This document shows positions 1 through 64,000 of a stretch of DNA of 64,000 bases, piece after piece. The stretch is from a bacterium (GTDB lineage Bacteria > Patescibacteriota > Dojkabacteria > JAKAPS01 > JAJZLI01). A program made the translations under genes and the position numbers. The DNA is taken from assembly GCA_021785355.1 (NCBI GenBank), contig JAJYFR010000002.1, positions 10,529-74,528 of the forward strand, written 5' to 3'. Each line of letters begins with the position of its first letter. Positions within the stretch are counted from its first letter, which is position 1. The notes below the pieces were generated by a model that did not search any database, had not been told where the DNA came from, and saw only the letters and a program-made list of their open reading frames with translations.

Positions 1-7
1 TTCATAA

Positions 8-3000
8 TTAAAAAGATGAAACTACTGTGTAAATTATATTTGTCTGGTAAGTTCCTGCAGCCTGAGTTGAAGGCACTGCAACCTTATAGTAAATAGTATA
101 AGCAGTTGGATTACCGGTATAATTTGCCCCTGTTATATTTGTCGTATTTTGAGCAACAGTATCTCCTGGTCCAGTTAAAGAAAAAGGTGCATAGAGAGTA
201 CCAGATGAAAATAGATTTGATCCATTTATATCTGTTGCAGAACTTGTATATCCAAAACCATAATCACCCGATGGCCATAGAGCTGGAGAAGCATATGTGC
301 CTACAGAAAAATTAGGTATTGTATTACCTTCTTGAGATTGCATCAAACCTGATTCATAAGCAAAAATAGAATATCCATTATAAGCATTTGTAAGCACAGA
401 TATTGTGGATGTATTTGTTGTTGTATATGAATTTGTAGCATTCCAATTTCCCATATTAATATTTGTAGAATTCAAAGAAAATGATAATGTAGGCATTACT
501 GATTGACCCGAGGATGTCACTTGAGTACTTAATCCCGCATTATTTGTAGCTATAACTGTAACATAATAAGTCATACCAGTTTCCAAAGATAGAGATGATA
601 CACTATCTGTATTATAAGGAGAAGGATTATTTAATACTATACCCGAACTAGATAAAGAATAAATATTATTTGAACCTGGTGTAGTTCCGATTTCTACCTG
701 ATAAGGAGTAGATGCAAGCCCTGAACATGAATCAGAAAATCCTGTCCAATTACTAGATATTTCAGATATGGATTGAGTTGATTGAACCTCAGTTCCATTA
801 ATGTTTCCATCAAAAACAGAACCAGCTGTGGGAGCTGTATCTGCAACAGAAAAATTAGGATTGATTGTATTAAATACAGTAGGAGAACTAAGACCTACTG
901 AATTTTTTACAAAAGCTTGCCAATGATATCCTGCACAATTAGTAAGTCCAGTTACATCTACTGTTCCTGTAACTGATGTACCTGAGTAACTTACTGCACT
1001 CCCTGAATAATTAGGAGTTCCTGAAAAAGCTGTTCCATTTGGTTCTATCTCTATCTCAGGTGTAAGAGTATCCGTAGAGTTAGGAGAAGACATAGAAATA
1101 GTAAATACTATATTGGTAGAGACTCCCGATGAAGTCCATGTATCATTTGTTATTGCAGTTGTTCCATTAGAATCAAATTGAGCAAGAGATGATGGAGCAT
1201 TTGGAGATGAACTACCAGAAGGATAAAAATTATATTCAAAATTTATATTAATAGAAGATGAATTGGCTAAATTGTCATAAATCATAATATTTAAATAATA
1301 CATTCCTGCTGTAGAAAGAGATGATGAAGCATAACCTTCTGTGCTCTGAGTTGTACTTGGATAACCAGTAGCACTTGTACCAAAATATACACCATAATTA
1401 TTTATAGCAGAACCGTTATCAAATCCTCCTAAAAATTCGAAATATGGTGTAGGATATGAATATGGAGTAGGATTATCATAATTTAAAACTGATATACCTG
1501 AAGTGTTTTCAACATTAACATTATCTATATTCATATTAATACTATCAGAAGTACTATCTGTTACAGCACCTAGACTAAGGGTTGTCATGTTTGATACTCC
1601 TGTATTTTGAGAAGATAGAGAGGCTTGAAGTTGACCATTTAGATAGGATAATAAAGAACCTGTAGTAGAGTTTATATTTATATTTAAAATTATATAATTC
1701 CAAGTATTGAGAGGAACTATATTTGTACCTTGAGCATTAGTTGTACCTACAGAATTAACTTCTTGTATAACTGGTCCAGAAGCTGTATCTAAAAGATTTA
1801 AAGACGCTATTATGCCAGAAGCTCCAGAGATTTGAGCTAAAGTAATACTGTCTCCAGATGCAGCATATGCAACTGATGAAATATACATATAAAATCTAAC
1901 TTGAGCAGAAGATGTATTAAAGGTGTTATTAGTTATATAACTAGTACCTGCAGATGCTGTTGTCATATTGACAGAATAATTTCCTTGAAGTACTGCACCT
2001 TGAGTACTACTTTGAATTAATGGAAGTGCACTTCCTCCGTCAGAAGTCCATGCTCCAGAAGGAGAATCTGAAGTAAGTATTGTTCCAGATTCAAATCCAT
2101 TTGAAAATAATAAAGATGGCTTAGAAGACCAGCCTAACACTCCAATACTATTTGTTATCGGAGAAGATGCATCTATAGCAAAATCTGGATTTCCTCCCAT
2201 AGCAACCCATGAACTTATACCTCCATTACCAATCACTGCAGCTTGCCAGTGATATTGAGTATTTGGACTAAGCCCAGAAACTTCAATATTTGCAATAATA
2301 GATGTTCCTGAATATGAGTATAAAGAAGATTCATATACTCCTGTTCCTGTCGTAACTAAATTCGTAGTAGAACTAGTAAAAGCAGTCCCTTTTGGCTGTA
2401 TCTCTACCAAAAGATATAAAGAATCTGGATTATTAGTACTAGATATACTTGCACCTAGTAATAGATTAGTATTATTTATCCAAGAACCAGAACTCACAGT
2501 ACTTGATGCAATAGAAGAAGTTGATATAGTCAAACCAGTTGGAATGGGTATTGTTGAATTTGCATTAATAGTAACTTCAGAAGAAGGAAGAGTTTCTCCT
2601 GAAGAAGTAACCGCTGTCACCTTATAATAATAAGTTTGATTATATGGAATATCTCCTCCTATAGGATTTGTTGATGAAGACGAAATTGTAGGTGCAGTAT
2701 TTCCTGTTGTAGGCGGATTACTTGTGACAGTAGTATTAAGTCCTGAATCTATGAAAGAAAGCTGTGAACCATTATTAACTTGAAAATATTGTCCTTCACC
2801 TCCTGAAGTTATACCTCTATATATTTTATATGAAGTTGCCCCTGAGACTGCTGACCAAGAAATTGTATTCTGGTTAGTATTTGTATATGCAGTACTAGCA
2901 CTAGATAAAAGACCTATTGGAAAAGAATATACAGAAGAAAAAAATGCAGCTCCATTGTAACCTCCTATCTCATATACATAACCTCCATAGGTTACTGAAG

Positions 3001-6000
3001 TGGCATATTCTGTTGTTTGAGGAAGATATGATGTAGATGACCATGTACCTACTACACCAGGACTACTTATTGGTGCATAATATACTGAAGAAGAGTATAT
3101 TTGAGTTCCAGTATTAAATCCTCCTATTACATATATATACCCTGCATATTCTACAGATGTTGCTTGTTGTATAGCAAAGGAAAGAGATGTTGTTGTTGTC
3201 CAAGCAGTACCTAGAGCTCCATTTGAAGTTATTGATATAGAATAAACTGTAGATAAATCTGAACTTGCACCATATCCCCCTATCTCATATATATATCCTG
3301 CATATACAATTGATGTAGATCTACTAATAATCTGAGGTAAAGAAGTTGTTGTTGCCCAACTACCTAATGTACCATCTGAATTTATAGGAACATAATAAAC
3401 AGTACTTACCCTAGCACTTGTAGTTGAACTATACCCTCCTAAAAAATATATATAACCTCCATATGTAACAGATGTTGCAAATTCAATAGGCTCAGCAGTT
3501 CCTCCTCCAGAGCTTGTCTCTCCTATAGAAGTAGTCGTATTCCAACTACCTAATGTACCATCTGAATTTATATGAGAATAATATACTTCAGATAAATTGC
3601 TACTTCCATTATATCCTCCTAATACATATATATAACCTCCATATTCTACAGAGGTTGAATATAAAACTGCTTGAGGTAGACTAGCTGTTAGTGTCCAAGA
3701 TCCAATATTTCCATTATTGTATATTTGAGCATAATATACAGAGGAAAGATTTGTTGTTCCGCTTATTCCTCCTATCTCATATATATAACCTGCATACTCT
3801 ACAGAGGTTGCTCCATCTATACCAGATAAAAGAGAGGTTGTATTATTTAAAGTTCCTAAAGAACCATTTGAATTTACAGGAACATAGTATACTGTATTTA
3901 CTGCACTATTACCTGTATTATTCCCTCCTATCTCATATATATATCCGTTATATACTACTGAGGTAGAATAATCTAAAGCTTGAGGTATAGATGTTGTTGT
4001 ATACCATGAACCCAATGTGCCGTCTGTATTTATCTGAGCATAATATACACTCGATATATTATTGCTTCCATTATACCCTCCTATCTCATATATATAACCA
4101 TTGTATTCTACAACTGAAGCTCTATCTATTACTATAGGAAGAGAAGTTGTTGCTAACCAAGAAGTGCCTAGCGTTCCATTTGAATTTATAGCTATATAAT
4201 ATACAGAAGATACGTACGCTCCAGAACTAGCATTTCCTCCTATCTCATATATATAACCATTGTACACTACTGATGTTGAATATGCGTCTCCTGAACTTGT
4301 TGTAAGTGAAGTTGTATCTGCCCATGTACCCAAAGATCCATTACTATTAATAGCCACATACTCTACTACTGTAGTTATTGCAGAATTTTGTCCCCCTATC
4401 TCATATATATACCCTCCATACTCTACAGAGGTTGCTAGTTCTGATGCAGTAAGAAGAGAAGATGTTGTTGCCCATGTACCCAAAGATCCATTACTATTAA
4501 TAGCTGCATATTCTACTATAGTAGAAGCTGCTCCAGATATATTACCTCCTATTTCATATACATACCCATTATACACAACAGATGTTGCAATACTTGTAGA
4601 ATCAAGAAGTGAAGATGTTGTTGCCCATACTCCTGTAGTCCCATCTGAATTTATAGGAGCATAATAGACACTTGTTCCTCCAGAACCTCCTATTTCATAT
4701 ACATATCCAGCATATTCTACTGATGTAGCTTGATTTATAGCTTCAGGTAAACTTAACATGTTATTCCATAAATTAATCGTACCATTTGTATGAACTACAG
4801 TATAATTTACTTCTGATAAAGAAGCAGTCCCATTATATCCTCCTACTTCATATATATAACCTCCATCCTCTACAGAAGTTGCTCTTTCTGTAACTTGAGG
4901 AAGGGTATTTGTACTAGTCCAGGTACCTAGTGTGCCATTTGAATTTATTGGAACATAATATACACTAGATACTGCTGCACTTCCATTATACCCACCTATC
5001 TCGTATATATATCCATTATACTCTACAGATGTTGCACTATATATGGTTTCAGCTGTACCTCCTCCTGAACTTGTTTCTCCTAAAGCAGTTGTGGCTGTCC
5101 ATGTACCTAGTGTGCCATTTGAATTTATTGGAACATAATATACACTAGATACTGCTGCAGTAGTATATCCACTTATTTCATAAATATATCCATTATATTC
5201 TACAGATGTTGCACTAGATGTTGCACTAGGTAAAGCAGTTGTTGTTGTCCATGTCCCTACAGTTCCATTAGCATTTATAGGAGCATAATACACACTAGCT
5301 CCAGGTCCTGTACCTCCAATACAATAAAGATATCCATTATATGCTATTGATGTGGAATTATATGCAGTTTGTGCAGTACCGCCTCCTGAACTTGTTTCTC
5401 CTAAAGGAGTAGTTGTATTCCAAGAACCTAAACTTCCATTCGATTGTATTTGTGCATAATATACAGTTGATAGAGTAGCACTTCCATTATACCCTCCTAT
5501 CTCATAGATATATCCTGCATATTCTGATGAAGTAGATTCTGCAACCACTTGTGGAAGTGAGCTCGTTGCATTCCATGCACCTAATTCTCCATTACCATAT
5601 ACTTGTGAATAATATACAGAAGAAGAAGATACTCCTCCAATCTCATAGAGAAAACCATTATATGTAACTGAAGTTGCATATTCTAATAATTGAGGAATTC
5701 CAGAACTATAAAAATTTCCAAGACTACCATCTATATTATTCCAATTAATATTTCCAGTATCTATAAAAGTTGTATTTTTAGTGTCTATATATTGAGTCAT
5801 CACAGAAGATCCAATTCCTCTATATACACTATATTCAATAGCACCTACAACAGGAGTCCAAGATATTTTATTTTCTGAAGTAGATCCTGTAGTTGTTATT
5901 GAAACTGCACTAGAAGGTGGTGTTTTACCCTGTGAAGTTATAGAAGATACCTCATAATAATATGTATTAGCTGAAAGTGTACCTCCCACAGTTGATTGAG

Positions 6001-6709
6001 TAAGAGAGCTAGGAGCATTTGGAATAGGAAGTACAGTAAAACTAACAGCATTTGAAGTATTTGAAGTCGCAGTAACAATAATATTTCCAGAAGTAGACCC
6101 TGTAGGAACAAAAAATATAATAGTGCTAGTATCCCAAGAAAAAACATCTGCAGTAGGTACAGCAACTCCATTTAAAGTTATATTGTTAGTTGTAGTATCA
6201 TAATTACCTGATCCTGGATCAGCACCAAATTCATTCCCATTTATTGTAATAGTAGATCCTACCCCACCTGATGATGGAGATAGGGATGTAATACAAGGGA
6301 GAAGTGAAAATGCAATAGAAGCAGTTTTTCCTCCTACAGTAACAACAATATTACCAGTAAGAGTACCTGTATTTGAAATCGTTCCGGTTATTGATGTATT
6401 TGCCCAAGTAGAGACAGTAAAAGTACCTCCATTTACAGTAACACCATCATTTGTAGATCCAAACTTGGAACCATTTATAGTGATTCCATCCCCCACTCTT
6501 GCAGCACTTACTCCATTTGCTATAGTAGACCCACAAGTTGTGGAAGTTAAATTTACAGAAGATATTGAAGGTGGAGGAGCAGCTTCAATAAAAATACCTG
6601 TTAAAAGTAATATTGAAAAAAGTATTAAAGTTATAACAAAACTAATAAAAAAGAAGATATAGTAATTGTATCTTTTATGTATAAGAAATATTATTTTAAA
6701 AGGATTCAT
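8..6709 (-). CDS. Giant secreted/surface protein (2233 aa). N-terminal signal/TM, IPT/TIG-like and FN3-like domains, about 18-20 Kelch-type beta-propeller repeats (unit ~51 aa, motif YNGYIYEIGG...VYY.PINSNGTLGTW), a second FN3-like region, then a C-terminal WxL-like module shared with three other proteins in the window.
   Basis: Single uninterrupted ORF. The repeat consensus carries the diglycine and conserved Tyr/Trp spacing of Kelch repeats. FN3-like YYYEV/YYYKV motifs are present. The C-terminal ~150 aa aligns with the C-termini of 27327..28427, 29365..31209 and 32081..33499. Confidence 0.75.
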   Translation of the reverse strand: MNPFKIIFLIHKRYNYYIFFFISFVITLILFSILLLTGIFIEAAPPPSISSVNLTSTTCGSTIANGVSAARVGDGITINGSKFGSTNDGVTVNGGTFTVSTWANTSITGTISNTGTLTGNIVVTVGGKTASIAFSLLPCITSLSPSSGGVGSTITINGNEFGADPGSGNYDTTTNNITLNGVAVPTADVFSWDTSTIIFFVPTGSTSGNIIVTATSNTSNAVSFTVLPIPNAPSSLTQSTVGGTLSANTYYYEVSSITSQGKTPPSSAVSITTTGSTSENKISWTPVVGAIEYSVYRGIGSSVMTQYIDTKNTTFIDTGNINWNNIDGSLGNFYSSGIPQLLEYATSVTYNGFLYEIGGVSSSSVYYSQVYGNGELGAWNATSSLPQVVAESTSSEYAGYIYEIGGYNGSATLSTVYYAQIQSNGSLGSWNTTTPLGETSSGGGTAQTAYNSTSIAYNGYLYCIGGTGPGASVYYAPINANGTVGTWTTTTALPSATSSATSVEYNGYIYEISGYTTAAVSSVYYVPINSNGTLGTWTATTALGETSSGGGTAETIYSATSVEYNGYIYEIGGYNGSAAVSSVYYVPINSNGTLGTWTSTNTLPQVTERATSVEDGGYIYEVGGYNGTASLSEVNYTVVHTNGTINLWNNMLSLPEAINQATSVEYAGYVYEIGGSGGTSVYYAPINSDGTTGVWATTSSLLDSTSIATSVVYNGYVYEIGGNISGAASTIVEYAAINSNGSLGTWATTSSLLTASELATSVEYGGYIYEIGGQNSAITTVVEYVAINSNGSLGTWADTTSLTTSSGDAYSTSVVYNGYIYEIGGNASSGAYVSSVYYIAINSNGTLGTSWLATTSLPIVIDRASVVEYNGYIYEIGGYNGSNNISSVYYAQINTDGTLGSWYTTTSIPQALDYSTSVVYNGYIYEIGGNNTGNSAVNTVYYVPVNSNGSLGTLNNTTSLLSGIDGATSVEYAGYIYEIGGISGTTNLSSVYYAQIYNNGNIGSWTLTASLPQAVLYSTSVEYGGYIYVLGGYNGSSNLSEVYYSHINSDGTLGSWNTTTSIGETSSGGGTAEPIEFATSVTYGGYIYFLGGYSSTTSARVSTVYYVPINSDGTLGSWATTTSLPQIISRSTSIVYAGYIYEIGGYGASSDLSTVYSISITSNGALGTAWTTTTSLSFAIQQATSVEYAGYIYVIGGFNTGTQIYSSSVYYAPISSPGVVGTWSSTSYLPQTTEYATSVTYGGYVYEIGGYNGAAFFSSVYSFPIGLLSSASTAYTNTNQNTISWSAVSGATSYKIYRGITSGGEGQYFQVNNGSQLSFIDSGLNTTVTSNPPTTGNTAPTISSSSTNPIGGDIPYNQTYYYKVTAVTSSGETLPSSEVTINANSTIPIPTGLTISTSSIASSTVSSGSWINNTNLLLGASISSTNNPDSLYLLVEIQPKGTAFTSSTTNLVTTGTGVYESSLYSYSGTSIIANIEVSGLSPNTQYHWQAAVIGNGGISSWVAMGGNPDFAIDASSPITNSIGVLGWSSKPSLLFSNGFESGTILTSDSPSGAWTSDGGSALPLIQSSTQGAVLQGNYSVNMTTASAGTSYITNNTFNTSSAQVRFYMYISSVAYAASGDSITLAQISGASGIIASLNLLDTASGPVIQEVNSVGTTNAQGTNIVPLNTWNYIILNININSTTGSLLSYLNGQLQASLSSQNTGVSNMTTLSLGAVTDSTSDSINMNIDNVNVENTSGISVLNYDNPTPYSYPTPYFEFLGGFDNGSAINNYGVYFGTSATGYPSTTQSTEGYASSSLSTAGMYYLNIMIYDNLANSSSININFEYNFYPSGSSSPNAPSSLAQFDSNGTTAITNDTWTSSGVSTNIVFTISMSSPNSTDTLTPEIEIEPNGTAFSGTPNYSGSAVSYSGTSVTGTVDVTGLTNCAGYHWQAFVKNSVGLSSPTVFNTINPNFSVADTAPTAGSVFDGNINGTEVQSTQSISEISSNWTGFSDSCSGLASTPYQVEIGTTPGSNNIYSLSSSGIVLNNPSPYNTDSVSSLSLETGMTYYVTVIATNNAGLSTQVTSSGQSVMPTLSFSLNSTNINMGNWNATNSYTTTNTSTISVLTNAYNGYSIFAYESGLMQSQEGNTIPNFSVGTYASPALWPSGDYGFGYTSSATDINGSNLFSSGTLYAPFSLTGPGDTVAQNTTNITGANYTGNPTAYTIYYKVAVPSTQAAGTYQTNIIYTVVSSF
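2950..5700 (-). repeat. Intragenic Kelch-repeat-encoding array. It contains long identical DNA sub-repeats: a 57-bp identity at 4923-4979 versus 5103-5159, and a 35-bp identity at 4320-4354 versus 4470-4504.
   Basis: The reverse-complement YIYEIGG motif (cctcctatctcatatatata-like) recurs roughly every 150-180 bp. The exact duplicate strings are read directly from the sequence. Confidence 0.7.
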
Positions 6710-6818
6710 AATTTATAATATTAACATATAGAGTATGAAAAAGTAATTGAAAATCTTATAAAATTTTTAGCTCACAACGATCATCAGTATTAAGAAAAGT
6801 CCCTAAATATCTTGAATT

Positions 6819-6905
6819 CGGAGAGGGCGGGATTCGAACCCGCGATATTATTTCTAATATGCTAGCTTTCCAAGCTAGTGCACTAGTCCACTATGCGACC
6901 TCTCC
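6819..6905 (-). tRNA. tRNA-Ser(GGA), with a long variable arm and discriminator G; CCA is not encoded.
   Basis: The reverse complement folds as acceptor GGAGAGG/CCTCTCC, anticodon stem CTAGC/GCTAG with loop TTGGAAA (anticodon GGA), variable arm hairpin ATATTAgaaaTAATAT and T-arm GCGGG TTCGAAT CCCGC. Confidence 0.85.
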
Positions 6906-6920
6906 TTAAAAAATACATAT

Positions 6921-7520
6921 CTATTTTAACACAATAAGGTGGAAAATTAAGAAAGATATAAAAAGTAAAAAAACTAACAAACTTCCTCCTATAAGTTGAG
7001 CAATTGTATGTTTTTTTAAAGTATACCTAGAATAAAATATAAAAGGAAGAACTATGATAAAAAAAATCATTAAATATCTATTACCAATCATTATTGATAA
7101 ACATAAAAGAGAAGTAATCATTATTGCGTGAAAACTTATTTTCCATATAAATGTTATTAAGAATGCAAAAAATAAAATTAATATAAACATGAAAAGTACA
7201 TATATAAAATATATATTATAATGTTTATATACAAGAATGCCTAAAAGAAATATTAACCATAATAATATAAATATAATTGATATTAATCTAGTTTTTTTTC
7301 CATCTTCTAAATCAAAATCAATATTTTTTATTCCTTTCTTAAAACTTTCATATATTACAAAAGATATAAAAAAAAGAATAGGAATACCTATAAGTAAAAA
7401 GATGTCTAAAAAATTAAATTTCAAATTGTATCTATAAATTAAAAGTATAGCTATTAATGGCACTACAATATAGAAATCAAACACTCTAGAAATAATTATT
7501 GAAAAAACTCTTCTGTTCAT
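6921..7520 (-). CDS. Polytopic membrane protein. It may belong to the PAP2 superfamily (SFHA and SR-x5-H-x3-Q motifs), but this is uncertain.
   Basis: Five to six hydrophobic helices. Partial matches to PAP2 motifs 2 and 3; motif 1 is not clear. Confidence 0.4.
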   Translation of the reverse strand: MNRRVFSIIISRVFDFYIVVPLIAILLIYRYNLKFNFLDIFLLIGIPILFFISFVIYESFKKGIKNIDFDLEDGKKTRLISIIFILLWLIFLLGILVYKHYNIYFIYVLFMFILILFFAFLITFIWKISFHAIMITSLLCLSIMIGNRYLMIFFIIVLPFIFYSRYTLKKHTIAQLIGGSLLVFLLFISFLIFHLIVLK

Positions 7521-7774
7521 GTAAGCTTAAATGTAAGATGTATATATTATACTTAATTTTACAAATAATTATAATCCTTTTTTCTGTTCTATCAACACTC
7601 CTAATTATTACTTTTATTATATTTATACTGGTATATACCCTTACTTCGAAAGAATATTTACATAAAAAACTATTCCTCAGGCATCATAAAATTAATATTC
7701 ATCAAGATTATGTTGACGGAAAGATTTCAAAAAAAGATTATATAAAATACAAAAATGTTAAACGTACTACCTAG
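7499..7774 (+). CDS. Small membrane protein with a C-terminal SHOCT-like motif (DYVDGKISKKDYIKYK).
   Basis: N-terminal TM helix, followed by a motif resembling the SHOCT consensus (KGEIseeEYeekK). Confidence 0.35.
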   Translation: MKKLFCSCKLKCKMYILYLILQIIIILFSVLSTLLIITFIIFILVYTLTSKEYLHKKLFLRHHKINIHQDYVDGKISKKDYIKYKNVKRTT

Positions 7775-8006
7775 TTTTTTTCAAAATAATATATTTGCAT
7801 ACATAGAACTTATTTTCTATATGCTAATATATTTAATTTTTCTTTTCATAATAATTTATTTAATAATGTTCTTATTAGCATGGCTGATAATACCTAGAGA
7901 TCAACATCATAAAAGAGAAGCTATTCATTCTCTAGAAGAAAAATATAAAAAAGGAGAAATTTCAAAAAAAACATTTCTAGAAAAAAAAGAAGATATTGAA
8001 TCTTAA
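7755..8006 (+). CDS. Small membrane protein with a C-terminal SHOCT domain (LEEKYKKGEISKKTFLEKKEDI).
   Basis: TM helix plus a good match to the SHOCT motif. It forms a tandem pair with the preceding ORF. Confidence 0.45.
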   Translation: MLNVLPSFFQNNIFAYIELIFYMLIYLIFLFIIIYLIMFLLAWLIIPRDQHHKREAIHSLEEKYKKGEISKKTFLEKKEDIES

Positions 8007-8011
8007 AAAAA

Positions 8012-8554
8012 ATGAATATAAATTTTATAAAAACATTTATAAATAAAAAATCTCAAATAATAAAGTTTAAGAGTGTTGGGTGGGAAGATTTATACAATTT
8101 CATAAATTTTTTAGAAAAACATGTATCTCATTCTGAAGATTTTTTTCAAATAAATAAGATTTTTTTAGAAAAAAATGAAGTTGAAAATATGACACAATTA
8201 ATGAAATTGATTGAGGATAGAACATGCATACTTATATGTGCTTTACATAAAGATTCAATAGTAGGTTTTTCAACTATATTAAGAGACCCTAAAGATAAAA
8301 ATACAGGCTATTTTGAAATATTTATACATAGAAATCATAGAAATTCAGGAATAGGATCAGAATTTATAAAAAGTATATTAAAATATTCTAAATATATGAA
8401 AATCAAAAATATAAAACTTTCTGTAAGAGCAAATAATTATAATGCAATAAAATTATATAAAAAATTTGGTTTTGTAAAAACTCATAGAGAGAATAACAAT
8501 ATATTATATAAAAAGAATATATATTCTGAAATTTTTATGAGTAGAGTACTATAG
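8012..8554 (+). CDS. GNAT-family N-acetyltransferase.
   Basis: Acetyl-CoA-binding motif HRNSGIGSEF...AIKLYKKFGF, typical of GNAT motif A/B. Confidence 0.65.
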   Translation: MNINFIKTFINKKSQIIKFKSVGWEDLYNFINFLEKHVSHSEDFFQINKIFLEKNEVENMTQLMKLIEDRTCILICALHKDSIVGFSTILRDPKDKNTGYFEIFIHRNHRNSGIGSEFIKSILKYSKYMKIKNIKLSVRANNYNAIKLYKKFGFVKTHRENNNILYKKNIYSEIFMSRVL

Positions 8555-9046
8555 GGATTTATAACATCTTTGCCTCAATTCTTCAACTTTTTCTGTTGAA
8601 AATCTTATTCCTTTCTTATTCATTTCATTCAAAATTTTATCAAAATTATATATATCACCATTATGAGTAAATTCTGTTAATTTTTTAATACCTTCTTCTC
8701 CTATAATCTTTTTCTCTTTTAATATATGACTATAAGATCTTAATATTGTCTTTAAATAAAACAAATCTTCTTTATTAGCCGCTCTCATTTTTGAAAATTC
8801 AATCCTACTTTCTTGACCTAAAATTCTTATATACTCAGATATATTATTATTTAAAGATATTAAAAAACTATTTCTACCTACTAATATTTTATTTATTTCT
8901 TCATTAACCAAAGAACCATTTTTTTTATATCTAGGAATTATATAATTTATTTGATCCAATAAATTATCTTTCTTTTTATCTATAAAGGTAATAGATACAA
9001 CTATACCCCCAAACCTTTCTTGTATGAGAACAGATCTATTATTCAT
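8549..9046 (-). CDS. Hypothetical protein.
   Basis: ORF of plausible length with typical composition. No recognisable motif. Confidence 0.35.
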   Translation of the reverse strand: MNNRSVLIQERFGGIVVSITFIDKKKDNLLDQINYIIPRYKKNGSLVNEEINKILVGRNSFLISLNNNISEYIRILGQESRIEFSKMRAANKEDLFYLKTILRSYSHILKEKKIIGEEGIKKLTEFTHNGDIYNFDKILNEMNKKGIRFSTEKVEELRQRCYKSL

Positions 9047-9232
9047 ATAAAATAACCAACTATAGAATCATCTAATAGATTATTTATATCTATCTCTATA
9101 GATGACACTTCTTGTTCCAGTAATTCAGCATTTGACATATAAATAGCATAATGAAATAAACTGGTTATTCTACACCTTTATCGTTTGATTGTCAACTATG
9201 TAAATTGGAAAGAAGGATATAATTAGAAACTC

Positions 9233-10069
9233 TTAAGGAACACTAGACTGAGTCTTCATTGGTACATTAATAGTATGAGAATGTTGCATATAATGAGATA
9301 GTGTAGAAACAAGAGAATAGGAAGATATGATAAGTACTAGAGTAATCACAAAATATAATACTGCAACTATTATTCCTGCAATTGTCCACTTCTTTTGTGT
9401 TTTATAAAAAGAATCTAAATCTATCCACTTTTTATTTTTCCATGAGATTTGATATCCTTTATGTCCTAAATAGTAAGCCAGGAAAGAGATATACACTAAA
9501 AATACAAAGGTCAGAATAATATTTATAACATATATTCCATTATATTTTGTGACCACTCCTATAGTAGACAATATAATCAATAAAAATACATATCCTATAA
9601 ATACATATAAAGGAATAAAGTATCCATTAAAAATACCCCATAACCATGTGAAAAAAAATGCACCCCAATTCCATTTAAAAATACCTTCAGGTGATGAAGT
9701 TATTTTTGTGTTTTCATTTTTACCTGAATCATTTTGACTATAATCTTGATTTGAATTCTCCTCTTGAGTATTTGATGTATATATCTCTTTATTATTAGAA
9801 TTCATATTATTCTCTAATGTGTTAGTATTTCCTAATAAATCACTACTGACATTCTCATTTGTTATTAAAGGTTGAGAATCATTTAGATTAGTAGATTGAT
9901 TTGCTTGAGATACTGTATTATTTTCTTGTGGATTTAGAGTATTGTTCTCTTGATTAAAAGAATTATTCAAAGATTCTGTACTATTAGGATTTACATTATT
10001 AATATCAGCACTATTATTCAAAGAATTACCTTCTTCATTATTCTGTTTTTGTATTAGATCATCATTCAT
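9233..10069 (-). CDS. Membrane protein with an Asn/Ser/Gln-rich low-complexity N-terminus and a C-terminal polytopic domain (WNWGAFFFTWLWG, DUF2628-like).
   Basis: Low-complexity N-terminal half. The C-terminal half has 3-4 TM helices, with an aromatic motif similar to DUF2628 family proteins. Confidence 0.45.
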   Translation of the reverse strand: MNDDLIQKQNNEEGNSLNNSADINNVNPNSTESLNNSFNQENNTLNPQENNTVSQANQSTNLNDSQPLITNENVSSDLLGNTNTLENNMNSNNKEIYTSNTQEENSNQDYSQNDSGKNENTKITSSPEGIFKWNWGAFFFTWLWGIFNGYFIPLYVFIGYVFLLIILSTIGVVTKYNGIYVINIILTFVFLVYISFLAYYLGHKGYQISWKNKKWIDLDSFYKTQKKWTIAGIIVAVLYFVITLVLIISSYSLVSTLSHYMQHSHTINVPMKTQSSVP

Positions 10070-10134
10070 AAAAAAATAATATCATAAATTTATTAATATA
10101 TCATCTTTTTATACAGAGACCTTTTAATAGAATA

Positions 10135-10539
10135 TTAACGCTTTGAGAATTGAGGAGATTTTCTTGCTTTTACTCTGAAATATTTCTTTCTTTCAACCAT
10201 TCTAGAATCTCTTGTAAGTAAACTATTTTTAGATAAAGTACTTTTATAAGATGGATCTATTTTCGAAAGAGCTCTAGAAAGTGCTAATACTGTAGCTTTT
10301 ACTTGAGAATATATACCTCCACCACTACTTTTTACTGTAAAATAAAAACCATCAAGAGTACCTGTTATTTTTAATGGTTGAGAAATTAAAGATCTAGAAT
10401 ATAAATCTTTATAATATTCTTCATATGGTTTTCCATTTACAAAACTCTCACCTTTTCCAGAGTAAAGTCTAACACTCGAAGTTGATGTCTTATTAGTTCC
10501 TTTTGCGTAATAATAATTTTTACTTTTTTTATTTTCCAT
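10135..10539 (-). CDS. rpsI: 30S ribosomal protein S9.
   Basis: C-terminal ...RKKYFRVKARKSPQFSKR signature. Lies downstream of rplM, as in the canonical order. Confidence 0.9.
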   Translation of the reverse strand: MENKKSKNYYYAKGTNKTSTSSVRLYSGKGESFVNGKPYEEYYKDLYSRSLISQPLKITGTLDGFYFTVKSSGGGIYSQVKATVLALSRALSKIDPSYKSTLSKNSLLTRDSRMVERKKYFRVKARKSPQFSKR

Positions 10540-10542
10540 ATT

Positions 10543-10971
10543 TTATTTTATATTTATAAATTGTTTATCTTCATATTCATGCTTTCCTTCAGGATACACA
10601 TGTAAATACTTAAGTCTTAGATCTCTTAATTTATTCTTAGGTAGCATTCCTCCTACTGCATTAGTTATAACAAATTCAGGATTCTTCTCTATTTTTTCTG
10701 ACAAAGATTTCTCTTTTAATCCACCTGGATAACCAGAATGGGTATAATACATCTTTGTATTTATTTTTTTATCCGAGATTTTTAAAAATTTAGAATTAAT
10801 AACAACCACATGGTCTGAAAAAACCAAATTTGAAGAATAATCTGTTTTATGTTTTCCAATCAACAATTTTGATATCTCAACTGATATTTTTCCTAAATTT
10901 GCATCCTTAGCATCTATTAAATACCAATTTCTTTTTAATTCTTTTACTGAGCTAAATTTTGTTTTAAACAT
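10543..10971 (-). CDS. rplM: 50S ribosomal protein L13.
   Basis: N-terminal WYLIDAKDANLGKISVEISKLLIGKHK matches the L13 consensus. Confidence 0.9.
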   Translation of the reverse strand: MFKTKFSSVKELKRNWYLIDAKDANLGKISVEISKLLIGKHKTDYSSNLVFSDHVVVINSKFLKISDKKINTKMYYTHSGYPGGLKEKSLSEKIEKNPEFVITNAVGGMLPKNKLRDLRLKYLHVYPEGKHEYEDKQFINIK

Positions 10972-10975
10972 ATAA

Positions 10976-11329
10976 TCAGTCTACTAATTTAATCTTAACT
11001 ATTCTAGCATTATCACCTTTCCTTTGTCCTATATGTACTATACTTGTAAAACCAGACATTCTTTCTTTATACCTATCTTTTAATATATCTAATACTTTAT
11101 CTGCAGAAAGTTTTGTAGGTAACATAGCATAAAGTCTTCTACGTGCATTTAAATCACCTTTTTTTCCTACAGATATTATTCTATCTACTAGAGAAGATAC
11201 AGCTTTTGCTTTTGCTTCAGTAGTTTTAACTTCTTCATACTGAATTATAGAAGCTGCTAAATTCTTTAGCATAGCATCTCTATGTGATTTTACTTTATTT
11301 AATTTTTTTACTCTTTTTTGGTGTCTCAT
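10976..11329 (-). CDS. rplQ: 50S ribosomal protein L17.
   Basis: MRHQKRVKKLNKVKSHRDAMLKNLAASII matches the L17 N-terminus. Follows rpoA. Confidence 0.9.
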   Translation of the reverse strand: MRHQKRVKKLNKVKSHRDAMLKNLAASIIQYEEVKTTEAKAKAVSSLVDRIISVGKKGDLNARRRLYAMLPTKLSADKVLDILKDRYKERMSGFTSIVHIGQRKGDNARIVKIKLVD

Positions 11330-12098
11330 CTTTATCTATTTTTTTTGTTGATTTTTTAACTTTTTCTTTTTTTTCTAAATCTACAACTATTTGTTCATTT
11401 AAATTATTAAATACATTACATACCTCTACTAATGCAGATTTTAATGCTAATGTAGGATTTATTGATTTTGTATGAATATCTATTATAACTTCATCCAAAT
11501 CAGTATTCTCCCCCACTCTAGTATTAACTACATTGAAATTTACAATACTAACGGGAGAAAAATCTGCATCTACAGGAATTGTACCAATAGAGGATCTTTT
11601 AGTGTTATCTACTAAACTATATCCATAAGATGTCTCCAATACCAATTCCATGTTCAATTTAGATTTAGAATCAGTTAGAGTTGCTACAATAGCTTCAGGA
11701 TTTAATATTGTTACTGAATCTGTCAATTCTATATCTTTAGCTGTAACAATTTTTTCTCCTTTCTGAGATATTTTAAGAACTTGAGGTTCATCTGATCTAG
11801 AATAAAATTTCAATTCTTTTATATTTAAAATAATATTCAAAACATCCTCTAAAATACCATCTAAAGAAGCATATTCATGTTCAGCTCCTTCAATTTTTAC
11901 AGAAGTTATAGCAGAACCTTTTAGTGCTGAAAGTAATATCCTTCTTAGTGTATTACCAACTGTATATCCATATCCTTTATTTAAAGGTGATATAGAAAAT
12001 TTTCCGAAGAAATCATTTTCTTCTAATGTTTTTATTTGTTGTAAATTATTATCTATCATAAAGGTTTTATATATAAAATTATCTAGAATAAAGCTCAA
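11295..12098 (-). CDS. rpoA: DNA-directed RNA polymerase alpha subunit. Only the N-terminal dimerisation domain plus a Lys-rich tail is present; no alpha-CTD.
   Basis: GYGYTVGNTLRRILLSALKGSAITSVKIEGAEHEYA is the alpha-NTD signature. The ORF ends at 267 aa with KKEKVKKSTKKIDKDETPKKSKKIK and overlaps the rplQ start by 35 nt. Confidence 0.85.
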   Translation of the reverse strand: MSFILDNFIYKTFMIDNNLQQIKTLEENDFFGKFSISPLNKGYGYTVGNTLRRILLSALKGSAITSVKIEGAEHEYASLDGILEDVLNIILNIKELKFYSRSDEPQVLKISQKGEKIVTAKDIELTDSVTILNPEAIVATLTDSKSKLNMELVLETSYGYSLVDNTKRSSIGTIPVDADFSPVSIVNFNVVNTRVGENTDLDEVIIDIHTKSINPTLALKSALVEVCNVFNNLNEQIVVDLEKKEKVKKSTKKIDKDETPKKSKKIK

Positions 12099-12699
12099 CT
12101 ACTAAGTTAGGTTGCATACTAGGATCAAAGAACTCTTTTTGAGGAAAACTTATAACTTTTCCTTTTGTTCCTGATACTTCGATCCATTCAGGTATATTTA
12201 AGTCTACACCCAATAAAGGATCTTTAAAGTATTCACCTTTTGAACTTTTTAGTTTTACTTCGATTTCGTCATTTTCCTTTAATAAAGTAGATGGAATATT
12301 GTTTCCTTTCCCATTTATCATGAAATGTCCATGATTGACTAACTGTCTTGCTGCTACTCTATTAGGAGCATAACCCATTCTATATACAATATTATCAAAC
12401 CTTCTTTCTAATACCTGTAATAAGTTATATCCAGTATCTCCCGTTTGATTTTGAGCTATTTCATAATATCTTTTAAATTGTTTTTCTAATAAACCATAAA
12501 TTCTTTTTATTTTTTGCTTTTCTCTGAATTGAACAGAAAAGTCACTTTGTCTTCTATATGAATATCTATTAGAACCTGGCAAAGAACCATTTCTTTTGGT
12601 AAAAACACATTTCTGAGAATAACATTTAGCACCTTTTAAATAAAGCTTCTGATGCTCTCTTAAACATTGCTTACATTTTGATTCCGTATATCTAGCCAT
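12079..12699 (-). CDS. rpsD: 30S ribosomal protein S4.
   Basis: N-terminal Cys-rich MARYTESKCKQCLREHQKLYLKGAKC, and the S4 domain. Confidence 0.9.
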   Translation of the reverse strand: MARYTESKCKQCLREHQKLYLKGAKCYSQKCVFTKRNGSLPGSNRYSYRRQSDFSVQFREKQKIKRIYGLLEKQFKRYYEIAQNQTGDTGYNLLQVLERRFDNIVYRMGYAPNRVAARQLVNHGHFMINGKGNNIPSTLLKENDEIEVKLKSSKGEYFKDPLLGVDLNIPEWIEVSGTKGKVISFPQKEFFDPSMQPNLVVELYSR

Positions 12700-12713
12700 A
12701 ATATAAAAATAAA

Positions 12714-13127
12714 TTAATTTCTCGGTTGCTTTTTAGGCCTACATCCATTATGTGGTATAGGTGTTATATCAGAAAGTGAGAGAATTCTCAAGCCTGAATT
12801 TCTTAAACTTTTTACAGCCATTTGTCTTCCTGTACCAGGACCTGATATAAATACATCCACTTCTGATAAACCATATTTCACTGATTTATTAGTAGCGTCC
12901 TCTGCAACTCTTGAAGCTGCATAAGGAGTAGATTTTCTTGCACCTTTAAAACCTACAATACCTGAAGATGAAGATGATATTACATTACCTTCAGGATCCG
13001 TAATAGTTACAATAGTATTATTAAAAGAAGTAACTATATAAGCCCTACCTTTAGGAACCTTTCTTCTAACTTTCAACTGTTTTGTCTGTACTTTTTTAAC
13101 TGTATTCTTTATATTTTTATTTGCCAT
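12714..13127 (-). CDS. rpsK: 30S ribosomal protein S11.
   Basis: IVTITDPEGNVISSSSSGIVGFKGARKSTPYAA matches S11. Confidence 0.9.
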   Translation of the reverse strand: MANKNIKNTVKKVQTKQLKVRRKVPKGRAYIVTSFNNTIVTITDPEGNVISSSSSGIVGFKGARKSTPYAASRVAEDATNKSVKYGLSEVDVFISGPGTGRQMAVKSLRNSGLRILSLSDITPIPHNGCRPKKQPRN

Positions 13128-13128
13128 A

Positions 13129-13527
13129 TTATTTCTTTTCTATTTTTTTCTTTAAACCTCCAACTGCTATATGCTTACCCTTCCTTGTATGCGCATTATG
13201 TCTAGTTATTTGACCTCTTACAGGTAGCCCTAATCTATGCCTAATTCCTCTATAACAACGAATATCTCTTAACCTTTTTATATCTTGATATACTTTTTGT
13301 CTTAGGTCTCCCTCTATTAAGAAATCTCCTCTTTCTAAAATAGTTCTAATTCTAGAAATTTCATCTTCAGACAAATCATAAGTTCTTTTATTAATATCAA
13401 CTCTAGCTAAATTAAGAATTTTACGAGAAGATGAAAAACCTACACCATAAATAGCAATTAAACTTGCTTCTATTCTTTTTTTTAATGGCAGGTCTATTCC
13501 TGCTATTCTTACTTGACTATTTGCCAT
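13129..13527 (-). CDS. rpsM: 30S ribosomal protein S13.
   Basis: MANSQVRIAGIDLP...IYGVG N-terminus and a basic C-terminus. Confidence 0.9.
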   Translation of the reverse strand: MANSQVRIAGIDLPLKKRIEASLIAIYGVGFSSSRKILNLARVDINKRTYDLSEDEISRIRTILERGDFLIEGDLRQKVYQDIKRLRDIRCYRGIRHRLGLPVRGQITRHNAHTRKGKHIAVGGLKKKIEKK

Positions 13528-13532
13528 ATTAA

Positions 13533-13649
13533 TTATCCTTGTCTTTGCTTATGCTTTGGAGTACGTTTACAGTAAACGTAAACAATTCTCTGTCTTTTAA
13601 CAACATAACAACTATTACATATTTTTTTTACTGAAGATCGTACTTTCAT
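13533..13649 (-). CDS. rpmJ: 50S ribosomal protein L36 (38 aa). It is absent from the ORF track because it is so short.
   Basis: Manual translation of the minus strand gives [38 protein letters not shown]. This is the classic L36 C-x2-C...C...H zinc ribbon, lying between infA and rpsM as in the canonical order. Confidence 0.85.
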
Positions 13650-13654
13650 AAAAA

Positions 13655-13870
13655 TTAATAACGATAAACTATTCTTCCTCTACCTGGATCATAACGAGAA
13701 AACTCAACCTTAACCTTATCCCCTAGAAGTATCTTTATATAATGCATTTTCATCTTACCAGATAAATATGCAAATACCTCCTTACCTTCTTCTAATTGAA
13801 TTTTAAACGAAAGATCAGGATAAGCTTCTATAACCTTACCATCAAGTTCTATTTTATCTTTTGAACTCAT
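13655..13870 (-). CDS. infA: Translation initiation factor IF-1.
   Basis: The 71-aa S1-like OB fold ...[33 protein letters not shown] matches IF-1. Confidence 0.9.
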
Positions 13871-13961
13871 ATTATAAAAACAACAAAAAGATTATAGCAA
13901 ACAAATATATTGTATGCAACTTGTAATATAAAAATTTAATCTTTAATGATATAATAAAGGT

Positions 13962-15632
13962 ATGATAGACAAAAGTCAAATTGAAAACATTAAACGAAGT
14001 GTTGACATAGTAGACATTGCTTCATCATATCTCACATTAAACAAATCAGGATCTAATTATTTCACACTTTGCCCTTTTCATCAAGAAAAAACACCCTCAT
14101 TTTCTATAAATACAAACTTACAAATTTATCATTGCTTTGGATGTAATGAAAGTGGAGATGTAATTTCATTAATTGAAAAATTAGAAAATATAGATTTCAA
14201 TGAAGCAATTGAATATTTAGCAAAAAAAGCTAATATACAGATTCAAAGAGAAAAAAACTATAAAAATCCTAATACTGATATATTAAAGGCAAATAAACTG
14301 GCAGAAGAATATTTCGTATTCAATCTTCAAAAAAATCCTTCTGCTTTAAAATATCTAGAGAAAAGAGGTCTTAAAAAAGAAATTGTACAAAAATTTAACA
14401 TAGGTTTTAGTACAAATAGGAACGAACTCAGTAATTATTTAATAAAAAAAGGATTAAATAAACAAAATTTATTAGATTATGGACTTTCTATAATCAAAGA
14501 TAATATATTATTAGATAAATTTAGAAATAGATTAATATTTCCAATAAAAAATATACATGGAGAAACAATAGGGTTTATAGGAAGAACACTTAAAGATGAA
14601 ATAAAACCCAAATATCTAAATTCTCCAGAAACTTCAGTATTTAAGAAATCAGAAATATTATACAGAATAGATTTAGCAAAAAGAGAAATTTCTAAAAAAG
14701 GTTTTGTGATAATTACTGAAGGAAATATTGATGTATTATCTTCTTTTCAAATAGGAATAGAGAATGTATTAGGAATACAAGGAACTGCCATAAGTGAAGC
14801 TCATATAAATATAATAAAAAGATATACTGATAAAATATATTTTGCATTTGATATGGATCAAGCTGGCTATAAAGCTCTAGAGCGTAGCGTTAAAATTGCA
14901 GAAGAAAATAGCATGTCATTTAAAGTACTCAATATCACTCATGCAAAAGATATTGATGAATATATACATAAATTTGGTAAACAAAAATATATAGACCTTA
15001 TAACAAATGCTCAAGAATACATAGACTTTGCAATTAATTATGAAATAAAAAACAATCCTATATCCTCATATGAGGATAAAATTAAAATAGTAGATAGTAT
15101 ATATCCAATAATAGAAAATATTAATAATAACATAAAAAAAAGTTTCTACCTCTCTTTATTATCTAAAGAACTAAATATTCCTTATGAAGTATTAAAAGAC
15201 TATAAAAAACCAAAAATTAAAAAGAATATAGATTCTCAAAAAATTAAATTTGCTAGTAATGAGATTTACTTTTTATACCTAATATTAGAAAGTAATACTC
15301 TTAAAAAAATAGGGATCGAAAACATTAAACCAGAATACATAAAAGGAAGTAATACTAATAAAATATATCAATATATTTTAGATAATAAAGTAGAAAAAGA
15401 TGTTCTTATATCTATAAAAGAAATAATATATAAAAATATAGATTCTCAATATATAAAAGAAAATAAAGATATAACTGATAAAGAAAAAGACCTTCTTACT
15501 ATTATCAAAAATATTAAAAACTCATATATAAAAGATAGAATTGATCAATTAAAAAAACAAATAGATAATAACAATAAGAATACAAACATACTTAATGAAA
15601 TAAAAAAACTCTCTTCAGAATACATTGTATAA
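13962..15632 (+). CDS. dnaG: DNA primase.
   Basis: CHC2 zinc finger (CPFHQEKTPSF...YHCFGCNESGD) and TOPRIM domain (VIITEGNIDVLS). Confidence 0.9.
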   Translation: MIDKSQIENIKRSVDIVDIASSYLTLNKSGSNYFTLCPFHQEKTPSFSINTNLQIYHCFGCNESGDVISLIEKLENIDFNEAIEYLAKKANIQIQREKNYKNPNTDILKANKLAEEYFVFNLQKNPSALKYLEKRGLKKEIVQKFNIGFSTNRNELSNYLIKKGLNKQNLLDYGLSIIKDNILLDKFRNRLIFPIKNIHGETIGFIGRTLKDEIKPKYLNSPETSVFKKSEILYRIDLAKREISKKGFVIITEGNIDVLSSFQIGIENVLGIQGTAISEAHINIIKRYTDKIYFAFDMDQAGYKALERSVKIAEENSMSFKVLNITHAKDIDEYIHKFGKQKYIDLITNAQEYIDFAINYEIKNNPISSYEDKIKIVDSIYPIIENINNNIKKSFYLSLLSKELNIPYEVLKDYKKPKIKKNIDSQKIKFASNEIYFLYLILESNTLKKIGIENIKPEYIKGSNTNKIYQYILDNKVEKDVLISIKEIIYKNIDSQYIKENKDITDKEKDLLTIIKNIKNSYIKDRIDQLKKQIDNNNKNTNILNEIKKLSSEYIV

Positions 15633-15666
15633 ACCCCCACCTTACCCAATTTCTGCGTATATTTGA

Positions 15667-15695
15667 TTGACTAGATAGACTTTTCATGATACAAT
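15667..15695 (+). promoter_or_regulatory. Sigma70-like promoter candidate TTGACT-N17-TACAAT, upstream of the SLT-domain gene.
   Basis: Near-consensus hexamers with an exact 17-nt spacer, read from the sequence. Confidence 0.35.
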
Positions 15696-15774
15696 AGCAT
15701 TTGTGTTTTTATTTTTTCTACTTATGTAAAGTTTATTCTTTATATAAGAGCTAATATTAAACTTATTAAACTTA

Positions 15775-16311
15775 ATGAATACAATTGAAAGATTACCTGC
15801 AAGTATTTTACTTGTTGCTGCTTTCATTATCTCCCCAATATTTTTTCTTACAAAACCTGCAATATCACAAAACAAAAATCCTATACAAGGAAATGTTGTG
15901 TCTTATTTTGCAAGTAAGAATGTAATATTAACAACTAGACTAAAAAAATTACCTACAGTAAATGAAAGTGTAGGCGAAGTTACTATCTCTTATAATTATA
16001 CTTCTGTACCTCAAAGGCAGAATACATTTAATTCTAATTTCAATAAATATTCAAATATTATTAGATCAGCTGCATCTCAATATAACGTAAGTTATAACCT
16101 TATGAACAGTATTATTGCATGTGAAAGTGGATATAATCCATTAGCATATAATCCATCTGGAGCATCAGGTATAGCACAATTTATGCCTTCAACATTTTAC
16201 GGTAGCTGGAATATATATAGATCAGGAGGTCTTTGGGATGCTACATCTCAAATATACGCTATGGCTCTTAAAATATCACAAGGTGGAGTAAATGCATGGA
16301 CTTGTAAATAA
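15775..16311 (+). CDS. Secreted or membrane-anchored lytic transglycosylase (SLT domain).
   Basis: ACESGYNP...SGASGIAQFMPSTF matches the SLT catalytic motif (E-S...GxxQ.MP.T). N-terminal signal/anchor. Confidence 0.6.
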   Translation: MNTIERLPASILLVAAFIISPIFFLTKPAISQNKNPIQGNVVSYFASKNVILTTRLKKLPTVNESVGEVTISYNYTSVPQRQNTFNSNFNKYSNIIRSAASQYNVSYNLMNSIIACESGYNPLAYNPSGASGIAQFMPSTFYGSWNIYRSGGLWDATSQIYAMALKISQGGVNAWTCK

Positions 16312-16316
16312 AGTTT

Positions 16317-17063
16317 TTAATAATCAATATTTACTTGATAAATATTAGGATTAAAACTGTAAGTCCCATTAATATTACCTATTATATTGTTAATATTAAA
16401 AACAGGAGCAATATAAGTTTTTGAATTATTACTAATTAAAAATTTATTATATAAAATAATACTTGTATCATATAAAGGTATATTAACAACTTTATTAGAC
16501 TGCAATAAAGCTGATATATATTTAAAATATATTTTAATTCCAGAATATTTACCAACAGGTAATCTTATACTACTCAAATAATATACATTTTTAGTATATT
16601 CTTCTAAATTAACTAGCTTATTAGAAACTGGTATTTGAATCCATTTTAAAGTCCCCATTTTTTCAACTAAAACTTGAGAAATAGCCATATTTAAGACCTT
16701 TGGAGGGGTATAGAAGATAGCTCCTTTAACAACAGGGGATAATTCACCCATAATTCCAAAATTCAAAGTACCTTTTTCTTGTATTGAAGTACTTTGTACG
16801 TAATTTGATGTAAAATTTTGAGCTATATAAGGTGAACTTATTGTACTGTTAAGAGTTGCTCCTATCACTATTCCTAAAGAAAGTATTATAGAAGTAAATG
16901 TCATAAAGAATACAATTTTAAACCAATTTACTTCAGGATTACGATTTATCGGATTCTCTAAAGTATGTTTTATACTCATATTATTTCTTATGAACTTTAT
17001 AATAGTTAAGAATAGCTTTATATACTTGAGAACTTGTAGAAAGATTCTCTGTAAATAAGACAT
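16317..17063 (-). CDS. Hypothetical membrane-anchored protein. The likely true start is the internal Met at ~16979 (MSIKHTLENP...), which removes the overlap with the upstream gene.
   Basis: One TM helix near the N-terminus, then a putative extracytoplasmic domain. No recognisable motif. Confidence 0.4.
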   Translation of the reverse strand: MSYLQRIFLQVLKYIKLFLTIIKFIRNNMSIKHTLENPINRNPEVNWFKIVFFMTFTSIILSLGIVIGATLNSTISSPYIAQNFTSNYVQSTSIQEKGTLNFGIMGELSPVVKGAIFYTPPKVLNMAISQVLVEKMGTLKWIQIPVSNKLVNLEEYTKNVYYLSSIRLPVGKYSGIKIYFKYISALLQSNKVVNIPLYDTSIILYNKFLISNNSKTYIAPVFNINNIIGNINGTYSFNPNIYQVNIDY

Positions 17064-17487
17064 CTTTTCTATTAATCTTCATTTGATCTAAAGCTCCATA
17101 TGAATATGTAGGTGTCAAATGAGAGAGAGAATACTGAGGAGAAACAGATTTAACCTTACTTGATGACTGAGAAGCACTAAGGAAGAATACATTTGAAAGA
17201 TATAAAGAATTAGATGTCTCACCTAAAACTTTTCCAAAATATATATTTAAATTTGAATCATTTAAAACTACAGCTTGGTATCCTGAACTATTTTTCATTG
17301 ATGCATAATTAGCTGCTAAATTACCTTGAGAGAAAAATATTGATTTTACTAATAAATATAAAACTATAATTACAACTATTACTAAAATTCCAGGTAATAC
17401 TAATTTATTATTACTTTTCATGGAAAAATCATTTTTAATTTCTTTGTCTTCTGAATATTTTGAAAAATTTGTTTCTAATTGGCTCAT
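16981..17487 (-). CDS. Hypothetical membrane-anchored protein.
   Basis: N-terminal TM helix (LVLPGILVIVVIIVLYLLV), then a soluble domain. Confidence 0.4.
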   Translation of the reverse strand: MSQLETNFSKYSEDKEIKNDFSMKSNNKLVLPGILVIVVIIVLYLLVKSIFFSQGNLAANYASMKNSSGYQAVVLNDSNLNIYFGKVLGETSNSLYLSNVFFLSASQSSSKVKSVSPQYSLSHLTPTYSYGALDQMKINRKDVLFTENLSTSSQVYKAILNYYKVHKK

Positions 17488-17493
17488 ATATGT

Positions 17494-17522
17494 ATATTAT
17501 TTAAAATATAATAAAATGTCAA
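17494..17522 (-). promoter_or_regulatory. Sigma70-like promoter TTGACA-N17-TAATAT, ending 6 nt before the ATG of 16981..17487 (candidate leaderless transcript).
   Basis: The reverse complement of 17488-17522 reads TTGACAttttattatattttaaaTAATATacatatATG. Confidence 0.35.
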
Positions 17523-17587
17523 GCGTGTGTTATGCGGGGGCCAGAACATGGTAACCAGTTAGAGGGATATAGACAATATATAAAAGA

Positions 17588-17629
17588 GTGTCTAAAGTTA
17601 GAGAATATCAATCAACTAAAATTAGACAC
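17588..17629. promoter_or_regulatory. Inverted repeat GTGTCTAA-N26-TTAGACAC, immediately upstream of the Fis-type HTH gene. Candidate operator or RNA hairpin.
   Basis: Perfect 8-bp arms, extendable to 9-10 bp with A-T and G-U pairs, ending 8 nt before the ATG at 17638. Confidence 0.25.
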
Positions 17630-17637
17630 TTTAATAT

Positions 17638-17871
17638 ATGATAAATGGTATACAACTAAACTACAATAAGCTTAGAGAAATAAACCCTCAAGCAGCAAGA
17701 GAAGTAATTTTGGAAATGCTAGAAACAAATAGATGGGATATATCTAAGAGCTCAAGAGATTTAAATACTACTAGAAATACAATTAAAAAAATACAGAAAC
17801 TGAATAAACAATACAGCGAAGATAAAGTAGCTCACTTCGGACAAAAAGGTCGGGAGTTTAAATCTCTCTAG
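17638..17871 (+). CDS. Small Fis-type helix-turn-helix DNA-binding protein.
   Basis: C-terminal NRWDISKSSRDLNTTRNTIKKIQKL matches the Fis/NtrC HTH_8 consensus (N.s.AA..LGisR.TLyrKlkk). Confidence 0.5.
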   Translation: MINGIQLNYNKLREINPQAAREVILEMLETNRWDISKSSRDLNTTRNTIKKIQKLNKQYSEDKVAHFGQKGREFKSL

Positions 17872-17970
17872 GTACTCAAAATGACAGAAACAGAAAGAAA
17901 TGTATACAAAGTTACAATAAAAGAGGGTTTTACACCCTACACCTCACGGTCGGTGTTTTAAGTACTGATC

Positions 17971-18957
17971 CTATAAATAAATATAAAAATCAGAACCTTT
18001 ATTCTCTATAGATTCAACTTTAAGAGTTGCTCCTATTTTTTCTAAACTTATTTTTGCTATATATAAACCTAATCCTAAACCTTCATAATCATAATTTAAA
18101 ACACTTGTTTTCCTCGAAAAAGGAACAAATATATTTTTAAGATTCTCAGGAGATATACCAATTCCTGTATCAGATATTTTAATAACCACTTTTTCAGTTT
18201 CTTTATATATAGAAACTGATATCAAACCTTCACTATGATTAAATTTGATTGAATTATCTATAATATTATTAATGCTTTTCTCTAAAATACTCTTGTCCGT
18301 AACTATAATCCCTATATGTTCATCAAAAGAAAATCCTACAGACATAGAAGATTCTTTAATTTTATTCTCTACTATATTTTTTACAAAATCAGAAAGATTT
18401 ACGTCTTCTTTTACTACTTTAAAATCAGGAGAATCTAGATATACTAAAGATAGAATTTCTTCATTTATTAAATTTAATTGTTTTAAAGAAGTATTTATTC
18501 TTTTTATTATTTGTAAGTCTTCTTCAGAAATATTTTTACTAGAACTAAGTATTTCTACATAACCAGAGATTGTAACCATAGGAGTTCTAAGATTATGAGA
18601 TACTACATAGATAAAATCTTCTTTCATTTTATCTACAGATAAAGCTTTCTTATTATTTTCAAAAATAACAGAAGTAATATTATCTATATTTTCTTTAAGA
18701 TTTATAAATTCTTTATTTTGAAATTTTGGAGAAAAATTAAAATCATTATCTTTCAATTTACTATTTAATTCAGAAAGCTTTGATAGATCAGATATATAAC
18801 TTTCTGATATATAGATAATGCCTATAAGAATAAGTGATAATACTGCTATTAGTATAAACACATATATCCTGAATCCTATCAATAAGATGAGTAAAACAGA
18901 ATATAGAATAAGAACTAATACACTAACTGTATATAGAACACTTTTTCTACTAAACAT
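17971..18957 (-). CDS. Sensor histidine kinase (2 TM helices, HisKA and HATPase_c domains).
   Basis: H-box VVSHNLRTPMVTISGY. G-boxes DTGIGISPENLKNIFVPFSR and GLGLGLYIAK. Confidence 0.8.
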   Translation of the reverse strand: MFSRKSVLYTVSVLVLILYSVLLILLIGFRIYVFILIAVLSLILIGIIYISESYISDLSKLSELNSKLKDNDFNFSPKFQNKEFINLKENIDNITSVIFENNKKALSVDKMKEDFIYVVSHNLRTPMVTISGYVEILSSSKNISEEDLQIIKRINTSLKQLNLINEEILSLVYLDSPDFKVVKEDVNLSDFVKNIVENKIKESSMSVGFSFDEHIGIIVTDKSILEKSINNIIDNSIKFNHSEGLISVSIYKETEKVVIKISDTGIGISPENLKNIFVPFSRKTSVLNYDYEGLGLGLYIAKISLEKIGATLKVESIENKGSDFYIYL

Positions 18958-18960
18958 ATA

Positions 18961-19149
18961 TTATTTTATAAAACTACTTTTATCTTTAGCGTCTAAGGAT
19001 AATAATAAGAATACTATTCCTACCAGAACCCAATCAGAAGGTTTTAGATAAAATCTAAGACTATATTGAATAATTCCTAATAGAGCTAATACTAAAGCAA
19101 TCATTGCTAAAACAAAAAATGTTTTCTGTATCTTTTTTGAATCTTTCAT
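18961..19149 (-). CDS. Small two-TM membrane protein (hypothetical).
   Basis: A 62-aa ORF with two hydrophobic helices. Only the hydrophobic pattern supports it, so this is weak. Confidence 0.25.
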   Translation of the reverse strand: MKDSKKIQKTFFVLAMIALVLALLGIIQYSLRFYLKPSDWVLVGIVFLLLSLDAKDKSSFIK

Positions 19150-19178
19150 AAAAAATCACCCCCTTATTAATAAATATT

Positions 19179-19718
19179 TTACTTATTAAATTTTACTTTA
19201 TACTCATCTAAAGTATCTTTTACAAAATCAATAGCATTATTTTTATCTTCCCAACCTAAAATTTTAACCTCCTTATTTTTCATCAATTTTTTATAATTAG
19301 CAAAATAAAATTCAATAGTTTTTAATACATGCTCATCTATATCTTTTAATTCTTGAACATCATTATAATAAGGATCATCATCTGCAACTCCAAAAACTTT
19401 GTGATCTAATTCTCCTGAATCTTCCATTTTGAGCATTCCTAGAACTCTTACATTAACTAATACTCCAGGAAAGGTATGTATTGAGCTAAGAGACATAATA
19501 TCCATTGGATCGTTATCATATTTATTCCAACTCTGAGGAATAAATCCATATTCAACTGGGTAAGATAAATCTGAATAACTTACTCTATCTAAAATCATAG
19601 CTCCTAGTTTTTTATTGTATTCTATTTTACCTCTATATCCTGAAGGATTTTCAACTACCATAAGTATATTTTGAAGGTCTTTTTCTACTGGGTTAATATC
19701 GTGAAATAAGTTTGACAT
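19179..19718 (-). CDS. ppa: Inorganic pyrophosphatase (family I).
   Basis: DNDPMDIM and EDSGELDHKVFGV motifs match the family I PPase active site. Confidence 0.9.
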   Translation of the reverse strand: MSNLFHDINPVEKDLQNILMVVENPSGYRGKIEYNKKLGAMILDRVSYSDLSYPVEYGFIPQSWNKYDNDPMDIMSLSSIHTFPGVLVNVRVLGMLKMEDSGELDHKVFGVADDDPYYNDVQELKDIDEHVLKTIEFYFANYKKLMKNKEVKILGWEDKNNAIDFVKDTLDEYKVKFNK

Positions 19719-19791
19719 AAAAAGTTGTAACTAATATAAAATATGTGGTTTAATAAATTATATTATAATTAAATGTTTTGTCAAGAAAAAT

Positions 19792-20544
19792 ATGCTAAAA
19801 AAGATTTTTGTTATATTAATTTTTGTTATACTAACGACATCATTTAATTATGCTCAGACTGTATTTAAAGAATTTCCTAATATATATAAAAATATACATT
19901 CAGGAGATATCGTTTCTTTAGAAAATGGAAAAATAGTCCCATCTCAGAATATAAATGCAAATTCTGTTCTAGGTATAGAATCTAATAATATAATTAATGA
20001 TAGTAATAGCGTTATCCATGTCTTCTCTTCTGGAATTATAAATACCTATGTATCTAATATAAATGGAAATGTGAATAAAGGGGATCATATTACAACTTCT
20101 AGTCTTCCAGGAATAGCAAAAAAATTGAATTCTCAAGGATTAAGTATAGGTGAAGCTGTTCAAAGCTTTAATATTAATAAAGCCACAAGATATAAAAATA
20201 CAAATATATATATAGAGAAAATTCCTATATCTATTAATATAGAATATTTAAATCTTATTAATGGAGCTTCTAATATATATCCTTTTTCATACAATATAGG
20301 AAATACTCTGGGGGTAAAACAGATAAATATATTTCAGATAATCTCTGTACTTATAATTTTATTTATATCCATAATAATATCAGTTACAACTATAATTAAA
20401 AATGCTAGGGATACTGTAAAAAAAACTGCAAGAAACCCTTTAGCAAAAAAAGGAATATTAAATCATTTTTATTTTAAAATACTTATTGCTATGTCTATTT
20501 TCACATTAGGAATCATATTGGGATATCTAATAATAATATTTTAA
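19792..20544 (+). CDS. Secreted protein with a C-terminal TM anchor. Paralog of 28511..29302.
   Basis: Signal peptide and shared motifs VSNINGxxxKGDxIT.S..PG, RNPLxK and a terminal GYLIxIF TM, compared with 28511..29302. Confidence 0.5.
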   Translation: MLKKIFVILIFVILTTSFNYAQTVFKEFPNIYKNIHSGDIVSLENGKIVPSQNINANSVLGIESNNIINDSNSVIHVFSSGIINTYVSNINGNVNKGDHITTSSLPGIAKKLNSQGLSIGEAVQSFNINKATRYKNTNIYIEKIPISINIEYLNLINGASNIYPFSYNIGNTLGVKQINIFQIISVLIILFISIIISVTTIIKNARDTVKKTARNPLAKKGILNHFYFKILIAMSIFTLGIILGYLIIIF

Positions 20545-20801
20545 AAATTAATAAAAACTTCAGCTAAATCATCTTCAAATATAAGTATTCCATTTTTTAT
20601 TTCAATAGAAGTATCTGTTAAAAAATTTTCAACCCTATACCTTATCTCTTTTCCAGTTAACAATGTTATGAAATTTGTATGAGATTTCAATATATCAAAA
20701 TCTCCTAAAGAATTTTTAGAAGAAAAAGAATATACTTTCCCTGAGAATATCTCACCTGATAGAGAAAGTATTTTTAAAAAAAATAATTCTTTACTATCCA
20801 T
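20541..20801 (-). CDS. atpC: F-type ATP synthase epsilon subunit (beta-sandwich domain only).
   Basis: LKILSLSGEIFSGKVYSFSSKNSLGDFDILKSHTNFITLLTGKEIRY matches the epsilon N-terminal domain. At 86 aa it lacks the C-terminal helical hairpin. Confidence 0.65.
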   Translation of the reverse strand: MDSKELFFLKILSLSGEIFSGKVYSFSSKNSLGDFDILKSHTNFITLLTGKEIRYRVENFLTDTSIEIKNGILIFEDDLAEVFINF

Positions 20802-20803
20802 AT

Positions 20804-22978
<2,175 letters not shown>

Positions 22979-22982
<4 letters not shown>

Positions 22983-24391
22983 TTATTTTTCTCTGGTATT
23001 AAATACTTAACTAAAGAATCATTTAGATTATCTTTTGAAAAATCTTCAATATATTGAATTTCTTTAACCCTTTCTTTTATATAACTGATATCTTTTATAT
23101 TTAAATCTGGTAAATCGTAGAGAAGTAAAAGTGTTAAAAGAACTCTTTGTTCAAAAAATGTAAAAACCTCACCCATATTTTGAGTAAATAATTCTTGTAA
23201 TTTTTCTCCTAAATATATATCTTCCAGAACACTATCCGAAAGATTTGTGCCAAAATGAGAAAATTTTTCTGACTGAGTATATTTCACTAAAGCCAAATTA
23301 AGTTCATCTGCAATATCTTGCATATATTTACTCTGCACTCTTTTACCTATCCTGGATATAGATATAGAAGAATTAATAGCAGGCCTTCTTCCCTTAAGAA
23401 AAATATCTGTATCAAAAAATATTTGACCATCAGTTATTGATATTATATTAGTCTGTATATAACTAGATATATCATTCTCGTATGTAGATACTATTGGTAA
23501 AGCTGTCAGAGAACCTTTATGTTGTGACGTTATTCCTGCTCTCTCCAGTAACTGAGAATGTTGATAGAAAATATCAGATGGATAAGAATCTCTACCTGGA
23601 GGTGTATTTGAAAGTAAAGATAACTCTCTGTAACTTTTGGCATGCTCTAATAAATCATCGTATACTACAATGACATCTTTTTCTTTCTCCCAAAAATATT
23701 CTGCTATACTACACCCGACAAAAGGTGAGAGATATGATATTACAGGAAGAGAAGTTGAAGGAGAAACAACTACAGTTGTATATTCCATTGCCCCACTATC
23801 TTTTAAATAAGATATAATTGATTGAACATCATCTTTCTTCTTTCCTATAATTACATATACTACTAAAGATTTATCCTTTTGGTTTTTTATTATATCTAGA
23901 ACAAAAGATGTTTTTCCTGTTTTATTATCTCCCAGTATAGCCTCTCTTTGCCCTTTAGCTATTGGAATAAGAGTGTCTACTAATGAAAAACCTGTTTCAA
24001 TCTGAGACGTAATATCAGCTCTTTCCATTACACCAAAAGACTCATGAAAAATTTCTCTACTCTCTTCAAGATCAACTATATTCATAGAATCTAGAGGGTT
24101 TCCAAAAATATCTATAACTCTACCTAAAAGATTAAAACCTACAGAAACTTCAAATTTTGATTTATAAAAAAGAACTATTTCTCCTGATAATATACCCCTA
24201 TTCTCAAGTATTAAAATCAAAGCTTCATCCTCATATATTGACCTAACATAACCTATTGAATCAGATTCAAATATCAATATAGCTCCAACATTTAGATTTC
24301 TAAATCCTTTAACTTTTGCAGTAATACTGTTTATAGAAACAACTTTACCTATACTTGTACCTGTATGAAGAAGATCTTTAAATTTTATCAT
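22979..24391 (-). CDS. atpA: F-type ATP synthase alpha subunit.
   Basis: P-loop GDNKTGKTS. VYVIIGKKKDDV...YDDLLEHAKSYRELSLL matches alpha. Confidence 0.95.
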
Positions 24392-24866
24392 TATTAATTA
24401 TACTAATTATTTTATCTGTATTTGCATTTAAAACTGAATCAAAAGAATAATCTAGATACTTTGAAGAAGTTTCTAATATTATTCCTCCTCCTATTGAATC
24501 TTTAATTCTATATTTTAATAAAACATCTTTATCTATATTTTTTTGAAAATATTCTTTTAATTTAAATTTAAAACCTTCATCTATTTCTTTTGATAAAAAT
24601 ATTGTTATTATTTTTGCATTATTTTTTATATATAACAAAGAGTCTTTAATCTTATTCATTGACACTGAATTTTTAAATACATCTCCATATATATTCTCAA
24701 TAATACCTTTCAGTGTCATATCAATATTTAAAATATCTTCCCCTTCATCTTTTATTTTATCTTTCAAATTTAAATCTAATAAAGAATTTATATACTCCTC
24801 TATAGATATTAAAAATATTTCTAATTCTTCAAAATCTTTTATTTGATAAAACAAATTATAATCCAT
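24378..24866 (-). CDS. atpH: F-type ATP synthase delta (OSCP) subunit.
   Basis: C-terminal IKDSIGGGIILETSSKYLDYSFDSVL matches the delta consensus (LIGG...DgSv). Position upstream of alpha. Confidence 0.65.
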   Translation of the reverse strand: MDYNLFYQIKDFEELEIFLISIEEYINSLLDLNLKDKIKDEGEDILNIDMTLKGIIENIYGDVFKNSVSMNKIKDSLLYIKNNAKIITIFLSKEIDEGFKFKLKEYFQKNIDKDVLLKYRIKDSIGGGIILETSSKYLDYSFDSVLNANTDKIISIINNDKI

Positions 24867-25614
24867 CTTTGATTTCTTCTATATGTTTATTTAATACATC
24901 AAAGATATACTCTTCCTGATCTTTCAAGGATACAGACAAATTCAATACTTCTTTAACAACTTTATTAACAACTAATACAGCATCTTTATTTAAAGAATCT
25001 ATTATTTGCTGCCTTACTTTAGATGATTCATCCTTAATCTCATCAGTAAGAGAATTAAACTTAGATGTCTCCTCACTTACCATTTGACTTATCATAGATG
25101 TAGTTTTTTCTTCAATTTCTCTTAAATCTTTATCATATAGCTCTAAATTCATTTTTGAAAAATTAGATAAATTAGTTTGAGTTTTATCCGATATATCTTG
25201 AAATAAAATATTTAAAGAATGTTCAAAATTACTCAAGACTTTATCATAAATATTTTTAAAATCATTAGACTTATCATTAAATGAATTTATAGAAGTTTCA
25301 ATTTTAGAAGTAAAATCAGAATTAATAGCTTCAATATTTTTCTCTTTAATATTGATTGAATTTTCAATTTCTTTTAATTTTATTTCATATATTTTACGTA
25401 TATCATTTTCAAATTCTAAAGAAAGATTATCATACATTGTATTCATTTTATCTATTAGATTTTTTGATGACAAAGATAGTGATTTTTTTATATCCTGCTC
25501 CTCTTCTTTTAGGGAAGAATTTATAAAAGAATTATTTTTCTTTTTGAGAACAAAATATATAACCAGTAAAACTAGAAGAAAAAATAATAGTATATAAAGA
25601 TAATAATATAACAT
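24856..25614 (-). CDS. atpF: ATP synthase b-like stator subunit (single N-terminal TM plus a long coiled coil).
   Basis: Called from architecture and its position upstream of delta. At 252 aa it is longer than typical b subunits. Confidence 0.45.
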   Translation of the reverse strand: MLYYYLYILLFFLLVLLVIYFVLKKKNNSFINSSLKEEEQDIKKSLSLSSKNLIDKMNTMYDNLSLEFENDIRKIYEIKLKEIENSINIKEKNIEAINSDFTSKIETSINSFNDKSNDFKNIYDKVLSNFEHSLNILFQDISDKTQTNLSNFSKMNLELYDKDLREIEEKTTSMISQMVSEETSKFNSLTDEIKDESSKVRQQIIDSLNKDAVLVVNKVVKEVLNLSVSLKDQEEYIFDVLNKHIEEIKDGL

Positions 25615-25660
25615 AAATATATATAAATTATATTAACAATTTAGCATTTAAAAATTTTAT

Positions 25661-26464
25661 TTACAACAGAATATAAATAAAATATATAATAAAAAGTAAT
25701 ATATTGAATATGAATATATATAAATTAAGAGTTGTATGATCTAAAGCTAAAATAATAGCAGATATTATATATAAAACCAGATAATCTCTTATAAATCTTA
25801 AAATATTTTTAAATTTAGAATCATTCCTAATTTTTCTTACAAAGAACAAGAAAAGCATTGTCCCTAAAATAATTACAGATATTAAGATATTAATAGCACC
25901 AATTATAAATCCAGGAGTATCTATAGATCCAAATATATTATAATTAGTACTACTATTAGGATAATAAAAAATATTTATAGATTTTTTTATAACAATAGGA
26001 TACTCAGTATATGTTGTATCAAGAGCAATAACATTATACATTAAAGGTTTATTATAACTGGACTCCAAGAAAGCTATAGCTTCTCCATTCTTATTAGTAG
26101 GATTTTTAGGCTGAGTTATTATAAGCGAGTCTTTTTCCTGAGCAGATGAAAGTATAACTCTTTGATTAGATAAAGGATGATCTTTATTTGAAAAAACAAA
26201 AATCTTAACTTCTACCCTCTTTTTATAATACAAATTATTAGAAGAGAGTGATATTTTTGTGTTATTTGCTATTAAATTAGACCAATTCAATAAAAGAGGA
26301 GTATAACCTCCTACAGTTACACTACTTGCATTTATTGGTTTTACAAAAAATATAAATACTAATAGTAATAATATTACCTTTTTAAGAATCTGGAAACGAT
26401 TTGCCATAATAAAAAGATAAATAACAAAACTAATAAAAATATAAACCATAGAGGTAATACCCAA
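25661..26464 (-). CDS. Signal-peptide protein with a beta-rich ectodomain and 2-3 C-terminal TM helices. The probable true start is Met20 at ~26407 (MANRFQILKK...).
   Basis: It is not an ATP synthase a-subunit: there is a large soluble domain and no conserved Arg-containing helix. It is the first gene of the minus-strand surface-protein operon. Confidence 0.4.
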   Translation of the reverse strand: MGITSMVYIFISFVIYLFIMANRFQILKKVILLLLVFIFFVKPINASSVTVGGYTPLLLNWSNLIANNTKISLSSNNLYYKKRVEVKIFVFSNKDHPLSNQRVILSSAQEKDSLIITQPKNPTNKNGEAIAFLESSYNKPLMYNVIALDTTYTEYPIVIKKSINIFYYPNSSTNYNIFGSIDTPGFIIGAINILISVIILGTMLFLFFVRKIRNDSKFKNILRFIRDYLVLYIISAIILALDHTTLNLYIFIFNILLFIIYFIYILL

Positions 26465-27315
26465 AATGTGCTAGTACTTTGAGTTGTAGTTATTGTATTA
26501 TAACCATATGTTAGAATTAGTTTAGCAGTATACTGTCCTAAAAGAAGATTTGATGAATTCCAAGTAGTATTATATATCCTACTATTAACTCCCACTGGAA
26601 GTACTATATTTTTTTGAGGATTGAAAGCTATTGTCTGAATTTTATCTCCAAACATATTATAAATCTCAATAATACCTTGAGGCAATAAATGTACATTACC
26701 TGTATCTACAAATTGGGTTTGAAATTTAACAGGAGTTGAAAGATAAAAGAAATTATTAGCTGAAAATGATTTTATATATCCTGTCTCTTTAGCTAAACCG
26801 TTTATTCTGACTAGAAATAATGAACCTACTGCAGTATTTAGTAATACATTTCCTTGAGACACTCCATTATTAATTTTAGCAAAAACTCCAATAAAATATT
26901 CTCCAGGAAGTGCATTCGAAGAAGCAGATATATTAATGCTCAAATCTGTAGGCACATGAGGAGGTATTAGAGTATTACCATTAGTACTTAACGAAAGATC
27001 TGGATCATTTATATTTCCTACAAAAACTTTCTCAAATTTGGGTTGACCAAATTCATTTGCAGATACAAAATTAGCAAATATAGCACTTACATTTACAGCA
27101 CTATTACTATTATTATAAACCGTGATATCTTGTACTAAACTTTGACCTTTATTAATATTTACATCTGTTAGTATAGGAGAGACAGTTATACCGCCAACAC
27201 TTGCACCTTCTTTTGAAGAATTTGAGTTATTTATATTTCCTACAAAACTACTTTGAGCATAAAGAGGAGATGGCAGTATAAATAACAAAAGTAAAATTAA
27301 TAATATTTTTTTCAT
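26374..27315 (-). CDS. Cell-surface anchor protein with signal peptide, beta-rich ectodomain, single C-terminal TM and a basic tail (DUF916/DUF3324-like, CscA-like). Paralog of 31212..32096 and 33499..34371.
   Basis: GYIKSFSANNFFYLS...TGNVHLLPQGIIEIYNMFG...LILTYGYNT aligns with GFVKTFSTSNFFNFS...TGDIELAPQGFIIIKNLWG...LILNYGYGS in 31212..32096. C-terminal TM followed by SRFLKR. Confidence 0.5.
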   Translation of the reverse strand: MKKILLILLLLFILPSPLYAQSSFVGNINNSNSSKEGASVGGITVSPILTDVNINKGQSLVQDITVYNNSNSAVNVSAIFANFVSANEFGQPKFEKVFVGNINDPDLSLSTNGNTLIPPHVPTDLSINISASSNALPGEYFIGVFAKINNGVSQGNVLLNTAVGSLFLVRINGLAKETGYIKSFSANNFFYLSTPVKFQTQFVDTGNVHLLPQGIIEIYNMFGDKIQTIAFNPQKNIVLPVGVNSRIYNTTWNSSNLLLGQYTAKLILTYGYNTITTTQSTSTFWVLPLWFIFLLVLLFIFLLWQIVSRFLKR

Positions 27316-27326
27316 GCAATTTCATA

Positions 27327-28427
27327 TTAGAAGTTACCACTAGCTAGATATGTAACATTATCTGTATAGATACCGGCAGGCGTCACAACTGAAATAGCTG
27401 AAAGATAATTCACTTGTAAAGTAACTAAGTATATTGGTGAAGTTGTACTTGCAAGTAATGTAGGTGCAAGATTCAATCCTCCAACTGAATCACCTGTTCC
27501 ATTATATGGTGAAGCAACAGTAAGCGTTCCTACAACTCCTCCAGAACCAGCAGTTGAAGTTACTGCTGAATTTACTCCATATCCTTCTGTCCCTGCAGCA
27601 AGAGTTGCTGTTGCACTAGGAATAGTATGTGTTGCTAAAGAATTATATAAACCTGGATTAGTACCATTGCCTTGATCATATACAGTCACACTAGCACCTG
27701 ATCTAGCATTTGTTGATAAAGTAAGTGTTGTAGCAGGAGAAGAAGTATTAACTGATCCTATTTGCAAAACTCCAAAATTTGTAGCATTAGAAGACAATGC
27801 AAAAGTTATCTCAGGAGTTACTCTTGCTGTAACAGCAACTGTGCTATTAGATAATATAGGTACAGCTAAATATCCATCATCTGATGCAGAATCTGTAACA
27901 TCTATAACATATTCATTCACAGAAGTAGATGCATCAGGAGGATTAGTTGCAGTTATACCATTAATGACAATAGCATTTCCAGATGCAATTGCAGCTGTAG
28001 TTGTTATGACAACTTCAGTAAATGTATATCCTGAAAAATTAGAATCTGATACACCTGTAGTTACTACAAAATTCGTATTTGTAGCAACTGTAGTCCCTGC
28101 AGCCGTAACAGTTGCGCCTGAAGAAACAGCTACTGCAGAAAATCCTGTATTAGTCTGCCCACCTCCTACCGTAGAACCTGTTTGAAAATACACATTTATT
28201 GTAGATCCTGTACCAAGTGCAGTAGGTGCTGTATATGTAATTTTATGATTAACTCCTGTTGCAGATATAGATTCAGGACCATTTGTTCCTATACCTGAAG
28301 AAGATAATGTGTCAGATATTGGAGAAAGTGATGCTGCATTTAAACTAAAAAACTCTAAGAATGGAGATAGTGAAACCACTAAAACCATAGATAAAAATAA
28401 CATGAAAGCTTTTCTTGTTTTATACAT
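27327..28427 (-). CDS. Secreted surface protein. Its N-terminal beta-rich domain is shared with 29365..31209, and it carries the C-terminal WxL-like module.
   Basis: Signal peptide ...LNA|AS. INGITATNP block is shared with the 614-aa protein. C-terminus ...TPAGIYTDNVTYLASGNF. Confidence 0.5.
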   Translation of the reverse strand: MYKTRKAFMLFLSMVLVVSLSPFLEFFSLNAASLSPISDTLSSSGIGTNGPESISATGVNHKITYTAPTALGTGSTINVYFQTGSTVGGGQTNTGFSAVAVSSGATVTAAGTTVATNTNFVVTTGVSDSNFSGYTFTEVVITTTAAIASGNAIVINGITATNPPDASTSVNEYVIDVTDSASDDGYLAVPILSNSTVAVTARVTPEITFALSSNATNFGVLQIGSVNTSSPATTLTLSTNARSGASVTVYDQGNGTNPGLYNSLATHTIPSATATLAAGTEGYGVNSAVTSTAGSGGVVGTLTVASPYNGTGDSVGGLNLAPTLLASTTSPIYLVTLQVNYLSAISVVTPAGIYTDNVTYLASGNF

Positions 28428-28510
28428 ATGCGCACTAAATTAATAATATTAAAATCTATTACAAAAACTCTATATTAAATGAAATAATATGTCAATAGTT
28501 TTTTTAATAT

Positions 28511-29302
28511 TTAAAATATTAATATTAAATATCCTAATACTAAAGTTACCATAAAAATAAATATTAGGGATATAATAATAAAAACAAGATTTTTTTCTAT
28601 AGAATCTTTTGATAAAGGATTTCTAGATATACCCAATAAAGAGTGTTTTAAAGAGACACTAACTCCATATATAAGAGTAAATACACCAACTGATATTATT
28701 AAAATAGCTATAAGAGAGTTAAAAAAAGAAACATTTTTTCCAACAACTGCTTTACCAAATGAAAGTAATATTCCCGAAAAATTATTATTATATGTAAAAT
28801 ATGATATTCCTAAAAGAACAGGTATTTTTTCTACTAAAATTTGAACACTCTTCCCATTTTGAAAAATAGTTTTTTTATATAAAAAATGTGAGAATGAAAA
28901 ATTACTCAAAGCTTTTCCTAAAATTTTTCCACTCTGGGTATCTTTTTCCCCGACACCAGGGATAATAGAAGATGTTATATAATCCCCTTTTTTAATAACT
29001 CCATTAATATTTGAAACTAAAACATTAACAGTTCCAGAACTTACAACAGGAACATTGCCAGATATACCGGTTGTAATATTACTTTTATAATCAACTACAC
29101 CTACAAGATTATTATCATTCGGAGATGTAGTTGGATATACACCTAATACAATATTATTTCCTCCAACAGAAACTATTGAATTATTTGAAATATTTTTTAC
29201 TAATGGAGCAAAATATTGAGATATACTCTGAGCATAAAGAGAAGAAGATAGAAAAAATAATATAGTTAATATATAAAAACTGATTTTAAAAAATTTATAC
29301 AT
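28511..29302 (-). CDS. Secreted protein with a C-terminal TM anchor. Paralog of 19792..20544.
   Basis: Shared motifs VSNINGVIKKGDYITSS..PGVGEK, RNPLSK and the terminal TM ...LGYLILIF. Confidence 0.5.
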   Translation of the reverse strand: MYKFFKISFYILTILFFLSSSLYAQSISQYFAPLVKNISNNSIVSVGGNNIVLGVYPTTSPNDNNLVGVVDYKSNITTGISGNVPVVSSGTVNVLVSNINGVIKKGDYITSSIIPGVGEKDTQSGKILGKALSNFSFSHFLYKKTIFQNGKSVQILVEKIPVLLGISYFTYNNNFSGILLSFGKAVVGKNVSFFNSLIAILIISVGVFTLIYGVSVSLKHSLLGISRNPLSKDSIEKNLVFIIISLIFIFMVTLVLGYLILIF

Positions 29303-29330
29303 ATTATTATATTATTTGAAATCCCAATAA

Positions 29331-29358
29331 TTGACAATAACACAACCTATTATATAAT
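29331..29358 (+). promoter_or_regulatory. Sigma70-like promoter TTGACA-N16-TATAAT, ending 6 nt before the ATG of 29365..31209 (candidate leaderless transcript).
   Basis: Read directly from the sequence: ttgacaataacacaacctattatataattaaactATG. Confidence 0.35.
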
Positions 29359-29364
29359 TAAACT

Positions 29365-31209
29365 ATGAAAAAAATGTTTTCTCTGTTATTTATAATTTTT
29401 ATATTTTTTGTATTAGCATCTATATTTACTCTTAATGCAGCACGATCAACTCCCATAGAAGACATTATGAGTAATAACACAGTATCTGCACAAAGCAATA
29501 ATAACCTTCTTATTACAGCACAATCAGGTCTTCCAGCTAATGCATCTATTACAATAGTATTTCCATCTGCTTTTAGTTCTATTAATACATCTGCTGCGAC
29601 TATAAATCTTACAGGGGGAGCATTTAGTGTATCTGGAAATACTATAACTATAACAACAACTACACCTATAGAAGCTCCTGGATTTCAAATTAATATAAAT
29701 GGAATAACTGCTATAAATCCTGCAACCGCATCAAGTACAACTACTCAATATATTATAAATTTTTCAGATACAGCAGGAGATAGTGCAGGAATTGGTGTTG
29801 TTATAATTCCTTCATCAGGATATGGTTCTGGACCAGCTGGAGATAAATATGAGCAAGCTATTACAATAAATAGTACTAACACAAGTACTCTAACTAATTA
29901 CCAAGTTAAAGTAACTCTAAATACTCAAGCATTAATTACAGCAGGAGAGATGAGATCTGATTGTGCTGACATCAGATTTACAGATTCTTCTGGAAACCTA
30001 CTTCAATATTGGCTAGAAGGAGGATGTAATACATCTACAACTCAAATTTGGGTAAAAATACCTAGCATAACTGCATCTGCAAATACAATTATATATTTAT
30101 ATTATGGATCTCCTAATGCAGTATCTACAAGTAATGGAGGTGCGACTTTTAACTATTTTGACCAAGGAAATTCTATTTCTAATTGGGTTCAAGTAGGTTC
30201 TGCAGGACAAATCACATCTATAGGAGATCCTTCTCCTTCATATTATACTAACAGTATAAATGGAGATTATATGTATGAGAATATAGGGCTTACACCTAAT
30301 GAAGCTGTAATATTTAATGGGAATACAACTGTTCTTGGAGATTTTTATTTTCTTACAAATTCTACAGGGGCAGGACAGATGTATAGATTTGGAATTAGTG
30401 CTGGTTGGTTTGGTTTTGCAACAACAAATTCTTGGACATCATGGAATTCACCTGGAGGCTCAGGTCTTCTTTCGAATACTTGGTATAAATTTGAAATAGC
30501 AATTACTTCTTCTACTTCAGCATCTTTATATTACAAACAGACTACAGGAGACTCTCCTTTAATTAACGGTACTCTACTTTCTACAAATACAATTATTAAT
30601 GACGGAGGATATATTGGTCTAATAGGAGATGCCGCTGGAACAGGTATAACTTATTGGGATAATATTATTGTTCGACAATACTCTTCTCCAGAACCAACAA
30701 CAACTATCTCTTCTTCTGTTACTAATCTTAACAACAACCAAGTAGAATTAACATTGAATGTTACTCCATATATTACATTTGGAGTAAGTTCTAATAGTGT
30801 TAATTTAGGAATAGTCTCTTATATAAATCCTACTGTACAGAACAATACTCTTTCTCTTACAACAAATGCTACTAATGGTGCTAATATAACTGTACAAGAT
30901 CAATATGCTGGATTATATAATTCTCTTGCTTCATACACTATTCCATCTATAACAGAAACTCTTGCTTCCGGAATAGAAGGATATGGAATTAATGCAAATT
31001 CTTCAAATATGTCTATCTCTTTTCCTTTTAGTGGTACGGGAGATAGTATTGGAGGATTAAGTATCTCTCCTGCAGAAATACTTTCATATATCTCTACTCC
31101 TATTCAATCAGGAAGTGTTAATGTTAACTATATTGCATCAGCCTCCAATATTACTCCTACAGGAATATATTCTGACAACATTACCTTTATTGCTACTGGA
31201 AATTTCTAA
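29365..31209 (+). CDS. Large secreted surface protein: shared N-terminal domain, then DUF2341-like, LamG-like (concanavalin-type lectin), and the C-terminal WxL-like module.
   Basis: DIRFTDSSGNLLQYWLEGG...IWVKIPSITASANTIIYLYYGSP matches the DUF2341 consensus. A LamG-like region follows. C-terminus ...TPTGIYSDNITFIATGNF. Confidence 0.6.
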   Translation: MKKMFSLLFIIFIFFVLASIFTLNAARSTPIEDIMSNNTVSAQSNNNLLITAQSGLPANASITIVFPSAFSSINTSAATINLTGGAFSVSGNTITITTTTPIEAPGFQININGITAINPATASSTTTQYIINFSDTAGDSAGIGVVIIPSSGYGSGPAGDKYEQAITINSTNTSTLTNYQVKVTLNTQALITAGEMRSDCADIRFTDSSGNLLQYWLEGGCNTSTTQIWVKIPSITASANTIIYLYYGSPNAVSTSNGGATFNYFDQGNSISNWVQVGSAGQITSIGDPSPSYYTNSINGDYMYENIGLTPNEAVIFNGNTTVLGDFYFLTNSTGAGQMYRFGISAGWFGFATTNSWTSWNSPGGSGLLSNTWYKFEIAITSSTSASLYYKQTTGDSPLINGTLLSTNTIINDGGYIGLIGDAAGTGITYWDNIIVRQYSSPEPTTTISSSVTNLNNNQVELTLNVTPYITFGVSSNSVNLGIVSYINPTVQNNTLSLTTNATNGANITVQDQYAGLYNSLASYTIPSITETLASGIEGYGINANSSNMSISFPFSGTGDSIGGLSISPAEILSYISTPIQSGSVNVNYIASASNITPTGIYSDNITFIATGNF

Positions 31210-31211
31210 AA

Positions 31212-32096
31212 ATGAAAAAATTAATACCTATTATAGTCTTTCTAATTATACTTATACCTCAAAGAATATTTGCCTCTACTAACTATAATACTCTTACCCT
31301 CACTCCTACTCTTACAAGAATTTCTTTATCAAGAGGAGATATATACAAAGGAAAAATCAAAATAATAAATAATTCTGTAAAAACAGCATATATAAGTGTA
31401 GGAATAGTAGGATTTAGACAAAATGGAAATAGTAATACCCCCTTATTTTCAAAAAAAATTAATAATAAATCTCAGGCAATTCATTGGGTACATATAAAAA
31501 ATATACAAAGCATAAAAGGGAATACAAACTTAGAATTAAAATATATTATAAATATACCTACCAATGCATCTTCAGGTGGACATTATATAGCAATAATAAT
31601 AAATAAAAGGATAGGAAATACCAATATTGAAGAATCTTTAAGATCACTAATTATTATAGATATTAAAGGTAAAATGAAAATCTCAGGATTTGTAAAAACA
31701 TTTTCTACATCAAATTTTTTTAATTTTTCAAATAAAATAGTATTTAATATAAATTTTGAAAATACAGGAGATATAGAACTTGCTCCTCAAGGTTTTATAA
31801 TAATAAAAAATTTATGGGGAGGTGTTGTAAAAATTATACCTATAAATCCAACAGGTTCTTTAGATCTATCTCATTCTCAAAGAAAATATCAAAACATATG
31901 GAATAATAAAGGATTTTTATATGACAGCGGAATATATAATGCACAATTGATACTTAATTATGGATATGGAAGTACTTTTTATAATATAAATAAAAATATA
32001 AAATTTTACATAATTAATCCTTTGTATGTAATTATATTATTAGGTATAATAATATTTATATATATAATAATAAAAAAGAAATGGGGAAAAAAATAA
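31212..32096 (+). CDS. Cell-surface anchor protein (DUF916/DUF3324-like, CscA-like). Paralog of 26374..27315.
   Basis: Signal peptide, beta-rich ectodomain and a C-terminal TM followed by KKKWGKK. Alignment with 26374..27315 as given for that feature. Confidence 0.5.
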   Translation: MKKLIPIIVFLIILIPQRIFASTNYNTLTLTPTLTRISLSRGDIYKGKIKIINNSVKTAYISVGIVGFRQNGNSNTPLFSKKINNKSQAIHWVHIKNIQSIKGNTNLELKYIINIPTNASSGGHYIAIIINKRIGNTNIEESLRSLIIIDIKGKMKISGFVKTFSTSNFFNFSNKIVFNINFENTGDIELAPQGFIIIKNLWGGVVKIIPINPTGSLDLSHSQRKYQNIWNNKGFLYDSGIYNAQLILNYGYGSTFYNINKNIKFYIINPLYVIILLGIIIFIYIIIKKKWGKK

Positions 32097-33499
32097 TTTT
32101 CACAATAAGTTTTATACTTTTTTTTGTACTTATAACTAGAGTATATGCTCAAGTTCCCCCTACAGATACATCTTCATCATACATATTAACAGATCCTGTT
32201 TTTGGAGAAAGTGGTCCATATACACAATCTTCTCCAAGTTTTCAAGAAAAATCTACTTTAGGACAACTAGTTACTGGAGTATCTCAATCTACAAATTTTA
32301 TACTTAAATCTGGATTTGAATATTATTCAGGACAATCAGTACCTTCTATTACAATGAGTATTAATACTAATTCTATAAATTTTGGAAATCTTCTACCAGG
32401 TACTATTTATAAATCTCCCACAAATACAATTATCACTATCTCTTCTAATTCAGAAATGGGATATAACCTTTATGCTTCAGAAAATAATAATCTTGTGAAT
32501 AATCAAGGATTCCAGATTCCTCCTGTAAATAATGGAGCTACTAGTACTACTGCAGCAGCATATACTTCTACTGCATATACAGGTCTAGGATATAACTGTA
32601 GTACTTCTAACTCATTTGAACAAGCAGTTTTAGCTGACAACCCTATTGCTTTCTGGGCACTTTCAGAAACTACAGGAACTACTGCATATGATCTGTCTGG
32701 GAATGGAAATAATGGGACATATACGGGAGGATATACTCAAGGAGAACAAGGTCCAATTTCAAATTCTAACCTTGATAAATCAACATATTTTAATGGATCT
32801 ACAAGTTATATAAATTTACCTCAAAATTTAACAAATAATGCAAATTTTTCAACACTTACATTCTCTTTATGGTTTAAGACTACATCTGATGGAACATTGC
32901 TTGGTAATCAAAACAGCACAGTAGGTATTACACCAGGTTTTGATAATAGTTTGTTATATATAGGAACTAATGGATATTTATGTGGAGGAATAGATATTCC
33001 TCCAGGATTTTGTAATAGTACCAATATTAATGATGGTAAATGGCATAATGCAGTGTTAACTGTAAATAACTCTTCGGGTCAATCTTTATATCTAGATGGA
33101 CAATTAGTAAATACTGCTGGAGTTCCAAATACATTTAGTACGAATTATACACAAATAGGAGTTGGTTATGATCAAGGTTGGACCTATGCTTCTGCTGGAT
33201 GGTTTTATTTTAAAGGAGAAATTTCTAATGTTGCTGTATATCATACAGCCTTAACACAATCTCAAATTCAGACTATTTTTAATGCTGGAATAGATAATCA
33301 ATCACCTTTCTGTAATAATGATTTTATAAATACAAATTATTACAGACAATTATCTTCTACACCTACTCAATTTGCATCATTCTCTTCTATTGCTAATAAT
33401 CAGAGTATTGCTGTAGGATATGCTGTAAATATTCCCGCAACACAAGCATCTGGTAATTATACAAATACTATTACATATACTTTAGCAGGTAACTATTAA
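32081..33499 (+). CDS. Secreted LamG-domain protein. The WxL-like module appears split around the LamG insertion.
   Basis: DLSGNGNNGTYTGG...FSLWFKTTSDGTLLGN...DGKWHNAVLTVNNSSGQSLYLDGQLV...FKGEISNVAVYHTALTQSQI is a classic LamG (Laminin_G_3) pattern. The N-terminal SITMSINTNSINFGNLLPG...GYNLYA resembles the first half of the shared module, and the C-terminal ...ATQASGNYTNTITYTLAGNY resembles its second half. Confidence 0.6.
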   Translation: MGKKIIFTISFILFFVLITRVYAQVPPTDTSSSYILTDPVFGESGPYTQSSPSFQEKSTLGQLVTGVSQSTNFILKSGFEYYSGQSVPSITMSINTNSINFGNLLPGTIYKSPTNTIITISSNSEMGYNLYASENNNLVNNQGFQIPPVNNGATSTTAAAYTSTAYTGLGYNCSTSNSFEQAVLADNPIAFWALSETTGTTAYDLSGNGNNGTYTGGYTQGEQGPISNSNLDKSTYFNGSTSYINLPQNLTNNANFSTLTFSLWFKTTSDGTLLGNQNSTVGITPGFDNSLLYIGTNGYLCGGIDIPPGFCNSTNINDGKWHNAVLTVNNSSGQSLYLDGQLVNTAGVPNTFSTNYTQIGVGYDQGWTYASAGWFYFKGEISNVAVYHTALTQSQIQTIFNAGIDNQSPFCNNDFINTNYYRQLSSTPTQFASFSSIANNQSIAVGYAVNIPATQASGNYTNTITYTLAGNY

Positions 33500-34371
33500 T
33501 GAAAAAATATTCTATAATCTTTGCAATACTTTTTTTTCTAACTTTTTCTCAAAGTGTATATGCATCTACAAATAAAGAAACATTGAGAGTAACTCCTGCA
33601 TATATATCAATTACAAAAAGTTCTAATACTAATACCTCTGAGAATTTATCTATACTAAATGAATCTTTAATACCTTTAGAAGTATCTCTTTCTCAGGGAA
33701 ATATAGAATATATAAATAAAAAACTCACAATCACTCAGAATAATGCAATAACAAATATAAACAGCTGGATTAAAATCACACAAAAATCTTTCATAATACA
33801 ACCTAAAGCTACAATAAATATACCTGTGGACATAAATATTCCTAAAAATACAAAAAATGGATCATATAACGGAGAAATTACAATATCTAATATAACTAAA
33901 AATCTTTCAGGACAAAGCAGAGTAGAGGGAAGTATTGTAATTAATGTATTTGTAAATATAAGAGGAAAGAATAAAAACTACTCAAATATAAATAGTAAGA
34001 TTTCATACCTTCCTTTATTCATAAATACTCTTCCTTTAAATTTAGATTATACTCTTAATAATCCTGGACCTTACAATAATGCAGCAATAATAAATATAAA
34101 TACACAATCTTTGTTTTATTCAAAAAATACGCCTACTAATGTAATCAACCTTTTAGTAGAACAGACAAGGTATAAAACATTTCAAATTCAAAATATCCCT
34201 TGGGGAATATACAAAATATCTTTTAATACAAATAATATAGGAGAGAAAATAAATAAAGAAAAATCTTTCTATATTATTTATCTACCTTACTATATTTACC
34301 TAATATTAGGAATAATAATTATTATTATAATTTATTTAAAAGTAAGAAAATCTAAAGTTAAATATTTTTGA
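33499..34371 (+). CDS. Cell-surface anchor protein (DUF916/DUF3324-like). Third paralog.
   Basis: Signal peptide, TLRVTPAYISI... beta-rich ectodomain and a C-terminal TM followed by KVRKSKVKYF. Start overlaps the previous stop (TAATG). Confidence 0.45.
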   Translation: MKKYSIIFAILFFLTFSQSVYASTNKETLRVTPAYISITKSSNTNTSENLSILNESLIPLEVSLSQGNIEYINKKLTITQNNAITNINSWIKITQKSFIIQPKATINIPVDINIPKNTKNGSYNGEITISNITKNLSGQSRVEGSIVINVFVNIRGKNKNYSNINSKISYLPLFINTLPLNLDYTLNNPGPYNNAAIININTQSLFYSKNTPTNVINLLVEQTRYKTFQIQNIPWGIYKISFNTNNIGEKINKEKSFYIIYLPYYIYLILGIIIIIIIYLKVRKSKVKYF

Positions 34372-34402
34372 TTTATCTAAATAATCAACCTCACAAATAT
34401 AG

Positions 34403-35530
34403 TTAAGATAAAAAAGATAAAAAATTATCTTTATTTATAAGAGTAATAGAACTATCTTTATATGTATCTAAAAATTCAACGTATTTTTTAAATTTATCTG
34501 AAGTATATTTAATTTCAAATCCCTCTAGTCTTCCACTTACATCCTCAATATAATCTATTTCTTTTTTATCATATGTACGCCAGAAATAATTATTTATATT
34601 TCTCTCTCTATTATTATTATATTTAATTCTTTCAGATATAATAAAATTCTCCCATAAAGCGCCTATATCTTGTCTTAAAGATAAGATATTAAAATTTTTA
34701 ATAATTGCATTTCTTATTCCCAAATCATAAAAATAAATTTTTCGTAATTTACCTATTTCTTTTCTTAGGTTTCTACTATAAGGTTTTAATGAAAAAATTA
34801 TAAAAGCCTTTTCTAAAATTTGTATATATCTTGATACAGTATCTTTATCTATATTTAAAAGATTAGCAAGTTCGTTATAAGACACCTCATTTCCTATTTG
34901 TAATGCTAATGCTTGAAGTAATTTAGTTAACACTTCACTATTTCTAATATTTTGAAATTGTAATATATCCTTAAATAAGTAGCTAGAAGCTATTTCTTCT
35001 ATTTTTATTTGTGCATCTAGATTTGATCCAGAAATAATATCTGGATACATACCAAATCTAAGCATATCTTCTAAAAGACGATTTATTTCAATTTTAGTTT
35101 TTTTTTCTAATATTTCTGATATAGACAAAGGATATAGATGAAATTCAAATTTTCTTCCTGTTAATGGCTCACTAATACTATTAGATAGTTCAAAAGAAGA
35201 AGATCCTGTCGCTATAACTTGTACTAAAGGAAAATTGTCAATTATAAGTTTAAGAGTTAATCCAATGTTATTTATTCTTTGTGCCTCATCTATTATTAAA
35301 AAAGTATTATTCCCTATTATTTTTTTTATTTCAGTAGAGGTTTTATTTTCAAAAGAATATCTTATATCTGGCTCATCTGCATTTAGGTATAAAGAATTTT
35401 TTATATATTTCTCTTGTATTTTCTTTACTAGAGTTGTTTTACCTACCTGTCTTGCTCCATATATTATGATAGCTTTTCCTTTAAATAATTTTTTTTCTAT
35501 ATTATCTTGTATTAATCTTTTATATTCCAT
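34403..35530 (-). CDS. AAA+ ATPase of the AAA_14/DUF4143 family.
   Basis: Walker A GARQVGKTTL and Walker B FLIIDEAQ. The C-terminal region is typical of DUF4143-containing ATPases. Confidence 0.7.
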   Translation of the reverse strand: MEYKRLIQDNIEKKLFKGKAIIIYGARQVGKTTLVKKIQEKYIKNSLYLNADEPDIRYSFENKTSTEIKKIIGNNTFLIIDEAQRINNIGLTLKLIIDNFPLVQVIATGSSSFELSNSISEPLTGRKFEFHLYPLSISEILEKKTKIEINRLLEDMLRFGMYPDIISGSNLDAQIKIEEIASSYLFKDILQFQNIRNSEVLTKLLQALALQIGNEVSYNELANLLNIDKDTVSRYIQILEKAFIIFSLKPYSRNLRKEIGKLRKIYFYDLGIRNAIIKNFNILSLRQDIGALWENFIISERIKYNNNRERNINNYFWRTYDKKEIDYIEDVSGRLEGFEIKYTSDKFKKYVEFLDTYKDSSITLINKDNFLSFLS

Positions 35531-35571
35531 TGCTTAATTAGGTGTATATATACGCCTAATTTACACCTAAT
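35527..35571. promoter_or_regulatory. Inverted repeat TAATTAGGTG-N26-CACCTAATT in the ATPase upstream region / MTase downstream region.
   Basis: Near-perfect 9-10 bp arms plus a direct repeat of CCTAATT. Candidate operator or terminator. Confidence 0.2.
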
Positions 35572-35591
35572 TGGGGGTATTGTCAAGTAAA

Positions 35592-36467
35592 TTAAAAGTG
35601 AGAAAGTCTAAAATTAAATATTCCTACTTTATCTAGATAATCAATTTTACATTTAGGACATCTTGTTTTTGAAAGATCACTTTTACATTTAGGACAAATC
35701 AGAATATCTTCAATATCTTTTAGAATAAATTTCTCTCTACTCTTTTTTTCTAATTTCAGAAAAATACTAGGCCCAAAAGAAATAATTTTAAAAATACTTT
35801 GAAATAAATTATCCAAAAATATTAGAAATTTTAGAGGAAAAATATTTTTGAGTATTTTTTGTCTAAAATTAGAAACTGAGTATTCTTCTTTAATTTCAAA
35901 ATAAGGATTTATTATTTTTTTTATAAATTTAGGAGAAAAATTAAGAAAAACCTGATCTTCTATAAATCCTTGAGAGTCTTTTTTATGTTGAATTTTAATT
36001 GTATTAAGTCTTCTGTATTTAGAAGAAAATTTAGATCTTATGAGTGCTAAAAAGTTATTTTTATTTGCAAATTCTAGATAAAAATCAGATGAGATAACTC
36101 TTGAGAGCTCTTTTATTGCAAGCTCAGGAGATTCTATATGATGCATTACTCTCACACACATTCCACCTTCTATAGAATTATCTTTAAAAGGAAGATTATA
36201 TATATCACCACAAACTCTAAATACATTACTCCCTACTTTTGCTCTTTTAAGATTCTTATATGAATAATCAAAAAGAATAGAATATTTAAATTTATCCTGA
36301 TATATAGGAGTAAGCCTTCCATAAGCACCTCCTACATCTATAAAATTTTTTCCTTCTTTTATTATTTTTTTAAGAATATTTACTTCTGATAAATTTTCAT
36401 ATTCTCTATCTCTCCAATATTCCCTGTAATCGTAATTTACAGAATCGTAATCTTGAATTTTAGTCAT
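35592..36467 (-). CDS. Class I SAM-dependent methyltransferase with a C-terminal Cys4 zinc ribbon.
   Basis: Motif I FIDVGGAYGRLT. C-terminal CPKCKSDL...CPKCKIDY. Confidence 0.55.
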   Translation of the reverse strand: MTKIQDYDSVNYDYREYWRDREYENLSEVNILKKIIKEGKNFIDVGGAYGRLTPIYQDKFKYSILFDYSYKNLKRAKVGSNVFRVCGDIYNLPFKDNSIEGGMCVRVMHHIESPELAIKELSRVISSDFYLEFANKNNFLALIRSKFSSKYRRLNTIKIQHKKDSQGFIEDQVFLNFSPKFIKKIINPYFEIKEEYSVSNFRQKILKNIFPLKFLIFLDNLFQSIFKIISFGPSIFLKLEKKSREKFILKDIEDILICPKCKSDLSKTRCPKCKIDYLDKVGIFNFRLSHF

Positions 36468-36469
36468 AT

Positions 36470-36835
36470 TTATTTTTCTATAATTTTTTGTAGAATTTCA
36501 AATGATAGTCTAGCACATTTTTCTCTTGAAAAAGAAATGTCCATCAACATTTTTTCTTTTATTAGAGAAAAATCTATTTTTTTTATATCATTAATACTTT
36601 TTCCTTTTACTTCCTGTGTTAGAATCGATGCCGCAACCTTAGATATTATACAACCATTTGACACAAAAGAAATATCTTCTATGATATCTCCTTTATATTT
36701 TACATATATTTTTATACTATCTCCACATAAAGGGTTCTCTCCTTCTTCTAATATATCAAAATCCTTCATATCTCCATAATTTTTAGGATTATTATATATA
36801 TCTATTATATAGCTTCTAGTAAGGTAACTGTCCAT
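36470..36835 (-). CDS. sufU: SufU/IscU-like Fe-S cluster scaffold.
   Basis: NPKNYGD...CGDSIKIY...GCIISKVAAS...KCARLS: the three conserved Cys. Directly downstream of sufS. Confidence 0.65.
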   Translation of the reverse strand: MDSYLTRSYIIDIYNNPKNYGDMKDFDILEEGENPLCGDSIKIYVKYKGDIIEDISFVSNGCIISKVAASILTQEVKGKSINDIKKIDFSLIKEKMLMDISFSREKCARLSFEILQKIIEK

Positions 36836-36840
36836 AATAA

Positions 36841-38034
36841 TTAAAATAAATCTGATATCTTAGAAAGAGAGAGAGATACTTTATCTATATCTTCTTGTGT
36901 ATTATAAAAATATAAACTAATACGTGATAGTGCATATACACTAAGTTCTTTCATTAAAGGTTGAGCACAATGATGTCCTGCTCTAATTGCAATATTTTCT
37001 TCATCCAAGAATGTTGCTATATCATGAGGATGAATATTTTTTATTGAAAAAGAATATATTCCGAAATCATTTTTTGCTCCATATATTTTAATTCCATTAA
37101 TTTTTACAAGATTTTCATAAAGATAGAAAGAAAGCTCTTTTATATACAAGGAGATTTTATTCATTCCTACTTTATTTATATAATCTATAGATTTTCCAAA
37201 AACAATTGTATCTGCAAAATTAACAGTACCTGCTTCAAATTTGAAAGGCGCATTTTTATATACACTCTTATTTTTATCTACAGATATTATCATTTCTCCA
37301 CCTCCAAGTAATGGAGGCATTTTATCTAAAAGCTCTTCTTTTCCATATAATATTCCAACACCTGTAGGACCTAGCATTTTATGCGCAGAAAAAGTTAAAA
37401 AATCACAATCTAATGATTTTACATCAATTTGTATATGAGGTGCAGCTTGTGCAGCATCAACTATAACAAATGCATTTATTTTTCTTGCTTTTTTTACTAT
37501 ATCTTTAATATCATTTCTAGTACCTAGTACATTTGATATATATGTAAGAGAAATTATTTTAGGTTTTATTTCTAATAGAGAATCTACATTTTCTAAAGAG
37601 AAGTTTTCTTTATTTATATCTATATATTTTATACTAAATCCAATTTCTTTCTGTAGTATTTGCCATGGAACTATATTTGAATGATGCTCCATCAAAGATA
37701 AAAGTACTGTATCAGTTTTTTTTAATATTGATTTTGCAAAAGTATACACAACTAAATTTAAACTCTCTGTTGTATTACGAGTAAATACTATTTCATTACT
37801 CTTAGCATTTATAAATTTAGCACTCTTCTCTCTAACTCCCTCATACATAGAAGTTGCCTCTTCTGAGAGTCTATATATACCTCTATATACATTTGCATTA
37901 AAATTTTCATAAAAACGAGAAAATTCATCAATAACTATCTGAGGTTTTTGTGTTGTTGCTGCATTATCTAGATAAACTAGGTTCTTTCCATAAAATTTTG
38001 TATTTTTAAATATTGGAAAATCTTTCTTATTCAT
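36841..38034 (-). CDS. sufS: Cysteine desulfurase SufS.
   Basis: PLP-lysine region SAHKMLGPTGVGILYG and active-site RAGHHCAQPLM. Confidence 0.9.
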   Translation of the reverse strand: MNKKDFPIFKNTKFYGKNLVYLDNAATTQKPQIVIDEFSRFYENFNANVYRGIYRLSEEATSMYEGVREKSAKFINAKSNEIVFTRNTTESLNLVVYTFAKSILKKTDTVLLSLMEHHSNIVPWQILQKEIGFSIKYIDINKENFSLENVDSLLEIKPKIISLTYISNVLGTRNDIKDIVKKARKINAFVIVDAAQAAPHIQIDVKSLDCDFLTFSAHKMLGPTGVGILYGKEELLDKMPPLLGGGEMIISVDKNKSVYKNAPFKFEAGTVNFADTIVFGKSIDYINKVGMNKISLYIKELSFYLYENLVKINGIKIYGAKNDFGIYSFSIKNIHPHDIATFLDEENIAIRAGHHCAQPLMKELSVYALSRISLYFYNTQEDIDKVSLSLSKISDLF

Positions 38035-38771
38035 AAATTTTTTATAATTTTCTTATACCCTAAACTCTCTATTTTTTCTATTAAAATACGACCTCCTGAT
38101 TTTACTATTTTACCATCATTCATTATATGAACTTTTGAAATATTTATCTTATCTAGCATTTTTTTCTGATGAGTAATTATTAGAAATGTTATGCCTTCTT
38201 TATTAAGAGTATTAATACTTTCTGTAATAAATTTTATTCCATCTACATCTAGACCTGAATCTATTTCATCTAATATAGCAAATTTAGGTTTTAGAATTGC
38301 AATTTGAAGTATTTCCATTCTTTTTTTCTCCCCACCAGATAATCCTTCATTAAGATTACGAGAAAGAAAAGTGTCATCAATTCCTAATCTCTTAGATTCT
38401 TTTTTTAGTCTTAATATAAATTCAAAAATTTCAATATTTTCTTTATATATAGATTTATATGCAGTATATAGAAAAGTTCCAAAATTAACTCCAGGAACTT
38501 CTACTGGATTTTGAAAAGCTAAAAACATACCTTTTCTTGCCCTAAGATATGGTTTCATATTATTAATATTTTCTTCAAAAAAATATATATCTCCATCAAT
38601 TATTTTATATTCAAATGAACCCATAAGAATTTCTGCTAAGGTAGATTTCCCTGAACCATTAGCACCCATAATTACTTGAATATCTTTCTCTTTTAAAGAT
38701 AAATTAATGCCTTTTAAAATTTCTTTTTCTCTTGCATTTACCTTTAAATCTTGTATTCTTAATATATTCAT
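38031..38771 (-). CDS. sufC: Fe-S cluster assembly ATPase SufC.
   Basis: Walker A GANGSGKSTL, ABC signature LSGGEKKR, Walker B AILDEIDSGLD. Confidence 0.9.
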   Translation of the reverse strand: MNILRIQDLKVNAREKEILKGINLSLKEKDIQVIMGANGSGKSTLAEILMGSFEYKIIDGDIYFFEENINNMKPYLRARKGMFLAFQNPVEVPGVNFGTFLYTAYKSIYKENIEIFEFILRLKKESKRLGIDDTFLSRNLNEGLSGGEKKRMEILQIAILKPKFAILDEIDSGLDVDGIKFITESINTLNKEGITFLIITHQKKMLDKINISKVHIMNDGKIVKSGGRILIEKIESLGYKKIIKNL

Positions 38772-39151
38772 ATGAAATCTATAATTTTAATATCACTAAA
38801 TTTTGAACGTATCTCTTCATTTAACTTATTAAAGACTTCCTTAGAACTACATTGATCCTTCACTGAACAATCATCTTTAATACACTCAGTTAATAAAATT
38901 TCATTTCCTAAAGCTTTCATAACATCATAAACACTGAGCTCTGATGGATCAACATTAATCATATATCCTCCATTACTACCTTCTTTAGTTTTTACAATAT
39001 TTTTATTAAGTAATATATTTAGAATCTTTCTTGTAAAAGGTATAGGTAAAAGAAGTTTCTTACAGATATCACTTACTGACACAAAGCTTTCTTGTTTTGC
39101 AAGAAAACTAATTATTAAAATTGAATAATCTTCTAGTTTTGTTAATTTCAT
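38768..39151 (-). CDS. Rrf2-family (IscR-like) transcriptional regulator.
   Basis: N-terminal winged HTH MKLTKLEDYSILIISFLAKQ...VSDICKKLLLPIPFTRKIL, as in Rrf2 proteins. Confidence 0.7.
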   Translation of the reverse strand: MKLTKLEDYSILIISFLAKQESFVSVSDICKKLLLPIPFTRKILNILLNKNIVKTKEGSNGGYMINVDPSELSVYDVMKALGNEILLTECIKDDCSVKDQCSSKEVFNKLNEEIRSKFSDIKIIDFI

Positions 39152-39205
39152 ATAAATGTGACTATTTTAGTAAAGTATAAGTATATTATATATAGACTTA
39201 CTTAG

Positions 39206-39517
39206 TCAAATTCTTATATATAATAAATTTTCTTTTTTTATAATTTTATATATATTAATACTATTAAATGCAGGAAGAGATAGTGCTTTACCTGTCAAAA
39301 GATCAAATTTTGCTCCATGATGAATACATGTAACTACCTTTTTCTCTTCATCAATCAATCCATCATCTAAAGGATATTTTTCATGAGAACAACAATTATC
39401 TATTGCTAATATTGAATTCTTCAAGAAATATACAAATATATCCCTTCCTTCTAAATTAAATGTATAACCTTTATGTTTTTCAAAATTTTTAATATCTCCT
39501 AATAAAATTTCTTTCAT
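39206..39517 (-). CDS. Rieske-type [2Fe-2S] ferredoxin-like protein.
   Basis: CCSHEKY...TCIHHGAKF gives the C-x-H...C-x-x-H spacing of Rieske clusters. Confidence 0.6.
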   Translation of the reverse strand: MKEILLGDIKNFEKHKGYTFNLEGRDIFVYFLKNSILAIDNCCSHEKYPLDDGLIDEEKKVVTCIHHGAKFDLLTGKALSLPAFNSINIYKIIKKENLLYIRI

Positions 39518-40134
39518 ATATTTTTTATAACTTCATTTATAACTTTTTCTCTAAATTTTTGATCTTCTATATCTTTGAGTTTAGCTATTAAGAATCCTGA
39601 AGATATACTATTTATAGAATCTTTTTTATTAATACCCCTACTCTCAAGATAAAATAATTCATCTTCTCTTATTCCTGAGATTGAAGATGCATGAGATGCT
39701 TTGACATTATTAGGTATTATTTCTAAAGATGGAATGACTTTTGATACAATTCGATCTCCCAAAAGAAGTGTTTTTTCATTAAAATATGCATTTGAACCTG
39801 TGGCGAATTTGTCTATTTTCACAAGACCCTTTATAAAAGATAAACTCCCATCTCTCATAACTCTTCTTATATATGTCTTTGATATTGTATTAGGATATAT
39901 ATGTTCTATTTTAAGATTAATATTTATATCTTGTCCTAGAATACCATTCTCTATAACATATAGATGTAATTTACAAAATTCTTTCTTAAGATTAAAATTC
40001 ATATCAATATTTTTTTTCTGAGGAGTATCTATTATAAGAACAAATACTAAAACTTCATTTTGTTTTAAGGATATATCTTCTTTTATATCCAGAGCATTAT
40101 ATTCCGATATTCTTTTAAAAATAAATCTATTCAT
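39514..40134 (-). CDS. sufD: SufD-like protein (206 aa, C-terminal beta-helix half only).
   Basis: ...[28 protein letters not shown] aligns with the SufB/SufD C-terminal motif (compare SufB ...[20 protein letters not shown]). Confidence 0.55.
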
Positions 40135-41537
40135 CCCACAGAGCCTTCCATTTCTAATTTAATTAATCTGTTTAATTCTACTGCATATTCCATAGGTAGT
40201 TCTTTTGCGATTGGCTCTAAAAAACCACTAACTATCATAGAAGATGCCTCATCCTCATTAAGACCTCGAGACTCAAGATAAAAAAGCTGATCCTCTCCAA
40301 CTTTGCTTACTGTAGCCTCATGTTGTAGCATAGGCATTTTAACATGATCAACATTTATAGTAGGATATGTGTCTGTACGAGAATACTCATCCATAAGTAG
40401 AGCATCACATTTAACATCAGATTTTATATTTTCTACTCCGTCTTTAGCATCTATTAAACCTCTGTATGTAGTTCGTCCTCCATCTCTAGATATTGATTTT
40501 GATACTACCTTAGAAGAAGTATTTGAAGACGCATGTATTATTTTAGATCCTGCATCTATATGTTGTCCTTGTGATGCTGATGCCATTGATAAAATTTCTC
40601 CATGAGCCCCTTCTTCCATTAGATAAACTGAAGGGTATTTCATAGTAACTCGAGATCCAAAATTTCCATCAACCCAATACATTTTTGCATCTTTATAAGC
40701 TATAGCTCTTTTTGTAACAAGGTTATATACATTTTTAGACCAATTCTGAATTGTAGTATATCTAACATTACTACCTTTTTTACATATAATTTCAACAACA
40801 GCTGAATGAAGAGAATTCTCATCATATATAGAAGCCGTGCAACCCTCCAGGTAGTGAACTGAAGATCCTTCATCCGCAATAATAAGAGTTCTCTCAAATT
40901 GTCCCATTGCTTTTGCATTGATTCTAAAATATGCCTGAAGAGGAATATCCAATTTAACTCCTTTGGGAATATATACAAAACTCCCACCTGACCATACTGC
41001 ACTATTCAAAGCTGCAAATTTATTGTCATAAGGAGAAATTACAGTTGCAAAATATTCTTTTAATAAGTCTGGAAATTCTTTTAGAGCTGTGTCTGTATCT
41101 GTAAATATAACACCTTTATCTGAAATTTCTTTCATAAGATTATGATAGACTACTTCACTTTCAAACTGAGCTTCTACTCCAGCCAAAAACTTACGTTCAG
41201 CCTCAGGAATCCCTAATTTTTCAAAAGTATCTTTTATATCCTGAGGTACATCATCCCAACTCTTAGAATTATTTTGAGAAGAACGTATAAAATAGAAAAA
41301 ATCATTAAAATCTATATCCGAAAGATCTGCTCCCCATGAAGGCATAGGTTTTGATATAAATATATCGTAAGCTCTAAGCCTAAACTCTCTCATCCATAAA
41401 GGTTCATTTTTCATAAAAGAAATTTCTTCTACTATTTTTCTAGATAACCCTTTTTTAGATTTAAAAACATAATTAGAAGGTGTAGAGAATCCAAATTCGT
41501 ATTGTTTTTCAGTCTGTTTCATATTATTTATGGCCAA
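40131..41537 (-). CDS. sufB: Fe-S cluster assembly protein SufB.
   Basis: Full-length ~468 aa with the SufB motifs (…[19 protein letters not shown]…[10 protein letters not shown]…). Confidence 0.9.
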
Positions 41538-41764
41538 ATTTGTTTACCTGTCTCATCTTTAAGAATTATTGCAGAAACTGGACAACTCTTAGACGCCTCT
41601 AGAACAGTTTCATAATCATCAATTTCTTGACCTACCATATATGCTTTACTCTCTTGATCCATATCAAAAGTATCAGGGGCAATAGCAACACAACTTGATG
41701 CGCCAATACATAAATCTCTATCTATTTCTACAAAAATTTTTTTCCCTTCTTTTGTTATATACAT
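41528..41764 (-). CDS. Small single-cluster ferredoxin.
   Basis: [12 protein letters not shown]...SCPVSAI Cys pattern. Confidence 0.55.
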
Positions 41765-41770
41765 ATATTT

Positions 41771-41992
41771 TTATTCTACAGATTCTACAGATTTTATTTC
41801 AGGAAATTCATCTTTTATAATGCTCTCTATTCCGTCCTTTAGTGTAATTGAAGAGAGAGAGCATCCAACACAAGCTCCCATCATTTTTACTTTAACTATA
41901 TTTTTTTTTACTTCCAAAAGCTCTACATCTCCTCCATGTTGGAGAATAAATGGCCTTATTTCATTCAATAAATTTGATATCTTACTTTTCAT
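41771..41992 (-). CDS. NifU C-terminal-domain (Nfu-type) Fe-S carrier.
   Basis: GGDVELLEVK...VKMMGACVGCSLS has the CxxC motif of the Nfu domain. Confidence 0.65.
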   Translation of the reverse strand: MKSKISNLLNEIRPFILQHGGDVELLEVKKNIVKVKMMGACVGCSLSSITLKDGIESIIKDEFPEIKSVESVE

Positions 41993-42033
41993 AAGGTATA
42001 TATTACCATAAAAGTATTAGTTTGAAAAATTTT

Positions 42034-42684
42034 TTATTTACAAATAAGAGGAAGAGATTCATCTCCCCATAATCCATAGCCTGATCTGGGAGTAACATTA
42101 ATGCCTGTACTAGTGACTGTTACAGTAGGAGACTTGCCTCCAGAAAGATAGAAGACTCCACCTCCTTCTTTACAAAAACCCACAGTATATCCTAAAGGAT
42201 AACCTCCCACTCCTGAAGATGAAGATGAAGATACATAATCATTAAAATAAAAATATTGAGTTTGTGTTGCTGATGTAAAATTTGAAGGATTAGGATATCC
42301 ATCAAACCCTGATCCTCCTGCTGAAAACGATTGTTTTAAAATTGTAGGTTGTACAATCCAGGTATAGACGTTAGGAAAATTAATAGGTTGATAAATAGTA
42401 AAACAAACATTTCCCAGATTAGCAGATCCTGTACAGGAAGAATTCTGATTTTCAAACAATATATCAGAAGGATAGTAGTGATGAGTATTAAAATATGACT
42501 GGATATCTGTATTAATAGATGATATAGCTTGAGCTCTAATGCTATTTCTAGAAGCTATCTGGGCTCCATTTATACCTATTATTGCTACACTAATAAGGAT
42601 ACCTATTATTGCAAGAACCACAAGTATCTCTACTAAACTAAAAGCTTTTTTGGATATATATAATTTTTCCTTAATTTTTAGCAT
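42034..42684 (-). CDS. Type IV pilin (prepilin with leader ...SKKA|FSLVEIL, Glu+5), a large pilin with 4 Cys.
   Basis: The N-terminal hydrophobic helix FSLVEILVVLAIIGILISVAIIG matches the class III signal. The C-terminus has the GFCKEGGGV motif. Confidence 0.75.
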   Translation of the reverse strand: MLKIKEKLYISKKAFSLVEILVVLAIIGILISVAIIGINGAQIASRNSIRAQAISSINTDIQSYFNTHHYYPSDILFENQNSSCTGSANLGNVCFTIYQPINFPNVYTWIVQPTILKQSFSAGGSGFDGYPNPSNFTSATQTQYFYFNDYVSSSSSSGVGGYPLGYTVGFCKEGGGVFYLSGGKSPTVTVTSTGINVTPRSGYGLWGDESLPLICK

Positions 42685-42724
42685 AACAAATATTATCTAT
42701 TTTATATCACAAACTATATGTTAA
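42461..42724. repeat. Copy 1 of a ~260-bp near-identical duplicated segment (pilin 5' coding region + upstream promoter + 13-nt remnant of the guaB-like start).
   Basis: Direct comparison with 43281-43540 shows long identical runs, including ...ttttatatcacaaac(t/c)atatgttaataaaag. Confidence 0.7.
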
Positions 42725-42780
42725 TAAAAGGAGAATTCACTAAAAATACTTCTACTATAAGTAATACATTTAGTTTTAGT

Positions 42781-43509
42781 TTAATTACAAGAAAATGTTG
42801 AAATCGACGTACTGTTATTAGGTATAAGTCCCCATAAATGATAAGAAGAAATACGATTTGCAGGAACAGAGATTGTCACACTATTCCCAGTAACATTCAT
42901 ATCCATTCCTAGACCTCCTTTCAAAACACTAACGCCTCCTCCTTCTTTACAAAAACCTAATATATATCCTTGAGGATATTGATAATTATTTTGATCATAA
43001 ACTAAATCAACATAAAAAAATTGTGTTGTTGAAGGAGTTGTAGCTCCGTTATAATTACTAACTCCTTCGGATTGAGTATATCCATCAAATCCAGAATAAG
43101 ATATCAATGGAGGTTTAGATAGACTTGTATCATAAACAACCCAAAATCTTCCTGTTGTAGAATATGTAGGAGGATATATTCCTAAACATATTCTTGATGT
43201 ATCAGTAAAATTTCCATTCTGAGACTGACATGAAGAATAAGAAGATCCTGTAAAATTTGCCTTATTAGAAAACCAAATATCAGAAGGATAGTAGTGATGA
43301 GAACTAAAATATGATTGAATATCTACATTAATAGCAGATATAGCTTGAGCTCTAATGCTATTCCTAGAAGCTATCTGTGCTCCATTTATACCTATTATTG
43401 CTACACTAATAAGGATACCTATTATTGCAAGAACCACAAGTATCTCTACTAAACTAAAAGCTTTTTTGGATATATATAATTTTCTCTTGATTTTGAGTAT
43501 AATATACAT
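42781..43509 (-). CDS. Type IV pilin, a tandem paralog. Its N-terminal 60 aa are near-identical to 42034..42684 and the C-terminal domain has diverged.
   Basis: Same prepilin N-terminus and a shared GFCKEGGGV motif. Confidence 0.75.
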   Translation of the reverse strand: MYIILKIKRKLYISKKAFSLVEILVVLAIIGILISVAIIGINGAQIASRNSIRAQAISAINVDIQSYFSSHHYYPSDIWFSNKANFTGSSYSSCQSQNGNFTDTSRICLGIYPPTYSTTGRFWVVYDTSLSKPPLISYSGFDGYTQSEGVSNYNGATTPSTTQFFYVDLVYDQNNYQYPQGYILGFCKEGGGVSVLKGGLGMDMNVTGNSVTISVPANRISSYHLWGLIPNNSTSISTFSCN

Positions 43510-43540
43510 TGTTTATTTTATATCACAAACCATATGTTAA
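43281..43540. repeat. Copy 2 of the duplicated pilin 5'/promoter segment. It overlaps the genuine guaB-like start codon.
   Basis: See copy 1. Confidence 0.7.
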
Positions 43541-44628
43541 TAAAAGAAGCATTAACTTACGATGATATATTACTCTCCCCTCAAAGATCCAAAATAAAGA
43601 CAAGAAAAGATACAGATACAAAAACCAAATTAACTAAAAATATCTCTATAAATATCCCTATTGTTAGTGCAAATATGGATAGTGTGACTGAAAGTTCTAT
43701 GGCTATACATATGGCACTTGAAGGAGGAGTAGGAGCTATACATAGAGTAATGAGTATAGAAAAACAAATAGAAGAAATAAGTAAAGTTAAAAACTATGAA
43801 TTTGATAAAAATAATTATGAACTTGCAAATACAGATAAAGAAGGAAAACTTCTAGTTGGAGCATCTTTAGGTATACGTATGAATCCTAAAGAAAATTTAA
43901 AACAATTAATAAAAGCAGGTGCAGATTTTATAATTATAGATGTAGCTCATGCACATTCAGAAAGTGTTATAGAACTAGTAAAAGAAATAAAAAAAGAATA
44001 TAGAGAAGATATTGAATTGATAATTGGTAATATTGCAACAGCAGAAGCAGCAAGAGATTTTTTAGAATTAGACGTATCTGGAGTAAAGGTAGGTATAGGA
44101 CCTGGATCAATTTGTACAACTAGAATTGTAACAGGAGTAGGTGTTCCTCAAGTAACAGCTATTGATGATGTATATTCAATCTTAAAAGAAAGCTCTATTC
44201 CTATTATCGCAGATGGAGGAATAAGAAATTCCGGTGATATTGTAAAAGCTCTAGCTCTTGGGGCATCTAGTGTTATGATAGGAAATTTATTTGCAAGATG
44301 TGAAGAAGCTCCAGGAGAAATAGTTATAAAAGATGGAAAAAGATATAAAAATTATAGAGGAGAAGCATCCTTTTCAGAAATAAAAAAAAGATTTGAAATA
44401 GATAAAAGAAATGATATTAAAAATATAACCCCTGAAGGAATTGAGGGTATAGTTCAAGTGGTAAGCAATGTTGAAGACACAATTAGAAATCTTGTGGGAG
44501 GTATAAGATCAGGGTTAAGTTATTGTAATGCATATAACCTAGAAGAACTAAGAAAAAATGCAAAATTTTTAAAAATCACAAATGCTGGATTAATAGAAAG
44601 TAACTACCATGATATTATTAAATTATGA
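43534..44628 (+). CDS. IMP dehydrogenase/GMP reductase family protein (catalytic TIM barrel only, no CBS pair).
   Basis: Active-site loop [11 protein letters not shown] and [21 protein letters not shown]. Length 364 aa. Confidence 0.85.
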
Positions 44629-45014
44629 GTTATGACAAAGAACAATTACAGAATGATACCTTAAGAAATTTAAAAGAATCTTCTTTGAGTGAAGAAGAAA
44701 AAACTAAAATTGCAAAAGATTTTTTTGCTGCAGTAGCTGAAGAAAAAGAAAATAAATCTATAGATAAACTTAATATTTTTTATGATTATCTAAAAAGTTT
44801 CTTTCTTCCTATATATGGTTTCGTTATTGGAATAAAAAAAATAACAGAAGAGGATTATATTAACGGTGTAATTTGCATAATTTTAAATATAATAGAAATC
44901 ATACTTATAATATCTTCTCTTTCAGGGTTATTCTCTACAAAAGGTAGCATTTCTCAAATAAGTAAGGGTATAGGAGGAGGATATAAATCCATAAACACTC
45001 CAATAGGAAATTAG
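44625..45014 (+). CDS. Hypothetical small membrane protein.
   Basis: One or two TM helices. Coupled to the upstream gene by a 4-nt overlap. Confidence 0.35.
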   Translation: MSYDKEQLQNDTLRNLKESSLSEEEKTKIAKDFFAAVAEEKENKSIDKLNIFYDYLKSFFLPIYGFVIGIKKITEEDYINGVICIILNIIEIILIISSLSGLFSTKGSISQISKGIGGGYKSINTPIGN

Positions 45015-46870
45015 ATATATTCAAAATCTACACAATCCTCAGAGATATCAGAGAGAAATCTTGAAGGAGTATTTGATTGAGGATAACCATATAATGACCT
45101 TTGTTGAGCAAATGTTAAAAATAATTTTTCCTTTGCTCTTGTCATTCCAACATAACATAGACGTCTTTCTTCTTCCATTTCATTAATACTTTGAAATGAT
45201 CGTGAATGAGGAAATATATTTTCTTCCATTCCTGCTATAAATATATTTTTAAATTCCAATCCTTTTGCTGAATGAAGAGACATTAAAGTTACATAATTTT
45301 TATTATCTTCAGTTTCTAATTCTTCTTTTTGAACTAAAGCTATATCTGTTAAAAATTCTTCTAATGTTCCATATTTAGAACTAACTCCAATAAATTCTTC
45401 TAAATTTTCTAATCTTGATATACCAACCTCACCTTCTTCCTCTAACATAGGGATATATTTTATTTTTTTTAATACATATTCTAATAAATTTTTTATATCA
45501 AATTCAGATTTTTTTGAAAGGATATCCTCCATTATTGATACAAACATAAAAACAGGTTTAGGTAAACTTTCTTTAAAAGAAAATATATACTCTCCTAAAG
45601 ACATATTAGAATTTAGTGCTAATTTATCTAATTTTTCTAAAGTAGCTTTTCCTATCTTTCTTTGAGGAACATTTATAATCCTCTTCAAAGAAAGTGTATC
45701 ATTTCTATTCTCTATAAATCTAATATATGCTATTAGATCTTTAATTTCTTTTCTTTGATAAAATTTCATTCCACCATATACTTTATATGGGATCTTATGT
45801 CTTAAAAATACTTCTTCTATAGCTCTTGATTGAGCATTAGTCCTATATAAGACAGCTGTATCACTAAACTCATCTAAATATAATATTTTATTTGCAATAT
45901 AACGAGATTCATCTTCTTCATCATAAGCCTGATAAATCTTAATTAATTCTCCTAGCTGATTTTCTGTCCATAATTTTTTTTCATATCTTAATGTATTTTG
46001 AGAAATAACCGATTCAGAGGCTTTAAGTATATATTTTGTAGATCTATAATTTTGTTCTAATTTTATTATCTTACCAGTAGGATAATCTATCTCAAAATTA
46101 AGAATATTTCTAATATCTGTACCTCTCCAAGAATAAATATTTTGATCAGGATCTCCTACAAAAAAAACATTGTTTTGTGATATTAATTTTAATAATTTAT
46201 ATTGTATAGTATTTGTATCCTGATATTCATCAACTAATATATACTTAAATCTACTTGCCAAAGATTTTCCAAATTCTTCATTAGATAATATAGTTTCTAA
46301 GCTTTTAAATAACAGATCATCAAAATCCATAGCATTATTCTCTTCTAAGGTATTTTGATAAGCTTTATATACATTATGTACATTCTCTTCGAAAAAATTA
46401 GAAGGTGTATAATCTTGAGGTTTTATAAAATCATTTTTTGCTCTCGAAATACCTGTGAGAATAGAGGAAGGATTAATACTAGAATTTAAATTCATCTTTT
46501 TTATTATGTCATTTACAATTTTTTTCTGATCATCTTGATCAAAAATTGAAAAATAACGATCTATTCCATATTTATATCCTTCTGTTTTTAATATATATAA
46601 AAATACAGAATGAAATGTCCCCATATATGGGAAAGATATCTTATCACCTAAAAGATGATTTATTCTTTCTTTTATTTCATTAGATGCTTTATTTGTAAAA
46701 GTAACAGAAAAAATAGAGAAAGGAGATAAATTTAACTCTTTTATTATATAAGCAATTTTATAAGTCAGAGTTTTTGTTTTTCCTGAACCTGCACCTGCTA
46801 TAACTAATAAAGGAGTATTTATATCTTCCAGTACAGCTTCTCTCTGTTTATCATTTAAGTCTTCTAACAT
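45011..46870 (-). CDS. UvrD/PcrA-family ATP-dependent DNA helicase.
   Basis: Walker A AGAGSGKTKTL, motif II VDEYQDTN, and other SF1 motifs. Confidence 0.85.
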   Translation of the reverse strand: MLEDLNDKQREAVLEDINTPLLVIAGAGSGKTKTLTYKIAYIIKELNLSPFSIFSVTFTNKASNEIKERINHLLGDKISFPYMGTFHSVFLYILKTEGYKYGIDRYFSIFDQDDQKKIVNDIIKKMNLNSSINPSSILTGISRAKNDFIKPQDYTPSNFFEENVHNVYKAYQNTLEENNAMDFDDLLFKSLETILSNEEFGKSLASRFKYILVDEYQDTNTIQYKLLKLISQNNVFFVGDPDQNIYSWRGTDIRNILNFEIDYPTGKIIKLEQNYRSTKYILKASESVISQNTLRYEKKLWTENQLGELIKIYQAYDEEDESRYIANKILYLDEFSDTAVLYRTNAQSRAIEEVFLRHKIPYKVYGGMKFYQRKEIKDLIAYIRFIENRNDTLSLKRIINVPQRKIGKATLEKLDKLALNSNMSLGEYIFSFKESLPKPVFMFVSIMEDILSKKSEFDIKNLLEYVLKKIKYIPMLEEEGEVGISRLENLEEFIGVSSKYGTLEEFLTDIALVQKEELETEDNKNYVTLMSLHSAKGLEFKNIFIAGMEENIFPHSRSFQSINEMEEERRLCYVGMTRAKEKLFLTFAQQRSLYGYPQSNTPSRFLSDISEDCVDFEYI

Positions 46871-46871
46871 A

Positions 46872-47792
46872 TTAAACTACGTATAATGTGGTAAATGAAA
46901 CTAATATGTAAATAACAATTGCTATTAAAATGGATTTATCTCTAAACCAAATAGTTTCTGGTGTATCAGCAGTTTTCTTTACATATATATTATACATATA
47001 TCTTGCAAGAATATAAAATGCAATAGGTATTGTAAATTTAAACCAATGTGGATTCTTTAAATGACTTGGCAAAAAAACAGATACAGTAGAAGGTGTCTTT
47101 GAATATACATCTTCATTATAAGAAAATAAAATATATGAAAGAAATGTTATAGCTGCTGTCATTGAAATAAGATTGTCTAATAATTCTTTTGGATATAAGC
47201 CTAATACAGATCTGTGTACTACTGCATTTTTAAAATTCATCATTGTAACCTCAGCTCTTCTTTTCCCAAATGCTATAAATAAAGATGCACAAATTATAAA
47301 TATAACAAACCAAGAATTAATAGCAAATCCAACAACTATCCCTCCAGCTAAAACTCTCAGAACAAAACCAGATGCAGTTGTAAGAGAATCTATTATTAAA
47401 ATATTTTTAAGATAAATAGAATAAGATATAAATAATAAATAATAAAATATATAGATTAATAATAAATATTCACTAATAAAAAAAGAAATGATGAATCCTA
47501 TCAAAAACATTATTATTGAAAGAATTATAGCCGAATTTCTATCTACTTTTCCTGAGGCAAGAGCTCTTTTTCGTTTTACAGGATGAAGTTTATCCCTTTT
47601 ATAATCGATTACATCATTTATCAAATAAATAGCAGAAGAGACAAATATAAAAGATATAAAAGTATAAAAAACAATTATAAAATCATGGATATTATATAAA
47701 TCCTGATCAAAAAATAAAAAACTGAAAACCAATAAATTTTTAATCCATTGATTAGGTCTTAATGCTAAAAAATAATTTTTTAAAGTATCCAT
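46872..47792 (-). CDS. UbiA-family prenyltransferase resembling decaprenyl-phosphate phosphoribosyltransferase (DPPR synthase).
   Basis: NDVIDYKRDKLHPVKRKRALASGKV matches the NDxxDxxxD...H.xK..RP.a.G motif of DPPR synthases. Eight or more TM helices. Confidence 0.6.
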   Translation of the reverse strand: MDTLKNYFLALRPNQWIKNLLVFSFLFFDQDLYNIHDFIIVFYTFISFIFVSSAIYLINDVIDYKRDKLHPVKRKRALASGKVDRNSAIILSIIMFLIGFIISFFISEYLLLIYIFYYLLFISYSIYLKNILIIDSLTTASGFVLRVLAGGIVVGFAINSWFVIFIICASLFIAFGKRRAEVTMMNFKNAVVHRSVLGLYPKELLDNLISMTAAITFLSYILFSYNEDVYSKTPSTVSVFLPSHLKNPHWFKFTIPIAFYILARYMYNIYVKKTADTPETIWFRDKSILIAIVIYILVSFTTLYVV

Positions 47793-47833
47793 AAAGTAAA
47801 GTAAATAGTATAAGTATATATTATAATATATTT

Positions 47834-49051
47834 ATGTTTAAAATTATAATAAAATCAAAAAAAGGAAGTACATCTATTCTTTTCATACTGCTCTCTTTGA
47901 GCCCTTTATTCTTAAATATTGCATATACAAAAAAAGCATCAGTTATAATAAAAACAAATATATTAATAAATACAATAGATAATATAATACACAAAGGAAA
48001 TCTTAAAAATACTTGGAACAATCTTTCTTTAACTGAACAAAAAAAATTTATTAACTACAAAGATTTTAAACAATTCATAATTAATAAATATTACCCTTTA
48101 GATATTACAATTAAAAATATAAAATATCGCAAAGAAACATATAAGATATTATTTCAAATTAAAAACAATAATAAATATCATATTCCCAGTTTTTATAATA
48201 CTCATTATTTTACTTTTTCTTTGAATAAAAATAATAAATTGAAAAATTTAGGGATATTTTCTCCAAATACACCTATAATCTCATACAGTAAAAATACTAA
48301 TTTAATAATAAAAATTCCAATATTAATGCTACACAGGGTTTCTCCTATCTACCCTAAAAGAAATTTATATTCTTCAGAATATGCTTATCTTTTAGACTAT
48401 AATCTGACACTTCTTTCTCAAAGTTTTAATGCTCAATTACAATATTTAAAAAATAATCACTATAATAGTATAACTCTTACTAGACTTTATGATTTCTACT
48501 ATTACAATTTACCCTTACCTCAAAATCCAATTATAATCTCTTTTGATGATGGAAGATTAAGTGATTTTAAATATGCACTTCCTTTACTTTTGAAATATCA
48601 TTTCAAAGCAGAGTTTAATATTATTACAGGTTTTGTTGGTTCTATAAATAAAACACAAAAATACATGAATTGGAAACAAATAGAAACTTTGTATAAAGAT
48701 GGTATGGAAATAGAATCTCATACTGTCACTCATGTAGCACTAGGAATATTAAATACAGCAGAGATAAATTATCAATTAATAATATCAAAAGATACTATTC
48801 AGAAGAAACTTAATAGCTCTGTTCAATTTATTGCCTATCCAGGTGGATCTCCTTTTAGAAATAATAATATAAAAAAAGAACTTGTACTAGAAAATAGATT
48901 GAGATTTTATGGATATATAGCAGGATTAGTAGATCAAAATTTCAATAGAAATATGCAAAATTTAAATAATTCTTTTGGACTTTTCAGATTAAGAGATTCG
49001 AATATTTCTCTTTCAGAGTTTATTAAATTTATAAGCGAGAATACAATTTAA
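47834..49051 (+). CDS. Polysaccharide deacetylase (NodB homology domain) with an N-terminal signal/anchor and an N-terminal accessory domain.
   Basis: ISFDDGRLSD (TFDDG motif) and EIESHTVTHVAL (His-His metal site). Confidence 0.7.
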   Translation: MFKIIIKSKKGSTSILFILLSLSPLFLNIAYTKKASVIIKTNILINTIDNIIHKGNLKNTWNNLSLTEQKKFINYKDFKQFIINKYYPLDITIKNIKYRKETYKILFQIKNNNKYHIPSFYNTHYFTFSLNKNNKLKNLGIFSPNTPIISYSKNTNLIIKIPILMLHRVSPIYPKRNLYSSEYAYLLDYNLTLLSQSFNAQLQYLKNNHYNSITLTRLYDFYYYNLPLPQNPIIISFDDGRLSDFKYALPLLLKYHFKAEFNIITGFVGSINKTQKYMNWKQIETLYKDGMEIESHTVTHVALGILNTAEINYQLIISKDTIQKKLNSSVQFIAYPGGSPFRNNNIKKELVLENRLRFYGYIAGLVDQNFNRNMQNLNNSFGLFRLRDSNISLSEFIKFISENTI

Positions 49052-50810
49052 TAAAAAGATCACTAGGAATTTCAATTTGACCGAACATCAAAGATCTTTT
49101 CTTTCCCTTTTTTTGTTTCTCTAAAAGTTTTTTCCTTCTAGTTGGATCTCCTCCATATAATTTTTGAGTAACATCTTTTCTAAAAGGTTTTATATCTTCT
49201 CTTGCAATAATTTTCCCATTTACAGCTGCTTGAATAGCTATAGAAAAGTTTCTTCTAGGAATTATATCCACCATTTTCTTAGTATATTCTTTTGCTACTT
49301 TATCTATTTCTGAAGAATGCACTAATAATGATAGAGGTTCTATTTTTTCATGATTAATAAGAAAGTCTAATCTTTCAATATTAGATTCCTTATATGAAGA
49401 AAAATAATAATCCATAGATGCATCACCCGAAGTTAAAGATTTCAATTCATCAAAAAAATTGTATATCACAGATGATAAAGGGATATCGAAATTAAGAAGT
49501 ATCCTCTCTAATCCTAAAGATGAATTATAAAAAGAAGAATTGATAAATTCTCCTCTTTTTGAAAGAACAAATTCCATAATTTTACCAAATAAGGATTTTG
49601 AAGTTACTATATCTAATTTTGCATAAGGTTCTTCTATTTTATCTAATAAGGATAAATCAGGAAGATCTTGTGCTTGAGAAATGTTATATTGTTGATTATT
49701 CTGAAGAATAACTTTATATTCTACAGAAGGAAAACTCACAAATATATCTATATCATACTCTCTACTTAATCTTTCTTTAATAATATCCATATGTAAAAGA
49801 CCTAAGAATCCACATCTATATCCAAAACCTAAAATAGAATTATTTATAGGTGCATAAGTAAAAGAAATATCATTAATTGAAAGTTTTTCAACAGCTTCTC
49901 TAAATTTTGATACTGAACTTACATCTAAAGGATAAATTGATGAAAACACCATACTTTTTTCATTCTCAACTTGGTATAAAGGTTTATCTTCTAAATCTTT
50001 AATTAGTGTGTCTTTAACTACAACATCTTTTATGTTTTTTAATCCTGTCGATATATACACAACTTCTCCTGCAAAAATTTCCTTTTTAGGTATTAGTGTA
50101 TCTTTAATTACCCCTACATCTAAAATATTAATTTCTTTTTTATTAGACGCAAAATATAATTTTTCAGGGACGGTAAGTTTTCCATCTAATACTTTGACTA
50201 AAAGTACAACTCCTCTATAGTCATCAAAAAAAGCATCAAATACGAATCCTCTAAAATTACCATCTCTACTGCCTTGAGGAGAAGGGATTCTTTCAATAAT
50301 AGTATCTAATAATTTTTCTCCTCCAAATCCTGTTTTACCTGATGTTTGTATTATTTCTTCTTTTTTAAAACCTAATATATTTACAATCTCATCAATACTT
50401 TTATCAATATTAGCTCCATCTATATCTACTTTATTTAAAACAGGTATAACAGGTATACCTAAATCAATTGCTTTTAAAAAATTGCCTAATGTTTGAGCTT
50501 CAATTCCACCCATAACATCAATAAGAAGTAAAGCTCCATCTGAAGCCATTAATGAACGAGATACTTCTCCTGAAAAATCTACGTGTCCAGGTGTATCAAT
50601 TAAATTAAGAGTATACCCTTTGTACTCCATTCTTATGGTCTGAAGCTTAATAGTTATTCCTCTTTCCCTTTCTAAATCCATATTGTCTAAATATTGATCT
50701 TTGAGGTCTCTTTTCTCCACAGTATTAGTAAGTTTTATAAGGGTATCAGAAAGAGTAGATTTACCATGATCTACATGAGCAATAATAGAGAAATTTCTTA
50801 TTTTATCCAT
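49029..50810 (-). CDS. lepA: Elongation factor 4 (LepA).
   Basis: G domain NFSIIAHVDHGKSTL, DTPGHVDF, NKVD. Length 593 aa. Confidence 0.9.
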   Translation of the reverse strand: MDKIRNFSIIAHVDHGKSTLSDTLIKLTNTVEKRDLKDQYLDNMDLERERGITIKLQTIRMEYKGYTLNLIDTPGHVDFSGEVSRSLMASDGALLLIDVMGGIEAQTLGNFLKAIDLGIPVIPVLNKVDIDGANIDKSIDEIVNILGFKKEEIIQTSGKTGFGGEKLLDTIIERIPSPQGSRDGNFRGFVFDAFFDDYRGVVLLVKVLDGKLTVPEKLYFASNKKEINILDVGVIKDTLIPKKEIFAGEVVYISTGLKNIKDVVVKDTLIKDLEDKPLYQVENEKSMVFSSIYPLDVSSVSKFREAVEKLSINDISFTYAPINNSILGFGYRCGFLGLLHMDIIKERLSREYDIDIFVSFPSVEYKVILQNNQQYNISQAQDLPDLSLLDKIEEPYAKLDIVTSKSLFGKIMEFVLSKRGEFINSSFYNSSLGLERILLNFDIPLSSVIYNFFDELKSLTSGDASMDYYFSSYKESNIERLDFLINHEKIEPLSLLVHSSEIDKVAKEYTKKMVDIIPRRNFSIAIQAAVNGKIIAREDIKPFRKDVTQKLYGGDPTRRKKLLEKQKKGKKRSLMFGQIEIPSDLFIKLYSRL

Positions 50811-50816
50811 ATTGGA

Positions 50817-51059
50817 TTATTTTACTTTTTGAGAAATTTTAGAAAATCTACTCTTGATTCTTGAAGCTTTATTTTTATGAATAATATTTTTCTTTGCCAT
50901 TTTATCTATAATTGAAAAAATAGCAGGTAACTTATTTTCTTTAGGTTCCTTTAGAAAATCTTTTTTCTTCATATCAAAATCTATTCTAAAACCATTATTT
51001 AAAAAGGTTCTTCTCTTTGTTCTTCTTACGTCTTTTTTAGATGATTTTATATTTGCCAT
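50817..51059 (-). CDS. rpsT: 30S ribosomal protein S20.
   Basis: N-terminal MANIKSSKKDVRR and C-terminal IIHKNKASRIKSRFS match S20. Confidence 0.7.
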   Translation of the reverse strand: MANIKSSKKDVRRTKRRTFLNNGFRIDFDMKKKDFLKEPKENKLPAIFSIIDKMAKKNIIHKNKASRIKSRFSKISQKVK

Positions 51060-51096
51060 AATTTATGTGTAAGTATACTAGAAAAATAAAAGTTAT

Positions 51097-51486
51097 TCAA
51101 ATTTTGTTCTGAGATATTATACTTTCTACCTCATCTATGATTTGATTAGGTAAAATATTAGATTTAAGAAAATAACCTGCAGCACCTAATTGAAAAGCAT
51201 TCTTGATGATTTCATCATATCCCAAACTGGTCAACATAAATACAGGTGTATTACGCGCAGGACTACCTTCTGCTTTAATATCTTTTAGAATATCAATTCC
51301 AGATTTTTTAGGAAGCATTATATCTAAAAGAATTACATCAAATGTTCCAGATAATGCTGTTTTTATACCTTCTTCTCCATCTGAAGCTGAAGAAACATTA
51401 TACCCTCTCTGCGTAAAAAATTGGGTATACAAATCTAACAGAAATAAATCATCTTCAACTAATAATATTTTTTTATTATTCTCCAT
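51097..51486 (-). CDS. Single-domain response regulator (CheY-like receiver).
   Basis: KILLVEDD...DVILLDIMLP..SG: the receiver Asp pocket. No output domain. Confidence 0.8.
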   Translation of the reverse strand: MENNKKILLVEDDLFLLDLYTQFFTQRGYNVSSASDGEEGIKTALSGTFDVILLDIMLPKKSGIDILKDIKAEGSPARNTPVFMLTSLGYDEIIKNAFQLGAAGYFLKSNILPNQIIDEVESIISQNKI

Positions 51487-51499
51487 AAACTAAAAAATA

Positions 51500-52438
51500 T
51501 TATACATTAATTGGAAGTAAAAATGAAAAGGTTGAACCATGTCCTATTTTACTATCTAAAATTAACTTTCCTCCATGCATATTTATTATACTCGACGATA
51601 TATATAGACCTAAACCTGTTCCACTAATATTTCTTACATTTATAGAATTAGATCTAAAAAATTTAGAAAATATTTTCTTTTGATCCTCATAAGATATACC
51701 TATTCCATTATCTTTTACAGATACATTAATAAATTTTTCCTCTACTTTCACCGAAATCTTTATAACACCGCCCTCAGGAGTATAATTTATAGCATTAATT
51801 AATAAATTATTTAAGACTTCTTCAATTTTCAACTTATCTGCAAAAACAATAATATCTTTAACATTATGTGTCTCAAACAATATAGTTTGTTTTTTTAAAT
51901 CAGCATCATTTATTAAATTTTCTCTTACCTCTTCTATTAAATCTAATATATTAAATTTCTCTTTATTTAAAGATAATTCATTATTCTCAATTTTAGTTAT
52001 ATTTAGTAAATTCTCAACTAATGAAAATATTTGATCTGAAGAATTTTCTATTCTTTTTATATACTCTTTGACATCATTTGTTATTTTTAAAGAGATATCT
52101 TTATCATTTAAAAGAAGATCTGTATATCCTTTAATAACGGCTACAGGTGTTTTTATTTCATGAGCAGTAATTGAAATAAAATCATTTTTCTTTAGATTTT
52201 CAGATTCCTTCTTATTAATCTTTAATATACCTGATTTTCTACATTTACCCTCTTTCTTTATATTTAAAATAACATCACTCAATGATATATATATAAAAAG
52301 TATAATAATACAGAAAATTATCCAGATAATGAAAAAGAAAGAAGAGAAAGATGATATATTATTACTTAAAAAATATCCAAGTATTATAAATATTAAAAAA
52401 ATTACAGATATTTTAAATATATTATACGTATCATCCAT
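51500..52438 (-). CDS. Sensor histidine kinase.
   Basis: Two N-terminal TM helices, H-box ITAHEIKTPVAVIKGY, and the HATPase motif GTGLGLYISSSII. Confidence 0.8.
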   Translation of the reverse strand: MDDTYNIFKISVIFLIFIILGYFLSNNISSFSSFFFIIWIIFCIIILFIYISLSDVILNIKKEGKCRKSGILKINKKESENLKKNDFISITAHEIKTPVAVIKGYTDLLLNDKDISLKITNDVKEYIKRIENSSDQIFSLVENLLNITKIENNELSLNKEKFNILDLIEEVRENLINDADLKKQTILFETHNVKDIIVFADKLKIEEVLNNLLINAINYTPEGGVIKISVKVEEKFINVSVKDNGIGISYEDQKKIFSKFFRSNSINVRNISGTGLGLYISSSIINMHGGKLILDSKIGHGSTFSFLLPINV

Positions 52439-52554
52439 ATACCAATTAGTATATATAAAAAGAAAAAAATCTACAATATCAATAAAAATATATGTATATT
52501 AATGCTCAGCATTTGATTTATATGTAAGATAGAATATATAATGCTAAGTAGTTA

Positions 52555-52962
52555 ATGGAAAAAATATATAGTTTATATACAGATGCAGGTTCAAGAGGTA
52601 ATCCAGGAAAGTCTTCCTATGGATTCTTTATTTTTGAAGATCAAAAACTTCTAGATTTTGGTGGTCAATATTTAGGTATTAGAACAAATAATCAAGGAGA
52701 GTTTATTGCAATGCAAAAAGGAATAGAACTTGCAATAAAGCTTGGAATTAAAAATCTTGATTGTTTTAGTGATAGTCAACTTCTAATAAGGCAATTAAAT
52801 GGTATCTATAAAGTTAAAGATATGACTCTAAAATCAATATTAAATGAAATAAATATATTAAAATATCAATTTGAAAAAATAACATTTACTCATGTTTTTA
52901 GAGAAAATAATAAATTTGCAGATAAAATGGTTAATTTAATTCTAGATGCACAAGGATTATGA
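52555..52962 (+). CDS. rnhA: Ribonuclease HI-family protein.
   Basis: YTDAGSRGNPGKSSYG...NNQGEFIAMQKGIELA...FSDSQLL follows the RNase H DEDD-type motif order. Confidence 0.65.
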   Translation: MEKIYSLYTDAGSRGNPGKSSYGFFIFEDQKLLDFGGQYLGIRTNNQGEFIAMQKGIELAIKLGIKNLDCFSDSQLLIRQLNGIYKVKDMTLKSILNEINILKYQFEKITFTHVFRENNKFADKMVNLILDAQGL

Positions 52963-53597
52963 TAGATTTAAAAGATTACATAAAAACTCTTAAAAAAAAT
53001 ATTATATTGATATCTTTAATTTTTGTAGTTTCTCTTGCTGCAGGTTATTTATATACAAAAACAATACCTATAAAATATCAAAGTTCTATTAATATATATA
53101 CAACTGATCCTTCAGATTTAGTAGCATTTTTAAGTACAAATAATTCTATTAATCTTGCATATAAAGATTCAAAAAATATTCTAGGCAATTTCAATTCCAC
53201 AGAGCTTTCTATTTTCAGGTCTAATATAAGAGTTCAAGATATATCCTTAAATATAGTATCTCTGCAAATTACAGATACAAATAAACAACAATCTATAAAT
53301 TGGATTAATGCATTTAAAAAGGTAATATTAAAAAGTAGTACAAAAATATTTATAAATAAATTATTAAAAAAGGAATATCTTGCTTGTAAAAAAGCTCAAT
53401 TACAAGCATTAAAAATAGATAAATCTAACAATAAAGTTCAGATTCCTACATGTACAATATTAAAATTTGTACAATACATAAATCCTAATACAACAACTAT
53501 AAGCATAATTCCTTCAAAAACAACTAATTTGATAATATTTGGAATAGCAGGAATATTAATTGCTCTATTATATGCTTCATATAAAGAATATAAATGA
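52959..53597 (+). CDS. Bitopic membrane protein with a Wzz/chain-length-determinant-like N-terminus (uncertain).
   Basis: MIDLKDY...ILISLIFVVSLAAGYLYTKTIPIKYQSS resembles Wzz N-termini. C-terminal TM. Confidence 0.3.
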   Translation: MIDLKDYIKTLKKNIILISLIFVVSLAAGYLYTKTIPIKYQSSINIYTTDPSDLVAFLSTNNSINLAYKDSKNILGNFNSTELSIFRSNIRVQDISLNIVSLQITDTNKQQSINWINAFKKVILKSSTKIFINKLLKKEYLACKKAQLQALKIDKSNNKVQIPTCTILKFVQYINPNTTTISIIPSKTTNLIIFGIAGILIALLYASYKEYK

Positions 53598-54448
53598 TAA
53601 AATTTATATATTCAGATGACTATAACAATTTTATAAATTATATAAAAGATATCCATAATAATACAGGTATTGATATTTATGATGCAGAAGAAGTTGAAAT
53701 TAAAGAAATATTAAATGATATCCTGAATATATCTATCTTTCAAAAACAAAGGGTTATAGCAATAAAAAATAGTTTTAAAATATATAAAGATTTAAAAGAT
53801 CTAAAAACAGATGATTATGTATATATACAAATTAACAAAAATATAAAAGGTTTAGAAATAGATAAAATTAAAGTTCAAGATAATGCAACTTATATAAAAG
53901 AGTTATTTAAAAAAAATAATATAAAAGAAAATAATGCTTTAATACAATATATTAAAGATAATTTTCAAGATAAAGTACAAATACAAAATGAATTAAATAA
54001 AATTTTTAACTTTATATATCCTCAAAAAGAAATTAAAGATATAGAATTCATAAAACAAAATATAATAACAAAAACAAATAATGTAATGATATGGGATTTA
54101 GTTAATTCTATAAACTCTAATAATAAGAAACAATTGATATTCTATTTTGAAAAGTTAAAAGATAATACTACAGATTTAAGATATATATTAACAATGATTA
54201 TAAGAGAAATTAATTTAATAATATTCATAAATTCTCTTCCTAATATTAGCAGTGATGTAATATTAAAAAAATTAAAAATTATAGGAATAAATACAAGTAC
54301 ATATGGTATTCAAAAAATAAAATCTAATAAATATGATATCTTAAAACTCAAGAATATTTATCATAAACTTATTAACTTATATTCAATGTCAAATGAAGGA
54401 AAAATTGATTTAGAAATTGGAATTACTCTGCTACTACTAAGCCTTTGA
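53594..54448 (+). CDS. Possible DNA polymerase III delta subunit (HolA-like).
   Basis: The N-terminal region pattern (…EEVEIKEILNDILNISIFQKQRVIAIKN…) resembles HolA. The similarity is weak. Confidence 0.35.
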   Translation: MIKFIYSDDYNNFINYIKDIHNNTGIDIYDAEEVEIKEILNDILNISIFQKQRVIAIKNSFKIYKDLKDLKTDDYVYIQINKNIKGLEIDKIKVQDNATYIKELFKKNNIKENNALIQYIKDNFQDKVQIQNELNKIFNFIYPQKEIKDIEFIKQNIITKTNNVMIWDLVNSINSNNKKQLIFYFEKLKDNTTDLRYILTMIIREINLIIFINSLPNISSDVILKKLKIIGINTSTYGIQKIKSNKYDILKLKNIYHKLINLYSMSNEGKIDLEIGITLLLLSL

Positions 54449-55063
54449 TCTTCTCTTTATTCTTCTTCTAAATTCCAAAACCATTATCTGATCTGATGAG
54501 AATATATAATATATTAGTCCAGATAATACAAAGAATAGACCTGTATAGAACACTACATATGTAGGTAGATCAAATCCTGTATTTGCTAAAACAGCAGTTG
54601 AAATATTAAGTGTTACACTACAAGGAGAAGATAAAGTTGCTCCAGTAGAATCTGTTACACCTGATAAAGATATTGTAAGAGTTGTTCCATTACTAAGATT
54701 AGAAGGTGCAGTCCATTGGGCTGAACTCTTAGATGAAGATGGACTTATTGTTCCTGTATTTACAGACCATAAAGCATTTGAATAATTTATTTGACTACCA
54801 GATGAAGATGTTATCCCTGATTGTATTGACAGAGGTGACGTACTTGAAATACTACTTACACTTGCTCCATTTTGGGTTATTGAAAATGTATTACAAGAAA
54901 GAGTGTCTTTTGTAGTAGTAGTTGTTGTTGTAGTAGTTTTTGATGAAGTTGTTCCAGAAACTGTATTGGGTGGAGTTTGTGCATATACTACAGAATTAGA
55001 TCCCAGTACTGAAACTACAGTTAAAAGTATGAAAATTAAATTTATTTTTCTCATATATTTCAT
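54437..55063 (-). CDS. Secreted Thr/Ser-rich protein with a C-terminal LAxTG-type cell-wall sorting signal (LANTG + hydrophobic segment + basic tail).
   Basis: Signal peptide, a T9 run, and the C-terminus ...AVLANTGFDLPTYVVFYTGLFFVLSGLIYYIF...RRRIKRRSKA. Confidence 0.55.
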   Translation of the reverse strand: MKYMRKINLIFILLTVVSVLGSNSVVYAQTPPNTVSGTTSSKTTTTTTTTTKDTLSCNTFSITQNGASVSSISSTSPLSIQSGITSSSGSQINYSNALWSVNTGTISPSSSKSSAQWTAPSNLSNGTTLTISLSGVTDSTGATLSSPCSVTLNISTAVLANTGFDLPTYVVFYTGLFFVLSGLIYYIFSSDQIMVLEFRRRIKRRSKA

Positions 55064-55093
55064 ATTACAGTCTTTATAGGTATATGTAAATAT

Positions 55094-56014
55094 CTACAAC
55101 GGAGGTTCTAACCAATATTGAATTATATCTCCTATACTTTTAGCATATATCTGAGTATTAGTTAGAAAACTTGTATTATAATTTACTACTACACTAGGTT
55201 GATACAAATCCTGAGTACCTAAATCTCTATTTATTACAATCCCTTTATACCCTACAATACTACCGTTTATTGTCAAATTAGTAGTAGGATTATTTTGAGG
55301 CAAAATAGGAGGTGTTGGAACAGGAACAGGTGTAGCTGTAGGTGTAGGACCTCCTGGAGATGGAGGATTAGTAGATCCTGTAGGTGGAGTGATATATATT
55401 GAAACTGAAGTATATTGTGCCTGATAATCACTTCCAACAAGAGGATTAAATATAGGAATTTCTTGACCAGGTAAAGCAGAACCACTGCTTCCGCTTTCAT
55501 AATATATACTAGTAGAACTAACTGTCCATCCTGCAGGAAGACCTGAGAGAGTATAGGTAACATAACCATAAGCACAATCAAATATTTGATTATATGATAT
55601 CCAATTTGTACTACCAGATATATTAGAATTTCCTGAATTACCACCTCTTGTTATTGATTCTGGAGTCCCTCCACTATGAGACCCTGACCACACAGTACCA
55701 CTACTACCAATAAAACCTATATTAGGAACTGATTGTCCAAAACTTGTTGGATCATAATTAGAATCTTCAGTATTAATACTATTCGCATTAGAACAGCTAC
55801 CTGTTTGAACAGGATTTAATGATAAACTTGAAGGAACTTGAGTATTATTCGTTGTTGAAACATAAAATTCTACATTAGCCCAATATGTCCCAGGAAGAAT
55901 AGTACACCTAGGTACTATTTGCGCATGTAAAGGAGAACTATTAGACACAAAAGAATATATAAGAATAAAAATACTTAAGAATATTGAAGAATATTTTATT
56001 TTTTTTAATATCAT
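55094..56014 (-). CDS. Secreted hypothetical protein with a Pro/Thr-rich linker.
   Basis: Signal peptide ...SPLHA|Q. PTPTATPVPVPTPP linker. Confidence 0.45.
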   Translation of the reverse strand: MILKKIKYSSIFLSIFILIYSFVSNSSPLHAQIVPRCTILPGTYWANVEFYVSTTNNTQVPSSLSLNPVQTGSCSNANSINTEDSNYDPTSFGQSVPNIGFIGSSGTVWSGSHSGGTPESITRGGNSGNSNISGSTNWISYNQIFDCAYGYVTYTLSGLPAGWTVSSTSIYYESGSSGSALPGQEIPIFNPLVGSDYQAQYTSVSIYITPPTGSTNPPSPGGPTPTATPVPVPTPPILPQNNPTTNLTINGSIVGYKGIVINRDLGTQDLYQPSVVVNYNTSFLTNTQIYAKSIGDIIQYWLEPPL

Positions 56015-56020
56015 ACTGAA

Positions 56021-56875
56021 TTAATAATATATAATATTATACTTTTTTTCTAGTGTATTCATATAGGATGTATAATTTGAATATTTTCCAAAAATAGAAT
56101 CATTATATATAAAATAATATATATTAAAAGACTCCTTATTATTAGTACAACCTCTTGCACAGAATACATAAGGATGAACATTTACACTTGATAATTTATT
56201 TGCAGAAAGACTAAATATTTGAGAAGAAATATTATTATAAAATATAGGATTTATATTATTATTATATTTTATATTTTGAGAATTCAAATTTGTATATTTT
56301 ATTAAATTAAATGTATTAGAATTTAATGAGCTAAGATAAGCTATTATGTTATTGTAACCTGATAAAGTTTTAACATGATTATAAATTGAATCAAAATTAT
56401 AAGAAAGAGATTTAGTACTTTTACTAGGTAAAATATCCATAAAAATAAATCCATTATAATTCTTCTCTACTGTTTGGAATATTAAATCCATTTTATAATT
56501 TACAGAAAGATTAAGAATATAATCATATAAATGAGAAGTCATCTTTAAATTAGCATATTTAGTACTTCGCTTTATACTATTAAGATATGCTGTATTTGGA
56601 TAATTATTTTTTGATTTTAAATATAATGAAGAGATTTCAAATTCAACAAATTTATTAATATCAGTTTTATTATAATTCGAACAATTTTTATTATTAAAAT
56701 TTTCATAATTACATACGTAATTCGAAATATCTAAACTTGTATAATTTGAGCCATTAATACTTACTACATAATTATTTGAATAGAATAGTTTATACACTAA
56801 CAAAAATATTAATACTATTACAAAAACAGATATTAATGCTATATCTAAATATTTAAATTTATTACCACTATCCAT
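56021..56875 (-). CDS. N-terminally anchored hypothetical protein (Asn/Tyr-rich).
   Basis: Single TM helix near the N-terminus. Confidence 0.4.
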   Translation of the reverse strand: MDSGNKFKYLDIALISVFVIVLIFLLVYKLFYSNNYVVSINGSNYTSLDISNYVCNYENFNNKNCSNYNKTDINKFVEFEISSLYLKSKNNYPNTAYLNSIKRSTKYANLKMTSHLYDYILNLSVNYKMDLIFQTVEKNYNGFIFMDILPSKSTKSLSYNFDSIYNHVKTLSGYNNIIAYLSSLNSNTFNLIKYTNLNSQNIKYNNNINPIFYNNISSQIFSLSANKLSSVNVHPYVFCARGCTNNKESFNIYYFIYNDSIFGKYSNYTSYMNTLEKKYNIIYY

Positions 56876-56906
56876 ACTATATATATAGTATCAAATACCC
56901 ATTTTA

Positions 56907-57953
56907 TTACAAGTATTTTGCTATATTAGCATTCTGTCCAGATAAATTTACTGCATAGTGCAAATGACCTTCTTTATCTGCTATAAAAAATAAATATTTA
57001 TTAGGAGTAGATTTAAATGTTGATATAATAGAATTATAACCAGGAGAACATATAGGAGTTGGTGGCAACCCAGCATATAATCTTGTATTATAAGGAGAAT
57101 TTATCTCTAGATCAGACTGAGTTAATGGAGATCTCCACCAACTATTTGATGAAGGATCAAAACCTAATGCATATTGAACTGTAACATCTGAACCTAATGG
57201 TATACCAGAAAGATATCTTCTTATAAATATATTAGCAACAATAGGTTTATCACTATTGTATAAAGTTTCTCTTCTTACTATTGATGCTATAATCATATTT
57301 TGATATAGACTTAATTGGTCTGAACCTGACAACATTAAACCTTTATATTTATGAAATATATACTTATCAAATGCTTTTAATTCTAAATTAATAACATATT
57401 TAGCATTTGCATTAAAAGGAATTTCATATGAACCTGGATATAAAAATCCTTCTAAACTAGAATTTTCAGGAATATATTTAAAAAAATCAAAATTATAATA
57501 TTGTCTATAAAGATTATGAGCTATATTTCTATAATCAGTTGTACTGAATTGATAATAAGAATTATTAACACTTAATTCATTCCTCACTACATTTGCTTCT
57601 TCTGAAATTCTTAATCCAGAAGGTATTATTATTTTTTTATAGAAAGGTCCTCTAGAAAAAGTTGTTATTAATTGAGAAAAATTTTCTTTTTTATAAACTC
57701 TATATTCTCCAGGATAAAAAGAAAATAAAGGAACCTGTACATAAAGATATATTAGGGATGCTTTAGTAGAAGATATTAGTTTTTGAGATTTCAAATCATT
57801 TAATATCTGAGTATTTGAATCTTTGGTTCCAATTGTGAAATTCACATATCCTGATTTTATATTATTTTCATAATTAATATTGGATGTATACCAATAAAAA
57901 AATATTATGATAATCAAAAATAAACTTAATATTATATAACTAATTTTTTTCAT
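56907..57953 (-). CDS. mltG: Endolytic murein transglycosylase MltG (YceG family).
   Basis: C-terminal SPYNTRLYAGLPPTPICSPGYNSI...LFFIADKEGHLHYA matches the YceG signature. Confidence 0.85.
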   Translation of the reverse strand: MKKISYIILSLFLIIIIFFYWYTSNINYENNIKSGYVNFTIGTKDSNTQILNDLKSQKLISSTKASLIYLYVQVPLFSFYPGEYRVYKKENFSQLITTFSRGPFYKKIIIPSGLRISEEANVVRNELSVNNSYYQFSTTDYRNIAHNLYRQYYNFDFFKYIPENSSLEGFLYPGSYEIPFNANAKYVINLELKAFDKYIFHKYKGLMLSGSDQLSLYQNMIIASIVRRETLYNSDKPIVANIFIRRYLSGIPLGSDVTVQYALGFDPSSNSWWRSPLTQSDLEINSPYNTRLYAGLPPTPICSPGYNSIISTFKSTPNKYLFFIADKEGHLHYAVNLSGQNANIAKYL

Positions 57954-58327
57954 ACTTTATTTATAAAATCCAGATATTCTTGAAGTATTATACTTGCAGA
58001 CTTATCATCTATTCTCACATTTTTTTTATTTTCCACTTCAAAAGAAGTCAATGTTTCATTCCAAAAAATACAATCTATTTCTAAATTAAGAGATTGCACA
58101 AAATCTCTTACTCTTTTTGAAGAAAAACCTTCCGATCCATCTATATTGACAGGATTTCCTATCACTATTTTCACTATATTATATTTTTCTAAAATATTTA
58201 TTAAAAAAATATAAAAATCTTTATTATTTCTCTTAATAGAAAAAGGTTCTGAAAAACGAGAATTCTTATCTGAGAGTGCTAATCCGATATATTTTTCTCC
58301 ATAATCTATACCTAATATATATGACAT
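57950..58327 (-). CDS. ruvX: Holliday-junction resolvase-like RuvX/YqgF.
   Basis: MSYILGIDYGEKYIGLALSD N-terminus, with RNase H-like fold motifs. Confidence 0.85.
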   Translation of the reverse strand: MSYILGIDYGEKYIGLALSDKNSRFSEPFSIKRNNKDFYIFLINILEKYNIVKIVIGNPVNIDGSEGFSSKRVRDFVQSLNLEIDCIFWNETLTSFEVENKKNVRIDDKSASIILQEYLDFINKV

Positions 58328-58329
58328 AC

Positions 58330-60402
58330 TTAATATTCTAAAACAGCCCTTACTCTCCTTATACCTTTAGATACACTCTCTTGTTTTGTAATCTTAAATT
58401 TTCCTAAACTAGAAGTATTTCCTTTATGAGTACCCCCACAAAGTTCTTGAGAAAAATCTCCTATCCTGACTACCCTTAATTTAGAATTTTTATCATATCT
58501 GTCTTCAAAAGGAAGATCTATTCCTAATTTTTTTATATCTTCAAAGTTTTTTTCAGATACCTCTATATCTTCTTTCTTTAATATATTTTCATTAACTAAA
58601 TCTTCTATAGTTTTTATTTCTTCTAAACTTAAAGCTCTATCAAAATTAAAATCAAATCTTATTTTTTCTGAATCAATAAATGATCCTTTTTGCACAACTT
58701 GATCTCCTAATATTATTTTCATAGCTTTATTAAGAAGATGTACTGCAGTATGATTAAATGAAGTCTTTTCTCTTATATCTTTATCTACTATACATGTAAC
58801 TAAGTCTTCTGAAGACAATTTTTGAGAGAAATTTTTATACTTACCAAAATGTATATATACTCCCCTTTTTGTCTTTTTTACATTATTAACTTCAATCTCT
58901 ACACCGTTAGATAAAACAATTCCTCTATCTCCTACTTGCCCACCACCTTCTGCATAAAAAGGTGTTTGATCTAGAACAAAATATACTTCATCTTCACCTT
59001 GAGATACAAATAAAACTTTAGCATCTTTTAGTCTTAAATCATCATATCCTATAAATTTAGTTTTAGGATAATCAAAAAATTCTTCTTCAATACTTTTACC
59101 TAATGTGAAAGAAGAAGATATACGAGATCTATCTTTCTGTTCATTCAATTTTTTATAAAAATCTTCTTCACTAAATTCTATTTCTCTTTCTTTTAATATA
59201 TCTCTTAATATATCTATATTAAAACCATATGTATCGTGCAATAAAAACATATTATCTCCGCTTATTTTACCTTTTACTATTAAGCCATCTAATCTTTTCA
59301 GACCTTTATCTAATGTTTTTCCAAATTTTACTTCTTCTTCATCTAATATTTTTTTTACCAAATCTCTTTTTGAAGATAATTCAGGATATACATCAGAATA
59401 AGTATCTATTACTACTCCTGATAGTTCTGATAAGAAAAAATCTTTTAATCCTAAAGTTTTTGCATGAAGAAGAGATTTTCTTATAAGTCTTCTTAATATA
59501 TATCCTCTATGTTCATTTTGAGGAATAATTCCATCTGATATTATAAAACTTATACCTCTTATATGATCAGCTATTATTCTACATGATCTTTCATTAAATT
59601 TAGAACTTTCTGCTTTTATTTTACTTACAATAGGTTCAAAAAGATCTGTATCAAAAACTGATTTTTTATCTTGCAAAACCATTACTAATCTTTCTAATCC
59701 TGCTCCCGTATCTACATTAGTAAATGGTAATTTTGAAAAATTTCCATTTTCATCTTTATAATATTCCATAAATACTCCTGCATTCCAGATCTCCAGAAAT
59801 CTATCACAATCACATCCTGGGGCACAATCTTCTCTACCACAACCTAATTCCTCCCCATTATCATAATAAATTTCAGTAGATGGACCACAAGGACCTTCAA
59901 CTCCTGTTGGTCCCCAAAAATTATCCTGTACTAGTTCTACTATACGCTCTTTTTTTAAACCTAAATCCAACCAATACTTATAAGATTCACTATCTTTAGG
60001 TATATCCTTATCTCCCTTGAATATAGATACCCAAATTTTTTCTTTATCTAACAAAAATTCCTCTGTTAATAATTCATATGCAAGTTCTATAGCTTCCTTC
60101 TTATAATAATCTCCAAATGACCAAGAGCCCAACATTTCAAAAAAAGTTAAATGTCTACCATCTGAACCTATATCATCAATATCTGTTGTTCTAAAACTTT
60201 TTTGTACGGAACAAACTCTAGGAGATATAATCTCTTTTTCTCGCATTAAAAAAGGTACCATTTGTACCATACCTGCTGTAGTAAAAAGTAAGGTTTCATC
60301 ATCTGGAACCAAAGATGACGATTTAAATTCTGTATGATTATTTTTTATAAAAAATTTAATAAATTTTTCTCTAATTTCTTTTCCATTCATAATATTTTTC
60401 AA
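58330..60402 (-). CDS. alaS: Alanyl-tRNA synthetase (catalytic, tRNA-recognition and editing domains; no C-Ala domain).
   Basis: Class II motifs, the editing HTAVHLLNKAMKIILG (HxxxH) and CGGTH. Ends at 690 aa. Confidence 0.9.
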   Translation of the reverse strand: MKNIMNGKEIREKFIKFFIKNNHTEFKSSSLVPDDETLLFTTAGMVQMVPFLMREKEIISPRVCSVQKSFRTTDIDDIGSDGRHLTFFEMLGSWSFGDYYKKEAIELAYELLTEEFLLDKEKIWVSIFKGDKDIPKDSESYKYWLDLGLKKERIVELVQDNFWGPTGVEGPCGPSTEIYYDNGEELGCGREDCAPGCDCDRFLEIWNAGVFMEYYKDENGNFSKLPFTNVDTGAGLERLVMVLQDKKSVFDTDLFEPIVSKIKAESSKFNERSCRIIADHIRGISFIISDGIIPQNEHRGYILRRLIRKSLLHAKTLGLKDFFLSELSGVVIDTYSDVYPELSSKRDLVKKILDEEEVKFGKTLDKGLKRLDGLIVKGKISGDNMFLLHDTYGFNIDILRDILKEREIEFSEEDFYKKLNEQKDRSRISSSFTLGKSIEEEFFDYPKTKFIGYDDLRLKDAKVLFVSQGEDEVYFVLDQTPFYAEGGGQVGDRGIVLSNGVEIEVNNVKKTKRGVYIHFGKYKNFSQKLSSEDLVTCIVDKDIREKTSFNHTAVHLLNKAMKIILGDQVVQKGSFIDSEKIRFDFNFDRALSLEEIKTIEDLVNENILKKEDIEVSEKNFEDIKKLGIDLPFEDRYDKNSKLRVVRIGDFSQELCGGTHKGNTSSLGKFKITKQESVSKGIRRVRAVLEY

Positions 60403-60409
60403 TTAAAAT

Positions 60410-60481
60410 AGGCGATGATGGGATTTGAACCCATGTACGCGGTTTTGCAGACCGCTTCCTGGACCACTCGGATACATCGCC
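60410..60481 (-). tRNA. tRNA-Cys(GCA).
   Basis: The reverse complement is GGCGATG...; anticodon stem GCGGT/ACCGC with loop CTGCAAA; T-arm ATGGG TTCAAAT CCCAT; discriminator U. Confidence 0.85.
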
Positions 60482-60511
60482 AAAACATAATATTATACTA
60501 TAAAATATGTT

Positions 60512-61681
60512 TTATGAGAGTATATTCGAAATTGATCCTAGAAAAATAAATTTATATTTATCTCCCGAATATGCCTTATACATCAAAAACACAGATAATA
60601 ATATCCATAAAATGAATAGTATTATTTCTAATACAAATAACACTATCGATAAAATACCACTTCCATTAAATATTTTTAAAATAAAAAATAGAATTATAAA
60701 TAATAGATCAAAGATAAATCCCTGAATTGAATGAAATTTAATAAAATTATCTTTCTTTATAAAACTAAATATTAATATAAAAATATTTATAATTATAACA
60801 TAAGACATCACTCCTAATATATCTTCTTCCCTATTACTCATAATGTCTTCAGATTTAACTGCATCATTTTCTATATTGGAATTAACAGTATTTTGAGTCT
60901 CCATATTAGGATAAGGAACTTCTTGATTGATAGTATTAGAAGAAACATTCTCTACATTTGGAATAATAGGAGGCAATTTATTGTCAGGAATATTTTGTTG
61001 CTGAGACATATTTTGATAACTTTCACTGTGAGATTGATTTTTTAATATTAAATCGTAAGGATCATCTACATGTATATTTTGAGTGGGAATATTTCCATTA
61101 TGTTCTCCAGCTAAAGACTCGTTAATATTATTATTTTGAGACACTGTACTATCCAAAGAAGATTTATTCCATTGATCTGATTGAATTGAATCAGATGCAT
61201 TATTGCCAATATTCATTGAATTAGAATCTGAACTTTGTGAATTTACAGGATTATTAGACAGAACATCTTGAGATACAGGAATATCATTCATACTAGTATT
61301 TTGAGTATCTACTTGAGGTTGTGTATTCTGGTATAAACTGCTATCTCCTATGTTTGAATTAGATAAATCTTGGCTAGGATTTAGATTTACAGAGTTATTA
61401 GACTGAACATCTTGAGATACAGGAATATCATTCATACTAGTATTTTGAGTATCTACTTGAGGTTGTGTATTCTGGTATAAACTGCTATCTCCTAGGTTTG
61501 AACTAGATACATCTTGACTAGGATTTAGATTTACAGGATTATTAGACTGAACATCTTGAGGTATACTAAAATCTTGATTTATAGGGATAACAGTACTATC
61601 TTGATTAGAATCTAAAATCCCAGAACCACTACCATTAATAGAATTATTTGAATTATCCATAATAAATTTATTTAATTTCAT
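60512..61681 (-). CDS. Membrane protein with an N-terminal Asn/Ser/Gln-rich region containing tandem 48-aa repeats, and a C-terminal 3-4 TM domain.
   Basis: The repeat QDVQSNNSVNLNPSQDLSNSNIGDSSLYQNTQPQVDTQNTSMNDIPVS occurs about three times. Hydrophobic C-terminus. Confidence 0.55.
   Translation of the reverse strand: MKLNKFIMDNSNNSINGSGSGILDSNQDSTVIPINQDFSIPQDVQSNNPVNLNPSQDVSSSNLGDSSLYQNTQPQVDTQNTSMNDIPVSQDVQSNNSVNLNPSQDLSNSNIGDSSLYQNTQPQVDTQNTSMNDIPVSQDVLSNNPVNSQSSDSNSMNIGNNASDSIQSDQWNKSSLDSTVSQNNNINESLAGEHNGNIPTQNIHVDDPYDLILKNQSHSESYQNMSQQQNIPDNKLPPIIPNVENVSSNTINQEVPYPNMETQNTVNSNIENDAVKSEDIMSNREEDILGVMSYVIIINIFILIFSFIKKDNFIKFHSIQGFIFDLLFIILFFILKIFNGSGILSIVLFVLEIILFILWILLSVFLMYKAYSGDKYKFIFLGSISNILS
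61190..61600 (-). repeat. Tandem 144-bp DNA repeat (about 3 copies, with repeat starts at 61261, 61405 and 61549) inside the CDS 60512..61681.
   Basis: Near-identical strings gaacatcttgagatacaggaatatcattcatactagtattttgagtatctacttgaggttgtgtattctggtataaactgctatctcct... are spaced exactly 144 bp apart. Confidence 0.75.
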
Positions 61682-61718
61682 ATATATAATATAATATTTA
61701 AATACAAATTAAAAGCCA

Positions 61719-62843
61719 ATGATATATCTAGATAATTCTGCGACAACAAAAATTGATAAAAGAGTTATAGAAAAAATGACACCTTATTTATCAAAATATT
61801 ATGGAAACCCCAGTTCAGTATATAAATTTGGTCAAATATCTAGAAGAGCAATTGATAGATCAAGAGAAATAATTGCTAATTATTTAAACTCTGATCTACA
61901 AGAAATAATTTTCACTTCAGGAGGAACAGAAAGTAATAATTTAGCTCTAAAAGGAATAGTTAATGGTAATAATAAAAATAAAATATCTCATATAATAACC
62001 TCTGAAATCGAACATGATTCAATATTAAATACTCTAAAAGAAATTAAAAATATAGAAGTTACATATATAAAACCAGATCAAACAGGCAAAATAAAAGTAG
62101 AAGATGTCGATAATGCTATTAAAGAAAATACTATATTAATATCTATAATTCATGCAAATTCTGAAATAGGAGTTATTCAAGACATAGAAAATATAGGAAA
62201 GATAGCAAAGAAAAATAATGTATTATTTCATGTTGATGCTATGCAATCTTTAAAATATTTAGATATAGACGTTAATAAATTTAATATAGATTTATTAACA
62301 TTTGGTGCGCATAAAATAAATGGACCAAAAGGAATAGGCGCTTTATATATAAAAAGAGGTACTCCTATTCAAGCTCTTATAAAAGGAGGCTCTCAAGAAT
62401 ATAGAATAAGAGGTGGTACAGAAAATTTATCTGCAATAGTAGGGTTTGGTGAAGCTGTAGAATTATTGAAAAGTGAAAAATATAAAAGACAGGAATATGT
62501 AAAAACATTAAGGGATAATTTTGAAAGAGATATATTAAAAATAAATGGAACAAAACTTAATTCTAATGCTTCAAATAGAATGCCCCATCTTTCTAATATA
62601 CTATTTGATAAGATTAATTCAGAAAGTATGTTAATACAATTAGACCTTTATAATATTTCCGCTTCAGCTGGATCTGCATGCTCATCTTTATCTATAGAAC
62701 CTTCACATGTACTTACATCTATAGGACTTACAGAAAAAGAAGCAAAACATTCTATACGCTTTAGTTTAGGACATGAAAATACACAAATAGAAATAGAAAA
62801 AACAATACAGGTAATAAAAGAAATATTAAACAAATATGAATGA
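61719..62843 (+). CDS. iscS: Cysteine desulfurase (class I, NifS/IscS-type).
   Basis: PLP site FGAHKINGPKGIGALY and active-site loop SAGSACSS. Confidence 0.85.
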   Translation: MIYLDNSATTKIDKRVIEKMTPYLSKYYGNPSSVYKFGQISRRAIDRSREIIANYLNSDLQEIIFTSGGTESNNLALKGIVNGNNKNKISHIITSEIEHDSILNTLKEIKNIEVTYIKPDQTGKIKVEDVDNAIKENTILISIIHANSEIGVIQDIENIGKIAKKNNVLFHVDAMQSLKYLDIDVNKFNIDLLTFGAHKINGPKGIGALYIKRGTPIQALIKGGSQEYRIRGGTENLSAIVGFGEAVELLKSEKYKRQEYVKTLRDNFERDILKINGTKLNSNASNRMPHLSNILFDKINSESMLIQLDLYNISASAGSACSSLSIEPSHVLTSIGLTEKEAKHSIRFSLGHENTQIEIEKTIQVIKEILNKYE

Positions 62844-64000
62844 GGAGGATGAAAAAAATAAAATAGTTATAAAGATTATTGAATATTTTGTTTACATAGT
62901 AAGCATATTTTATTTAATAACATATTCAATATATGCAATATATACCAATATTAATTATCATTATTTATCAAAATATATAATAATGACTGTATTTTTCACA
63001 ATTTTTACATATGCATACAATCACCTTATTAATATAAAATCATTGCATAAAAAAATATATATAGAAGAAATTATAATAACAATATTCTTATTTACATCAA
63101 TCCTAATATTGAATCAATTAAATTACCTCGTGTTCCTATTATTTCCAATGATAACTTTGACTCTAATAATACTTGGAATGAACATTAAAGAGACTATGCT
63201 ATATATGGCAATAAACATATTGGGAGTATTGATACTTATAATTGATCCGAGCTTTTCCAGTATTCAAAATAGATTCTATTTAACAACATTTATGTCTATC
63301 AATATTCTAGTAATTATCGTAAATATAAATTATTTAAATATTTATAAAACATTTACTAATAAATATAAAAACGAGATTTATCTAAAAGTTCAGAATGATG
63401 AGTTAAATAAAGAAAAAGATGAATTTTTTGAAATAGCATCTCAAGAATTGGTTACGCCTATAGATAATACATCTAATGCTGTAGAAGAAATACTTTATAG
63501 ATATAAAAATGATTTATCTGAAAACATATCAAACACTTTATCTAAAATGCTTACAAATATAAGAATATTAAAACAGTTATCTCAAAATATGTTGAGTATA
63601 AAAACACTAAATATAGAAAATATATCAATAGATATAGAAGAATATGACACAAAAAAATTAATAAGAGAAGTTATAGAAACAATGGATCCTAAAGCAAAAG
63701 AAAGAAATTCAGATATAACATCAAATATAGATCCAAATACTAAAAATATACATATTGATCCAAATAGAATGGGAGAGGTATTAAGGAATTTATTAGATAA
63801 TGCAATAAAATATTCACCTACTAATAGTATTATAAAAATAAATGCATATACTAAGAATGATACAACCGTAATTGAAATAGTCGATAATGGAATTGGAATA
63901 CCTCAAAAAGATATACCTCATTTGTTTGAAAAATTTTATAGAGCTTCAAATGTAGAAATGAATACAAAACAAGGATCTGGAATTGGATTATATCTTGTAA
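62836..64000 (+). CDS. Membrane sensor-kinase-like protein, partial (runs off the window end). It has an HATPase_c domain, but the H-box reads SQELVTPI, with Gln where the phospho-accepting His is expected.
   Basis: Open frame from an ATG overlapping the iscS stop. Several TM helices. N-box EVLRNLLDNAIKYS, and G-boxes IVDNGIGIP and GSGIGLYL. Not in the ORF track because no stop falls inside the window. Confidence 0.65.
   Translation, partial: MNEEDEKNKIVIKIIEYFVYIVSIFYLITYSIYAIYTNINYHYLSKYIIMTVFFTIFTYAYNHLINIKSLHKKIYIEEIIITIFLFTSILILNQLNYLVFLLFPMITLTLIILGMNIKETMLYMAINILGVLILIIDPSFSSIQNRFYLTTFMSINILVIIVNINYLNIYKTFTNKYKNEIYLKVQNDELNKEKDEFFEIASQELVTPIDNTSNAVEEILYRYKNDLSENISNTLSKMLTNIRILKQLSQNMLSIKTLNIENISIDIEEYDTKKLIREVIETMDPKAKERNSDITSNIDPNTKNIHIDPNRMGEVLRNLLDNAIKYSPTNSIIKINAYTKNDTTVIEIVDNGIGIPQKDIPHLFEKFYRASNVEMNTKQGSGIGLYLV

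Follow-up and report, generated by a model that had tools for sequence, protein, structure and literature searches.

Probable lineage-wide loss of the RNA polymerase alpha C-terminal domain in a Patescibacteria clade whose alpha subunit ends in a lysine-rich tail overlapping rplQ

The C-terminal domain (CTD) of the bacterial RNA polymerase (RNAP) alpha subunit reads UP elements, makes contact with NusA and is targeted by class I activators, and the canonical RpoA proteins measure 329 aa in E. coli and 314 aa in B. subtilis (TIGR02027 / PRK05182). A survey of 2025 called the alpha-CTD ubiquitous in Bacteria (PMC12531629). The N-terminal domain (NTD) is enough for assembly of alpha2-beta-beta' and for basal transcription, the CTD being the part that binds UP elements and activators (PMC8321222, PMC13374769). 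Natural loss of the CTD has been reported in Candidatus Hodgkinia and Candidatus Tremblaya and is cited too for rpoA of the Euglena chloroplast (PMC8321222, Rangel-Chavez et al. 2021). In a single sentence the same paper states that the loss “is also present in Parcubacteria” (PMC8321222); the text of the source cited for this, PMC4508563, makes no mention of RNA polymerase, and rpoA occurs there only in a supplementary core-gene table. Beyond that one sentence of PMC8321222, our literature search found nothing on the alpha-CTD or the rpoA C-terminus in Patescibacteria.

The effect of removing the domain is known from a laboratory construct of B. subtilis, RpoA-del (Murayama et al. 2015), whose RNAP can still be assembled, bind DNA, elongate transcripts and sustain growth (PMC4495994). 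Cells with the CTD-truncated alpha double in 1.9 h instead of 1.0 h, at about half the rate, and transcribe ribosomal genes and genes for secondary carbon sources less (PMC4495994). Outside Bacteria, archaeal Rpo3/RpoD and eukaryotic Rpb3/AC40 provide an alpha-like platform without a bacterial-type CTD (PMC13374769), and another archaeal subunit, Rpo13, depends on a disordered Lys-rich C-terminal tail to bind dsDNA non-specifically (PMC3479171).

The window (the whole stretch of DNA that was analysed, 64 kb long, with a GC content of about 26%, only two tRNAs and no rRNA) encodes an alpha subunit within the gene neighbourhood rpsM-rpsK-rpsD-rpoA-rplQ, which is typical for bacterial RpoA. The original prediction gave this protein 267 aa, and that is indeed the length of the longest rpoA ORF, which opens with a TTG at 12098. 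However, the protein itself is likely to be 254 aa long. The TTG falls within the last part of rpsD, the N-termini of all rpoA homologues follow the pattern MI(D/E/N)xxLQ, and the database protein that is 100% identical to the window RpoA (P0001) has 254 aa; judged by these comparisons, translation almost certainly begins at the ATG at 12059, which sits 19 nt past the rpsD stop. Gene calls on four independent contigs agree with the 254-aa extent, and rpoA most likely occupies 11295..12059 on the minus strand, with its TAA stop at 11295-11297.

Residues 1-229 (11373..12059, minus strand) make up the alpha NTD, with the dimerisation and insert domains that serve as the platform for beta/beta' assembly. 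Two Pfam families match over their gathering scores (PF01000, E 3.1e-25; PF01193, E 1.8e-12), PDB alpha chains are found at E 6e-50 with 37-43% identity to solved structures, and the invariant GNxLRRxLLSS motif is kept. AlphaFold2, run on a 33-sequence alignment, gave a model with a mean pLDDT of 87, in which the block means over residues 1-229 range from 75 to 96, most of them above 90, and the pLDDT is below 50 at exactly residues 230-254. In Foldseek, RNAP alpha chains came up as matches to this model at E about 1e-25, with a target TM of 0.8-0.9 and an rmsd of about 2-3 A. With its conserved NTD motifs, the window RpoA should be able to form alpha2 and to support beta/beta' assembly.

Past the NTD, alignments to Pfam, NCBIfam and PDB all stop, bearing out the proposal that the alpha-CTD is absent. 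PF03118, the Pfam family of the alpha-CTD, has no match in the window RpoA even at E values up to 1, the NCBIfam RpoA models are matched only over about positions 1-250 of 298-344, and the alignment to PDB alpha chains ends at about residue 247 of 315. Because the CTD is missing, the protein scores under the curated cut-off of every NCBIfam RpoA model (227.7 bits against 277 for NF003519 and 211.4 against 227.8 for TIGR02027).

Rather than being lost, the CTD might act in trans from another place in the genome, encoded there by a split-off gene or as part of a fusion. No detached alpha-CTD is known to us. A custom CTD HMM built from 88 CTD-bearing relatives picked up the domain in both control loci that have it (L090 and L060; E 1e-20 and 1e-18). 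In all six frames of the 64-kb window it found no CTD-like sequence (best E 0.13), and the CTD-less loci, part of some 68 kb taken from relatives, gave no match either. A gene farther away is conceivable in that the scan covered the 64-kb window and the longest known contig with the identical protein spans 757 kb, but classical CTD function needs a tether to the NTD (PMC13374769), and we regard a CTD supplied in trans as highly improbable.

Immediately downstream of the truncated alpha gene lies rplQ (10976..11329, minus strand), which encodes ribosomal protein L17 of 117 aa and matches PF01196 over the whole profile (E 2e-26, 1-97 of 97). Since rplQ starts at 11329 with the canonical L17 N-terminus MRHQKRVKKLNKVKSHRDAM, the 35-nt overlap between the two genes (11295..11329, minus strand) is genuine and leaves no coding room for a CTD. 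Within the overlap the rpoA end, DETPKKSKKIK followed by the stop, and the rplQ start, MRHQKRVKKLNK, are read in different frames, and rplM starts 4 nt past rplQ. The out-of-frame overlap that had been predicted is thus confirmed by the full L17 match and the position of the TAA; so too is the claim that there is no room for a CTD, with rplQ beginning inside the 3' end of rpoA, rplM following and no frame of the window encoding the domain. Upstream, rpsD (12079..12699, minus strand) encodes ribosomal protein S4 (PF00163 and PF01479) directly before rpoA. Together they belong to an alpha operon of conserved order, infA, rpmJ (13533-13649), rpsM, rpsK, rpsD, rpoA, rplQ, rplM and rpsI (10135..13870, minus strand), within which we found neither unassigned coding space nor a terminator-like site. 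A promoter-pattern scan around the operon returned fewer sites than in shuffles.

A truncated gene could also result from a sequencing or assembly frameshift or mark a pseudogene, in which case the true gene would run on into a CTD, and the tail region does contain A8 homopolymer runs, which are error-prone. A check of the rpoA-rplQ junction nevertheless revealed no frameshift. The same 254-aa product and the same junction are present on 21 contigs, the four loci shown are ENA and Logan records from four different sample accessions, and the architecture with the 35-nt overlap is kept in six other species; in addition, the downstream space is wholly taken by rplQ and rplM, and no frame of the window encodes a CTD. 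The identical junction on 21 contigs and its conservation in six species rule out an error of this kind for all practical purposes.

The truncation is shared by the closest relatives of the window protein. The length survey called for alongside the original prediction showed that the 15 nearest proteins in a collection of 5.8 billion, 52-100% identical to the window RpoA, are 247-279 aa long and that none of the 15 has PF03118. Below about 50% identity the matches are mostly CTD-bearing alphas of 300-321 aa, labelled Dojkabacteria, Daviesbacteria, Gottesmanbacteria and Microgenomates, among which CTD-less forms are scattered, one of them labelled Yanofskybacteria. Apparently CTD-less proteins from high-GC organisms, of which there were many among 150 representatives, were left out of the counts because their Arg/Ala/Pro-rich nonsense tails look like frameshifted gene calls. 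Among the GTDB species loci recovered with an NTD, the CTD is absent in only 6 of 80 (Uhrbacteria, 1; Nealsonbacteria, 1; Saccharibacteria, 2; labelled only “bacterium”, 2). One CTD-less relative (L073, Nealsonbacteria) comes from a complete 689-kb genome, and the CTD is present in another Nealsonbacteria MAG, a Paceibacterota MAG and a Patescibacteria MAG.

In a neighbour-joining tree of 221 NTD columns, the window clade is placed beside Dojkabacteria-like CTD-bearing sequences, a large CTD-less group with the Yanofskybacteria sequence branches apart from it, and other CTD-less sequences are mixed with CTD-bearing ones in separate Patescibacteria branches. This arrangement suggests several independent losses of the CTD in Patescibacteria, whose number is uncertain because the tree is drawn from one domain and carries no support values, and the window lineage appears distinct from the CTD-less group of Parcubacteria. 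We conclude that the CTD-less alpha is in all likelihood a natural, heritable trait of the clade to which the window belongs, and that lineage-wide natural loss of the alpha-CTD in a small-genome clade of Patescibacteria (CPR), leaving a minimal alpha, is probably the right explanation for the gene.

What follows the NTD is a tail of 25 residues (230-254, KKEKVKKSTKKIDKDETPKKSKKIK; 11298..11372, minus strand). The original prediction of a Lys-rich tail of about this length holds: 13 of the 25 residues are Lys (52%), against a background of 7% in the RpoA NTD and 6% over 9,040 residues from other ORFs of the window, and the segment is predicted to be disordered (pLDDT <50). Each of the 38 CTD-less proteins from the first search ends in a comparable tail, 22-59 aa long, with 23-42% Lys plus Arg and a median net charge of +7; for the linkers in 79 CTD-bearing relatives the medians are 8% Lys plus Arg and a net charge of -6. 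Over the last 12 residues the median count of Lys plus Arg is 6 in CTD-less and 3 in CTD-bearing proteins (Mann-Whitney p about 1e-19, for sequences that are not phylogenetically independent).

Such a composition does not in itself imply a function. The tail could be a functionless leftover of the interdomain linker, extended by read-through into rplQ and made rich in Lys by a genome of 26% GC (AAA codons) and by the N-terminus of L17, which is basic whichever frame is read. Lys-rich linkers are already present in the nearest CTD-bearing relatives, P0016 (net charge +5) and P0019 (+4), so the window tail may be an inherited linker. Its length and sequence drift through indels, the proteins of close relatives ranging from 254 to 279 aa, and some CTD-less relatives, namely L024 (Uhrbacteria) and L006, have non-basic ends. 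On the other hand, typical linkers of CTD-bearing alphas are acidic, and the Lys content of the tail stands far above the 6-7% of the NTD and other proteins of the same genome, for which AT bias alone is insufficient as a cause. Nor can AT bias alone explain the recurrence of basic ends across separate branches, since they are also found in loci of 44-48% GC (L062 and L091).

The overlap with rplQ bears directly on this question. The final 11 tail residues, DETPKKSKKIK, come from the DNA that in a different frame encodes the basic beginning of L17, and the TAA stop of rpoA is built from Leu-Asn-Lys codons of L17; ends that read through the L17 start and stop at Leu-Asn-Lys codons also occur in two other branches (L062 and L073). 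Within the subclade formed by the window and six related species of 58-77% identity (L005 and L085-L089), the overlap is 35 nt long in 7/7 members, and the tail end DETPKKSKK(I/T)K is conserved. We considered this conservation as a sign of selection on alpha and dropped it: across the overlap codons of the seven species there are six variable sites, of which three are silent in L17 and three in RpoA, so conservation of the tail end is not assignable to alpha. The same 3:3 split fits a tolerated remnant. Tails without any overlap with rplQ are likewise basic, however, both in L014 and in P0017, a more distant CTD-less sister with a gap of 2 nt to rplQ. In the nearest CTD-bearing relative, P0016, an alpha of 309 aa is separated from rplQ by 15 nt.

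Further counts against a functionless tail come from the motifs that occupy its position in relatives. Three CTD-less relatives (P0117, P0169 and P0184) end in the AT-hook-like sequence KKRGRPKK; another has a weak C2H2 zinc-finger match there, under the Pfam cut-off, and yet another two weak SAP/Ish1-like repeats, also under the Pfam cut-offs. The rpoA genes with the zinc-finger-like and SAP-like matches lie in a normal operon context with rplQ immediately downstream. The GRP core of the AT-hook is absent from the window tail, which contains one TPKK (S/T-P-K-K) at residues 246-249, inside the rplQ overlap. If the CTD was replaced at all, candidate replacement elements would be poly-lysine/TPKK tails in the window and AT-hooks, a zinc-finger-like motif and SAP/HeH-like repeats in the relatives. 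These tail elements of relatives favour the view that some DNA-contacting appendage tends to persist at the alpha C-terminus.

For the window protein itself, we tentatively propose that the tail acts as a crude substitute for the tethered CTD through non-specific contact with upstream DNA, a possibility to which its composition, predicted disorder, recurrence in relatives and the Rpo13 precedent all point. A flexible poly-lysine tail might touch the very AT-rich DNA upstream of promoters, through non-specific electrostatic or minor-groove contacts. We hold DNA contact by the tail and a tolerated remnant to be roughly equally probable, and neither is put forward here as the established role. 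A broader proposal, that Patescibacteria lost the alpha-CTD repeatedly and each time gained a simpler tethered DNA-contact element, so that a flexible tether to upstream DNA and not the CTD fold would be under selection, is speculative and in our estimate rather unlikely.

Loss of the CTD, our preferred explanation, would have run as follows. The complete NTD would still dimerise and nucleate the assembly of alpha2-beta-beta'; after the domain had gone, the rpoA frame of the subclade would have run 35 nt into rplQ and stopped at the TAA. With the CTD lost, UP-element reading and alpha-CTD-mediated activation would consequently be unavailable, and promoter use would rest on sigma and core contacts alone. 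Regulators, if there are any, would have to work as repressors or through the alpha-NTD, the beta flap or sigma region 4. The window encodes a histidine kinase (17971-18957), so some regulation exists. The original prediction had concluded that promoter recognition and activation are atypical in this organism; loss of UP-element- and CTD-dependent activation does follow, but “in this organism” was an overstatement, the trait being one of the clade and already known in reduced genomes.

CTD-less CPR enzymes show that such small genomes, where few regulators are presumed, can do without the domain, and they define a minimal bacterial alpha; comparing them with CTD-bearing enzymes would also test the physical contribution of the tethered CTD. 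Should the recurrent basic or AT-hook tails contact DNA, a generic flexible DNA tether can stand in for a folded domain, and if the tether reading is true, these organisms would use a previously undescribed minimal “UP-reader” fit for very AT-rich, activator-poor genomes. If the tails do not contact DNA, the CTD-less alphas are one more case of reductive evolution, for which annotation pipelines should be prepared, this RpoA scoring under the equivalog cut-offs.

Compared with canonical RpoA, the window alpha has an orthologous NTD of the same fold and the same operon slot between rpsD and rplQ, but it lacks the linker-tethered helix-hairpin-helix CTD (PF03118) for UP elements and activators. 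The B. subtilis RpoA-del likewise ends shortly past the NTD; that protein, however, is a laboratory construct in a host whose promoters and activators co-evolved with the CTD, whereas the window truncation is an evolved state. Archaeal Rpo3/RpoD and eukaryotic Rpb3/AC40 share with it the alpha-like assembly platform without a CTD, although in this respect they are no orthologues of the window protein, which is of the typical bacterial alpha-NTD homodimer type. For the role proposed for the tail the precedent is the Rpo13 tail, yet Rpo13 is not related to alpha and sits elsewhere on the enzyme.

The Lys-rich tail and the conserved 35-nt overlap with rplQ are not described in PMC8321222, and in the literature searched we found a description neither of a conserved rpoA/rplQ overlap of 35 nt nor of a recurrent basic tail. 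The closest parallels are the alphas of Hodgkinia, Tremblaya and the Euglena plastid, in which the NTD is kept and the CTD is gone in a small genome, as that of the window lineage probably is too, and where the same absence of UP-element reading would be the consequence; unlike them, the window belongs to a CPR lineage, which is neither an insect endosymbiont nor a plastid. Natural CTD-less alpha subunits are thus already documented, and the window adds to them a CPR case in an apparently distinct lineage.

The end of rpoA overlaps the start of rplQ, the ribosomal protein L17 gene, by 35 nt in the window and by about 35 nt in two other branches whose alpha subunit lacks the C-terminal domain (CTD), represented by loci L062 (about 3252-3286) and L073 (about 3183-3217). 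At both loci, the end of the alpha tail is the L17 start, MRKRKKGRKL or MKKRKKGRKL, read out of frame. Because the same overlap recurs in these branches, it suggests that an overlap with an out-of-frame L17 tail end is a repeatable result after CTD deletion. The tail-coding region of rpoA in the window (11330-11375, minus strand) contains two A8 homopolymer runs, which are potential slippage sites, but the protein sequence did not differ between independent assemblies. On the contig of P0016, the nearest CTD-bearing relative, the L17 gene (L090, 2446-3039) encodes a product of 197 aa versus the usual ~117 aa, and this L17 thus carries a long extension.

Three CTD-less RpoA relatives, P0117 (L091, 1138-1923), P0169 and P0184, carry KKRGRPKK at their extreme C-terminus, an AT-hook-like motif, and this ending was absent from all CTD-bearing relatives checked. 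Two other alphas, each encoded directly 5′ of rplQ, have other modules at the CTD position. P0209 (L092, 641-1639), for which the complete rpsD-rpoA-rplQ context is visible, has an acidic linker together with two SAP/Ish1-like repeats (PF18953, E = 8e-5, below the Pfam cut-off). In P0132 (L093, 1-825) the module resembles a zinc finger of the C2H2 type (PF00096, E = 0.004, likewise below the cut-off).

The representative search also returned P0129 (526 aa), with the order NTD-NTD-CTD (NTD, N-terminal domain), and P0137 (664 aa), with the order NTD-CTD-NTD-CTD, the copies being diverged in both. These proteins look like single-chain tandem alpha subunits and could be covalently joined alpha dimers. 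The internal duplication of P0127 (569 aa) consists of exact copies, and this protein is probably an assembly artefact.

Elsewhere in the window, a giant Kelch-repeat ORF of 2,233 aa (8-6709, minus strand; PF01344 and PF24681) extends nearly to the edge of the window and lies in its GC-richest part (33-35% versus about 26%). Several ORFs of 250-370 aa at 9233-10069, 16317-17063 and 25661-29302 (all minus strand) gave no Pfam match. One Pfam-less ORF, Asn/Ser-rich and with predicted membrane segments, lies immediately 3′ of rpsI, and four further ones in a row adjoin the ATP synthase genes.

As for published systems, PMC4508563 does not mention RNA polymerase in its main text and includes rpoA only in a supplementary core-gene table; it is cited by PMC8321222 for the sole published statement found on the matter, namely that Parcubacteria lack the alpha-CTD.

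Follow-up and report, generated by a model that had tools for sequence, protein, structure and literature searches.

Pam pili have been solved by cryo-EM in the CPR bacterium Ca. Mycosynbacter amalyticus, where they comprise the pilins PamA, PamB and PamE, the tip PamT, the TM-anchored chaperones PamC and PamD and the anchor PamR (Troman et al., bioRxiv 10.64898/2026.03.03.709456). The TM-anchored two-domain proteins of this system are read as PapD/FimC-like chaperones and not as passive anchors, and pam operons are reported to adjoin ATP synthase genes (bioRxiv 10.64898/2026.03.03.709456). In Lactobacillales and Listeria, Csc/WxL clusters encode a WxLIP (CscA) and the WxL proteins CscB and CscC (PMC10599100; PDB 9i1y, 9i25); WxLIP is proposed to bind WxL proteins at the surface and to stabilise them, and an AF2 prediction has WxLIP supplying the strand that closes a gap in the WxL beta-sandwich (PMC10599100). 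A WxL-WxLIP complex is present in the PDB (9i25). Finally, the haloarchaeal Tat-fimbriae, or tafi, are built of TafA/E subunits, the LamG-bearing TafC, which was put at the filament end by AlphaFold modelling, and the membrane terminator TafF (PMC11821415, PMC12337348).

In the window (the whole stretch of 64,000 nucleotides that was analysed), two divergent operons adjoining ATP synthase genes encode eight secreted or membrane proteins: three anchors (A1-A3), three cargo proteins (C1-C3), X and Y (Table 1). We consider it likely that these genes specify a pilus of the Pam type in a monoderm CPR bacterium, that is, a usher-less, chaperone-assisted, donor-strand fibre. The best reading is a divergent variant of this type, in which the pilins are Cys-free, lectins are carried as payloads and each pilin has its own chaperone. 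An earlier note on this DNA had proposed a previously undescribed apparatus, a description that no longer applies as Pam pili have been solved in a CPR bacterium (bioRxiv 10.64898/2026.03.03.709456). The six ORFs that it listed (A1-A3 and C1-C3) are present at the coordinates given there, although its inventory was incomplete: the conserved X was not described, and Y, which falls inside the range, was left uninterpreted.

Table 1. Features of the locus in window positions, ordered along the window.
Feature	Position	Strand	Description
Y	25661..26407	-	signal peptide, one Ig-like ectodomain, about three C-terminal TM segments
A1	26374..27315	-	membrane-anchored WxLIP-family protein, predicted chaperone with PapD-like fold, paired with pilin C1
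C1	27327..28427	-	predicted two-domain Pam-type pilin, likely shaft subunit
C1 donor-strand motif VAVTARV	27819..27839	-	residues 197-203; predicted by pattern
Promoter-like site upstream of C1	28467..28495	-	TTGACA-17-TAGAGT, 10/12; consensus match only
X	28511..29302	-	signal peptide, ~160-aa beta-rich ectodomain, two C-terminal TM segments with a conserved RNPLSK loop between them
Divergent promoter region	29309..29358		consensus matches on both strands
C2	29365..31209	+	large predicted pilin; NTD ~residues 2-148, CTD 467-614, as in C1 (limits from HMMs; aligned with C1 and P0026)
C2 DUF2341	29959..30174	+	residues 199-270; PF10102, E 5.1e-24
C2 donor strand VELTLNV	30742..30762	+	residues 460-466; putative
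A2	31212..32096	+	WxLIP-family predicted chaperone, paired with C2; anchor-family member
C3	32081..33499	+	PamT-like predicted tip adhesin
C3 split pilin CTD	32336..32605 and 33347..33496	+	residues 86-175 and 423-472; CTD-HMM iE 2.2e-8 and 4e-8
C3 LamG lectin	32792..33271	+	residues 238-397; PF13385, E 5.5e-15; between the CTD halves
A3	33499..34371	+	WxLIP-family predicted chaperone, paired with C3; anchor-family member

The synteny check that the note had called for showed that the eight-gene layout is kept whole in related genomes, with 56-72% protein identity, and the arrangement is therefore not due to chance. Each pilin gene is closely joined to the gene that follows it (C1 to A1, C2 to A2, C3 to A3), the A2 start lying 2 nt past the C2 stop codon and the A3 start overlapping that of C3. 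We compared 40 related CPR loci from MAGs labelled Patescibacteria, Saccharibacteria, Paceibacterota or Minisyncoccia, several only as 'bacterium' and four as 'uncultured Gammaproteobacteria'; in 37 of them the pilin gene is followed immediately 3' by an anchor gene, and two of the three exceptions are contig ends. Directly downstream of Y are the genes for the b-like, delta, alpha, gamma, beta and epsilon subunits of the ATP synthase; the locus shares with the pam operons both this position and its restriction to CPR. Hydrophobic segments at the N-termini of the locus products are consistent with leaders for Sec export, and the way in which signal peptides and membrane anchors are distributed suits a cell that has no outer membrane.

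C1 and C2 end in a common module, 44% identical over 176 aa (E 1.5e-39), and their N-terminal domains are likewise related (E 3e-7). C1 contains an NTD (~residues 34-192), a linker with the putative donor strand (197-203) and a CTD (204-366). It matched the NCBIfam model NF058581 (CPR_Pam_pilin_C) with an E of 2.1e-6 and 27.9 bits (residues 213-366 on positions 3-148 of 148), and C2 did so with an E of 2.2e-5 and 24.6 bits (residues 474-614, the whole 148-position model being covered), both scores lying below the curated cut-off of 55 bits. The same model is matched by 12 of the 16 pilin-family members (best E 1.6e-13), with scores among CPR relatives of up to 40.3 bits against that cut-off. 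At the level of sequence, homology of the C1 and C2 CTDs to the Pam pilin domain is supported, with the curated cut-off unreached. In the AF2 model of C1 (pLDDT 78.9) nine strands at 59-190 are followed by a low-confidence linker (195-202) and a beta-rich CTD, which suggests a two-domain pilin with a nine-strand NTD, a single linker strand and a putatively open Ig-like CTD, the NTD-linker-CTD architecture published for PamA/B. Fold searches with the pilin model returned only generic Ig-like or pilin-like matches. The predicted donor-strand motif of C1 coincides with the low-pLDDT segment, and the pattern V-x-V-x-A-x-V followed by Pro is kept in 15 of 16 aligned pilin-family sequences; in CPR pilins of ~200 aa the motif stands directly after the signal peptide, as an N-terminal extension.

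The lectin-like payloads are carried by the other two cargo proteins. In C2 an insertion of ~300 aa between NTD and CTD contains DUF2341 and an unassigned beta-rich domain. LamG had been ascribed to two cargo proteins, one of them also with DUF2341; we found LamG in C3 and DUF2341 in C2, but no LamG match in C2 at E<=1, and none in its orthologues. Similarly, the statement that all three cargo proteins end in the same module holds for C1 and C2 but not in this simple form for C3, whose CTD is parted into two halves by a LamG-bearing insertion of ~245 aa. Positions 1-10 of the CTD-HMM, which represent the donor strand, are unmatched in C3, and the donor-strand motif is absent from it. C3 matched NF058579 (CPR_pilus_PamT) with an E of 2.1e-12 and 47 bits, against an equivalog cut-off of 240 bits, over residues 5-151 (positions 6-142 of 241); the rest of the PamT domain is displaced by the LamG insertion, and therefore C3 is not an equivalog. 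Furthermore, residues 184-402 matched NF052521 (TafC; E 9e-8). The C3 orthologues swap payloads (2xLamG; Kelch+LamG), which fits a host-specificity tip.

The presence of these domains raises the alternative of a surface or secreted glycan-binding or -processing complex unrelated to adhesion, such as a nutrient-scavenging lectin array or a cell-envelope scaffold, in which LamG and DUF2341 would be the functional parts and the Ig-like proteins would be mere scaffolds. LamG and DUF2341 are members of the concanavalin-like lectin/glucanase superfamily, the membrane proteins X and Y are uncharacterised and the locus is conserved beside energy-metabolism genes, all of which would suit such a complex. 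However, Pfam and NCBIfam profile searches of all eight proteins revealed no catalytic domain, C1, which is the most conserved cargo protein, carries no lectin, and the pilin-chaperone signature accounts for all core genes, so that we regard this alternative as very improbable.

Through the NCBIfam models and the published description of the M. amalyticus system, the locus could be compared with the Pam pilus part by part. Both have a single-domain tip pilin family and two-Ig-domain chaperones with a C-terminal TM helix, and both lack an usher; no protein of the locus matched an usher family in Pfam or NCBIfam. They differ in the number of chaperones, which is one per pilin here (three) and two for four pilins in M. 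amalyticus, and in the pilins themselves, which are Cys-free here whereas PamA/B have 2-3 Cys pairs. The DUF2341-containing insertion of C2 and the LamG within the PamT-like domain of C3 are further differences, and the terms lectin, laminin, DUF2341 and adhesin are unmentioned in the text of the Pam preprint (bioRxiv 10.64898/2026.03.03.709456). A recognisable PamE or PamR is missing from the locus, which has X and Y instead.

The anchor proteins have been described as three paralogues distantly related to DUF916, and our data bear this out. Blastp relates A1 to A2 (E 5e-22) and A2 to A3 (E 2e-4), with A1 and A3 connected via the family profile only. A C-terminal TM segment and a basic tail are present in all three; the N-terminal hydrophobic segment was flagged in A1 and A2 only, although by eye the A3 leader MKKYSIIFAILFFLTFSQSVYA, unflagged by the hydropathy scan, resembles a signal peptide. 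In the AF2 model of A1, a helix at residues 289-312 comes after two beta domains, and the predicted fold of A1-A3 matches that of PapD/CfaA-type pilus chaperones, as expected for PapD/FimC-like chaperones with a C-terminal TM helix. The alignment of the anchor family with seven Firmicute WxLIPs gave an hhalign probability of 98.9% (E 1.5e-17) over 258 columns and both Ig-like domains, compared with 0.3% for the control against FimC. PF06030 (WxLIP_PGBD) gave sub-threshold matches in 8 of 16 anchor-family members, the best from the window being A3 (20.6 bits, E 4.9e-4), and the relatives P0183 (35.9 bits) and P0056 (28.1 bits) exceed its cut-off of 27.3; the top PDB sequence match for the anchors is EfmWxLIP1 (E 1.3e-3). 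On this sequence evidence, A1-A3 are true homologues of the Firmicute WxLIP/CscA proteins, with their DUF916 (PF06030), DUF3324 and C-terminal TM helix. This homology, which is absent from the Pam pilus preprint (bioRxiv 10.64898/2026.03.03.709456) and from the paper on WxL systems (PMC10599100), is the most interesting by-product of our analysis.

Likeness to the Csc/WxL clusters extends further. The A proteins and WxLIP share a signal peptide, two Ig-like domains and a C-terminal TM helix, one or more subunit genes lie directly upstream of the WxLIP gene, the wider CPR family shows a 'large + small subunit + WxLIP-like' layout, and binding by strand insertion is predicted in both systems. 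The gene content and order that the earlier note compared to Csc/WxL can thus be kept for a large subunit, a small subunit and a TM-anchored protein with two Ig-like domains, but not for WxL cargo. In fact, PF13731 (WxL) had no match at E<=1 in C1-C3 or in nine related pilins, the alignment of the CTDs with that of WxL gave an hhalign probability of 0.2%, and the W-x-L motif was not found in the cargo, no CTD containing any Trp (as had been noted for the shared module) and C1 having neither Cys nor Trp over its whole length. These results give no support to the assignment of the cargo as WxL proteins, and nothing in the sequences points to cell-wall binding by their C-terminal module. The LPxTG-like motif, taken as the mark of CscD, is likewise found in none of the eight proteins, so that both the WxL domain and an LPxTG protein are missing from the CPR locus, the cargo of which bears a donor-strand motif and has relatives among proven filament subunits.

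These comparisons bear on a second alternative, a non-filamentous complex of the Csc/WxL type in which the A proteins would be permanent anchors that hold the lectin cargo by strand complementation, with no polymerisation. The bona fide homology of the A proteins to WxLIP, the stabilising role proposed for the latter (PMC10599100) and the one-to-one pairing of cargo and anchor genes, which fits stable heterodimers, speak for it. Nevertheless, we think it unlikely, as no test identified the cargo module as WxL and its match is to the Pam pilin domain, which has filament-forming relatives. Moreover, the conserved alternating-hydrophobic strand before the CTDs, which in the ~200-aa subunits is an N-terminal extension, is a hallmark of donor-strand polymerisation, and it is missing specifically from C3.

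A Pam-type pilus, our preferred reading, also has parallels in other donor-strand fibres. As in chaperone-usher pili, the subunits are predicted to have an N-terminal or linker donor strand together with an incomplete Ig domain, and the proposed tip adhesin combines a lectin with a pilin domain, following the logic of FimH/PapG. By sequence there is no such link (hhalign 0.3% against FimC and 0.1% against FimA), and as no Pfam match to the PapD-family chaperones (PF00345/PF02753) was obtained, the resemblance of the anchors stays at the level of fold. Unlike chaperone-usher systems, this one lacks an usher and an outer membrane, its chaperone is membrane-anchored, and the lectin of C3 is inserted within the pilin domain instead of being fused at the N-terminus. 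With tafi the locus shares a donor-strand fibre, predicted here, in a cell that lacks an outer membrane, a subunit with pilin-like and laminin-G-like domains (TafC there, C3 here) and a membrane protein proposed as fibre terminator or anchor, a role in which Y may act likewise. On the other hand, tafi are exported by Tat, instead of Sec as here, and no chaperone has been described for them; the LamG of TafC is C-terminal, TafC donates a strand and its similarity to C3 is confined to the LamG part.

We infer donor-strand complementation and the order of subunits from these features. Each membrane-anchored A protein would act as a chaperone that lends one of its own strands to the C-terminal Ig-like domain of its pilin and so closes that open fold, as has been predicted for the WxLIP-WxL and PamC/D-pilin complexes (PMC10599100; bioRxiv 10.64898/2026.03.03.709456). 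The V-x-V-x-A-x-V strand, which in an incoming pilin stands between the NTD and the CTD, would then displace the chaperone strand in the previously added subunit. C3 is the candidate adhesin for the distal tip because it has no donor strand and a LamG lectin is inserted in its pilin domain. C1 would form the shaft, and C2, with DUF2341 and its unassigned beta-rich domain, could be built in as a lectin-decorated subunit. The function of such a fibre would be the attachment of an epibiont to glycans on the host cell surface.

Y starts, according to the gene callers, at the ATG at 26407 (248 aa), gives a weak Big_1 match (E 0.0028) and is kept directly after A1 in the related loci L005-L010. Its mature N-terminus, SVTV-x-GYTPLL, is conserved in four orthologues and resembles a pilin donor strand plus TP motif. 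This donor-like strand, together with an Ig domain and about three TM segments, makes Y a candidate for the protein that ends the fibre and ties it to the membrane, as a speculative counterpart of PamR or TafF. X had no match above noise to any Pfam or NCBIfam family; its gene opens the minus-strand operon and is kept upstream of the pilin in L005-L010, and a paralogue lies beyond the ATP synthase operon, at window 19792-20544. Finally, the near-consensus promoter proposed at 29331-29358 is a perfect TTGACA-16-TATAAT on the plus strand (12/12), with its -10 box ending 6 nt before the C2 ATG, though promoter-like sites across the region show no excess (53 found against a shuffled expectation of 64.6). 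On the minus strand, the site at 29337-29309 has a 9/12 match, and its -10 box likewise ends 6 nt short of the X ATG.

The region 25661-34371 (window GC ~26%) contains eight ORFs in two divergent operons, which code for three cargo or pilin-like proteins (C1-C3), three membrane-anchored proteins with two Ig domains (the anchors, A1-A3) and two further membrane proteins, X and Y. The full eight-gene layout is found again in related MAGs with protein identities of 56-72%, so the two operons with three anchors and three cargo proteins that an earlier note had described are real, and X and Y are also part of what is a real, conserved locus, probably for a surface appendage.

ORFs of the probable surface-appendage locus (window coordinates)
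Name	Coordinates	Strand	Feature
X	28511-29302	minus	ORF
C1	27327-28427	minus	ORF
A1	26374-27315	minus	ORF
Y	25661-26407	minus	ORF
C2	29365-31209	plus	ORF
A2	31212-32096	plus	ORF
C3	32081-33499	plus	ORF
A3	33499-34371	plus	ORF

Directly downstream of each pilin-like gene lies an anchor gene, with 2-11 nt between the two or an overlap. According to a hydropathy scan, most of the products carry a Sec-consistent N-terminal hydrophobic leader (that of A3 falls below the threshold of the scan, yet resembles a signal peptide), each of A1-A3 has a single TM segment near the C-terminus plus a basic tail, and X and Y have two and about three TM segments, respectively. The promoter noticed as near-consensus at the divergent junction is in fact a perfect TTGACA-16-TATAAT on the plus strand (29331-29358). 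Only 6 nt separate its -10 box from the C2 start codon (ATG at 29365), and the same distance lies between the -10 box of a 9/12 promoter-like site on the minus strand and the X start codon (ATG at 29302). This spacing leaves no space for a Shine-Dalgarno sequence, and both divergent genes (window 29309-29365) look leaderless. ATP synthase genes (b-like, delta, alpha, gamma, beta and epsilon) come directly after Y on the minus strand; this cluster occupies 20500-25614, Y sits upstream of its b-like gene, and no recognisable gene for the a or c subunit adjoins it. On the other flank, a gene for an AAA_14/DUF4143 ATPase (34403-35530, minus) lies between A3 and a methyltransferase gene, and its absence from the matching position in the related genome GCA_027336225.1 (L005) suggests that it is a recent insertion.

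In an NCBIfam scan no protein of the locus matched above the curated cut-offs, and the matches below them were consistent. In C1 and C2 the last ~150 residues matched the model NF058581, "Pam pilus system pilin subunit", from end to end (E 2e-6 and 2e-5, respectively, below cut-off), a model that is matched by 12 of 16 members of the pilin family with a best E of 1.6e-13. This model and NF058579 stem from a 2026 preprint on the CPR parasite Ca. Mycosynbacter amalyticus, in which cryo-EM of its filaments led to the pilins PamA and PamB, whose open domain takes the linker strand of the neighbouring subunit (bioRxiv 10.64898/2026.03.03.709456). A candidate for such a donor strand is the pattern V-x-V-x-A-x-V-x-P, conserved across the pilin family. 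In C1 its motif VAVTARV corresponds to a low-confidence segment (195-202) of the AF2 model (pLDDT 78.9), placed between nine predicted strands (residues 59-190) and a beta-rich C-terminal domain (CTD). In ~200-aa single-domain pilins of other CPR lineages the pattern comes directly after the signal peptide, and an N-terminal donor strand at this position is also the arrangement of classical chaperone-usher pilins. A PDB sequence search with C1, A1 and the pilin profile, in a set without the PamA/B entries 25PZ and 25QA, gave nothing usable.

The cargo module had been proposed to be of the WxL type, and this did not hold. PF13731, the WxL domain, had no match at E<=1 in C1-C3 and nine related pilins, and the pilin CTD alignment reached an hhalign probability of only 0.2% against nine small WxL proteins. 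Relaxed hhalign settings brought only the C-terminal strand into register (Y-x-D-T-I-T-Y versus Y-x-T-T-L-T-W), without statistical support. Trp is absent from every pilin CTD, as had been noticed for the shared module, and the locus codes for no LPxTG protein. Judged by sequence, the module is not detectably WxL and it matches NF058581 instead, so that the cargo proteins are probably Pam-type pilins, a homology supported at scores below the curated cut-offs.

C3 differs from the other two cargo proteins, C1 and C2 ending in the same C-terminal module as had been claimed for all three, whereas in C3 this module is split by an insertion. Residues 86-175 and 423-472 of C3 correspond to positions 11-97 (iE 2e-8) and 120-169 (iE 4e-8) of the pilin-CTD HMM, and the ~245 residues that split the CTD include a LamG domain (PF13385, E 5.5e-15) at 238-397. 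LamG had been expected in two cargo proteins; C3 has it, but C2 carries DUF2341 (E 5e-24), and neither C2 nor its orthologues showed a Pfam match to LamG. As HMM positions 1-10, which correspond to the donor strand, are unmatched in C3, this protein would be an acceptor domain that lacks the conserved donor-type strand and bears a lectin, as expected of the first, distal subunit. Its N-terminus matched NF058579, "CPR-type pilus protein PamT" (E 2e-12, below the curated cut-off), and among named proteins its LamG region comes closest to TafC (NCBIfam, E 9e-8, also below cut-off). TafC is a LamG-bearing subunit which AlphaFold modelling puts at the end of haloarchaeal Tat-fimbriae, and these are likewise assembled by strand donation (PMC11821415, PMC12337348). 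The payloads differ among C3 orthologues, with two LamG domains in one related CPR locus (L008) and Kelch plus LamG in another (L011), which is the pattern of a specificity determinant.

Like the pilins, the three anchors are paralogous (A1-A2, E 5e-22; A2-A3, E 2e-4), and the AF2 model of A1 (pLDDT 79.2) predicts two beta-sandwich domains and a TM helix, with a long hairpin (residues 138-171) that is modelled with low confidence at its tip. The suggestion that they are distantly DUF916-like was borne out: PF06030 gave sub-threshold matches in eight of 16 anchor family members, two relatives exceeded the Pfam cut-off, and the top PDB match of the family profile was EfmWxLIP1 (E 1.3e-3). In a profile-profile comparison with seven Firmicute WxLIPs (CscA; DUF916, DUF3324 and a TM segment), taken from plasmid-borne WxL clusters, the anchor family aligned with a probability of 98.9% (E 1.5e-17) over 258 columns and both domains. 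By contrast, the same profile gave a probability of 0.3% against FimC, which doubles as a negative control, and no chaperone model in NCBIfam was matched by the anchor homologues. The only sequence-level link of the anchors is to WxLIP, and on this basis they are members of the WxLIP superfamily with a chaperone-like predicted fold. This homology covers the anchor family of the window and 40 CPR loci; from the Saccharibacteria loci among these we infer that PamC and PamD of M. amalyticus would fall in a WxLIP-like family. In its published description WxLIP has two Ig-like domains, perpendicular to each other, and a TM helix, and in an AF2 prediction its hairpin turns into a strand that fills a gap in the WxL beta-sandwich (PMC10599100), in effect donor-strand complementation; a WxL-WxLIP complex has been deposited in the PDB (9i25).

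The 40 loci were retrieved with the pilin alignment from among the GTDB species representatives. Their labels include Patescibacteria, Saccharibacteria, Minisyncoccia and Paceibacterota lineages such as Wolfebacteria, Brennerbacteria, Liptonbacteria and Jorgensenbacteria; for some the label is just "bacterium", for four it is "uncultured Gammaproteobacteria", and Berkelbacteria also appears among the MAGs with related loci. When six-frame ORFs of the 40 loci were searched with our pilin-CTD and anchor HMMs, a pilin-CTD gene was followed by an anchor-family gene on the same strand within 600 bp in 37 of the 40, two of the three exceptions being at a contig edge. The commonest layout is a large CTD-bearing protein (500-1766 aa), a ~200-aa CTD-only protein and a ~305-aa anchor, the same logic as the "large WxL + small WxL + WxLIP" of Csc/WxL clusters. 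In one relative (L010; JAKAWT010000001.1, 9108-20596) the modules recur in a different order, all on one strand and with an additional C1-like pilin, and here the C2-like gene comes after its anchor, not before. The other pilin-anchor pairs are still adjacent there, so these pairs seem to behave as shuffleable cassettes.

The published pam operon adjoins ATP synthase genes and codes for PamT (a single-domain tip pilin), PamR (a terminator/anchor) and the PapD/FimC-like chaperones PamC and PamD, each with a C-terminal TM helix (bioRxiv 10.64898/2026.03.03.709456). The locus probably works like a chaperone-assisted donor-strand pilus of this type, and the sub-cut-off matches support its homology to the Pam family as a divergent relative. 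It differs from the published operon in that every pilin has its own chaperone, the pilins contain no Cys, lectin-type insertions lie in a shaft subunit and within the tip subunit, and X and Y take the place of a recognisable PamE and PamR. It does not count as a Csc/WxL cluster, since the defining WxL domain was tested for and not found, nor as a chaperone-usher system, since there is no usher and no PapD-family sequence signal. With Pam pili already described, the earlier idea of a wholly undescribed system falls. As a Pam-type fibre, it would have the open CTD of freshly exported pilins capped by the membrane-anchored chaperone, whose strand would be displaced by the donor strand of the next subunit; C3 would nucleate the fibre as distal lectin tip, C1 (and C2) would elongate it, and it could mediate attachment to host-cell glycans. 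The conserved mature N-terminus of Y, SVTV-x-GYTPLL, resembles a donor strand plus a TP motif, and a speculative role for Y is to terminate and tether the fibre, as proposed for PamR and TafF.

Most CPR/Patescibacteria are uncultured epibionts, and little is understood of how they recognise host cells and stay attached to them. The locus indicates that divergent members of the Pam family exist far outside the range of the curated models, and exchangeable lectin payloads (LamG, 2xLamG, Kelch+LamG, DUF2341) on tip and shaft subunits are expected of a host-specificity determinant. The main new point is the homology of the CPR anchors to WxLIP, which seems unreported: WxL, DUF916, lectin and DUF2341 are mentioned neither in the Pam preprint nor in its supplement (bioRxiv 10.64898/2026.03.03.709456), WxLIP has been framed as a surface anchor and host-binding protein and not as a pilus chaperone (PMC10599100), and no paper among the top matches listed in a full-text search on WxL together with pili and filaments contains the term WxL. 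This homology links two literatures that do not cite each other in these two works, and it yields a testable idea of what WxL clusters, whose function has long been unclear, do in enterococci, listeriae and lactobacilli. A tentative reading, which we hold to be rather unlikely, is that CPR Pam pili and Firmicute Csc/WxL clusters are two branches of one ancient, monoderm-specific, usher-less system of a membrane-anchored chaperone and strand-complemented surface subunits. The chaperone component is demonstrably homologous and the operon logic is common (small subunit, large payload-bearing subunit, TM chaperone). Should the subunit domains be homologous as well, at a distance that sequence comparison does not reach, WxL proteins may be subunits that are completed by strand complementation and possibly oligomerise, and not simply modules that bind the wall. 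WxLIP would then serve as an assembly chaperone and not as a host-binding anchor, and the present locus, with its Trp-less, Cys-free subunits that bear lectins, would represent a third type within the superfamily.

Two further observations concern relatives of these proteins. The anchor-alignment profile search returned 16,127 representatives, a figure inflated by the LytR_C tail of long-form homologues and not a family size. Most of the best-scoring homologues, all outside the window (P0006, P0007, P0041 and most of P0048-P0195), are such ~540-aa long forms, in which a second TM-like stretch and a LytR_C domain (PF13399) come after the WxLIP-like ectodomain and its TM helix; this architecture appears widespread, and we found no description of it in the Pam pilus or WxLIP literature examined. 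X, for which no family match was obtained, has a paralogue beyond the ATP synthase operon (19792-20544, plus; phmmer E 4e-26, ~30% identity), with which it has in common a VSN-x-NG-x-I-x-x-GD-x-I motif and an RNPLSK loop between two TM segments. Two X-family genes thus bracket the pilus and ATP synthase block, an arrangement kept in relatives, where the counterparts of the paralogue are L005:16831-17598, L008:17951-18721 and L010:2895-3647.

Follow-up and report, generated by a model that had tools for sequence, protein, structure and literature searches.

Two tandem type IV pilin genes with a near-identical 5′ module and divergent heads in a Dojkabacteria genome

An ultra-small bacterium of the Dojkabacteria has, in tandem arrangement, two complete type IV pilin genes that are almost the same at their 5′ ends and very different in the head domains that follow. 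We examined this locus within a stretch of 64,000 nucleotides (the window), and the pattern of identity is best read as a tandem pair specific to this lineage, in which the heads are of two old types and the 5′ module has probably been homogenized by gene conversion; we give this reading a probability of roughly 0.7.

Both genes lie on the reverse strand and were taken from the list of open reading frames. The first (A1, 42034–42684) encodes 216 amino acids, with a 14-residue leader (MLKIKEKLYISKKA), a mature protein that begins FSLVEILVV and an alpha-type head; the second (A2, 42781–43509) encodes 242 amino acids from its first ATG, with a 17-residue leader and a beta-type head. Both are complete, and the gap between them is 96 nucleotides. 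One NCBI gene call for A2 (P0001, 218 amino acids) begins within the alpha1 helix, and its start looks mis-called. Judged by their sequences, the two are type IV pilins (class III signal peptide proteins), as a sequence-only reading of this DNA had proposed, because both score above the cut-offs of PF07963 (26.1 bits for A1 and 26.8 bits for A2; cut-off 21.2) and TIGR02532 (26.5 and 27.3 bits; cut-off 16.3), and because a profile search of the PDB matched type IV pilin alpha1 regions only, specifically those of Geobacter PilA, Myxococcus PilA (8tj2), Streptococcus sanguinis PilE1 (8pfb) and Neisseria PilE. The mature sequence (FSLVEILVVLAIIGILISVAII) has Phe at +1, Glu at +5 and a hydrophobic alpha1N segment of about 21 residues that runs on as a long helix. 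An AlphaFold2 model from a four-sequence alignment, too poor to be used in fold comparisons (pLDDT 46.8, pTM 0.43), places a helix at residues 20–70 at low confidence and predicts beta strands.

Comparing the two proteins reveals where they agree and where they part. The leaders had been described as identical; they differ in length (14 versus 17 residues), their ATG codons are 9 nucleotides apart in the alignment, and 13 of the 14 aligned residues match. Likewise, the N-terminal helices are near-identical rather than fully identical, with 56 of the first 60 mature residues in common. This shared part ends at ...HHYYPSD and, together with the leader and a promoter-like block, makes up a 5′ module of about 297 nucleotides. 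Both leaders are Lys-rich and have Ala at the −1 position (KKA/FSLVE), where Gly is canonical. In all five orthologs this residue is Gly, and the Ala common to A1 and A2 is derived; Ala is likewise found in the KKAFTIVE of the database pilins P0039 and P0047 and at −1 in streptococcal ComGC. The heads have diverged yet keep the GFCKEGGGV motif and four Cys that had been pointed out in both copies: GFCKEGGG is present in A1, A2 and all five orthologs, and the four Cys occur in seven of seven homologs as one close pair and a second pair formed by the Cys of GFCKEGGG and the penultimate residue. Gly, Ala, Ser and Thr together make up 36–37% of the residues, which lies among the values published for exposed pilins of Saccharibacteria (PMC11623550).

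At the DNA level, a repeat search finds the shared part as an ungapped direct repeat of 297 nucleotides, 90% identical, between 42445–42741 and 43261–43557 (offset +816). Copy 1 takes in A1 codons 1 to ~75, the region upstream of A1 and a relic of the start of an IMPDH-like gene; copy 2 takes in the N-terminal coding part of A2, the 24 nucleotides between A2 and the IMPDH-like gene, and the first 24 nucleotides of that gene. The repeat itself had been recognized before, with its second interval (43281–43540) about 4 nucleotides off register at the left end. Within the repeat, identity is stepped (100%, 87%, 82%). The highest step is a perfect core of 105 nucleotides (42563–42667, partner 43379–43483), which encodes the end of the leader and the N-terminal portion of alpha1 in the mature protein, and the longer stretch 42521–42667 has only 2 mismatches in 147 nucleotides, both synonymous. 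The coding stretch 42461–42520 is 87% identical to its partner, and the upstream stretch 42668–42741 is 82% identical (13 mismatches in 74 nucleotides), with a block at 42698–42730 that has 1 mismatch in 33. The earlier wording, almost identical, suits the coding core; the non-coding part is ~80% identical. The mismatches are clustered, in that a perfect run of 105 nucleotides occurs among 30 mismatches (permutation P = 1e-5), and no third copy of the core was found in the 64-kb window.

The right edge of the repeat is sharp, with 26 of 30 positions matching inside it and 9 of 30 past 42741. Given this edge and an expected chance identity of only ~30% at 27% GC, the reach of the repeat into non-coding DNA is real, and the claim that the similarity goes beyond the coding N-terminus is borne out. 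Beyond the edge, a unique spacer of 39 nucleotides (42742–42780) runs to the A2 stop codon and marks the duplication or insertion junction. Comparing 41993–42033 with 42742–42780 by eye for the downstream edge of a duplication gave a vague AT-rich resemblance and nothing more.

The non-coding part of the repeat includes an extended −10-like element, TGATATAAAAT, read from the sequence on the reverse strand at 42699–42709 for A1 and 43515–43525 for A2. The conservation of such an element had been noted correctly, and it may function as a promoter; in this AT-rich DNA a consensus scan finds 10 promoter-like sites, where shuffled sequences lead one to expect 11.1. Each pilin gene has a separate ATG and a separate copy of the promoter-like block, which speaks against the single shared promoter that had been suggested. 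A scan for terminator-like sites found none between A2 and A1; on the pilin strand they lie only inside the 3′ end of A1, with a fold no better than that of shuffles (z = −0.12). Rfam searches returned two tRNAs only, both distant from the locus.

Divergent from A2 is a forward-strand gene of the IMPDH/GMP-reductase family (43534–44628, 364 amino acids; PF00478, E = 2e-133), whose start and the A2 promoter-like region overlap. Against the NCBIfam IMPDH model, this gene matches in two stretches and scores under the cut-off. The 13-nucleotide copy of its start, ATGTTAATAAAAG, reported earlier, is indeed present at 42718–42730, and the match goes on for another 11 nucleotides to give a forward-strand relic at 42718–42741 that is identical to 43534–43557 at 21 of 24 positions (3 mismatches). 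This relic now opens a frame of 27 codons (42718–42801) antisense to the 3′ end of A2. Its inclusion in the repeat supports the proposal that the duplicated unit spanned the divergent intergenic region.

The 5′ module and the heads differ greatly in how far they have diverged. The heads of A1 and A2 are 36–37% identical in amino acids and 49% identical at third codon positions, a saturated value equal to that between genera. Over mature codons 1–60, third-position identity between A1 and A2 is 92%, and to every ortholog it is 37–50%. Between the two genes, dS is 0.10 in mature codons 1–45 and rises to 0.32 and 0.47 in the segments on either side. A tree of the N-terminal part places A1 with A2, and a tree of the heads places A1 with the pilin of locus L011 and A2 with those of L010 and L012, with shared indels. 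Specifically, the A1 head shares 63–64% of its residues with the only pilin at the syntenic site of L011 (P0004), a value inside the range of the housekeeping genes (58–77%), and the A2 head is 45–49% identical to those of L010 (P0003) and L012, with shared indels and motifs, and has no close partner. In each of the five related genomes recovered there is a single pilin gene at the syntenic site, in the order IMPDH, pilin, NifU-Fdx-SufB in four of them and as a 129-amino-acid gene, pilin and NifU-Fdx in the fifth (L014). The sole similarity at the DNA level within the heads, in the same repeat search, is a block of 47 nucleotides (42155–42201, partner 42932–42978; 83% identical, with an exact run of 20) that encodes ...GY.vGFCKEGGGV. 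Since this block is 86% identical over 42 nucleotides to L014, it is explained by constraint on the motif and not by conversion.

Further relatives are few. Only 4 proteins came out of a word-indexed search through 5.8 billion, and when 1.84 billion representatives were searched exhaustively with a profile, 4 clusters scored E < 1e-30 and a few remote relatives matched over their full length; the remaining ~39,000 matches cover the N-terminal helix alone. A protein-pattern scan of JGI metagenomes found nothing, and a back-translated GFCKEGGG pattern gave 53 matches there, all of them unrelated by tblastn.

The identical 5′ ends thus point to past gene conversion, that is, to concerted evolution of the two copies, which we infer from how identity is distributed; repeated conversion and one recent overwriting of the 5′ part would look the same. 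It is worth considering whether conversion is needed at all. A recent tandem duplication of the whole gene, after which positive selection changed one head very fast, would account for the junction relic upstream of A1, and the related loci L010 and L012, with flanks that are 94–96% identical and heads that are 61–67% identical, indicate that heads can change fast in place. Nonetheless, synonymous and third positions of the heads are saturated, in contrast to those of the 5′ module, and saturation of silent sites is not an outcome of positive selection; the indels and motifs of the A2 head are common to L010 and L012 and those of the A1 head to L011; and the repeat itself has stepped identity. 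We therefore regard a recent duplication of this type as unlikely.

If gene conversion has acted on the 5′ module of two genes with old heads, the history of the locus may be sketched as follows. The pair would have arisen by tandem duplication, or by tandem insertion of a second allele, with the upstream junction 24 nucleotides within the divergent IMPDH-like gene, a position that would follow from the overlap of the pilin promoter with that start codon. Conversion within the genome would then have evened out the 5′ module repeatedly, most recently across the core of 105–147 nucleotides. The heads belong to two old types, also found one per genome in related lineages, and the second head could have come from an ancient duplication followed by losses or from lateral acquisition.

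Comparison of the relatives bears on these two sources. Between L011 and L013 the flanks are 68–72% identical at third positions and the pilin 38–47%, which points to replacement of the whole allele; between L010 and L012 third-position identity is 81% in the flanks and 68% in the head, where amino-acid identity is 67%, which points to fast change in place. The pilin locus is a hotspot of divergence among these relatives. A specific version of the origin, which differs from our preferred reading in this respect only, is that a beta-type allele was transferred laterally from a related lineage and placed beside the resident alpha-type gene, in effect an incomplete allelic replacement, with the 5′ ends homogenized later. 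The replacement seen between L011 and L013, the presence of one gene in all five related genomes, and the ordinary divergence of the A1 head from L011 next to an A2 head that lacks a close partner are all in its favor. However, no donor with a head more than 49% identical was found, the picture seen today would be the same after an ancient duplication with differential loss, and the IMPDH relic is at least as compatible with a plain tandem duplication; we hold the lateral origin only tentatively.

A different kind of explanation is that the pair is an artefact of assembly, created when alleles of one pilin gene from two strains were joined in tandem. Two short contigs do stop within the repeat or at its edge (at window positions 42569 and 42737). 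However, the exact A1 and A2 proteins are found on 13–14 contigs of up to 757 kb, with the same neighbors in nearly all of the places listed or summarized; four loci that were compared directly (L001 and L003, and L002 and L004 up to where they end) show 100% identity with the window over 41900–43700; the perfect core of 105 nucleotides is shorter than the k of 141 implied by the k141_ contig names; and the unique 39-nucleotide spacer and the IMPDH relic are reproducible. Misassembly, the objection that the sequence-only reading had left standing against itself, can on these grounds be set aside with near certainty. Clusters at 90% protein identity hold the exact sequences and one alternative start call, and chimeric pilin variants were found neither in these clusters nor in the four loci over the interval compared.

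This bears on the most far-reaching proposal of the sequence-only reading, namely that the identical 5′ ends serve as recombination sites at which heads are swapped under one promoter, giving antigenic or functional switching like that of Neisseria. The 297 nucleotides of homology with their perfect core, the second block of homology at GFCKEGGG and the very fast evolution of pilin heads at this locus in relatives would all lend themselves to such a switch. However, the repeats are direct and 816 nucleotides apart, and a crossover between them removes the A2 head and leaves one A1-type gene, while gene conversion only homogenizes; recombination of this type can homogenize, delete or amplify a copy, and it cannot swap heads. 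Furthermore, both genes are complete and have their own start and promoter-like block, with no 5′-truncated silent cassettes; the 64 kb contain only two pilin motifs, the core being confined to its two copies; no G4 motif (G3+N1-7 ×4) occurs on either strand of the window; and the four compared assemblies are uniform and the 90% clusters free of chimeras. Head swapping is accordingly very unlikely here. In Moraxella, the tfpQ/tfpI genes form an invertible pilin switch that uses Piv. A switch of that type has inverted repeats on both sides of an invertible segment and a site-specific recombinase; here the long repeat is direct, the best inverted repeat in 41000–45000 is 36 nucleotides at 72% with no long one present, and no recombinase is seen among the neighboring genes.

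It is informative to place the pair among known pilin systems. Like Neisseria pilE/pilS, it combines a conserved 5′ sequence with variable heads and, probably, non-reciprocal recombination (gene conversion) between copies. In Neisseria the donors are many promoterless, 5′-truncated silent cassettes and the converted part is the variable one; in the present pair each copy is complete and presumably expressed, the part that appears converted is the conserved 5′ module, and there is neither a G4 element in the window nor variation among the four assemblies compared. The pilA groups I–V of Pseudomonas aeruginosa and the class I and II pilins of Neisseria meningitidis are very divergent head alleles that occupy one chromosomal slot and are apparently exchanged by recombination. 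The divergent alleles at one slot in L011 and L013 resemble these groups, although P. aeruginosa and N. meningitidis normally have one allele per genome, and in the present genome two types are fixed in tandem behind a homogenized front end.

A close parallel in arrangement is with Streptococcus sanguinis, where adjacent complete pilin genes likewise have a near-identical leader and alpha1N and differ in their C-terminal parts. In that species, two to three major pilins with near-identical N-termini are co-assembled in heteropolymeric pili, PilA1 and PilA3 are identical over residues 1–53, pilin copy number differs between strains, and PilE1 and PilE2 are in the same filament without being functionally equivalent (PMC6497953, PMC11121087). 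The differences are that the S. sanguinis heads are 70–94% identical and those described here, as two old types, 36–37%; that the S. sanguinis genes lie within the pil machinery locus and this pair is an orphan beside IMPDH and Suf genes; and that the S. sanguinis leader ends in Gly rather than Ala. We claim no membership in that system; the pair may work like its heteropolymeric pili. Among bacteria of the candidate phyla radiation (CPR), the Saccharibacteria (TM7x) use pili in host binding and motility and have several pilin loci, including orphan pilins (PMC11623550). The present bacterium is similar in belonging to the CPR, in having orphan pilins and in the Gly, Ala, Ser and Thr richness of exposed pilins. 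However, the TM7x genes for PilA1 and PilA2 are at different loci, each with its own machinery, and do not form a tandem pair that shares a 5′ module, and protein searches detected no sequence relationship of the heads described here to either of them.

The locus stands between IMPDH and NifU/Suf genes, with no pilus machinery nearby. The suggestion to look for PilD and for pilB, pilC and pilT was followed up with Pfam scans of ~60 open reading frames of the window and with gene tables for 10 kb past each end, and no prepilin peptidase or PilB, PilC, PilD, PilT or PilM was found in this interval. A cluster of DUF2341, LamG and secreted-protein genes at 24.8–34.4 kb has ordinary Sec-type signal peptides and no pilin leaders. 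With the same prepilin-peptidase site, the same interface in the filament core and similar promoters, A1 and A2 could presumably be processed and polymerized by the same machinery. The outcome may be mixed filaments, or alternative filaments with two surfaces and, for example, two attachment specificities. One can imagine going further, to an episymbiotic CPR bacterium whose attachment system has two specificities, in which two old, horizontally exchanged heads, each specific for a different host surface, sit in one genome behind a common assembly and promoter module maintained by conversion. The duplicated segment also includes forward-strand sequence that precedes the IMPDH start, so that in such a system a transcript antisense to A2 could arise from the relic at 42718, and, if so, expression of the two heads would be hierarchical or mutually exclusive. 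We consider this combined scenario improbable and offer it as speculation.

Pilin paralogs whose N-termini are identical, whose heads vary and which evolve in concert are well known in other bacteria, and the value of this locus is illustrative rather than conceptual, as an ordinary type of pilin gene evolution. Nonetheless, pili are among the few tools that CPR bacteria (Patescibacteria) are thought to use for finding and holding host cells, and outside the Saccharibacteria their pilins are almost unstudied. The locus provides a small, clean case of modular pilin evolution in this group, in which a conserved assembly and promoter module is probably kept uniform by gene conversion while the heads are exchanged or diverge far faster than the housekeeping neighbors. 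If the heads bind different partners, such a pair would offer a simple genetic means of widening the host range.

In this CPR bacterium, two type IV pilin genes stand in tandem, an arrangement specific to the lineage; their 5′ module (promoter-like block, leader and part of α1) appears to have been homogenised by conversion, and their C-terminal globular heads belong to two types, old and divergent. The two genes lie on the minus strand, A1 at 42034–42684 (an ORF of 216 aa) and A2 at 42781–43509 (242 aa counted from the first ATG), separated by 96 nt. Both proteins score above the thresholds of curated prepilin models (PF07963, 26.1 bits for A1 and 26.8 for A2, cut-off 21.2; TIGR02532, 26.5 and 27.3 bits, cut-off 16.3), and a PDB profile search with the family matched solely α1 regions of type IV pilins (Geobacter PilA, Myxococcus PilA, S. 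sanguinis PilE1 and Neisseria PilE); the predicted structure was too poor a model for use. The mature proteins (202 aa for A1, 225 aa for A2) begin FSLVEILVV..., with Phe+1 and Glu+5, consist of 36–37% Gly, Ala, Ser and Thr, and carry four Cys kept across all homologues; the GC content of the window is 26.8%. Position −1 is Ala in both, versus Gly in all five orthologues, a deviation from the canonical Gly that is present also in other database pilins and is a derived state common to the two copies. One NCBI call for A2 (P0001, 218 aa) starts at MVLAIIGIL... inside the α1 helix and so lacks the signal peptide; the 242-aa version, which includes the leader, is the plausible one. There are no further pilin motifs in the 64-kb window and no pilus machinery genes within it or 10 kb past its ends, and A1 and A2 thus form an orphan pilin locus.

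A near-identical 5′ region of about 260 bp, shared by the tandem pilin genes at 42034–43540, had been reported by the sequence-only reading, and a repeat search confirms it as a single ungapped direct repeat of 297 nt (42445–42741 versus 43261–43557, 90% identity, offset +816), although the register first given for its second interval was about 4 nt off. Compared base by base, identity along the repeat is stepped. In copy 1 coordinates, 105 nt covering the leader end and α1 start (42563–42667) are 100% identical, and a wider core of 147 nt (42521–42667) contains 2 mismatches, both synonymous; identity is 87% over the 60 nt of coding sequence up to ...HHYYPSD (42461–42520) and 82% over the 74 nt that hold leader, 5′ region and a relic of the IMPDH-like gene start (42668–42741). 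A perfect run of 105 nt amid 30 mismatches has a permutation P of 1e-5, and the repeat is therefore not of a single age. Its right edge is abrupt (26/30 matches inside, 9/30 past it). The leaders, described earlier as identical, are 14 and 17 aa long, their start codons being 9 nt apart in the alignment, where the ATG of each gene faces ATA in the other. Similarity does reach the upstream region, as had been claimed, but the strictly non-coding part is only about 80% identical. Within the upstream stretch lies a well-conserved block (42698–42730, 1 mismatch in 33 nt). It contains, on the pilin strand, the extended −10-like element TGATATAAAAT, along with ATGTTAATAAAAG, the copy of the IMPDH start that the same reading had noticed and whose similarity extends to 24 nt (21/24 identical). 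The relic now begins a 27-codon ORF upstream of A1, which is meaningless. Two mirrored 61-aa plus-strand ORFs (42539–42724 and 43355–43540) run opposite the sequences that code for the pilin N-termini; they arise as a by-product of the repeat and AT-rich sequence, and it is very unlikely that they are genes.

Misassembly as the source of this structure is excluded: the exact A1 and A2 proteins occur in 13–14 contigs, with recorded contigs reaching 757 kb, and the four loci directly compared are 100% identical to 41900–43700 as far as each reaches. Neighbouring genes are alike at nearly all places listed or summarised, and two short contigs break at the repeat.

It is informative to set the two ends of the proteins against each other. 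Over mature residues 1–60, A1 and A2 share 93% amino-acid and 92% third-codon-position identity, versus about 50–63% and 37–50%, respectively, with each of the five orthologues, whereas their heads share 36–37% and 49%, the latter a saturated level matched between genera. Likewise, dS is 0.10 over mature codons 1–45 and 0.32 and 0.47 in the coding segments on either side. Neighbour-joining trees conflict: the N-terminal tree pairs A1 with A2, and the head tree separates them, placing A1 with the pilin of the related genome L011 (P0004, 64% identity) and A2 with those of L010 (P0003) and L012 (45–49%). Shared indels back these groupings, namely a GVGG insertion common to A1 and L011, and the long SSYSSCQSQNGNF loop and LWGLxP...C tail found in A2 and L010. 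Silent sites that barely differ in the 5′ module yet are saturated in the heads, together with the trans-specific affinities of the heads, form a classic gene conversion (concerted evolution) signature for that module; a young duplicate that had not yet diverged would not leave this pattern. The comparisons establish three points: the module was duplicated, there are two old head types, and the module was homogenised.

The proposal that recombination between identical 5′ ends swaps the heads does not survive. The repeats are direct, and so none of the available exchanges can trade one head for the other: crossover would delete the 816-nt unit and the A2 head with it, so that one A1-type gene remained, unequal exchange would yield amplification, and conversion would yield homogenisation. 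Both genes are complete; there are no silent cassettes, no copies beyond A1 and A2 in the 64 kb, no G4 motif in the window, and no inverted repeats or recombinase fit for an inversion switch, and the public assemblies compared show no sequence variation at the locus. Beyond the repeat, DNA similarity between the genes is confined to a 47-nt GFCKEGGG block (83%), which is kept across genera too and so reflects protein constraint.

A single pilin occupies this site in all five related genomes recovered (L010–L014, with L011 standing also for L006–L009, identical in pilin and arrangement), so that the tandem arrangement is confined to the window lineage. Full-length family members are very few (4 proteins among 5.8 billion in a word-indexed search; 4 clusters at E < 1e-30 in a profile search of 1.84 billion representatives), with a few remote relatives sharing a ...GY[IL][IV]GAC[LT]EN... 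core and none found in JGI metagenomes; the labels on related contigs read Patescibacteria or unclassified MAG. Between L011 and L013, flanking genes are 84–95% identical (68–72% at third positions), whereas the pilin genes (6010–6672 and 5911–6555) are saturated at silent sites (38–47%) with heads 39–43% identical, which points to whole-allele replacement of the pilin at this slot. Between L010 and L012 the flanks have about 81% third-position identity and the N-terminus is equal, with the head at 68% (third positions) and 67% (amino acids), pointing to rapid change in place. The slot is thus a pilin-turnover hotspot. The second head could stem from an ancient duplication with later losses elsewhere, or from a beta-type allele acquired laterally and integrated next to a resident alpha-type gene. 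The L011/L013 replacement demonstrates such traffic at the slot, and the A1 head is within housekeeping distance of L011; even so, we hold lateral acquisition only tentatively.

In four of the five relatives, the pilin is flanked by IMPDH and NifU-Fdx-SufB genes; in L014 it lies between a conserved 129-aa gene and NifU-Fdx, without SufB. In the window, the divergent IMPDH/GMP-reductase-family gene (43534–44628, plus strand) starts 24 nt from the A2 start and encodes a short protein of 364 aa that scores under every NCBIfam equivalog cut-off and matches the NCBIfam IMPDH model in two separate stretches, suggesting that the internal CBS/Bateman insert is absent. The duplicated module has its upstream limit 24 nt inside this gene, a junction that overlap of the pilin promoter with the IMPDH start would explain: with the −10-like element 8–18 nt from the IMPDH ATG, a functional promoter copy must carry the start codon along. 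Promoters are assigned here by conservation and position only. The element lies only 7 nt upstream of the A2 ATG, which would suggest, speculatively, a leaderless mRNA; there is no terminator-like site between A2 and A1, and read-through co-transcription is, equally speculatively, possible. Directly downstream is a compact minus-strand Fe-S assembly cluster (36470–41992: NifU-like, ferredoxin, SufB, short SufD-like, Rieske, Rrf2 regulator, SufC-like, cysteine desulfurase and NifU_N scaffold genes), and since the 41-nt A1–NifU gap holds no terminator-like site, pilin and Suf genes may be co-transcribed.

Eight genes of a nine-gene run on both strands (24856–34371) encode Sec-type signal peptides and the ninth an N-terminal hydrophobic segment; the majority lack a Pfam family, none has a pilin leader, and members include a DUF2341 gene (29365–31209) and one with a ConA-like LamG domain (32081–33499). 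The relative L006 also has a DUF2341 protein near its Suf genes. At 8–6709 (minus strand) lies the gene for a 2233-aa protein that combines Kelch β-propeller repeats (Pfam matches at about residues 856–1097) with a membrane or signal segment at its N-terminus; it probably belongs to the giant surface proteins common in CPR genomes. About 3–7 kb past the window's right end, the same contig (L070, 13876–14480 and 16000–16269) carries toxin-antitoxin genes (BrnT/CopG-like, YafQ-like) and a DUF3800 gene.

Given that the prepilin-peptidase site and filament-core helix of A1 and A2 are identical, and their promoter blocks similar, one machinery could process and polymerise both, with mixed filaments, or alternative filaments showing two different surfaces, as the outcome. 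We propose a likeness to S. sanguinis PilE1/PilE2, which form mixed filaments (PMC6497953, PMC11121087). With two different surfaces, an episymbiotic CPR cell could have two attachment specificities (compare PMC11623550). The arrangement is of a known kind and its mechanism is not novel; its relevance, a moderate one, is to CPR surface biology.
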